Shown: positions 1 through 20,000 of the stretch, piece by piece
How the letters are laid out: each line of letters starts with the position of its first letter
How positions within the stretch are numbered: position 1 is the first letter of the stretch
IMG/VR virus record: IMGVR_UViG_3300035187_001477
From: an uncultured virus (IMG/VR IMGVR_UViG_3300035187_001477)
Lineage: Duplodnaviria; Heunggongvirae; Uroviricota; Caudoviricetes; Crassvirales
Strand: one strand, 5' to 3'
Length of the DNA stretch: 20,000 bases
Made by a program: the position numbers and the translations under genes
The notes under the pieces: generated by a model
Database searches by the model: none
The model's input: only the letters and a program-made list of their open reading frames with translations
Told to the model about the DNA's origin: nothing

Positions 1-2804
1 TCGATGGTAGCACCCTCAAGGTCTACAGCGTTTGATATTTCTACAATCCTTTCACCTTTATTATTCTCATACCCACCAATAAACTCAAGGACGTTGGTCT
101 TGATACCAAGTAAACTGCCAATATCTGCAAGTGTTTGCAGGTATCCCTTATACGCAGGAGACTCTCTTAATGCTGCAGCTTCTGAGGTAGACCCAACTTG
201 TGTGTTAAAGAATGGAGCTACATTTACCCGTGTCTTTGAAGACACTTTTTGAAGAGCATCTAATTCGTTAAGAGCTTCATCCACTGCTATGGTTTGATCT
301 CCAATAGTGATGGTCTCTTGATCATCTTCTACAGCAGCGAGCGCTTTGATTAGCGCATCTTTCCTTTCTTGTTGTTCGGGGCTGAGGACTTTTTCACCCT
401 CTTGGGTAATGACTTCAAGTCCTGTTTTGGGTTCTCCTTGCGCCAACGCTTCGCTATCTCCGGGTGTTGGCTGAACAGATACTTGACCTGCTGCTTGCTT
501 TTGAATGGCATCTTGTGATATTTTAGTTAGTTGTTCATTAATAGCTTTTACTCTTTCTCTTTGTGGTACGGTAAGCGCTTCGTCTTTCCCATCAATCTGA
601 CGCTCCAAGTCACGCTTCTCTTTAAGTAAGTTCATAGCCTCCTTCTTTCCCTGCAAATCAAGGTTGGGAGGAAGTGAATTGAATAAACCAACAGCATTGC
701 GGTAATCGTTGAGTGTCTCTTTGGCTTCAGCCATAGTAAGCTCACCTGTATTCACCTTGTTCTGAAGGCTTATGATAAATGCTTTTTCAATCTTTGTATC
801 GTTGGCTGCTGCTTCAAACAACTCAAACTGTGTGTCGCTCATACCCAAAAATCCCTGCTTACGATAAGCAGCAGAAAATCCCGGCAGCGTTCCAATAATA
901 GCACCACCTACTGCTTCCTGTGCACCGGCATACGCAGCGTTTCTAACGTAATCCATAACACTCTCAGGGGTCTCAAACATCTGCTTACCCTTGACAGCAT
1001 TGTATACATCTTTAAGTCCTGACTCAGCAAGTTCTTGTGCAGCACCGGTCTCTGCCTCAGCAAGAGCACCTCCTACAACAACAAGAGTTCCACGAGCAAG
1101 ACCACTCTTTACTTCATTCTTTATTAGTTCATTAAAAGTTCTTGCAGATGTTGTACCACCTGCTTTACCTAATGCTTTTACAACAAGACCATTAAGTAAG
1201 CCTTTGTTTGCTAACACGTTTCTAAAACCTATAGCCTCGAGCGTACCAACAGCCGCACCAATTGGAAGAGTAACAGCAAGCTTTTCATTTTCAGATATGT
1301 TATCGAACTCAGGGTTGTTTGCCATCTCTTCGTTTAGATTGTCACTTACCTGAGCATACATCTGAGCCGTGCGTTGCGCCCATCCAACAGGACCTGAACC
1401 ACCCATCATTGCAGGGACAGACTTAGCAAGACCCAATACTGCGCCTCCCCAAAATCCCTCATTCTTTAAGTCTTCCCACTGAGTAGTAGTGCTTGAGTCT
1501 CCATATACAATTCTGTTTCCTTTTCTTATTGGTTCAAGCCATCCACCTTCACGCTTACCTGTTTTGGGGTTTACTTCTCCATACAGTACTGCTTTCTTCG
1601 CTTCATCCTCAACCTCGTCATCTATATCATCCATTACTCCGCTTGGTAATTTATTTTTCCAAGCTTCAAATTCTTCTTGACTTTTTAATTCACCAAGAGA
1701 AAATCTTGGTGGCTGATACCCCATCCTCTTGGCTTTCTCAATAACAGCAGCCCGATACTCATCACGCCCCATCAACATTTCTTTTGGAAGCAACTCTGCT
1801 TCCAAATTTGTAATAAGCGAAAAGGCTGTAGATGATATTGATGCTGCCCCATCTAAGAAGGCATTTGCTATACCACCATACCAAGTCCCCTGTTGAGCTT
1901 TTTGCTCTGTGTATTTGCCGACAGCTTGATTAAGCACTCCCATCCGATTCTTAATATCGGTTTCGGTAGCCATAGCACCGGTTACTTCTTTATTAAAATT
2001 TAGTTTGTTTTCATTAAGTTTTTGAAAACGCTCTTGAAAGGCAGGATTATTTCGCTGTGCTGATGGTGTAGAATTGATTGCGTTTTCTTCTGCCTCTATT
2101 TCTTTCTTTCTCTTTAATAACTCTTGCGTTCTTAATCTGAAAGCATACTCTTCCTCTTGCATCTTCTTGGTGACATCTTCAACCTCTTTCTCTGTAGTGT
2201 ATTTTTTATTGGCAGTAGTATACTCTTTTTCAAGAGTCTGTAAGTTATTTATGGTAGCAGAGTTCTCTCTTAAAAACTTTCTAAGAGCCTCAGACTCTTC
2301 CTTGTCTCCTGCTGTAGTCCAATTATCTAATGAGATTCTTGCTTTCTTTCCATTGGGAGCAGTAACATCTACAAAATCTCTTCCGGGTACAGCTTCATCA
2401 AACTTGAAACCCATAGGTCCAAATTGATAGCGCAGTTGAGGGACGACATATTCCTCTCCCTTGTCAATTAAGTCAGGGCTGATAGCAGCGAGTTGCTCTT
2501 CGACAAAATTAGGAAGCTTCGTAGGTGATACCAATGAACCACCTGCCGAAGGTAATGCCGTAGTGACTTTTTTTTTAGAAGGGTCCTCTGCTGTTGCAGC
2601 TACTTGAGGAGTAGCCGGCATAGCAGATAAGTACTGCTTAGTAAAATCAGTCTTAGGTTTTGTGTATAAACCATCCCTATTAAGAACACCGTACACTTTC
2701 TCTTGATATGCAGCATCCTTGAACTTTGTCTTGAAAGCATCATAGTCCTGAGTAAAGTATCCTTTCTCTACAAGTAAGTCGTATAGTTTTTGTAACTCGT
2801 CCAT
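1..2804 (-). CDS. Giant virion/ejection protein (gp16-like position, possibly polyvalent), >934 aa, 3' end beyond the window
   Basis: Hand translation from ATG at 2804 (MDELQKLYDLLVEKGYFTQDYDAFKTKF...) stays open to the window edge (...EISNAVDLEGATI). It is absent from the ORF track, consistent with having no stop inside the window. It has an A-rich start context (AAAAAAAATCTAATG), coiled-coil-like stretches and Gly/Ala-rich hydrophobic segments, and is the third of three genes after the GNAT-like gene. Confidence 0.85.
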   Translation of the reverse strand, partial: MDELQKLYDLLVEKGYFTQDYDAFKTKFKDAAYQEKVYGVLNRDGLYTKPKTDFTKQYLSAMPATPQVAATAEDPSKKKVTTALPSAGGSLVSPTKLPNFVEEQLAAISPDLIDKGEEYVVPQLRYQFGPMGFKFDEAVPGRDFVDVTAPNGKKARISLDNWTTAGDKEESEALRKFLRENSATINNLQTLEKEYTTANKKYTTEKEVEDVTKKMQEEEYAFRLRTQELLKRKKEIEAEENAINSTPSAQRNNPAFQERFQKLNENKLNFNKEVTGAMATETDIKNRMGVLNQAVGKYTEQKAQQGTWYGGIANAFLDGAASISSTAFSLITNLEAELLPKEMLMGRDEYRAAVIEKAKRMGYQPPRFSLGELKSQEEFEAWKNKLPSGVMDDIDDEVEDEAKKAVLYGEVNPKTGKREGGWLEPIRKGNRIVYGDSSTTTQWEDLKNEGFWGGAVLGLAKSVPAMMGGSGPVGWAQRTAQMYAQVSDNLNEEMANNPEFDNISENEKLAVTLPIGAAVGTLEAIGFRNVLANKGLLNGLVVKALGKAGGTTSARTFNELIKNEVKSGLARGTLVVVGGALAEAETGAAQELAESGLKDVYNAVKGKQMFETPESVMDYVRNAAYAGAQEAVGGAIIGTLPGFSAAYRKQGFLGMSDTQFELFEAAANDTKIEKAFIISLQNKVNTGELTMAEAKETLNDYRNAVGLFNSLPPNLDLQGKKEAMNLLKEKRDLERQIDGKDEALTVPQRERVKAINEQLTKISQDAIQKQAAGQVSVQPTPGDSEALAQGEPKTGLEVITQEGEKVLSPEQQERKDALIKALAAVEDDQETITIGDQTIAVDEALNELDALQKVSSKTRVNVAPFFNTQVGSTSEAAALRESPAYKGYLQTLADIGSLLGIKTNVLEFIGGYENNKGERIVEISNAVDLEGATI
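350..511 (-). CDS. Nested small basic protein, 53 aa (MPFKSKQQVKYLFSQHPEIAKRWRKENPKQDLKSLPKRVKKSSAPNNKKGKMR)
   Basis: ATG at 511-509 and TAA at 352-350, in the +1 frame of the giant ORF. The upstream context is A-rich (ACTAAAATATCACAAG-ATG, A at -3). From memory it resembles small phage proteins beginning MPFKSxxQ. Confidence 0.6.
   Translation of the reverse strand: MPFKSKQQVKYLFSQHPEIAKRWRKENPKQDLKSLPKRVKKSSAPNNKKGKMR
2568..2576 (-). other. A9 slippery site (A_AAA_AAA), candidate -1 frameshift or transcriptional slippage site
   Basis: Minus strand reads TCT AAA AAA AAA GTC. The -1 frame continues SHYGITFGRWFIGITYEAS to a TAA at 2511-2509. Confidence 0.5.
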
Positions 2805-2822
2805 TAGATTTTTTTTGTTCTG

Positions 2823-4652
2823 TTAATCCAATTCACCTTTTAAGATTCCCTTACCCTCAAGACCTTTTAAGAATATAACTTGATCTTCTGCAGATGCGCC
2901 CGGAACATTTGAAAGCATAAATGCTCTTATTTTTTCGGCTGCCTTTGCAGGATCACTTAAGTATATTGCAGAAGATGATTTGCCATCAGAATTTGTTAAT
3001 ACAATTGCATCAGACCCAATAACAGCTTCTCTAACGCTAAACCCAAGCTCATTAAACTTCGCTTCGTTTGCAGAAATAAAATCAGTTTCATCTGTTGGTT
3101 GATTAGCACCTGAGAATACCGTTTTAAGGTGGTCTGCATACATCTTGTTAGGGTCACCTGTTTTCTTAGGACCTGTAGAAGTAGCCTTAGCTTCCCCTGC
3201 TTGGAATGTTGTAGTCTTAGTTTGAAGTGCACCCTTTACAACTTCGTTAACATCAACTGTTCCTCCAAGAAGTAGAGGAGCTGCTGAACGAACAAAGTCT
3301 TGTTGAGTCATCATCTCTCCCGTGTTAGCGTTCTTGAATGGAATAGCTTTAGTCGAACCATCATTAAAGGTAATGCTAACTCCATCATTAGTTCTACTTA
3401 CATCTTTTACATTTGGCATACCATAGAAGTGGTTGATAGCAGCTTGTTGTTCTGCAGGAGTACCACTATATAGTTTAGCCAACATATTACCTGATGTCTG
3501 AGCGCTTTTCTTTTGATCACCTCTTTCATAAACGTATTGAGGAGGATAGTAAGTAGGCTCTTTTCGTGGCTGACTGAACGGTTGCACTTCAGTTTTCTGC
3601 TCAAGCATACTACGAAACTTATTTTTAGTATACTCTTCAGCAGTCTTTAACTGATCCTTGCCATTCTGTGTGCTCTCAAAGTCAGGTTGAAATACACCAT
3701 CCTTATGAGACCACAATATATAATGAGAGCTTGAATTTGCTACGTTAGGGTCCGTTGTAACCTGATAAGCTTTGCCTGATTTAGGGTCAATGCCTCCGGT
3801 CCAATCAAACAATATGGAAGATACGTGCGCAGGGTTAGATAGTTGCGCCTGTACAATAAGTTTTTCGCTTTCAATATATTTGTCGACAGCTTGCTGTCCT
3901 TCTTGACTAAGACCAACACGTTTAGTTGGGTCTGTAACCTTGGTAAGGAAGCCTGTCTGAGTTGCACTACCTGTAGAAGTAACAACCTCCTTTACCACAT
4001 CGCCTAATAATTTTGCCTCTTGACTTAGGTTTTCATTCAGAGCGTACTTGTCAATCTTTTCTTTGATACGGTTACGCAGTTGGTTTACCGTCATATAATT
4101 GTCGGGACCTTCAGCAAGAGTCTTAACACCATTTTTATCTACCATCTTACCAATGCTGATAGCACCGGTAGTTGGATTAATCAAAGCTTTGGTTTGACCA
4201 AGGTTTGCAAATCCTTCAACCATTGCCATAAACTGAGTCTCAGCTTCTGAGCTTTCACCCTTCTGCCTACGCTCTGTCTTTACAGAAAACTCATCTTGAT
4301 ATTCTTTCGCAAGGTCAAACATTCTTTTAGTTCCATCCTTGCTATTCTGACGAATGAGCGCATAGTCTTTAGGTTTCATTTGACCCGACTTAAGAAGTCT
4401 GTCTGTAAGAAGTCTATACTGCTGCATATCACCGGCATAGTCTGTAATGTACTTATTTACATCATCAGACAATCCTTGTGGTGCGTTCTCAAGTTCTTCA
4501 CCAAACTGACGAGACGCATCATCAAGAGCCTTCTTTTTTGCTTCACGAAGTGATGCCTCTTGCTTTAGAGTATTGGTTAATTGACTACCAACCTCCGACC
4601 AATCTATCTGATTCTTGGCTTCCCGTTCAGCGTATTTGTAATATGTTGCCAT
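2823..4652 (-). CDS. Putative internal virion/ejection protein (gp15-like position), 609 aa
   Basis: Long ORF tightly coupled to the upstream gene (TAA TAA ATG). Helical, charged N-terminus. Synteny matches podovirus ejection-protein clusters. Confidence 0.6.
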   Translation of the reverse strand: MATYYKYAEREAKNQIDWSEVGSQLTNTLKQEASLREAKKKALDDASRQFGEELENAPQGLSDDVNKYITDYAGDMQQYRLLTDRLLKSGQMKPKDYALIRQNSKDGTKRMFDLAKEYQDEFSVKTERRQKGESSEAETQFMAMVEGFANLGQTKALINPTTGAISIGKMVDKNGVKTLAEGPDNYMTVNQLRNRIKEKIDKYALNENLSQEAKLLGDVVKEVVTSTGSATQTGFLTKVTDPTKRVGLSQEGQQAVDKYIESEKLIVQAQLSNPAHVSSILFDWTGGIDPKSGKAYQVTTDPNVANSSSHYILWSHKDGVFQPDFESTQNGKDQLKTAEEYTKNKFRSMLEQKTEVQPFSQPRKEPTYYPPQYVYERGDQKKSAQTSGNMLAKLYSGTPAEQQAAINHFYGMPNVKDVSRTNDGVSITFNDGSTKAIPFKNANTGEMMTQQDFVRSAAPLLLGGTVDVNEVVKGALQTKTTTFQAGEAKATSTGPKKTGDPNKMYADHLKTVFSGANQPTDETDFISANEAKFNELGFSVREAVIGSDAIVLTNSDGKSSSAIYLSDPAKAAEKIRAFMLSNVPGASAEDQVIFLKGLEGKGILKGELD

Positions 4653-4655
4653 TTA

Positions 4656-5432
4656 TTAAAACTTGAATGATTTTCTTAAATCCTTTAAGTAATCGGGACT
4701 TAAGCCTCCCATAAAAGCTTGGAACTCGAGTGGGTTCATACCACCAACACCGGCTAAGTTCCCAAACGTAGGCGATGCTGCACCAAATTCAGCAAGCTTT
4801 TGTTGAAATTGATCTTGAGTAAGCCCTGCTTTTTCTGCACCTCCTGCTAATTTACCAAATTGTTTTGCACCTGCTGATTTAGAGTACAATGGAGCCATAC
4901 TTGCTACCTGACCTGCCATACTTACTACACCTTCCAATGCTTGTTTGGTTGCTGCTTGAGACCTTGTCTCAGCTTCTCTCGCTTTTAACTGAGCACCCTC
5001 AACTTCTGCAAGATCAAGACCCATACCTACATCACGAAGTCTGCTATCTTCAGCGGCTTCAAGTTTATCAAGCGCCTGCATCTCACCACCCATTTGTGTA
5101 GCAATATCACGCTGTGCTTTTTCAGCACCCAAGAATACACGTCCTGCAGTAGCTGCTGAACCACGCTCGCTTTCTTGACCTGCCTCAATAGCTTGAGCTG
5201 CAGTAGAAGTAACGGCTTCACGAGCAAGCTCGTATGGTTCTTTTTGAATACCCAACTGCTCGTAGAAGTTTACGTCAAGTTTTTTACGAGCGTCAGCCAT
5301 AAACTTAGCTGCATCTGCTTCAGCTTTTTTCTGAATTTTACGTTGCTTTGATGCTTGCGAAAATGATGCCGCAGTAGTTCCTGCAGTAGCTGCTAAGCCT
5401 ATACCTGCTGCAATGGTTGTGAAAGCTGCCAT
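4656..5432 (-). CDS. Putative small ejection protein (T7 gp14 / P22 gp7-like position), 258 aa
   Basis: Hydrophobic Ala/Gly-rich N-terminus (MAAFTTIAAGIGLAATAG) followed by an Ala/Gln/Lys-rich helical region. It directly follows the GNAT-like gene. Confidence 0.65.
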   Translation of the reverse strand: MAAFTTIAAGIGLAATAGTTAASFSQASKQRKIQKKAEADAAKFMADARKKLDVNFYEQLGIQKEPYELAREAVTSTAAQAIEAGQESERGSAATAGRVFLGAEKAQRDIATQMGGEMQALDKLEAAEDSRLRDVGMGLDLAEVEGAQLKAREAETRSQAATKQALEGVVSMAGQVASMAPLYSKSAGAKQFGKLAGGAEKAGLTQDQFQQKLAEFGAASPTFGNLAGVGGMNPLEFQAFMGGLSPDYLKDLRKSFKF

Positions 5433-5433
5433 A

Positions 5434-5844
5434 TTACAATACTTTTATTAGTTCACCTATATACCCATCGCCTAAGATATACCCTAATTCTTTATAGGTA
5501 TCCTTTAGCCCCGGGTGTTTTATCAAAGCATAAGAATATTTATGCCCTGTATTTCTACAAATATTAGTCAATGTTTCGACCAATAGTTTTATTGCCTCAC
5601 TTCTCTCCGGTTTCTTTCTATACTCCTTGTTGGATATTATCCAATCAACCCACGCAACCTTTGAGTTCGTGGTGTATATAAATCCTGCACACACCGGCTC
5701 ATCTTCATCAAGCACCATTATGCCACCCTTACCATCATCAGGTAAGAAATCTCGTTGAGCAGGCTCCCATCCCCATTCCTTCCACCACCCTACTAACGTA
5801 GAATCATAATCATTTTCGTTCAATGGTCGTACAATAAATGCCAT
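5434..5844 (-). CDS. GNAT-fold (acetyltransferase-like) protein, 136 aa
   Basis: GNAT-like pattern: 'IVRPLNENDY' at the start, 'PVCAGFIY', 'WIISNKEYR' and 'YKELGY' near the end. Its position is equivalent to T7 gp13 / P22 gp14. Confidence 0.65.
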   Translation of the reverse strand: MAFIVRPLNENDYDSTLVGWWKEWGWEPAQRDFLPDDGKGGIMVLDEDEPVCAGFIYTTNSKVAWVDWIISNKEYRKKPERSEAIKLLVETLTNICRNTGHKYSYALIKHPGLKDTYKELGYILGDGYIGELIKVL

Positions 5845-5849
5845 CTATA

Positions 5850-5857
5850 CAAAGATA
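5850..5857 (-). promoter_or_regulatory. Bacteroidota sigma-A -7 promoter element (TATCTTTG)
   Basis: Matches TAnnTTTG in the intergenic gap, 5 nt upstream of the GNAT-like ATG. No clear -33 TTTG. Confidence 0.55.
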
Positions 5858-5865
5858 TTGAAAAA

Positions 5866-6672
5866 TTAAGGATAACTTTTCATCACTTCTGACTCTACGG
5901 CAAAGAGTTCTACCTGACTAACACTATTGTTTTCAAGGTTGAAAACGCAGTAGTGTCCGAGGACACCGTGCGATTCTGCCACAGCGTTTTTGATAAACAT
6001 TATGTACGGGTTCTGTATAGCCGGGATGGTAGCTCCGGGTATGGTCGTATCCACCGTAATCCTGTTAAGGTTGGATGGATAGTTCTGCTGAATATTGGTC
6101 ACCCTCCCGAACAGCAAAGGCGTATTGTAAGTTGGGGGCAGGCTATAGTATAGCATATCCCCGATGCTTATGATACTACCTATTGATATAGGGCTTGCTC
6201 CGATCGCAAAATTGACCTGAACGGCTGACCCTGTACCGGTAATGGTAGTGCTCCTACCTATACCATTGGTAAGCCTAAGAGCGTACTCAGAAGGCTGTGC
6301 CGGTGTAGTACCTGCGTTACGGACAAAGGCAAAGAAAGAGGCTTCCTTCTTTTCAAAGTAGCTGCCTTGAATAAAGCCATCGTCCATTAAGTCGGTCACC
6401 ATTGTTACGGACCAAGGAGCATCACCTTCTAAGTTGATGGTTTTGAATAGCTTATTCTCAAGCGGAGACTCATTGAATACGCTTTGTATACGTGATGGGT
6501 ACTGCACTCCGTAAAAGTTATTACGGGTGTTGTTTACGTTGTGCCTATACAGGTTTCCACCCTTAAACGTATAGAAGTAGTTATTCATCCCGATCATCCA
6601 ATCAGGCAAAAAGGAATAGAAGGATGCCCATCCTTCTACCCCTTCACTATATGTTAGTGTATATGCTGCCAT
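5866..6672 (-). CDS. Tail protein resembling the C-terminal part of the stabilization/muzzle protein, 268 aa
   Basis: Begins TLTYSEGVEGWASFYSFLPDWMIGMNNYFYTFKGGNLYRHN, contains FNESPLENKLFKTINLEG and FEKKEASFFAF, and ends ELFAVESEVMKSYP. These motifs are recalled from the C-termini of crAss-like stabilization proteins. Confidence 0.65.
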   Translation of the reverse strand: MAAYTLTYSEGVEGWASFYSFLPDWMIGMNNYFYTFKGGNLYRHNVNNTRNNFYGVQYPSRIQSVFNESPLENKLFKTINLEGDAPWSVTMVTDLMDDGFIQGSYFEKKEASFFAFVRNAGTTPAQPSEYALRLTNGIGRSTTITGTGSAVQVNFAIGASPISIGSIISIGDMLYYSLPPTYNTPLLFGRVTNIQQNYPSNLNRITVDTTIPGATIPAIQNPYIMFIKNAVAESHGVLGHYCVFNLENNSVSQVELFAVESEVMKSYP

Positions 6673-6675
6673 AGT

Positions 6676-7836
6676 TTAACATTGTACTGATGAATAAGCT
6701 GTTATCTCTCCCCCTCCGCTCATATCCCAATTTGCAGAAGCAAACACAAATAGCTCGAGAACAGGACTTGTCATTGCCGCATCCCAAAATAAGTTGCATC
6801 CTACATTAGGTGTTGGACAATCGCAGTATAGAATCTTAGGGTTTGTGCCTGCATCAGAACAAGCTGCAGCGGCACTTACATTGCTTACTCCGCATCCTCC
6901 AATAGAATAAGACCCTCCACCTGAGCAAGGTCCAATTGCCACAATAACACCATTGGCATCTACCTGAAACCAATCGTTAGTTGTTCCTGCAACAGCGGTA
7001 TGATAGTATCCGGCAGTAAGCTTAAACTCACCGTTAGGGTCACTGAATACTAAATCGTATAGCCCAAGTGTCCCTGCACCGCCTGTAACATAAGCTACAT
7101 AATATCCTACAGTAATTCCTAATGCACAAGCAGCGGTATTAGTTGCAGCCATTGGAGATGCCTCAAAAACAGGTAAAGCTGCAGGGCAAGCAACTGACAA
7201 ATCAAATGCTGTTCCTGAGCAGGGACCAATGAATGTCAAGTCAAGTATAGATGGTGCAGCGGTTGTTTTTGGTATTACCATTACGCAATTACCGGGACCT
7301 CCTACTGTTAAATCCATTTGCCCTGACAAAACACTAACTGTTGTAGTCGTACCTAATGAAGAAAAAGTTGTTCCGTTATACTCATATTCGTCAAGAGTAT
7401 GAGGAGAACCTGAAACAATATTACAATCTGCAGATGTAGCTCCAATATACGTAGGAAGACCTGCGCTACCTTGTAACCATCCGTATGATGGAGAAGATAG
7501 ACCATTGTAAGATATACTATTAAACACAGCTAATACGCCATCCGGCACGCTGTATGGATCAAACGTAACTACAACAGCGCCTGTGTCAGTTCCTAAGTCT
7601 ATTCCTACATAGTATATACCCTGTTGTCCCGATGCTGCTATTGATCCCCCACAAGGAGTAGCACAAGATGGGCAAGAGGTCTGAGGCAGTAATACACCCG
7701 ACACTTGCTCACGCACAATTGTACCATCTGAGTAAAACCCATCAGGCGCAACCGTGGTCAGATTAACATCGGTATAAATAATTGTAGCTGACGCAAGAGA
7801 TGGCGCATCTACGTAAAAAGTTCCTTGTGTTGCCAT
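6676..7836 (-). CDS. Cys/Gly/Thr-rich beta-structured virion (tail accessory/fibre-like) protein, 386 aa
   Basis: The N-terminal ~58 aa are paralogous to the 81 aa ORF. It carries CPSC, AAC and CDC motifs and very few basic residues. Confidence 0.6.
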   Translation of the reverse strand: MATQGTFYVDAPSLASATIIYTDVNLTTVAPDGFYSDGTIVREQVSGVLLPQTSCPSCATPCGGSIAASGQQGIYYVGIDLGTDTGAVVVTFDPYSVPDGVLAVFNSISYNGLSSPSYGWLQGSAGLPTYIGATSADCNIVSGSPHTLDEYEYNGTTFSSLGTTTTVSVLSGQMDLTVGGPGNCVMVIPKTTAAPSILDLTFIGPCSGTAFDLSVACPAALPVFEASPMAATNTAACALGITVGYYVAYVTGGAGTLGLYDLVFSDPNGEFKLTAGYYHTAVAGTTNDWFQVDANGVIVAIGPCSGGGSYSIGGCGVSNVSAAAACSDAGTNPKILYCDCPTPNVGCNLFWDAAMTSPVLELFVFASANWDMSGGGEITAYSSVQC

Positions 7837-8095
7837 TTAATTTAAGTTTATGGTGCGATACAGTTACAACATACATCAAGTGCGCTTACAGTTGAATAAC
7901 AAAGAGTAACCTCTGTACCACAACCGGGGCAAGCTGATTGAGCTTGTAGCACCCCACTAACCTGTTGCCTAACAATACTATTATCTGAATAGTACCCATC
8001 AGGCGCAAGAGTTGTGAGTCCAACATTAGTGTAAACTGCAGTTGCCGTAGCAAGTGACGCAGCGTTTAAGTAATAAGTTCCTTGTGTTGCCATTT
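7818..8095. repeat. 21-bp direct repeat at the starts of the two paralogous genes (7818-7838 and 8075-8095)
   Basis: aagttccttgtgttgccattt occurs at both places, reading AAATGGCAACACAAGGAACTT on the minus strand. Confidence 0.85.
7848..8093 (-). CDS. Small Cys-rich protein, 81 aa (MATQGT module plus LCYS-x7-CC-x-C motif)
   Basis: Fills the gap between two genes and has an AT-rich start. Its N-terminus is homologous to the 386 aa protein and its C-terminus to the tail of the 1490 aa protein. Confidence 0.8.
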   Translation of the reverse strand: MATQGTYYLNAASLATATAVYTNVGLTTLAPDGYYSDNSIVRQQVSGVLQAQSACPGCGTEVTLCYSTVSALDVCCNCIAP

Positions 8096-8104
8096 TATTT
8101 TATT

Positions 8105-11100
8105 TTAATCATTACAACCGCAGCAAGCATCCAACAAACTTACGTTTGAGTAGCATAAATCAAATGCCGGTGGAGGTACATCGCATCCGCAACAAGCGTT
8201 GTTTGTGTCTGCATCAGAGTAACACAACTCAAGTGGCAGAGAGCTTCTGTAATCCCATATCAAATATAAATATTGTCCGCTGCTTGGGACGGTAAAAGTT
8301 CCTGTATAATATCCTGCTGCTCCTGTTGGTGCAACTGTTGTAGCTGCTGCAAGTAAATTTGCAATGCCAACCTGAGTGTTAGGGTATAGTGTATTGCTTC
8401 TTAAATATCTAAACTTATTGTAAGAAGGATTGAAATCAAAAGTATCAAATCCTTGCTTGTTTGAAATCAACTCCATTGCTGCTCCTGAAGGAGGGAATCC
8501 ACCTGTGCCTTGAGGACCAATGATAATATTGTACTCAGATACCACAGGACTTTGAGCAGATGAATCAAATGTTACAAGTGTAGACTGAAGAGGTGAAATA
8601 AATCCTGCATCCGTATACCTGTACTCATTATGGATAAACTTACCGGCATCGGCATTGCTTGTTAAGCAGATGTTGACAATACCTATCTCGTTTGCTTCTA
8701 CGCAGTTTACAAGTACGCTTACATTGACGTTGTCAGTAGCAATAACATTAACAATAAGTTCGTTAATAGCGTTACTGTTTTTGGCTATTGTAAGAGACCC
8801 TGATGTAGTTACTACCCCTGAAGAAACAGTAGTTAACCCATAAGTTACTACCACTTCAAATTCAGCAGTTGATGATGGGTCTACCGTATAGTCAACGATA
8901 CAGTCTCCAACAGAGGTGTCTTCAAATATCACCCCATACTGCCTGTTTGATCCTGCTTCAATAGTGAAGTCTTGCTCGATACCGCAACTATAAATAATAG
9001 GAGGAATAGGCACAGAGCTGTCGTTAGTGGTGAGCACATACTCATTCATATATGGGTCAAACCCACCAAGCTTTTGAGTATTGAAGGATTGGATAAAGTT
9101 ATCTCTAAACCAAGTCCGCATACCTTGCTCAGACACCACTCTTAATTGGTCTGTGCTATAAGAGTTTCCAATAAGTTGCAGTACAGCCCCACGCTTTACG
9201 TCTGTAAAGTATCTATAGTAACCCCATTGTACATAGCTTTCAGGATGGAAGCTGATACCATACTTCTCAACACGAGCAATTTGAGTACCCAATACTTCAG
9301 GCACGGAGGTAATAGCACCACCGGCTGCAGCATCTGAGAGTAAGTTCTTGCCTGCAAGTACGTATGAAATCTTATCTTCTTGTAGCGTAAGTACGTCAGT
9401 CTCTCGTCCATCTAACTTATAGATAGGACCGAATGATACCTCTAAATATTTGTAGTTAAGCAGTCCTAAATTGAACTCATTTAATTTATTAACATTTGAC
9501 TCAAAGTTATACACACCACTGTATGTGATGTCAGCAAAGCGCCTTGTTCTCTTGTATTGCTGTACCGATATGGACGTTACACGGTTGCCAAGATTAAAGG
9601 TCTTGCCAATAATTGAGTCACGAATCTTATAGCTTTCAGCACCATTACCAAAACAGAAACAGTTAAAGAACTCTGTGTCTATTATTGCCGGCAAAGATGC
9701 AGTTTGGTTCTGTATGTTACCCAAGTGTCTTCCGTTGGCATCAATACCAAAAGACAAATGATTCTCAAAGAATACATCAGGTAATGAGTCAACGGGTTGT
9801 GTCTCGAATATCAGGGTAGTCTCAGCTCTAAACACTTCAATGTTTACAATAACAGTAGACCTACGCTTCTCTCTCGAAGCTACACCACCACATCTAAGAG
9901 TACCACTGACAATAAGAGTTAGCTGATTATTGGCAGGATTGCGATAGAACCTATAATAGTTTTTACACAAATCAGTTGAAATGTCTGTGTTGTTTGATGC
10001 AAGTGTAGGTATAAATTCATTTTCAACAGGACATTCATTACCCCCAACCTCTTGATCTCCATCATCAAGTATCTGTTCTACGTTGTCTCCAATCCACCAC
10101 TCCATCATATTATCATAATTGGCAGAAGAAACAAGCGTTTTCTCTAAAGTATAAATACGCCTCTCACAAGCTCCATTACCTTGACCAACACCAAGACGCT
10201 GAAACTTAAAATATAATTTAATTCTACTACCGGCAGGTACAGTATAATCAACCCAAGCACTTGTTGCGGTATCAAATCTGTTCATTGGGTAGTTCAAAAT
10301 AGGATACTCTCCTGCATCGTTTTGATCTACCTGTTCGTTGCCCGGTGCAATAATTGAAAGTTCATCCTGAACAACAGCAAAGCTGTTTGGATTAATCTTC
10401 ATATATACCCCCGATGGAACAGGAATATTTACGGTAGGGTCAAGTTCACTTGGTATCTCAATGAATCCTGCTTGCTTAGCTTCTTTCTCAAGCACTGTTG
10501 CGTATACGCAATTATTTGTAGGTCCACTTGTGTCAGCCTTTACGATAAGCCTATCACCCTGCTGTACCTTACGTGCGTTTTCTCCTTCAAGTAAAAAGTA
10601 TGCGTTATTACTTAGAGGGTCGTCAAAGAAGATGCTACTATATATGGTATCGTAACTTTCTTCGTCAGGCTTAATAACAAACTTATATCTCTTAGCCCAA
10701 GCCGGAGCTATCTGAGTTGTAGGAATAGTTACCCTAATAGAGTTCTTGGTATCAGATGCAGAGCAAGGAATGTGTACTGTATTTCTTGGACTAACCAAGG
10801 CTGTAGTAGAACGACCAAAGTCATCCATATACACGATACCAATCTCATACCCACGATTGCTATGCAAGCTGCGTGGTGAATTTATTTTTTGATAGAAAGC
10901 TTCTGCAAAGTTTACTGAGTAATACTCATACACACTAATTGTTGGTGTAGTAGTATTGTCAACATATCTCATTGCAGGAAACTGTAGACCAATTATTTGA
11001 CTTGCAGGTGTAGTAATAATGCTTATTGGCTGACCTGCAGCAGAAATACCACTCTGAAACTTTATTAGTGCGTCTAAGTTGTTTGGTAGTGCACAGTTAA

Positions 11101-12577
11101 GCTGATCAGTAAATGTTGTCCCATTACAAGAGTTTGCTATAGGCTGAATATTTGCAATCGTTCCAATAACATCTTGAAACGCTACACTTGTAGCCATCTG
11201 ATAAACAGAAGTATATGTAGTTGGAAGTGTAAACGTAAGCGTCAAATTAATGTTTTCGCTTGTCTCTGTAGGGAATGGGGTGCTCCCTGCAAACATATTG
11301 TGCGTAAGCCTTACATCTAATGTAATTGAAGAACCGGCAATAAGTTGTATACCTGTTAGGTTAATATTTACAGTCGCATTTGGAATAGTTTGATTGCTAC
11401 CAAAACTATATATACCAACAGATGTAGTGTCAGGTACACTTGTAGTACCAACCAATTCAGAAACTGCAGAAGCAACGTACTCAAGTTTGGTTACGTTTCC
11501 ATTCTTGTCAACTAAGTCGTATCCCTCAACATAGTTGCCATACATTAAACGATTGCCCATAATAGTTTGGGCTCTTGCAAGAAGTGGTACGTTATCATAC
11601 AACCTAAGTAACTCTGACTCAGGAAGTACTGTAAATATCTTACTATTTGTAAACGTATATGTATAGTTGGTGTTGTTTGCAAGACCAAGCTCAGCCTTAT
11701 CAAGATTCTCTATAACCTTTACAATACTTGTTCCTGCTTCTTTGAATAACAGGTCAACACCAACAACAAGCGGACCACCTGAGTTATATGTAATGATAGC
11801 AGTGTTGTTCAAGTTTACCATCCCCTCATTGAGGTAGCTATTAATACTGAACTCAAATGGGTTGGGAGAAAACGCAGGGGCAGACCATTGAGATGTCGCA
11901 GAATATTCTCCATCTTGATAACGATAACGATATGCGAAACAGATAAACCTGTCTTCCATAAAGTTGTCTTGCTGACCTGTTCTTATCTCACGAATAGCAG
12001 GAGCTGCAATTGGTGGTTTCTTAATTACAAGTAGCGACTCTGCACTAAATTGATCTATGTTACCAATAGGGTTGGCATAGTTTCTTGTTATATTAAATAC
12101 CCTTGGAGGGTTGTAATTATCAGTAAAAAATATCAACTGATCAATAAGGTCAACACCTGTAATTAAAAATTGAGGATTAAAGTTTAGCGTAGTGTTTACA
12201 CCACCACCATCATTGATGCTAATTACGTGGTAGGTAAGAGCGTTTTGAATTGTGTTATACGACACAATCATATCAAGTTTCCCGGTAGCTCCAATAGGGA
12301 AGGTGGGGTCGTGTACAAACCAAAATATTCTTTCGTTTGCACTATCATCAATTGCACCAATACATTTTGCGTTTGCGCTAAGTGGTGTATTATTAACATA
12401 CCTAAGCTGAGTAAGAGCTACGTTACCTTTTGTATTTTCTATTACACCAATCTCAGCTTGCTCAGTAGAACCCATACGGACGTTGAGCGCATCAATATAC
12501 TCTCCGTTTGGAACAAGTCGCTCGTCTACGACCTTGTTCATCCTACCTGCTATGAAGTTCCTTGTTATGTTTGGCAT
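8105..12577 (-). CDS. Tail stabilization/muzzle (nozzle) protein, P22 gp10-like / crAss-like, 1490 aa
   Basis: N-terminus 'NFIAGRMNKVVDERLVPNGEYIDALNVR', plus 'LIFFTDNYNPPR', 'FAYRYRYQDGEYSATS', 'YEIGIVYMDDFGRST', 'YGISFHPES' and 'YFTDVKRGAVL'. These are recalled as typical of this family. Confidence 0.8.
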   Translation of the reverse strand: MPNITRNFIAGRMNKVVDERLVPNGEYIDALNVRMGSTEQAEIGVIENTKGNVALTQLRYVNNTPLSANAKCIGAIDDSANERIFWFVHDPTFPIGATGKLDMIVSYNTIQNALTYHVISINDGGGVNTTLNFNPQFLITGVDLIDQLIFFTDNYNPPRVFNITRNYANPIGNIDQFSAESLLVIKKPPIAAPAIREIRTGQQDNFMEDRFICFAYRYRYQDGEYSATSQWSAPAFSPNPFEFSINSYLNEGMVNLNNTAIITYNSGGPLVVGVDLLFKEAGTSIVKVIENLDKAELGLANNTNYTYTFTNSKIFTVLPESELLRLYDNVPLLARAQTIMGNRLMYGNYVEGYDLVDKNGNVTKLEYVASAVSELVGTTSVPDTTSVGIYSFGSNQTIPNATVNINLTGIQLIAGSSITLDVRLTHNMFAGSTPFPTETSENINLTLTFTLPTTYTSVYQMATSVAFQDVIGTIANIQPIANSCNGTTFTDQLNCALPNNLDALIKFQSGISAAGQPISIITTPASQIIGLQFPAMRYVDNTTTPTISVYEYYSVNFAEAFYQKINSPRSLHSNRGYEIGIVYMDDFGRSTTALVSPRNTVHIPCSASDTKNSIRVTIPTTQIAPAWAKRYKFVIKPDEESYDTIYSSIFFDDPLSNNAYFLLEGENARKVQQGDRLIVKADTSGPTNNCVYATVLEKEAKQAGFIEIPSELDPTVNIPVPSGVYMKINPNSFAVVQDELSIIAPGNEQVDQNDAGEYPILNYPMNRFDTATSAWVDYTVPAGSRIKLYFKFQRLGVGQGNGACERRIYTLEKTLVSSANYDNMMEWWIGDNVEQILDDGDQEVGGNECPVENEFIPTLASNNTDISTDLCKNYYRFYRNPANNQLTLIVSGTLRCGGVASREKRRSTVIVNIEVFRAETTLIFETQPVDSLPDVFFENHLSFGIDANGRHLGNIQNQTASLPAIIDTEFFNCFCFGNGAESYKIRDSIIGKTFNLGNRVTSISVQQYKRTRRFADITYSGVYNFESNVNKLNEFNLGLLNYKYLEVSFGPIYKLDGRETDVLTLQEDKISYVLAGKNLLSDAAAGGAITSVPEVLGTQIARVEKYGISFHPESYVQWGYYRYFTDVKRGAVLQLIGNSYSTDQLRVVSEQGMRTWFRDNFIQSFNTQKLGGFDPYMNEYVLTTNDSSVPIPPIIYSCGIEQDFTIEAGSNRQYGVIFEDTSVGDCIVDYTVDPSSTAEFEVVVTYGLTTVSSGVVTTSGSLTIAKNSNAINELIVNVIATDNVNVSVLVNCVEANEIGIVNICLTSNADAGKFIHNEYRYTDAGFISPLQSTLVTFDSSAQSPVVSEYNIIIGPQGTGGFPPSGAAMELISNKQGFDTFDFNPSYNKFRYLRSNTLYPNTQVGIANLLAAATTVAPTGAAGYYTGTFTVPSSGQYLYLIWDYRSSLPLELCYSDADTNNACCGCDVPPPAFDLCYSNVSLLDACCGCND

Positions 12578-12578
12578 A

Positions 12579-13502
12579 TTATTTCAACCACTTGTCCATA
12601 CCACGCAGATTCATAAGAAGTCTGCCCGGATGAATGTTACTCATTCTAATTTTTGCGTTGCGAAGTAAAGCCGCTTTTTCTTTACGAGCACGAGCAATAA
12701 TGTACTCTTGTACACCAAGCTTAGCGTTCAGTATCTCGTATTGAATATATGCGTAAATATACTTCTCAAATAATTTATTAACGCTGACAATTGAATCATC
12801 ACCATTCTCCATACCATCAGAGATGTATTCGAGAATGACAGACTGATTATACATATCAGAGTTAAAGTTGATAACCCCCATTCTCTGATCAATAGCAAAT
12901 GTTGGGTTGAAGTTTGCAGTCTCTGTATTAAGACCGTAGCGCTCTCCAAGGCTATAATCAAAATACCAAACGCCATCAATATTCCATCCAAGTTGCCCAT
13001 TGTAGGTGCTCTGTGGATTCAAATAAATACTCTTTTTTATGCCTGCCAAACGCTGTAAGTCTATCTCAGAAAATTGAGGAGATAGCGCATTGCCAAATTG
13101 GTCAAACAATATCTTTCCGGTTTGGTCTTGCAAGTATGCAAGAGATGAAAGAATTTGAATATTCTCTGTGAGTGGTCTTAGGTATCCATCTTTGTAAAGA
13201 TTTACTCTTACCCAATTCACATAGTCCGATGGAAGTATATATCGAAGCGTATCATCAACTGTAAGCTGTAAAACTTTTAGCTGTTTGAACGCATCGTAGT
13301 TTAGTTCCTGTATGGCACGCTTTGCGTGGAACAATATTTTGTAACGCTCTTCATTGTTTACAAGAGAATGGTTACCTGCATACATCAACATAAAGTTGTT
13401 GACAATATCGAACAGGCTTACGTATTGGTACGAACCCCAATTGACATCTGTTGGTGGTACACCATTATTCTCGTAATATTTATATTGAGTAATGTATGCC
13501 AT
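12579..13502 (-). CDS. Structural ring / head-tail connector (tail tubular-like) protein, 307 aa
   Basis: 'AKRAIQELNYD', 'LPSDYVNWVRV' and 'ILEYISDG' motifs. It lies immediately upstream of the muzzle gene. Confidence 0.65.
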   Translation of the reverse strand: MAYITQYKYYENNGVPPTDVNWGSYQYVSLFDIVNNFMLMYAGNHSLVNNEERYKILFHAKRAIQELNYDAFKQLKVLQLTVDDTLRYILPSDYVNWVRVNLYKDGYLRPLTENIQILSSLAYLQDQTGKILFDQFGNALSPQFSEIDLQRLAGIKKSIYLNPQSTYNGQLGWNIDGVWYFDYSLGERYGLNTETANFNPTFAIDQRMGVINFNSDMYNQSVILEYISDGMENGDDSIVSVNKLFEKYIYAYIQYEILNAKLGVQEYIIARARKEKAALLRNAKIRMSNIHPGRLLMNLRGMDKWLK

Positions 13503-13504
13503 AA

Positions 13505-14245
13505 TTATTGCGATTGTTTTTGTTCTTCAGCAGCACCGAATTGAACAGCCATTATCTCACGAATAGACATACCTGCGTATTGAAGAATCTTTGTTACAAG
13601 CTTGAACTCATCTTCTGCAGGAACCTCAAAGTCTTGATAGTCGGGCTGCGATTGGTCAAATACCGGCTCGCCACCTGTTAAAGAAACGAATGTCCATTTA
13701 GGGTCTTTCGGATACCTAAAATAATTTGCATCAACTTCATTCGGAAGGTTGATGGTAGATGGATATACTGTAAGTACGCCACCCTCCTGCGTATATGCAG
13801 GATACTGTTCTGTTGGAGCCGTAAGATTTGACGTAGTAAGCATTGTGATTTTATTATGCGTTACCTTCTCTGCCTCTCCCTTGAATACACGTGGAGATAC
13901 AGATGCGTCATAGCACATAATCTTATTAATCATAAAATAGTCAAATCCTGTAGTAGTAATAGACGGAAGAAAAAATCTGTTTGTTGCAGGCGCAACTTGC
14001 GTAAGCGTTGAGGTTAAAGCAAAAACTTCCATCGCCTCTTCTATAGGCTTTCTTTGATCAGCGTAATCTATACCGGACTTTCTTAGGTTCTCTAAATTAA
14101 CTACGTTGTTGTATTCAGAAAAGTATTCTTCAAATACTTCAAGCTGAGACTGCTTGGCAAACAGGTTAAAGTCTGCCGGTGATATATAGCCGTAGTTATT
14201 TTTATTGAGAATGGAAAGTACCGTATTTCTGACGGAATTTATCAT
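13505..14245 (-). CDS. Structural ring/adaptor protein, 246 aa
   Basis: 'VLSILNKNNYGYISPADFNLFAKQSQLE' and 'YFRYPKDPKW' motifs. It sits between the capsid and tail genes. Confidence 0.65.
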   Translation of the reverse strand: MINSVRNTVLSILNKNNYGYISPADFNLFAKQSQLEVFEEYFSEYNNVVNLENLRKSGIDYADQRKPIEEAMEVFALTSTLTQVAPATNRFFLPSITTTGFDYFMINKIMCYDASVSPRVFKGEAEKVTHNKITMLTTSNLTAPTEQYPAYTQEGGVLTVYPSTINLPNEVDANYFRYPKDPKWTFVSLTGGEPVFDQSQPDYQDFEVPAEDEFKLVTKILQYAGMSIREIMAVQFGAAEEQKQSQ

Positions 14246-14258
14246 TATAGTCTTTTTA

Positions 14259-14266
14259 CAAATATA
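14259..14266 (-). promoter_or_regulatory. Bacteroidota -7 promoter element (TATATTTG)
   Basis: TAnnTTTG match directly after the terminator and 13 nt upstream of the 246 aa gene ATG. Confidence 0.6.
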
Positions 14267-14269
14267 AAC

Positions 14270-14297
14270 AAAAAAAGAGGGTATAGAAATACCCTCT
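14270..14297 (-). terminator. Intrinsic terminator
   Basis: Minus strand GAGGGTAT-TTCT-ATACCCTC forms a perfect 8-bp stem followed by T7, downstream of the 248 aa gene. Confidence 0.85.
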
Positions 14298-14324
14298 CTA
14301 CCTAAACACTATGAAACCATTAAC

Positions 14325-15071
14325 CTATGCTAAGTTACTTTCAAGCATCTTAAGGGCATCAATTCCTTCATCGGTCTTCAGAAACTCCGCAACGGTAAAG
14401 TAGGGGTCTTGAGCATACGGAACGGTCAACATCTTCTTCTTATTGGACCCCGTATTAAACCATACTTCCTTCTGTCCGTTCCTGAATGTCAATAATTTAT
14501 TCTCAAAGAACACGTGTACGTTTGACTGTAGCTTCAGCATTGGGTCCCCAAGTACATTTAAGAATCCTTTGGGGTCTCGCTTGGCATAAATCAGTACATC
14601 TCTTTTAAGCTCAGAACTTGTAAATCTCGATGGGTCTTTGCCAAAGAGAACTCTTGACACACTCTCGAGCTGCTCCAAAGAGAGCTGACGAGCTTGAATC
14701 AAGGCATCCACCTCCACAGTTAAACTCTCTACCTCTTTTGCAGCATCTTTTTCATTGTCTACCTCAATAAAAGTCCTACCATTTAGGGGGTGGTAGTACA
14801 AGAACTCTTGTAAAACAGGGTTATTTTTAGGAACGCTAAGAAACCCGTTCTCGAATATAACAGGTTCGACAATGGCATTACCGTCTTGCTCGTCCTCAAA
14901 AGGAGTCTTTTGGTTGACAGCGTATCGCAAGGGTCGGTTAATATTGTTTTCTTCATCGAACCAAAGTAATGGATAACGTCTTGTATTTCTTGAAGGTAGC
15001 GTATATGAAAGGGGGGCTACGTCCCCTTTAAGCTTGTAAATCCTGTCAGCAGGAACCAATTTCTTTTTCAT
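14325..15071 (-). CDS. Conserved phage protein downstream of the major capsid gene, 248 aa, function unknown
   Basis: Clean ORF with an AT-rich start and a TAG stop, flanked by two hairpins. Confidence 0.75.
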   Translation of the reverse strand: MKKKLVPADRIYKLKGDVAPLSYTLPSRNTRRYPLLWFDEENNINRPLRYAVNQKTPFEDEQDGNAIVEPVIFENGFLSVPKNNPVLQEFLYYHPLNGRTFIEVDNEKDAAKEVESLTVEVDALIQARQLSLEQLESVSRVLFGKDPSRFTSSELKRDVLIYAKRDPKGFLNVLGDPMLKLQSNVHVFFENKLLTFRNGQKEVWFNTGSNKKKMLTVPYAQDPYFTVAEFLKTDEGIDALKMLESNLA

Positions 15072-15093
15072 TAGATTTTAATTTGATTAGATT

Positions 15094-15132
15094 AAAAATA
15101 AGGGGGAGTGTCTTTGAAGACACCCCACCCTT
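15094..15132 (-). terminator. Hairpin / probable leaky intrinsic terminator after the major capsid gene
   Basis: Minus strand AAGGG-T-GGGGTGTCTT-CA-AAGACACTCC-CCCTT followed by ATTTTT. Confidence 0.75.
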
Positions 15133-15148
15133 TATGGTTTTTCTTCGA

Positions 15149-16570
15149 TTAAGAACCGTAACGGAACAATACGAAGTTGTTAGCACCCAAGGTACAAACG
15201 CAACGCTCAGAGAGGAAGTTTACCTCCATTGCATCGAGGTCGCTTGTTTGAGCACCACCGGCAGAACCTGTGATCCAAGTCTTGTATCTACGGTCTTCTG
15301 TTTCAGAAGCACGGTAGCGTACGTGTAAGAATGGACGCTTAGCGTTCTTGCCAAGGATTTGGTCGTACACGGTAGTAGAACCGGCAGGAACCAATAGACC
15401 TGTTACAGTGCCTGCTGCTTGAGCACCTGTAGGAAGACCACCACGCATAGTAGGATCGTTCAGGTACTTCCAATCAGACTTGTAGAAGTCATAACCTCTG
15501 CGGAAACCGCTGAAGCCAAGGTTCAAAGCCATATCCTTGTCGTTGTCAAACAAACCGTAAGATGTACCGTTTGCTCCGTAGCTGTTCTGAGCAGCGAGCA
15601 TATCGTCAATGTCAAAGCTGAAGGCACGGTTAACGAAGATTACGTTCTCTTCGATAGAACCTTGCTTGTCAAGACGAGAGATGATGCTGTCGAAATCAGC
15701 AAGTGTGGTTGGGTTTCCACCGCCCCATACGTTACCACGGCTGTTTACTACGTAGAAGATTCCCTCAGAACCTTTGTTACCGTAGATTGGGTTCAAAGAA
15801 GCGTTAGCAACACCTGAACCTGTCTCAGCAGGAACAGCCTCAATCATTGCAGTCTCAAGGTAGTCCTCAAAACGCAGACGAGTTTCGTGCTCGCTCTTCA
15901 AATACCAAAGGTATCCGGTAGCACCGTTCTCAGTGGTTACTTCAACCCATCCAATCTGAGCCATATCAGAACCGCTTACAGCGTATTTGTCCTTGATGAT
16001 GATTGGAGAGTTATCGAAGATTTCATCTTCAGCTTCCAAAGAACCGATCATTCCAACAGTTCCTTTCTTGAACTCAGAACCGTAAATCCATACAGAAAGA
16101 ACGGCTGTGCCTGAGAAAGTTTGACCACCGGCTTCGTAGTAAGCAACATCGAAAGTACCTGCAGTGGTGTTCACAGCAGTAACGATACCCTTGTTAGAAA
16201 GACCTGTAGCGTTGTCAGAAATAAATACAGTCTGACCGGCACGGATAGCAATACCACTTACGTTAGCATCGCTTACAGTGATGGTAGCAGAATCTGCAGC
16301 AGCAGCCGCAGAAGAGTCGCAGTTCACATATTTAGTGTGAAGACGTCCTTGTTCAGCCCACTTAATCATGTCTGAGTTAGAAGGCATTTCAGCACCTACC
16401 ATACGAAGGAAAGATGCGATAGTGCGATTACCATAACGCTCGAACTCCTTCTCGTAAGTATCAGGAAGATACTGATTCAAGAAGTTAAAGTTGGTAATAT
16501 AGTTTGTCGAAAGGGGCACCTGCTCCGCACTTGGCTGAAGCTGATAACCCGGTGAAGGTAAAACTGCCAT
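15149..16570 (-). CDS. Major capsid protein, 473 aa
   Basis: 'QYLPDTYEKEFERYGNRTIASFLRMVGAEMP...WAEQGRLH' and 'LNLGFSGFRRGYDFYKSDWKYLND' resemble Bacteroidota podophage capsid proteins as recalled. It follows the portal and scaffold genes and is followed by a terminator. Confidence 0.85.
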   Translation of the reverse strand: MAVLPSPGYQLQPSAEQVPLSTNYITNFNFLNQYLPDTYEKEFERYGNRTIASFLRMVGAEMPSNSDMIKWAEQGRLHTKYVNCDSSAAAAADSATITVSDANVSGIAIRAGQTVFISDNATGLSNKGIVTAVNTTAGTFDVAYYEAGGQTFSGTAVLSVWIYGSEFKKGTVGMIGSLEAEDEIFDNSPIIIKDKYAVSGSDMAQIGWVEVTTENGATGYLWYLKSEHETRLRFEDYLETAMIEAVPAETGSGVANASLNPIYGNKGSEGIFYVVNSRGNVWGGGNPTTLADFDSIISRLDKQGSIEENVIFVNRAFSFDIDDMLAAQNSYGANGTSYGLFDNDKDMALNLGFSGFRRGYDFYKSDWKYLNDPTMRGGLPTGAQAAGTVTGLLVPAGSTTVYDQILGKNAKRPFLHVRYRASETEDRRYKTWITGSAGGAQTSDLDAMEVNFLSERCVCTLGANNFVLFRYGS

Positions 16571-16588
16571 TTTTGTAAATTTTAAATT

Positions 16589-17692
16589 TTAGATTTTTTT
16601 AATGCTGCGGATTTTGAGACTCCTGCCGGAATCCGGTGCGACCGCTTTCACCTGCACTCCCCCCTTATTTACAACTTCAGGTGCTCTACGCTCTGACATA
16701 TTTATATTTTTAGTCTTGCGCATTACATCATCTGTCGCATCAGCTTGTCCTTGTTCGTAAAAGAACTTGGCAAACCTATCGGGGTTCATTGCAATTGACA
16801 AAGCCCTATGGTATCCTGCTGCATCCTTAATCAAGCCCTGATCATCCAAAAACTTATTAATAAAGTTTGTTGGTGTTGATTGAACCTTTTTTAATTCTGA
16901 CGCAGAACCGGGAGAAAACAAAATCTTCTTGTCGTCAATGTTGAACTCAAAACCTTTGAACTCTTTACTAAAGACTTCGTCAGACTTTTGGTCAAACCAC
17001 TTACGCTTCCGGTTGTTTTCTTCATTCAGGGTTTTTGCCTGCTGTGTATATTGACGGTATGCCTCATACTCCTCATTCTCTTCGGGAGACAAACCATTTG
17101 CTCTTGACTCAAGAGGCAGTTTGTACTTCTCCTTCTGTTCGTTGAAGTAATTCTTGGCTTCCGCAATAGCCTTTTTACGTGCGATCTTTATCTTCTTAAT
17201 TTTAGACTCATCATCAATGTCTTCATCGTACGAGTAGTCCTCCATTAACACATCAATGTCTTCTTTGTCAAGACCCTTCTGTGTAGAAGCAAGATATTCA
17301 CGAAGAACTTGATCAGGCTCCATTTCATCGTAGTCCTTGTTGACTTTAATAAAGTCATCAAACCCACGGCCTGTCTCCTTCTTAAATTTCATATAAGCAG
17401 CTACGTCTTCAGGGAGAGGATCAGACTCTTGTCGTTCTGATACCAACTCATCAAAAGAGTTTATCTGCTTATTATAGCGTTTTCCAATATATGAAAGAAC
17501 TTGTTCTTCTGTTAGTTCAGGCTCATCTTCTTTGGTTTGTTCTGTAGAAGTTTCAAGGTTTGACGTGTCGATTTTTATATCGTTCGTCTGTTCACCGTTC
17601 ATTTCCTTCTCATGCTTTTCAAGAAGTTCTTTTTCAACTTCCTGTATGCTTTTACCTTCTGATGAGTCAAGAGCTCTTACTTTGATTTCCAT
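16589..17692 (-). CDS. Putative capsid scaffolding/assembly protein, 367 aa
   Basis: Highly acidic, charged, helical protein lying between the portal and major capsid genes. Confidence 0.6.
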   Translation of the reverse strand: MEIKVRALDSSEGKSIQEVEKELLEKHEKEMNGEQTNDIKIDTSNLETSTEQTKEDEPELTEEQVLSYIGKRYNKQINSFDELVSERQESDPLPEDVAAYMKFKKETGRGFDDFIKVNKDYDEMEPDQVLREYLASTQKGLDKEDIDVLMEDYSYDEDIDDESKIKKIKIARKKAIAEAKNYFNEQKEKYKLPLESRANGLSPEENEEYEAYRQYTQQAKTLNEENNRKRKWFDQKSDEVFSKEFKGFEFNIDDKKILFSPGSASELKKVQSTPTNFINKFLDDQGLIKDAAGYHRALSIAMNPDRFAKFFYEQGQADATDDVMRKTKNINMSERRAPEVVNKGGVQVKAVAPDSGRSLKIRSIKKI

Positions 17693-17713
17693 TTAATTAG
17701 ATTTAATTTGATA

Positions 17714-17721
17714 CAAATTTA
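17714..17721 (-). promoter_or_regulatory. Bacteroidota -7 promoter element (TAAATTTG) upstream of scaffold and capsid genes
   Basis: TAnnTTTG match in the portal-scaffold gap, 21 nt upstream of the ATG. Confidence 0.6.
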
Positions 17722-17740
17722 TACAAAAAAACTATATTTC

Positions 17741-20000
17741 CTATCGAGGTTCAAATTCTGCTAAATCAAACCCGTCAAGCGTGTCCTCGTTAGACTCGAA
17801 GTTCATAGGAGGAAGGTTGTTTTTTCTTTGGTTAATCAGCTTGGATTGCTCCGTATTTTGCTGACTAATCCTTCTTGCCTTCTCTTTCTCCTTCATATCC
17901 TCCCTGCTCATTATAGCGGTCTCCTTAAGACCACCTAACTGCATTTGGTATTGGAACTCCTCGTTCATGAGCATTCGCTTCATCTCAGCCTCAGCTCTTA
18001 GCTTCTCAATATCGAAAGCTACCTCGGCTTGCTTAAGCTGCATCTTGGCCTGAGACTCAAGCTGAATCTTTTGCATAGCCGTTTGTGCCGCCATCTGCTG
18101 AGATTGAAGTTGTTGCTGAGCCATCATGGCCTGCTTCTGCATCTCCATCTTCTCCTGTCGGTCTTGTTTCTTTACACGTTTAACCTTAAGTAACTGATTA
18201 GCAAGCTTTATATTCTTGATTTCCCTGATGTCGATGGCATCCTCAAGGTTGATGTCTCCCTTAGACAGGGCCATTTGAATGTTGGCCTCAAGCTGAGCTT
18301 TCTGCTCTTCATCCGGAGATACCTCGATAAATATACCAAAGTCATATATGTACAAATCCTTAATCTCATTGAGTAAGGATACATTGTACTTGCCTATCTT
18401 ATTAGCGAAATCATCTTTAAAGTCTGCGTATTCCAAAATATCTGCAACACGGTAGGTAAGGGCCTCAGCAAGCGACCTATAAATAAATAAGCCTCCTTCG
18501 AGAATGTGGCGTGTAGCCGTATTAGAGTTAAGTGCAGCGAGCTTTTGGACCCCTACCAATGCGTTTGGATCAGGCGTTGAGCCATCTCTTACTTCATTCA
18601 GACCGGTTACCGACCTGATCATATCAAGGTAGTGATTGTAGTTTGCTATCAGCATCTGTGTTTTAGAAGCCCCCGAATTAGAGGTAAGCTGCTGAATAGG
18701 TATTCTTGCATTGTTGAAATCTCCCTCTTGAGTATAACTACGTCCGATGACGCTACCCGTTTGGAAGTAAAGACGCAACGCATCTTCAGGATTGTATGCC
18801 TGACCTGTACCCAAGTCTACTTCATTGAGACCATCGGCATCAATGAATACACCATCAGGAACAGTACGAGCAATAACCTGCTGAAGCTTTAAGTGAGTAA
18901 GTTGAATTAAGTCAGCGAATGGAACCATTCTACGTACAAGAGATTCAATAACCCCTTTGTACATTCTTGGTGCAACCGCTATATAATTTGGTAACGCATG
19001 TTGAGATGTTGACTTTGGTCTTACCATGTTCTCTGACATCTTCCATTTAAGCAAGATGTTAGTACCCATAACCATCACACCTTCATACCATACGTCAATA
19101 GTCTTTTCTATTTTTTCAAACTTTCCTTCCTCCATCATTTCATAAGGAGGGTTGAACTGATCATCTTTCTCAATCATTCTTGTTCCACCACCATCAAGAA
19201 TTTTTTTCTTGTAAACAATTTTCTTGGTGCTCTTATAGTTGAAATAAAGAAGTGTTGCTGTATCACGATAGAACAAACTGTTCTCATAAAAACGTGCTAC
19301 GTTGTAGTAGTCATACCAACTCTGAGAGTACATAGATATTTCTTGCAACTGCTCACGTGTAAGTGTTGGATCAATCTTCAACAACTCTGTAATTGGAAGC
19401 GTTTTAATTTCTCCCCAATAAAAACAATCCTGAAAGAATGGATCTTCTGTATAGCTATATACAATATTTGCAGGATCTACATACGAAATTTGAACACCGG
19501 CTCCGGGAAGGAACTCGTGCTTTGCACAACCAATACCAAGTACAGTAATATCGTAGTCAATACGCTTACGTGTATCTTGATAATGATTCTCATCAAATAG
19601 TGTATTGATCGCTTCTTCTTCAGCAATCTCAATTGCAGGCTTATAATTAAGCTGCATATATAGTGATAATTCTTCGTCAGTTTCAGGAAGCTCATCAGGG
19701 TCCATCATAAATGGATTGGCACCCGTTTCTTGTTGAATAGTAGTAAGAACATCTTTCGCAGCCATCTGTCCCTCGATCATATCTTGGTACTTGCTGCGCT
19801 TTGATTGTGACATTGCATCTTGTGCGTATGCTTTCACTTTGAACAAGCGATCTGACATACCATTCACAACAATGTCTACAAACTTTGGTAAAATAGGTAC
19901 AGGCGTCCAATCTAAATTTAGATATGACAAATCTCCGTCTATTGCAAGTTCATTTTTATACTTCTGCACAGACTGTTCACCACGAGCATATAATCTCAGT
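17741..20000 (-). CDS. Portal protein, 5'-truncated by the window edge
   Basis: The frame stays open beyond the GTG given in the track (LRLYARGEQSVQKYKNELAIDGDLSYLNLDWTPVPILPKFVDIVVNG). It has a Gln/Met-rich coiled-coil C-terminus typical of podovirus portal barrels and lies upstream of scaffold and capsid genes. Confidence 0.85.
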   Translation of the reverse strand, partial: LRLYARGEQSVQKYKNELAIDGDLSYLNLDWTPVPILPKFVDIVVNGMSDRLFKVKAYAQDAMSQSKRSKYQDMIEGQMAAKDVLTTIQQETGANPFMMDPDELPETDEELSLYMQLNYKPAIEIAEEEAINTLFDENHYQDTRKRIDYDITVLGIGCAKHEFLPGAGVQISYVDPANIVYSYTEDPFFQDCFYWGEIKTLPITELLKIDPTLTREQLQEISMYSQSWYDYYNVARFYENSLFYRDTATLLYFNYKSTKKIVYKKKILDGGGTRMIEKDDQFNPPYEMMEEGKFEKIEKTIDVWYEGVMVMGTNILLKWKMSENMVRPKSTSQHALPNYIAVAPRMYKGVIESLVRRMVPFADLIQLTHLKLQQVIARTVPDGVFIDADGLNEVDLGTGQAYNPEDALRLYFQTGSVIGRSYTQEGDFNNARIPIQQLTSNSGASKTQMLIANYNHYLDMIRSVTGLNEVRDGSTPDPNALVGVQKLAALNSNTATRHILEGGLFIYRSLAEALTYRVADILEYADFKDDFANKIGKYNVSLLNEIKDLYIYDFGIFIEVSPDEEQKAQLEANIQMALSKGDINLEDAIDIREIKNIKLANQLLKVKRVKKQDRQEKMEMQKQAMMAQQQLQSQQMAAQTAMQKIQLESQAKMQLKQAEVAFDIEKLRAEAEMKRMLMNEEFQYQMQLGGLKETAIMSREDMKEKEKARRISQQNTEQSKLINQRKNNLPPMNFESNEDTLDGFDLAEFEPR

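Follow-up and report, generated by a model that had tools for sequence, protein, structure and literature searches.

Introduction

Overprinted genes that arose de novo are known in phages of the phiX174 type and in many RNA viruses, and they are typically nested out of frame and rich in disorder-promoting residues. A parallel to the locus described here is the Rz/Rz1 spanin pair of phage lambda, in which the larger gene contains the whole of the smaller one in its +1 frame and whose relatives include both embedded and separated layouts of the one pair (PMC6139136). In the window, i.e., the whole 20,000-nt stretch of the uncultured crassviral record IMGVR_UViG_3300035187_001477, a small gene of 53 codons plus stop is located on the minus strand at 350..511 (ATG 511-509, stop 352-350), inside a giant gene of the same strand at 3..2804 and offset by +1. 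Like Rz1, it is contained completely in the +1 frame of its host, occurs in embedded and separated layouts, and is omitted by gene callers.

Several features set the locus apart from the spanins. The host is here a gene of the structural module coding for 2,752 aa, constraint is measurable in the embedded gene alone and not in the host segment, and two different genes act as host of the one embedded gene among related phages. Unlike Rz1, the nested product has no lipoprotein signal and no cysteine, and its gene is not part of a lysis cassette. An Rz1-like o-spanin was rejected as its identity, as the 53 residues contain no lipobox cysteine and no hydrophobic signal segment. With overprinted viral genes the locus shares one DNA stretch read in two frames with one disordered or linker-like partner, but the polarity is reversed, the nested frame being old, widespread and constrained and the frame of the large gene the newcomer.

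Results

The peptide of 53 residues that the original prediction placed at 350..511 is identical letter for letter to the translation, and its claimed +1 frame follows from the coordinates (2804-511 = 2293, i.e., 1 mod 3). The product is very basic with 13 Lys and 4 Arg, which agrees with the Lys/Arg-rich character ascribed to it. It consists of a conserved N-terminal module, residues 1 to ~38, and a variable Lys-rich tail; the AlphaFold2 model (mean pLDDT 69.5) has helices at residues 6-15 and 17-26 and a disordered tail. The host ORF, of which the window holds the first 934 codons, extends past the window start and encodes 2,752 aa in G001, the closest genome that is complete; its relatives in Flavobacterium phages were deposited as 'structural protein'. 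The window represents a phage structural module because it carries the portal gene at 17741..19969 on the minus strand (phrog_6547, E 2e-125). Near the portal gene lies the post-portal gene (16589..17692, minus strand, 367 aa), whose orthologue in a sister phage group is the alternative host of the nested gene. The gene callers' omission, claimed beforehand, is seen in the elemovirus and MW202828 records, which carry the giant CDS alone at the locus. A cultured Flavobacterium phage of the elemovirus group, which grows on Flavobacterium sp. BAL314, has a nested copy of 42 aa. Cultured phages gave no blastn match to window positions 1-3000. The RNA-library runs X17-X20 yielded a few contigs of 151-397 nt, with the X19 contig spanning 377-588; such contigs cannot reveal transcription.

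Residues 388-760 of the giant protein form a conserved N-terminal domain (525..1643, minus strand), which ends 14 nt ahead of the nested ATG; the window-type giant protein is homologous to other giant proteins only as far as the small ORF. Over the nested stretch (350..512, minus strand; giant protein residues 765 to ~818) the host frame translates as ...SQDAIQKQAAGQVSVQPTPGDSEALAQGEPKTGLEV..., as quoted earlier, and is acidic and rich in E/Q/V/A/G/T/P.

A lone 53-codon ORF in an alternative frame is unremarkable, with dozens of ORFs of at least 40 aa present in the window. The nested ORF goes beyond chance because it is conserved. The first set of loci was picked by likeness to the peptide (best 80 of 394), which biases it toward intact copies; the start codon was ATG in 81 and GTG in one of the 82 loci fetched via the peptide, and the small frame was open for 41-84 codons in all of them. 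These loci and the window gave 83 classed sequences, 50 of which were giant-nested, i.e., lay in host frames of 700 codons or more, with the small ORF at +1 to the host every time. Sampling by the host domain, in a set that partly overlaps the first, revealed the nested ORF in 52 of 80 loci, and all 52 copies were nested, at +1 and started by ATG. The conservation of the ATG and of the open +1 frame in related giant genes, proposed as a check, is thus confirmed by both samplings. The nested gene is dispensable in some lineages: the remaining 28 host-sampled loci lacked a nested ORF within 2.5 kb downstream of the domain, and in 15 of these 28 records, among them 4 of the 5 that were at least 90% complete, a copy was not found at E<=0.001. 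Two copies (L155 and L159) are shortened to 29 aa.

Both frames are open across diverged relatives, in 50/50 giant-nested sequences and 52/52 host-sampled nested loci. This bears on the proposal that the giant ORF is in reality two genes with the host frame over the small gene open by chance, which would explain why the giant-protein homology ends at the small ORF. It has next to no probability, since the host frame is open across the overlap in one register in every giant-nested sequence and, as far as the DNA was fetched, extends over 762-3,336 codons without a stop, whereas the equivalent frame of stand-alone copies contains 5.28 stops on average and was free of stops in 0/18. Nested copies are recoded at synonymous sites, and the host frame is thereby open: no host-frame stop occurs inside the ORF in 48/48 giant-nested and 7/7 post-portal-nested distinct copies, and the Phe3 codon is TTC in 55/55 nested copies vs TTT in 12/18 stand-alone ones.

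Selection statistics were based on 44 distinct nested copies. The per-site entropy, 1.6-1.75 bits ahead of the ATG, drops to 0.27 there and climbs back to 1.4-1.7 beyond position +120. By small-frame codon position it amounts to 0.571/0.384/0.967, and to 0.608/0.341/1.300 in the own frame of the portal gene, which served as a control. With 0.748, the small frame had a higher amino-acid identity than the host frame (0.491) and the third, non-coding frame (0.502), and it exceeded the host frame in 99.7% of 946 pairs, although the copies share descent and such pair counts and p-values overstate independence. OLGenie-like estimates gave a dNN/dNS of 0.130 for the small frame (bootstrap CI 0.070-0.218) and a dNN/dSN of 1.165 for the host frame (CI 0.75-1.80). 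The reduced host-synonymous variation expected of a second coding frame was found, the host wobble position being the least variable of the three. Purifying selection acts on the small frame, while the host frame over ~160 nt is only kept stop-free, with no constraint on its sequence. Disorder-promoting residues make up 79% of the host stretch vs 54% of whole host ORFs, which, together with a host dN/dS of ~1, supports the linker-like nature proposed for it; the host stretch is an acidic disordered linker that joins the conserved N-terminal domain to a C-terminal body that can be exchanged. The suggestion of a real dual-coding region is upheld by the selection on the small frame and the stop-free host frame, with translation of the small product predicted from the sequence.

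The small ORF is situated at the junction of shuffled giant-gene modules, with 17 upstream and 17 downstream clusters, and the two commonest upstream and downstream clusters occur in all four combinations. Phage L001 additionally carries a ghost copy of the first 17 nt of the nested ORF 396 nt upstream. Both the exact position of the conserved island at this junction and the ghost copy are what would be expected of a nucleotide element, i.e., a recombination linker, regulatory site or RNA structure, in which the ORF of the nested copies is incidental. That the island is nothing but such an element is extremely unlikely in view of the codon periodicity and the dN/dS of 0.13 in the small frame and the occurrence of the same protein as a free gene or an in-frame N-terminal domain in thousands of clusters; a search of window positions 1-3000 against Rfam also gave no match at E<=1. 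A role as a recombination patch could nevertheless be compatible with coding.

Stand-alone MPFKS-type proteins exist, as the original prediction stated. The nested protein has 35 small homologues, and the family comprises 3,850 clusters (E<=1e-3). The module is nearly always N-terminal, with a start at residue 1-3 in 139 of the best 150 members, and 98 longer proteins carry it fused in frame to cargo such as lysozyme, LigD_N, Mu-like protease/scaffold and proteins of at least 1,000 aa. The family is thus large and unnamed, built on a basic two-helix module of ~38 residues that occurs as a free protein of 40-90 aa or at the start of larger proteins of various kinds; free genes and N-terminal domains account for most members, in contrast to the nested and recoded copy of the window. 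Residues M1, P2, F3, K4, S5, Q8, P17 and A20 are invariant and K25, Q30, L35 and P36 nearly so. The window protein has the N-terminal MPFKS..Q, P17, A20, the W23 region and LP at 35-36 and matches the family profile, to which the G001 copy aligns with E 5e-25.

The window protein and 12 of 36 family members weakly matched phrog_1375 (E 0.023 for the window protein, best E 2e-4 among the members). Neither the window protein nor any of 36 family members matched a Pfam model at E<=1. This led to the rejection of DUF3008 (PF11450), a lead from the ESM Atlas (score 0.85, with DUF3008 on 15% of one cluster); DUF3008 proteins are likewise short and basic and presumably start with a sequence resembling MPxKSKAQ. 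A sequence profile search of the PDB with the small protein gave no hits, and the three rows returned by Foldseek for the AlphaFold2 model against the PDB all had a meaningless E of 9.3. A description of the nested gene was not found in the literature on MPFKS proteins, DUF5661/DUF6321, overlapping or nested phage genes, and Elemovirus.

Ahead of the nested ATG and inside the host gene lies an A-rich and G-poor stretch (512..531, minus strand) that is likely to be a Bacteroidota-type initiation region. Across 44 copies the frequency of A was 0.66-0.86 at positions -14 to -11, 0.59 at -6 and 0.75 at -3 against a background of 0.42. At six key positions of Bacteroidota-type initiation, taken from PMC6847099, the mean A count was 4.41 vs 2.18 at 6,549 other internal ATGs, which substantiates the A-rich Bacteroidota-style start of the original prediction; the window copy has A at 4/6. 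Ribosomes would load on this conserved A-rich region, which lacks a Shine-Dalgarno sequence as is typical of Bacteroidota, and the small protein would be made from its own ATG on the mRNA of the giant gene.

Alternatively, a +1 frameshift on the giant ORF would yield a truncated N-terminal fragment ending in the basic module, with the start codon of the small gene unused. Such a product resembles the 1,075-aa protein P0081, in which the giant N-terminal part is followed in frame by the module as its C-terminus and which fits either frameshifting or an indel, and the A-rich upstream region includes runs such as AAAAAAG in some loci. A-runs, however, would favour -1 slippage, which misses the small frame, and L118 and L120, the closest retrievable relatives of P0081, show the ordinary nested layout. 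All 44 distinct nested copies have the ATG even though the host frame is otherwise free of constraint, and the module is seen at the beginning of most family proteins. Moreover, the small frame is interrupted by a stop upstream of the ATG, at a distance of 0-66 codons in the 82 loci fetched (in L014 it abuts the ATG) and of 0-24 codons in all giant-nested loci but two, and a conserved heptamer for shifting was not seen. A programmed +1 frameshift product was rejected on the upstream stops, the invariant ATG and the missing heptamer, and frameshifting as the source of the small protein is very improbable.

The gene also occurs in other layouts. It abuts the end of the giant gene in G056 and G046, and in 9/9 loci examined a frame of at least 498 codons stops 1-2 nt ahead of the small ATG. 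In 10 loci it is nested in the post-portal gene orthologous to 16589-17692, and free copies adjoin portal, terminase or scaffold genes. Gene 48 of Streptomyces phage FlowerPower (YP_009838084.1) is a family member annotated as a free CDS. Cationic 'disruptin'-like lysis peptides disrupt the outer membrane and are encoded in lysis cassettes; in the family studied here FlowerPower gene 48 is the only copy adjoining a holin, and most free copies lie in head modules. The flanks of the giant protein gave no tblastn hits at 1e-5 in the stand-alone and post-portal-nested loci.

Discussion

Taken as a whole, the data are very probably explained by a functional gene in the +1 frame of the giant gene that is older than the overlap and whose host contributes a stop-free linker. 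The giant gene grew over an existing gene, since the small family is far wider than the overlap and is found unnested in relatives. A nested out-of-frame ORF that is itself rich in disorder-promoting residues would also suit a gene born de novo by overprinting inside the giant gene, the origin implied by the original prediction. In this respect the prediction was mistaken and the direction is the reverse: free copies occur in unrelated gene neighbourhoods and in one actinophage, close relatives carry the small gene unnested after the giant gene, and constraint falls on the small frame, the evolution of the host frame being neutral. The de novo overprinted gene was rejected, as free homologues show that the family is not confined to the overlap clade, and little if any likelihood can be given to this origin. 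The small gene being older, the overlap came about as a neighbour of it was extended or recombined across it, and synonymous recoding cleared the stops from the host frame.

The giant host is regarded as a late or structural phage gene. The nested product may be a late basic protein for virion or head assembly, or a partner of the giant protein, e.g., a docking handle or a DNA-facing internal protein, an assignment that we make tentatively. Phage packaging handles are represented by the T4 capsid targeting sequence and SPP1 gp7/MuF. The family could be compared with them as a short N-terminal module on diverse cargo with free copies beside portal, terminase or scaffold genes, although the analogy is functional only and not one of sequence or fold. 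Complex prediction for the small protein and the portal protein (811 aa, 23-row alignment) returned no answer with a score of 0.00, which says nothing either way on binding. When 140 proteins of at least 160 aa, mostly long in-frame fusions, were searched by BLAST against the giant hosts, there is no Rosetta-stone link because P0081 alone matched.

A more far-reaching and rather doubtful interpretation is that of a portable junction gene, whose conserved 130 nt would serve as a homology patch for the exchange of N- and C-terminal modules and whose product would at the same time be the assembly partner, i.e., the docking or packaging handle, of the giant protein built around it. If true, it would explain the abutting, inside and in-frame-fused placements as well as the host frame as a free linker, and the DNA and the protein of one gene would both organise the same giant protein.

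For dsDNA phages the locus is a clean example of nested genes with strong statistics, and it turns the usual story round, since the small gene is the old and widespread one and the giant gene swallowed it while growing. An entire clade of Bacteroidota phages from freshwater and the sea, cultured Flavobacterium elemoviruses among them, gains a protein that is missing from its annotation. The locus also brings to light a phage protein family with thousands of members that Pfam does not cover. The nested start could serve as a natural system for the study of internal initiation independent of Shine-Dalgarno sequences in Bacteroidota, where a single base change would silence the small gene and leave the host protein unaltered. 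The nested locus also offers a way into how the mosaic giant virion genes are assembled.

Setting and distribution of the nested gene

The small ORF lies on the minus strand with its ATG at 511-509 and its stop codon at 352-350, and all 53 residues are identical to the peptide originally predicted there. Its host, the giant gene, starts at 2804 on the same strand and runs past the window start after 934 codons; the offset of 2293 nt between the two starts places the small ORF in the +1 frame. The window is a phage structural module with every gene on the minus strand. The portal (17741-19969) matches phrog_6547 (E 2e-125), and several proteins, including one of 1,490 aa, are labelled 'virion structural protein' by PHROGs, with the giant gene following them. 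The nearest record, G001 (63,364 bp, rated 100% complete), contains 88% of the sampled 31-letter words of the window and carries a single copy of the small ORF, which begins at codon 765 of a giant gene encoding 2,752 aa. Window positions 1-3000 were found in full in 16 lake-water metagenome runs from 2020-2024, thus the phage is a persistent freshwater type. A contig from a riverine metatranscriptome spans window 377-588 exactly, being an assembled contig and no measure of transcription; the RNA-library runs gave short contigs only.

When viral contigs were scanned with the family alignment, 394 matches were confirmed; the best 80 were fetched and, together with two GenBank loci, form a peptide-based set of 82. 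Every one of these loci has an open small frame, 41-84 codons long, which begins with ATG in 81 cases and with GTG in one. With the window added, the 83 sequences show four layouts: giant-nested, where the host frame spans 700 codons or more and the small ORF is always +1 (50/83), nested 23-55 codons into a gene of 384-431 codons (10/83), accompanied by a short overlapping open frame only (4/83), and free-standing (19/83). Because this set was chosen by the peptide, a host-based sample was added using an alignment of the giant N-terminal domain (residues 388-760), yielding 80 loci at 33-100% identity, some on contigs already in the peptide-based set. The small ORF was present within 2.5 kb downstream of the domain in 52 of these 80 loci, and all 52 copies were nested, ATG-started and +1, which bears out the expectation that the ATG and the open +1 frame are kept in related giant genes. 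Within the same distance the ORF was absent from 28 of the 80; the 18 of these that were inspected had no remnant and an ordinary stop density in that frame, 15 of the 28 records, among them four of the five that were at least 90% complete, had no copy of the small gene anywhere at E<=0.001. The small gene is not universal in giant-gene phages. In L155 and L159, the nested copies end after 29 codons, with the LP motif and Lys tail gone, and may be decaying or shortened forms.

Selection on the embedded frame

The selection analysis used 44 distinct nested copies, aligned in a gap-free register. Per-site entropy is 1.6-1.75 bits upstream, falls to 0.27 in the first 15 nt of the ORF, remains at 0.6-0.8 up to +119 and then climbs back to 1.4-1.7. 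At small-frame codon positions 1, 2 and 3 it is 0.571, 0.384 and 0.967, the control values from 20 portal genes of the same phages in their own frame being 0.608, 0.341 and 1.300. Since position 2 of the small frame has the lowest entropy, the host wobble position is the least variable, which agrees with the anticipated reduction of variation at host-synonymous sites. Averaged over 946 pairs, nucleotide identity is 0.747. The protein-level averages are 0.748 in the small frame, 0.491 in the host frame and 0.502 in the third frame, which is untranslated, and small-frame identity exceeds host-frame identity in 99.7% of pairs; as the pairs are phylogenetically dependent, these statistics are descriptive and not exact tests. 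The OLGenie-style dNN/dNS of the small gene is 0.130 (bootstrap 95% CI 0.070-0.218, with 0/1,000 replicates reaching 1), and the corresponding dNN/dSN of the host is 1.165 (CI 0.75-1.80).

The host frame is free of stops in all distinct nested copies (48/48 giant-nested and 7/7 post-portal-nested), while in free copies the equivalent frame contains 5.28 stops on average, with at least one in each of the 18 distinct copies. The Phe3 codon is TTC in 55/55 nested copies and TTT in 12/18 free copies; TTT followed by AAR creates a TAA stop in the host frame. The host motif DA[IV]QKQ is ATG-CCN-TTC-AAR-AGC-AAR read one base earlier. The host frame had been described as linker-like over this span, and it is indeed rich in E (18.7%), Q (15.1%) and V (12.5%), with 79% disorder-promoting residues vs 54% in whole host ORFs. 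It is acidic (D+E 0.21, K+R 0.07), and the small protein is 29% Lys. In the window, the same DNA (350-512) encodes opposite charges, with K+R of 0.32 in the small protein and D+E of 0.21 in the host linker; this opposition could be a side effect of the code, or it may point to an interaction between both products.

Bacteroidota do not use Shine-Dalgarno sequences; in Flavobacterium johnsoniae, initiation is promoted when adenines occupy positions -14 to -11, -6 and -3 (PMC6847099). Upstream of the nested ATG, the frequency of A is 0.66, 0.84, 0.70 and 0.86 at -14 to -11, 0.59 at -6 and 0.75 at -3, against a background of 0.42; G is nearly missing from this stretch, and the sequence around the key positions is otherwise unconserved. 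The mean A count at the six positions is 4.41 for nested ATGs (n=44), 2.18 for other ATG trinucleotides within the same giant ORFs (n=6,549) and 3.17 for the start codons of ORFs encoding 150 aa or more at these loci (n=142); the window copy has A at four of the six. The A-rich start context proposed for the gene is borne out by these counts, which support, without proving, initiation at the nested ATG.

An unnamed protein family

The anticipated family of stand-alone MPFKS proteins is real and large, and has no name. The window protein and 36 family members had no match in Pfam, and in PHROGs the window protein gave a weak match only to phrog_1375 (E 0.023), which 12 of the 36 members also matched (best E 2e-4). 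In a clustered protein collection, 35 small homologues (40-92 aa) were found at E 5e-14 to 2e-3; three have short leader extensions, and the rest begin with MPFKS. At E<=1e-3, a profile search of a representative library gave 3,850 clusters, of which 564 remained at E<=1e-10; among the best 150, the module begins at residue 1-3 in 139, and 85 are at most 100 aa long. The module also occurs in frame in 98 longer proteins (162-1,535 aa). Most of the 13 such sequences inspected carry it at the N-terminus, followed by DUF5661, DUF6321, Mu-like_Pro, phage lysozyme, LigD_N or long unannotated bodies; the database protein P0039 (1,009 aa) has two internal degenerate copies and none at the N-terminus. 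In 13 loci (L001, L002, L125, L139-L141, L152, L156, L158, L169, L170, L174 and L193), a two-Cys variant (..KACY..NPKWDCKKW..) replaces the second helix region of the nested protein and could form a metal or disulphide site.

A tblastn search against cultured phages returned 95 records, including 68 Flavobacterium elemoviruses and one uncultured podovirus. Among the elemovirus and podovirus matches listed, identity is 53.5% over residues 1-41, and the ORF always lies beneath an annotated giant 'structural protein' CDS and never has its own, as expected of a gene missed by gene callers. In both such records examined, the ORF is intact over 42-43 codons, starts with ATG and is +1 to the giant CDS.

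Origin of the overlap

The title of the original prediction implied that the small gene had arisen by overprinting. This view did not hold, as the gene stands free next to the giant gene in relatives, and the sequence comparisons indicate that the overlap is secondary. In the relatives G056 and G046, whose giant genes share the N-terminal domain with that of the window, the free small gene begins 2 nt past the giant gene's stop. In 9/9 abutting loci with a start found, a count that leaves out L212 and L213, the small ATG follows 1-2 nt after the end of a frame of 498 codons or more. The junction 1-2 nt ahead of the free gene is almost always TAATTATG (L202, L204-L211); in L210, the register of the giant stop, if the stop were lost, reads through the small gene in the host frame of nested copies. 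In G002, G053 and 10 'mid' loci, the small ORF is missing from the giant gene and lies nested in the gene after the portal, close to that gene's 5' end. This host is the orthologue of window 16589-17692 (36% identity, E 3e-49 and 8e-59), with homology starting only past the overlap. More distant phages have a free small gene that adjoins head-module genes, in orders such as terminase-portal-small-scaffold-capsid, terminase-small, or T7-type portal, 99-aa gene and small gene; Streptomyces phage FlowerPower carries it as an annotated CDS of 72 aa adjoining the holin.

Similarity of the window-type giant protein to those of G056, G046 and G002 is confined to residues ~90-820, up to the small ORF. 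Crude single-linkage BLAST clustering of the 50 giant-nested sequences gave 17 clusters for the 400 residues upstream and 17 for the 500 downstream, and all four combinations of the two commonest upstream and downstream clusters are present. Flavobacterium phage elemoC (L001:5605-5637) carries a 10-codon ghost of the ORF start; it agrees with the real copy in its first 17 nt and lies 396 nt upstream of it, within the giant gene. The nested gene thus sits where shuffled modules meet. The portal of G012 (L092) is 100% identical to that of the window over 742 aa, yet the nested small ORF (L012) and giant gene of that record differ from those of the window, pointing to strong mosaicism between near-identical structural modules. 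In P0081, the module is in frame at the C-terminus of a giant N-part; the relatives of this protein, L118 and L120, show the usual nested arrangement.

Known systems and possible function

Our literature searches found no published description of this nested gene. The closest architecture is lambda Rz1 inside Rz, which is likewise in the +1 frame, embedded or separated among relatives, and overlooked by gene callers (PMC6139136). Unlike in Rz1/Rz, the constraint here is wholly on the embedded gene, and the same small gene is embedded in two different host genes. With no Cys and no signal segment, the small protein is ruled out as a spanin.

AlphaFold2 with a 36-row alignment predicted two short helices (residues 6-15 and 17-26) and a disordered Lys-rich tail (mean pLDDT 69.5). 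Sequence and fold searches of the PDB with the small protein were empty, and the ESM Atlas returned viral hypothetical clusters only, plus a weak DUF3008 lead. A lysis-accessory or regulatory role is possible. We tentatively favor a role linked to virion assembly, because the gene occupies a late or structural-module position and is tightly linked to the giant gene, abutting or nested, because its free copies adjoin head-module genes, and because the module is fused N-terminally to lysozyme, protease/scaffold and very long proteins; the small protein might then, for example, provide a docking handle or be a basic internal protein that faces the DNA.

Follow-up and report, generated by a model that had tools for sequence, protein, structure and literature searches.

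A run of nine A's as a candidate programmed slip site at the 5' end of a giant virion-protein gene in crAss-like phages

In Escherichia coli, the dnaX frameshift uses an upstream Shine-Dalgarno-like element together with a downstream hairpin, and AAG is the best last codon for ribosomal slippage. Bacterial RNA polymerase slips efficiently at nine A's or T's, and Thermus thermophilus dnaX owes its tau and gamma products to transcriptional slippage at a 9-base A/T run, as described in the available portion of PMC5009743. Here we describe a run of nine A's (A9) in a giant virion-protein gene of a freshwater crAss-like phage, contained in a window of 20,000 nucleotides (the whole stretch of DNA that was analyzed). 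On balance, we lean toward the reading that this run is a programmed slip site at which RNA polymerase slippage yields a short form of ∼98 amino acids (aa) beside the giant protein.

We found no description of the site in the literature on crAss-like phages and Crassvirales, on elemo or Cellulophaga phages, or on phage slippage and recoding (subscription journals and supplements were outside the search), and the words "frameshift" and "slippage" are both absent from the accessible part of the PhiCrAss001 structure paper (PMC10172136). One Crassvirales paper on frameshifts concerns nanopore errors. Annotation shows one giant gene at this locus; our evidence points to a second small protein, reported by no gene caller, that would be encoded across dozens of lake and marine phage lineages. 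If true, this would extend the short list of known productive homopolymer slippage cases by a large and well-replicated family, and it would be the first example in crAss-like cargo/ejection genes, a setting in which packaging and ejection are poorly understood. Homopolymer "errors" at the slip site in assemblies should accordingly not be blindly corrected or dismissed. The cultured Flavobacterium phage elemoA, which infects Flavobacterium sp. BAL314, carries a similar run, an A10 at codon 57, and would make the question accessible at the bench.

The giant gene and its run of nine A's

The 5' part of the giant gene occupies positions 3 to 2804 of the window on the minus strand (934 codons, from the open reading frame [ORF] list and translation). 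It starts with an ATG at 2804-2802, and its reading frame runs off the window end. In contig L002, which is 100% identical to the window, the complete gene spans 6001-14259 and encodes 2752 aa. The protein matches PHROG 32588 and PHROG 3170, with no Pfam family and no PDB sequence match. Searches of Pfam, PHROGs and PDB sequences returned no function for the giant protein or for the N-terminal domain, the Pfam hits being below threshold. In the phage collection, neither DNA nor protein searches gave a match to the 5' part of the gene, and the full protein gave only partial, distant ones. Its C-terminal part is 22% identical to an annotated "structural protein" of Flavobacterium phage elemoA, a central domain shares 44% identity with annotated lysins, and it has no D-x-D-G-D polymerase motif.

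Upstream of the giant gene, on the same strand, lie genes for the portal (phrog_6547), virion proteins and PF25729 crAss_MUZ_C. This position, after portal, capsid, muzzle and small cargo genes, fits a Crassvirales-type cargo/ejection protein gene; the gene order in PhiCrAss001 is muzzle, gp45, gp46 and gp47 (262 kDa), according to the accessible part of PMC10172136. A reading made earlier from the sequence only had called the product an ejection protein. The basis for that label consists of gene order and the lysin-like domain, and we do not consider it supported.

Both proposed products start with one shared N-terminal domain, encoded by codons 1-59 (2628..2804, minus strand) and made of two helix-loop-helix repeats recognized from an internal repeat in the sequence. 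A Pro/Ala-rich linker follows (codons 60-76; 2577..2627, minus strand), and its length and sequence vary among relatives in alignments A1 and A2. The A9 run comes next, at 2568..2576 on the minus strand, as codons 77-79, AAA AAA AAA (KKK); KKK occurs nowhere else in the gene. Within it, the third base of codon 77 and codons 78-79 form an A_AAA_AAA heptamer in phase.

Translation of the minus strand in the -1 frame gave, in order, a TAA that overlaps the start of the run (2575..2577, seen in the translation of 2400-2577), AAA, AAA, a tail of 19 codons reading SHYGITFGRWFIGITYEAS (2512..2568), and a TAA stop (2509..2511). Opposite this tail, the 0 frame reads VTTALPSAGGSLVSPT. The tail holds the motif YGITFGRWFIG (2530..2562, minus strand), whose conservation was assessed by motif survey and codon-position entropy. 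From the TAA at the run to its own stop, the -1 ORF comprises 21 codons, none of them ATG, GTG or TTG. Because the -1 frame is closed upstream by the TAA at the run, entry must occur inside the run. Retranslation placed the A9, the -1 peptide and the stop exactly where the sequence-only reading had put them.

The A9 is the only homopolymer of at least nine bases in the window. One A9 was observed for 1.17 expected, and at least one appeared in 108 of 200 shuffles. By itself the run is therefore within chance, and its significance rests on conservation in relatives, not on the window alone.

Conservation and selection in relatives

Our census of homologues comprised 87 loci and 63 unique sites, with core identity down to ∼25 to 30%; core proteins were clustered by average linkage (single linkage chained all of them together). 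An in-frame run of 9 to 11 A's was present at 54 of the 63 unique sites (A9 at 10, A10 at 41 and A11 at 3), and none of these runs was shorter. The runs begin at codon position 1, 2 or 3, depending on the lineage, and are thus independent of phase. No AAG occurs within the run, even though the giant gene encodes lysine more often by AAG than by AAA (126 versus 104), and KKK was encoded as AAAAAAAAA in all 12 loci of the first set. The sequence-only reading had named mixed AAG/AAA codons in homologues as grounds for its rejection; these 54 sites instead keep pure A's.

At the 54 in-frame sites, the -1 frame is open for 16 to 63 codons after the run and ends in [YF]G-I-x-F-G-x-W-F-x-G followed by a stop; the motif is strict at 48 sites and relaxed at 6. 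The stop lies zero to eleven codons past the motif, mostly four to eight. Twenty-nine of 32 unique tails carry the strict motif, and all 43 matches to it in 528,926 six-frame residues fall in such tails. Several relatives, too, have a -1 frame that is open only from the run onward. Homologues therefore keep both the -1 peptide and its stop, which the sequence-only reading had also set as a test, and do so with -1-frame codon signatures. Run and tail are both missing at three unique sites (L056, L073 and L059, the contig of the last being repeated as locus L095). They make up two (L056/L073 and L059/L095) of the 21 clusters obtained at 60% core identity, and the device is therefore dispensable in them. 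At one further locus, L098, the run is followed by a -1 frame that is open for 47 codons and lacks the motif.

Codon-position entropy in the motif block of 29 unique tails was 0.66, 0.45 and 1.20 bits at -1 positions 1, 2 and 3, respectively; anchoring of the block on the -1 motif inflates conservation at positions 1 and 2, and it affects neither the spread at position 3 nor the within-clade result given below. The most variable base of the block is the -1 third position, which is the 0-frame second position, and each of the four bases is found in third position at the invariant Gly codons. The -1, 0 and +1 translations of the block had mean pairwise amino acid identities of 0.547, 0.405 and 0.350, respectively.

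Within the window's own clade (five unique sequences), 62 of 228 sites upstream and 63 of 303 sites downstream were variable, compared with 1 of the 59 sites of the overlap and 0 of the 9 positions of the run. The overlap is thus ∼14-fold less variable than its flanks (1/59 versus 125/531; Fisher P = 7.8e-6). Its sole variable site, 2557, is the third base of a -1 Gly codon; the change is silent in the -1 frame and gives A, V or G in the 0 frame. The census of run and motif, the third-position variation and the low variability of the clade's overlap together indicate that purifying selection acts on the -1 peptide in its own frame, a frame that is reachable only via the run.

The proposed short product and competing explanations

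In the mechanism that we propose, most transcripts and ribosomes would pass straight through the run and give the 2752-aa virion protein, and a set fraction of products would switch to the -1 frame at the run, with translation stopping 19 codons on. The ∼98-aa product would consist of the four-helix N-terminal domain, the linker, KKK and the basic/aromatic/glycine tail. Such an isoform, made by slippage or -1 frameshifting and carrying the N-terminal domain of the giant protein, had been suggested by the sequence-only reading, and the joint conservation of run and -1 peptide lends it support. We infer that the short protein is made, and that the shift is most likely the work of RNA polymerase, which would add one extra A at the 9-base homopolymer (transcriptional slippage). 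Free-standing ORFs equal to the exact short form (P0003, P0004, P0005, P0007 and P0014) exist on contigs of public assemblies, and small ORFs of this kind on some contigs would represent the natural short form.

AlphaFold2 predicted four helices in residues 1-60 of the homologous short protein P0007 (pLDDT 84 to 91), from alignment A2, which includes the window's sequence. In the tail, it predicted neither a beta-hairpin nor other secondary structure (pLDDT below 50), a result that does not refute the hairpin suggested earlier. A Foldseek search of the PDB with the short-form model gave no fold match (best E value, 3.1), and a protein atlas search returned viral clusters only, with best scores of 0.81 to 0.83 and no functional lead. 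The predicted complex of four short-form copies scored 0.00 in a run without controls, which says nothing on self-association. We considered the tail as an outer-membrane-protein beta-signal, a tail anchor or a sorting signal, and none of these suits all tails. As a guess at its role, the short form may assist in virion assembly or in the ejection of proteins; the N-terminal domain that it shares with the giant cargo protein would address it, and its tail would dock to a membrane or to some component of the phage tail or capsid.

Can RNA structure or RNA libraries be brought to bear on the shift? Hairpins behind the run had been noted in the sequence-only reading. The hairpin ACCT-TCGGC-AGGT is indeed present, but the 141-nt fold that contains it is not significant (z = -1.64; 14 of 200 shuffles fold as well), and z ranged from -1.97 to +0.70 across six such folds. 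Hairpins were not conserved over 40 unique loci, in which there was no excess of RNA structure (mean z of -0.73 upstream, -0.41 downstream and -0.68 in a control stretch). Of four sequencing runs, compared with the site as assembled contigs rather than raw reads, X16, X18 and X20 do not reach it. The only RNA-library contig to span it, from run X19 (a ∼92% relative; depth, 3.4), has A10, i.e., one extra base; it comes from an RT-PCR-selected library without matched DNA, and its extra base could also stem from DNA in the library or from a reverse transcriptase or PCR slip. The DNA of the window's clade has A9 in all five unique sequences, from six loci (L015, L017/L066, L018, L067 and L068).

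One potential explanation that leaves the mRNA unchanged is programmed -1 ribosomal frameshifting on A_AAA_AAA, or ribosome sliding on AAA codons, and we give it an appreciable but minor chance of being correct; it may also combine with polymerase slippage. It fits the comparative evidence for a functional -1 product equally well, and some phage shifts need no stimulatory signals, according to the available portion of PMC5009743. The heptamer is in phase at every locus, whatever the phase of the run (as A_AAA_AAG in L051, L057 and L062), and because it is a valid ribosomal heptamer in every phase, the letters of the site do not separate polymerase from ribosome. However, seven A's would suffice for a ribosome, and all 54 in-frame unique sites have at least nine; AAG is rare as the last codon, no hairpin or pseudoknot is conserved downstream, and the single RNA-derived contig, from X19, carries an extra base. 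The minimum of nine, with all 54 sites at 9 to 11 A's, is close to the length of the RNA-DNA hybrid. Polymerase slippage is favored because the run is never shorter than nine, occurs in all three phases and is accompanied by no conserved RNA structure.

We weighed three further explanations. The run might be kept for KKK or as a nucleic acid signal, the -1 pattern being a by-product of constraint on the 0 frame, which does have a weak Ser/Pro/Gly-rich pattern in the tail stretch; the chance-level occurrence of A9 in the window would agree with this. We regard it as unlikely, since changes cluster at the second positions of the 0 frame (third positions of the -1 frame). In addition, conservation is higher in the -1 frame than in the 0 frame, the -1 frame stays open for up to 63 codons with a stop always shortly after the motif, AAG is unused within the run, and the overlap varies far less than its flanks. 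Replication slippage could instead create a contingency locus in the DNA, with phage subpopulations encoding either the giant or the short protein. Off-frame run lengths do occur in assemblies, where L048 (A8) and L060 (A11) join the tail to the N-terminal domain and L071 has A9 where relatives have A10, giving the +1 frame, and short ORFs of both shifted frames are found in the protein collection. Yet only 4 of the 63 unique sites are off frame, the clade of the window is uniformly A9, and a genome unable to make the conserved 2752-aa protein should be defective. Moreover, the reading frame of this gene is also broken at other places in L060 and L100, which suggests assembly error. We therefore hold a contingency locus to be highly improbable. 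Least credible of all is a separate micro-ORF, translated from its own internal start with no frameshift: overlapping small genes are known in phages, but the -1 ORF of the window offers no ATG, GTG or TTG after the TAA at the run, and the opening of this frame only at the run is repeated in several relatives.

Polymerase slippage thus remains our preferred reading, and a broader and more speculative form of it can be put forward tentatively. The run may be an ancient polymerase-slippage device at the 5' end of giant cargo genes in a wide range of podophages of Bacteroidota, covering freshwater and marine crAss-like phages and possibly the cultured Elemovirus. Its product might then represent a novel type of small accessory protein, active in the virion or in ejection. 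The conserved aromatic-glycine tail of such a protein, more strongly conserved than the attached N-terminal domain, would serve to dock the giant cargo protein, in a fixed ratio, to the phage tail or the host envelope.

Comparison with known systems

Unlike T. thermophilus dnaX, which encodes a clamp-loader subunit, the gene described here encodes a phage virion protein. The phage slip site lies at 3% of the gene, and that of T. thermophilus dnaX lies about two thirds along. The trans-frame tail of the phage product is itself a conserved 11-residue motif, again unlike T. thermophilus dnaX, and slippage in the phage is proposed from sequence. The two systems are alike in having a homopolymer of nine and, as proposed for the phage, would also share a long and a short product with a common N terminus, a short form that ends soon after the shift and no need for a stimulatory structure (T. 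thermophilus features from the available portion of PMC5009743).

With E. coli dnaX (A_AAA_AAG), the phage site shares a slippery heptamer of lysine codons that, in the phage, would lead to a truncated isoform. It differs in having no conserved structure and a run that is always at least nine, mostly ending in AAA. Phage lambda G/GT is similar in that a morphogenesis gene gives two proteins with a common N-terminal part through frameshifting at a fixed ratio (PMC5009743, available portion). In lambda, however, the shift takes place close to the 3' end and gives the longer, less abundant protein, whereas here the shifted product would be the short one; also unlike lambda, the crAss-like podophage has neither a tape measure nor a tail chaperone. 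Citrobacter rodentium tssM resembles the phage gene in that poly-A slippage produces two length variants of a large protein of an envelope machine (PMC4256274). In tssM the gene is broken by the run and restored by slippage, whereas in the phage the genomic frame is intact and the slip would add a shorter product.

Run and -1 frame in the window and its relatives

Translation of the giant gene places AAA AAA AAA at codons 77-79 (2576-2568, minus strand), as the sequence-only reading had described, and the -1 frame likewise reads TAA (2577-2575), AAA, AAA, SHYGITFGRWFIGITYEAS, TAA (2511-2509). Taken alone, an A9 run is unremarkable: dinucleotide shuffles held a mean of 1.17 A9/T9 runs, with at least one in 108 of 200 shuffles. 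It is the sole homopolymer of at least nine in the window, and KKK occurs only once in the giant gene, where AAG lysine codons outnumber AAA codons (126 versus 104). Could the tail be translated from a start of its own? The -1-frame TAA extends into the start of the run, and the 21-codon -1 ORF of the window contains no ATG, GTG, or TTG; from these features, an independent start appears very unlikely, and the frame shift must occur inside the run. The -1 frame opens only at the run in several relatives too.

Homologous loci were collected in two scans of viral contigs (14 and 51 loci) and one of metagenome contigs (36 loci), with core identities to the window protein from 100% down to 25-30%. 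The 14 loci, on contigs also returned by the second scan, served only for a check of the KKK codons in 12 loci, all of which (12/12) use nine A's; the census is made up of the other two scans (87 loci, 63 unique site regions). The N-terminal domain, run, and core share one frame in 54 unique sites (A9 in 10, A10 in 41, A11 in 3), and the run starts at codon position 1, 2, or 3 depending on the lineage. Conservation of the -1 motif and its stop, which the sequence-only reading had proposed as a check, was borne out: the strict motif, [YF]G[IFVL]x[FILC][GCAR]x[WYFC][FW][FIV]G, is present in 48/54 in-frame sites and a relaxed form, drawn up post hoc once the variants were known, in 6/54. The frame stays open for 16 to 63 codons past the run, with the stop 0 to 11 codons (mostly 4 to 8) beyond the motif.

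No feature was scored at five unique sites: run and tail are both absent from L056, L073, and L059; L098 combines A10 with a -1 frame that is open for 47 codons but lacks the motif; and L101 ends within the tail. Average-linkage clustering at 60% core identity gave 21 clusters, 2 of which lack the feature. L056 with L073 and L059 with L095 form two lineages of the giant-gene family that have the N-terminal domain with neither A-run nor -1 tail; as natural losses, they could reveal what replaces the short form.

Several N-terminal sequence types are joined to one common tail (MPDLRQALKDF..., MNEQAIID..., MDELQKLYD..., and MEEQLLKEY...; loci L034, L055, and L082), and two database short proteins, P0014 and P0003, have differing N-terminal types and near-identical tails. 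Conservation is thus higher in the tail than in the domain that carries it, which suggests that N-terminal domains have been swapped between lineages. In some tails (L034:2179-2277, L045:2185-2298, L051:2710-2811, and L052:653-754), a half-motif (FFGI or FIGL) directly follows KKK and precedes a Ser/Thr/Arg-rich spacer and the complete motif, resembling a partial duplication of the tail.

The off-frame unique sites are four. The N-terminal domain is fused in frame to the tail in L048 (A8, versus A10 in its relatives) and L060 (A11), L071 (A9, versus A10 in its relatives) reads into the +1 frame, and in L100 the frame is broken elsewhere than at the run. Because L060 and L100 have additional breaks within the giant gene, assembly error is likely for both. 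When the 98-aa L048 ORF was used to query a protein collection, 12 short proteins were matched: five are the short form with its tail (P0003, which is L048 itself, P0004, P0005, P0007, and P0014), P0006 and P0008 are +1-frame read-outs, P0011 has a deviant tail, and the others are 0-frame or truncated fragments. These free-standing ORFs may be errors, DNA variants, or RNA-derived contigs; they do show, as sequences, that the short form is plausible as a stand-alone ORF.

Selection on the -1 peptide

Three tests say that the -1 peptide is selected, rather than a shadow of the 0 frame. Among 528,926 six-frame residues (unique loci of L015-L065), the strict motif matched 43 times, 41 in the -1 frame downstream of the run and two in the tails of L048 and L060. 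It was found nowhere outside tails in these residues, and this empty background is the only part that constitutes a test, the motif having been derived from the same data.

For the motif block (33 nt, 29 unique tails), mean entropy at the first, second, and third -1 codon positions was 0.66, 0.45, and 1.20 bits; anchoring on the motif inflates conservation at positions 1 and 2, but not the spread at position 3. Variability therefore peaks at the base that is second in 0-frame codons, the opposite of the pattern expected from 0-frame selection. All four GGN codons are used for the three near-invariant glycines, and the -1, 0, and +1 frames had mean pairwise identities of 0.547, 0.405, and 0.350, respectively, at a nucleotide identity of 0.675.

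The third test needs no anchoring and compares the window's clade (six loci, five unique sequences). Variable sites numbered 62/228 before the run, 0/9 in the run, 1/59 in the overlap, and 63/303 after it (1/59 versus 125/531, Fisher's exact test, P = 7.8e-6). The lone variable overlap site, window base 2557, is the third base of a -1-frame Gly codon (GGC, GGT, GGG), and its variants change the 0-frame residue (Ala, Val, Gly). On sequence evidence, the run, the motif, and -1-frame selection together support the core of the sequence-only reading, that slippage at the A-run would yield a short isoform and the giant protein with a common N terminus.

Polymerase or ribosome at the run

In sequence terms, either machine could slip: A_AAA_AAA offers the ribosome a valid heptamer in all run phases seen. 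However, the run is at least nine long in 54/54 unique in-frame sites, although seven would do for the ribosome; its phase is unconstrained across lineages; and a conserved stimulatory structure is absent. Six 141-nt folds gave z-scores of -1.97 to +0.70, and across 40 unique loci the mean z was -0.73 for the 45 nt upstream and -0.41 for the 60 nt downstream, versus -0.68 for a control stretch in the same genes. The RNA-DNA hybrid of a polymerase spans nine to ten. According to one published account, nine A's or T's allow efficient slippage by bacterial polymerase, a property exploited in Thermus thermophilus dnaX (PMC5009743).

One of four RNA-labelled runs compared with the window covered the site, through a 170-nt contig from a lake metatranscriptome (adapters at both ends, depth 3.4) whose 10 mismatches indicate a relative of ∼92% identity. 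This contig, a single one from an RT-PCR library with possible DNA carry-over, has a run with one additional base; all five unique DNA sequences (six loci) of the window's clade have A9, the DNA of the contig's own strain not being among them. The extra base is a weak pointer to polymerase. Based on run length, free phase, lack of conserved structure, and this contig, we favor RNA polymerase slippage at somewhat better than an even chance and consider a ribosomal event rather unlikely, with the small remainder left to rival explanations; joint action of the two mechanisms is also conceivable.

The two proposed products and their genomic setting

AlphaFold2 was run on P0007 with a 54-row alignment comprising short forms that occur naturally, N-terminal parts, and -1 tails, each translated without alteration. 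The model (mean pLDDT 75.1, pTM 0.54) has a four-helix N-terminal domain (helices 3-15, 22-31, 33-45, and 52-59; pLDDT 84 to 91 over residues 1-60) with no fold match in the PDB. Linker and tail are unstructured (pLDDT ∼45 to 54), which leaves the beta-hairpin-like tail suggested earlier without support but does not refute it; folding of the tail may require a partner or membrane. The tail combines a basic cluster (KKK plus R or K) with subsequent Tyr/Phe/Trp, Ile, and three glycines set apart from one another, a composition suggestive of an interfacial or strand-docking element. The N-terminal domain common to both products would then serve as the address and the tail as the functional part of the short form, with slippage setting the ratio of short to giant form.

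The giant gene (ATG at 2804, minus strand, continuing past the window edge) lies in a phage structural block on the minus strand, identified from ORFs and family annotation, with a portal gene (17741-19969, phrog_6547) and several genes matching "virion structural protein" families. A leader run of A8 (T8 on the plus strand, 2809-2816) lies 4 nt upstream of the ATG and is kept as A7-A8 in the close relatives L001-L005. A 268-aa protein (5866-6672, minus strand) carries the Crassvirus muzzle C-terminal domain PF25729, and two genes upstream a 1490-aa protein (8105-12577, minus strand) matches the N-terminal part of phrog_14478 (1366 positions), a possible sign that the muzzle-like protein is split in this genome. 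Three smaller minus-strand genes, cargo sized, separate the muzzle-domain gene from the giant gene, which directly follows them. The phage is present in lake-water metagenomes, with the whole stretch in 15 DNA runs, its source possibly among them.

In L002, a viral contig 100% identical to the window, the complete gene has 2752 codons. The protein has no Pfam family or PDB sequence relative and matches two PHROGs, both without known function. Residues 1137-1377 (L002:9409-10131, beyond the window end) share ∼44% identity with annotated lysins of cyanophages and an Octadecabacter virus and match many mycobacteriophage records (phrog_3170), which hints at a cell-wall-degrading module. Residues 2136-2521 share ∼22% identity with a "structural protein" (3694 aa) from cultured phages of Flavobacterium (genus Elemovirus). 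We did not call it a virion RNA polymerase because the D-x-D-G-D motif is absent. The PhiCrAss001 atlas describes gp47 (262 kDa), encoded at the equivalent gene position, as the first giant cargo protein of that phage (PMC10172136). Together with the lysin and Elemovirus similarities, this position makes a cargo or ejection protein a reasonable inference.

Two phages outside the family are counted only as leads, because their tails do not match the strict motif. The 11-kb giant structural gene (3694 aa) of the cultured Flavobacterium phage elemoA_6-5A (MT497112.1) has one run of at least eight A's, A10 at codon 57 (GAA AAA AAA AAT; L103:1437-1446), behind which the -1 frame is open for 46 codons and has many Phe, Tyr, Trp, and Gly residues (...FGFSY...YIGW...NWGFGIFCWER); this phage could be a bench model. 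In the complete genome (60.8 kb) of a podovirus from a spring (MW202828.1, L104), A11 lies at codon 63 of giant CDS 741-12320, which has an N-terminal domain of the same type and a degenerate tail, RYCIKLGRYSICIERKY. This CDS is annotated "reticulocyte binding/rhoptry protein," a name that looks spurious.

Our literature search, which covered mainly the main texts of openly available journals, returned no description of the site, and the PhiCrAss001 atlas mentions neither frameshift nor slippage (PMC10172136). As far as we could find, this gene family and its tail are undescribed, and they are of relevance to research on recoding and phage assembly; the same kind of mechanism is already known in dnaX, lambda G/GT, and tssM.
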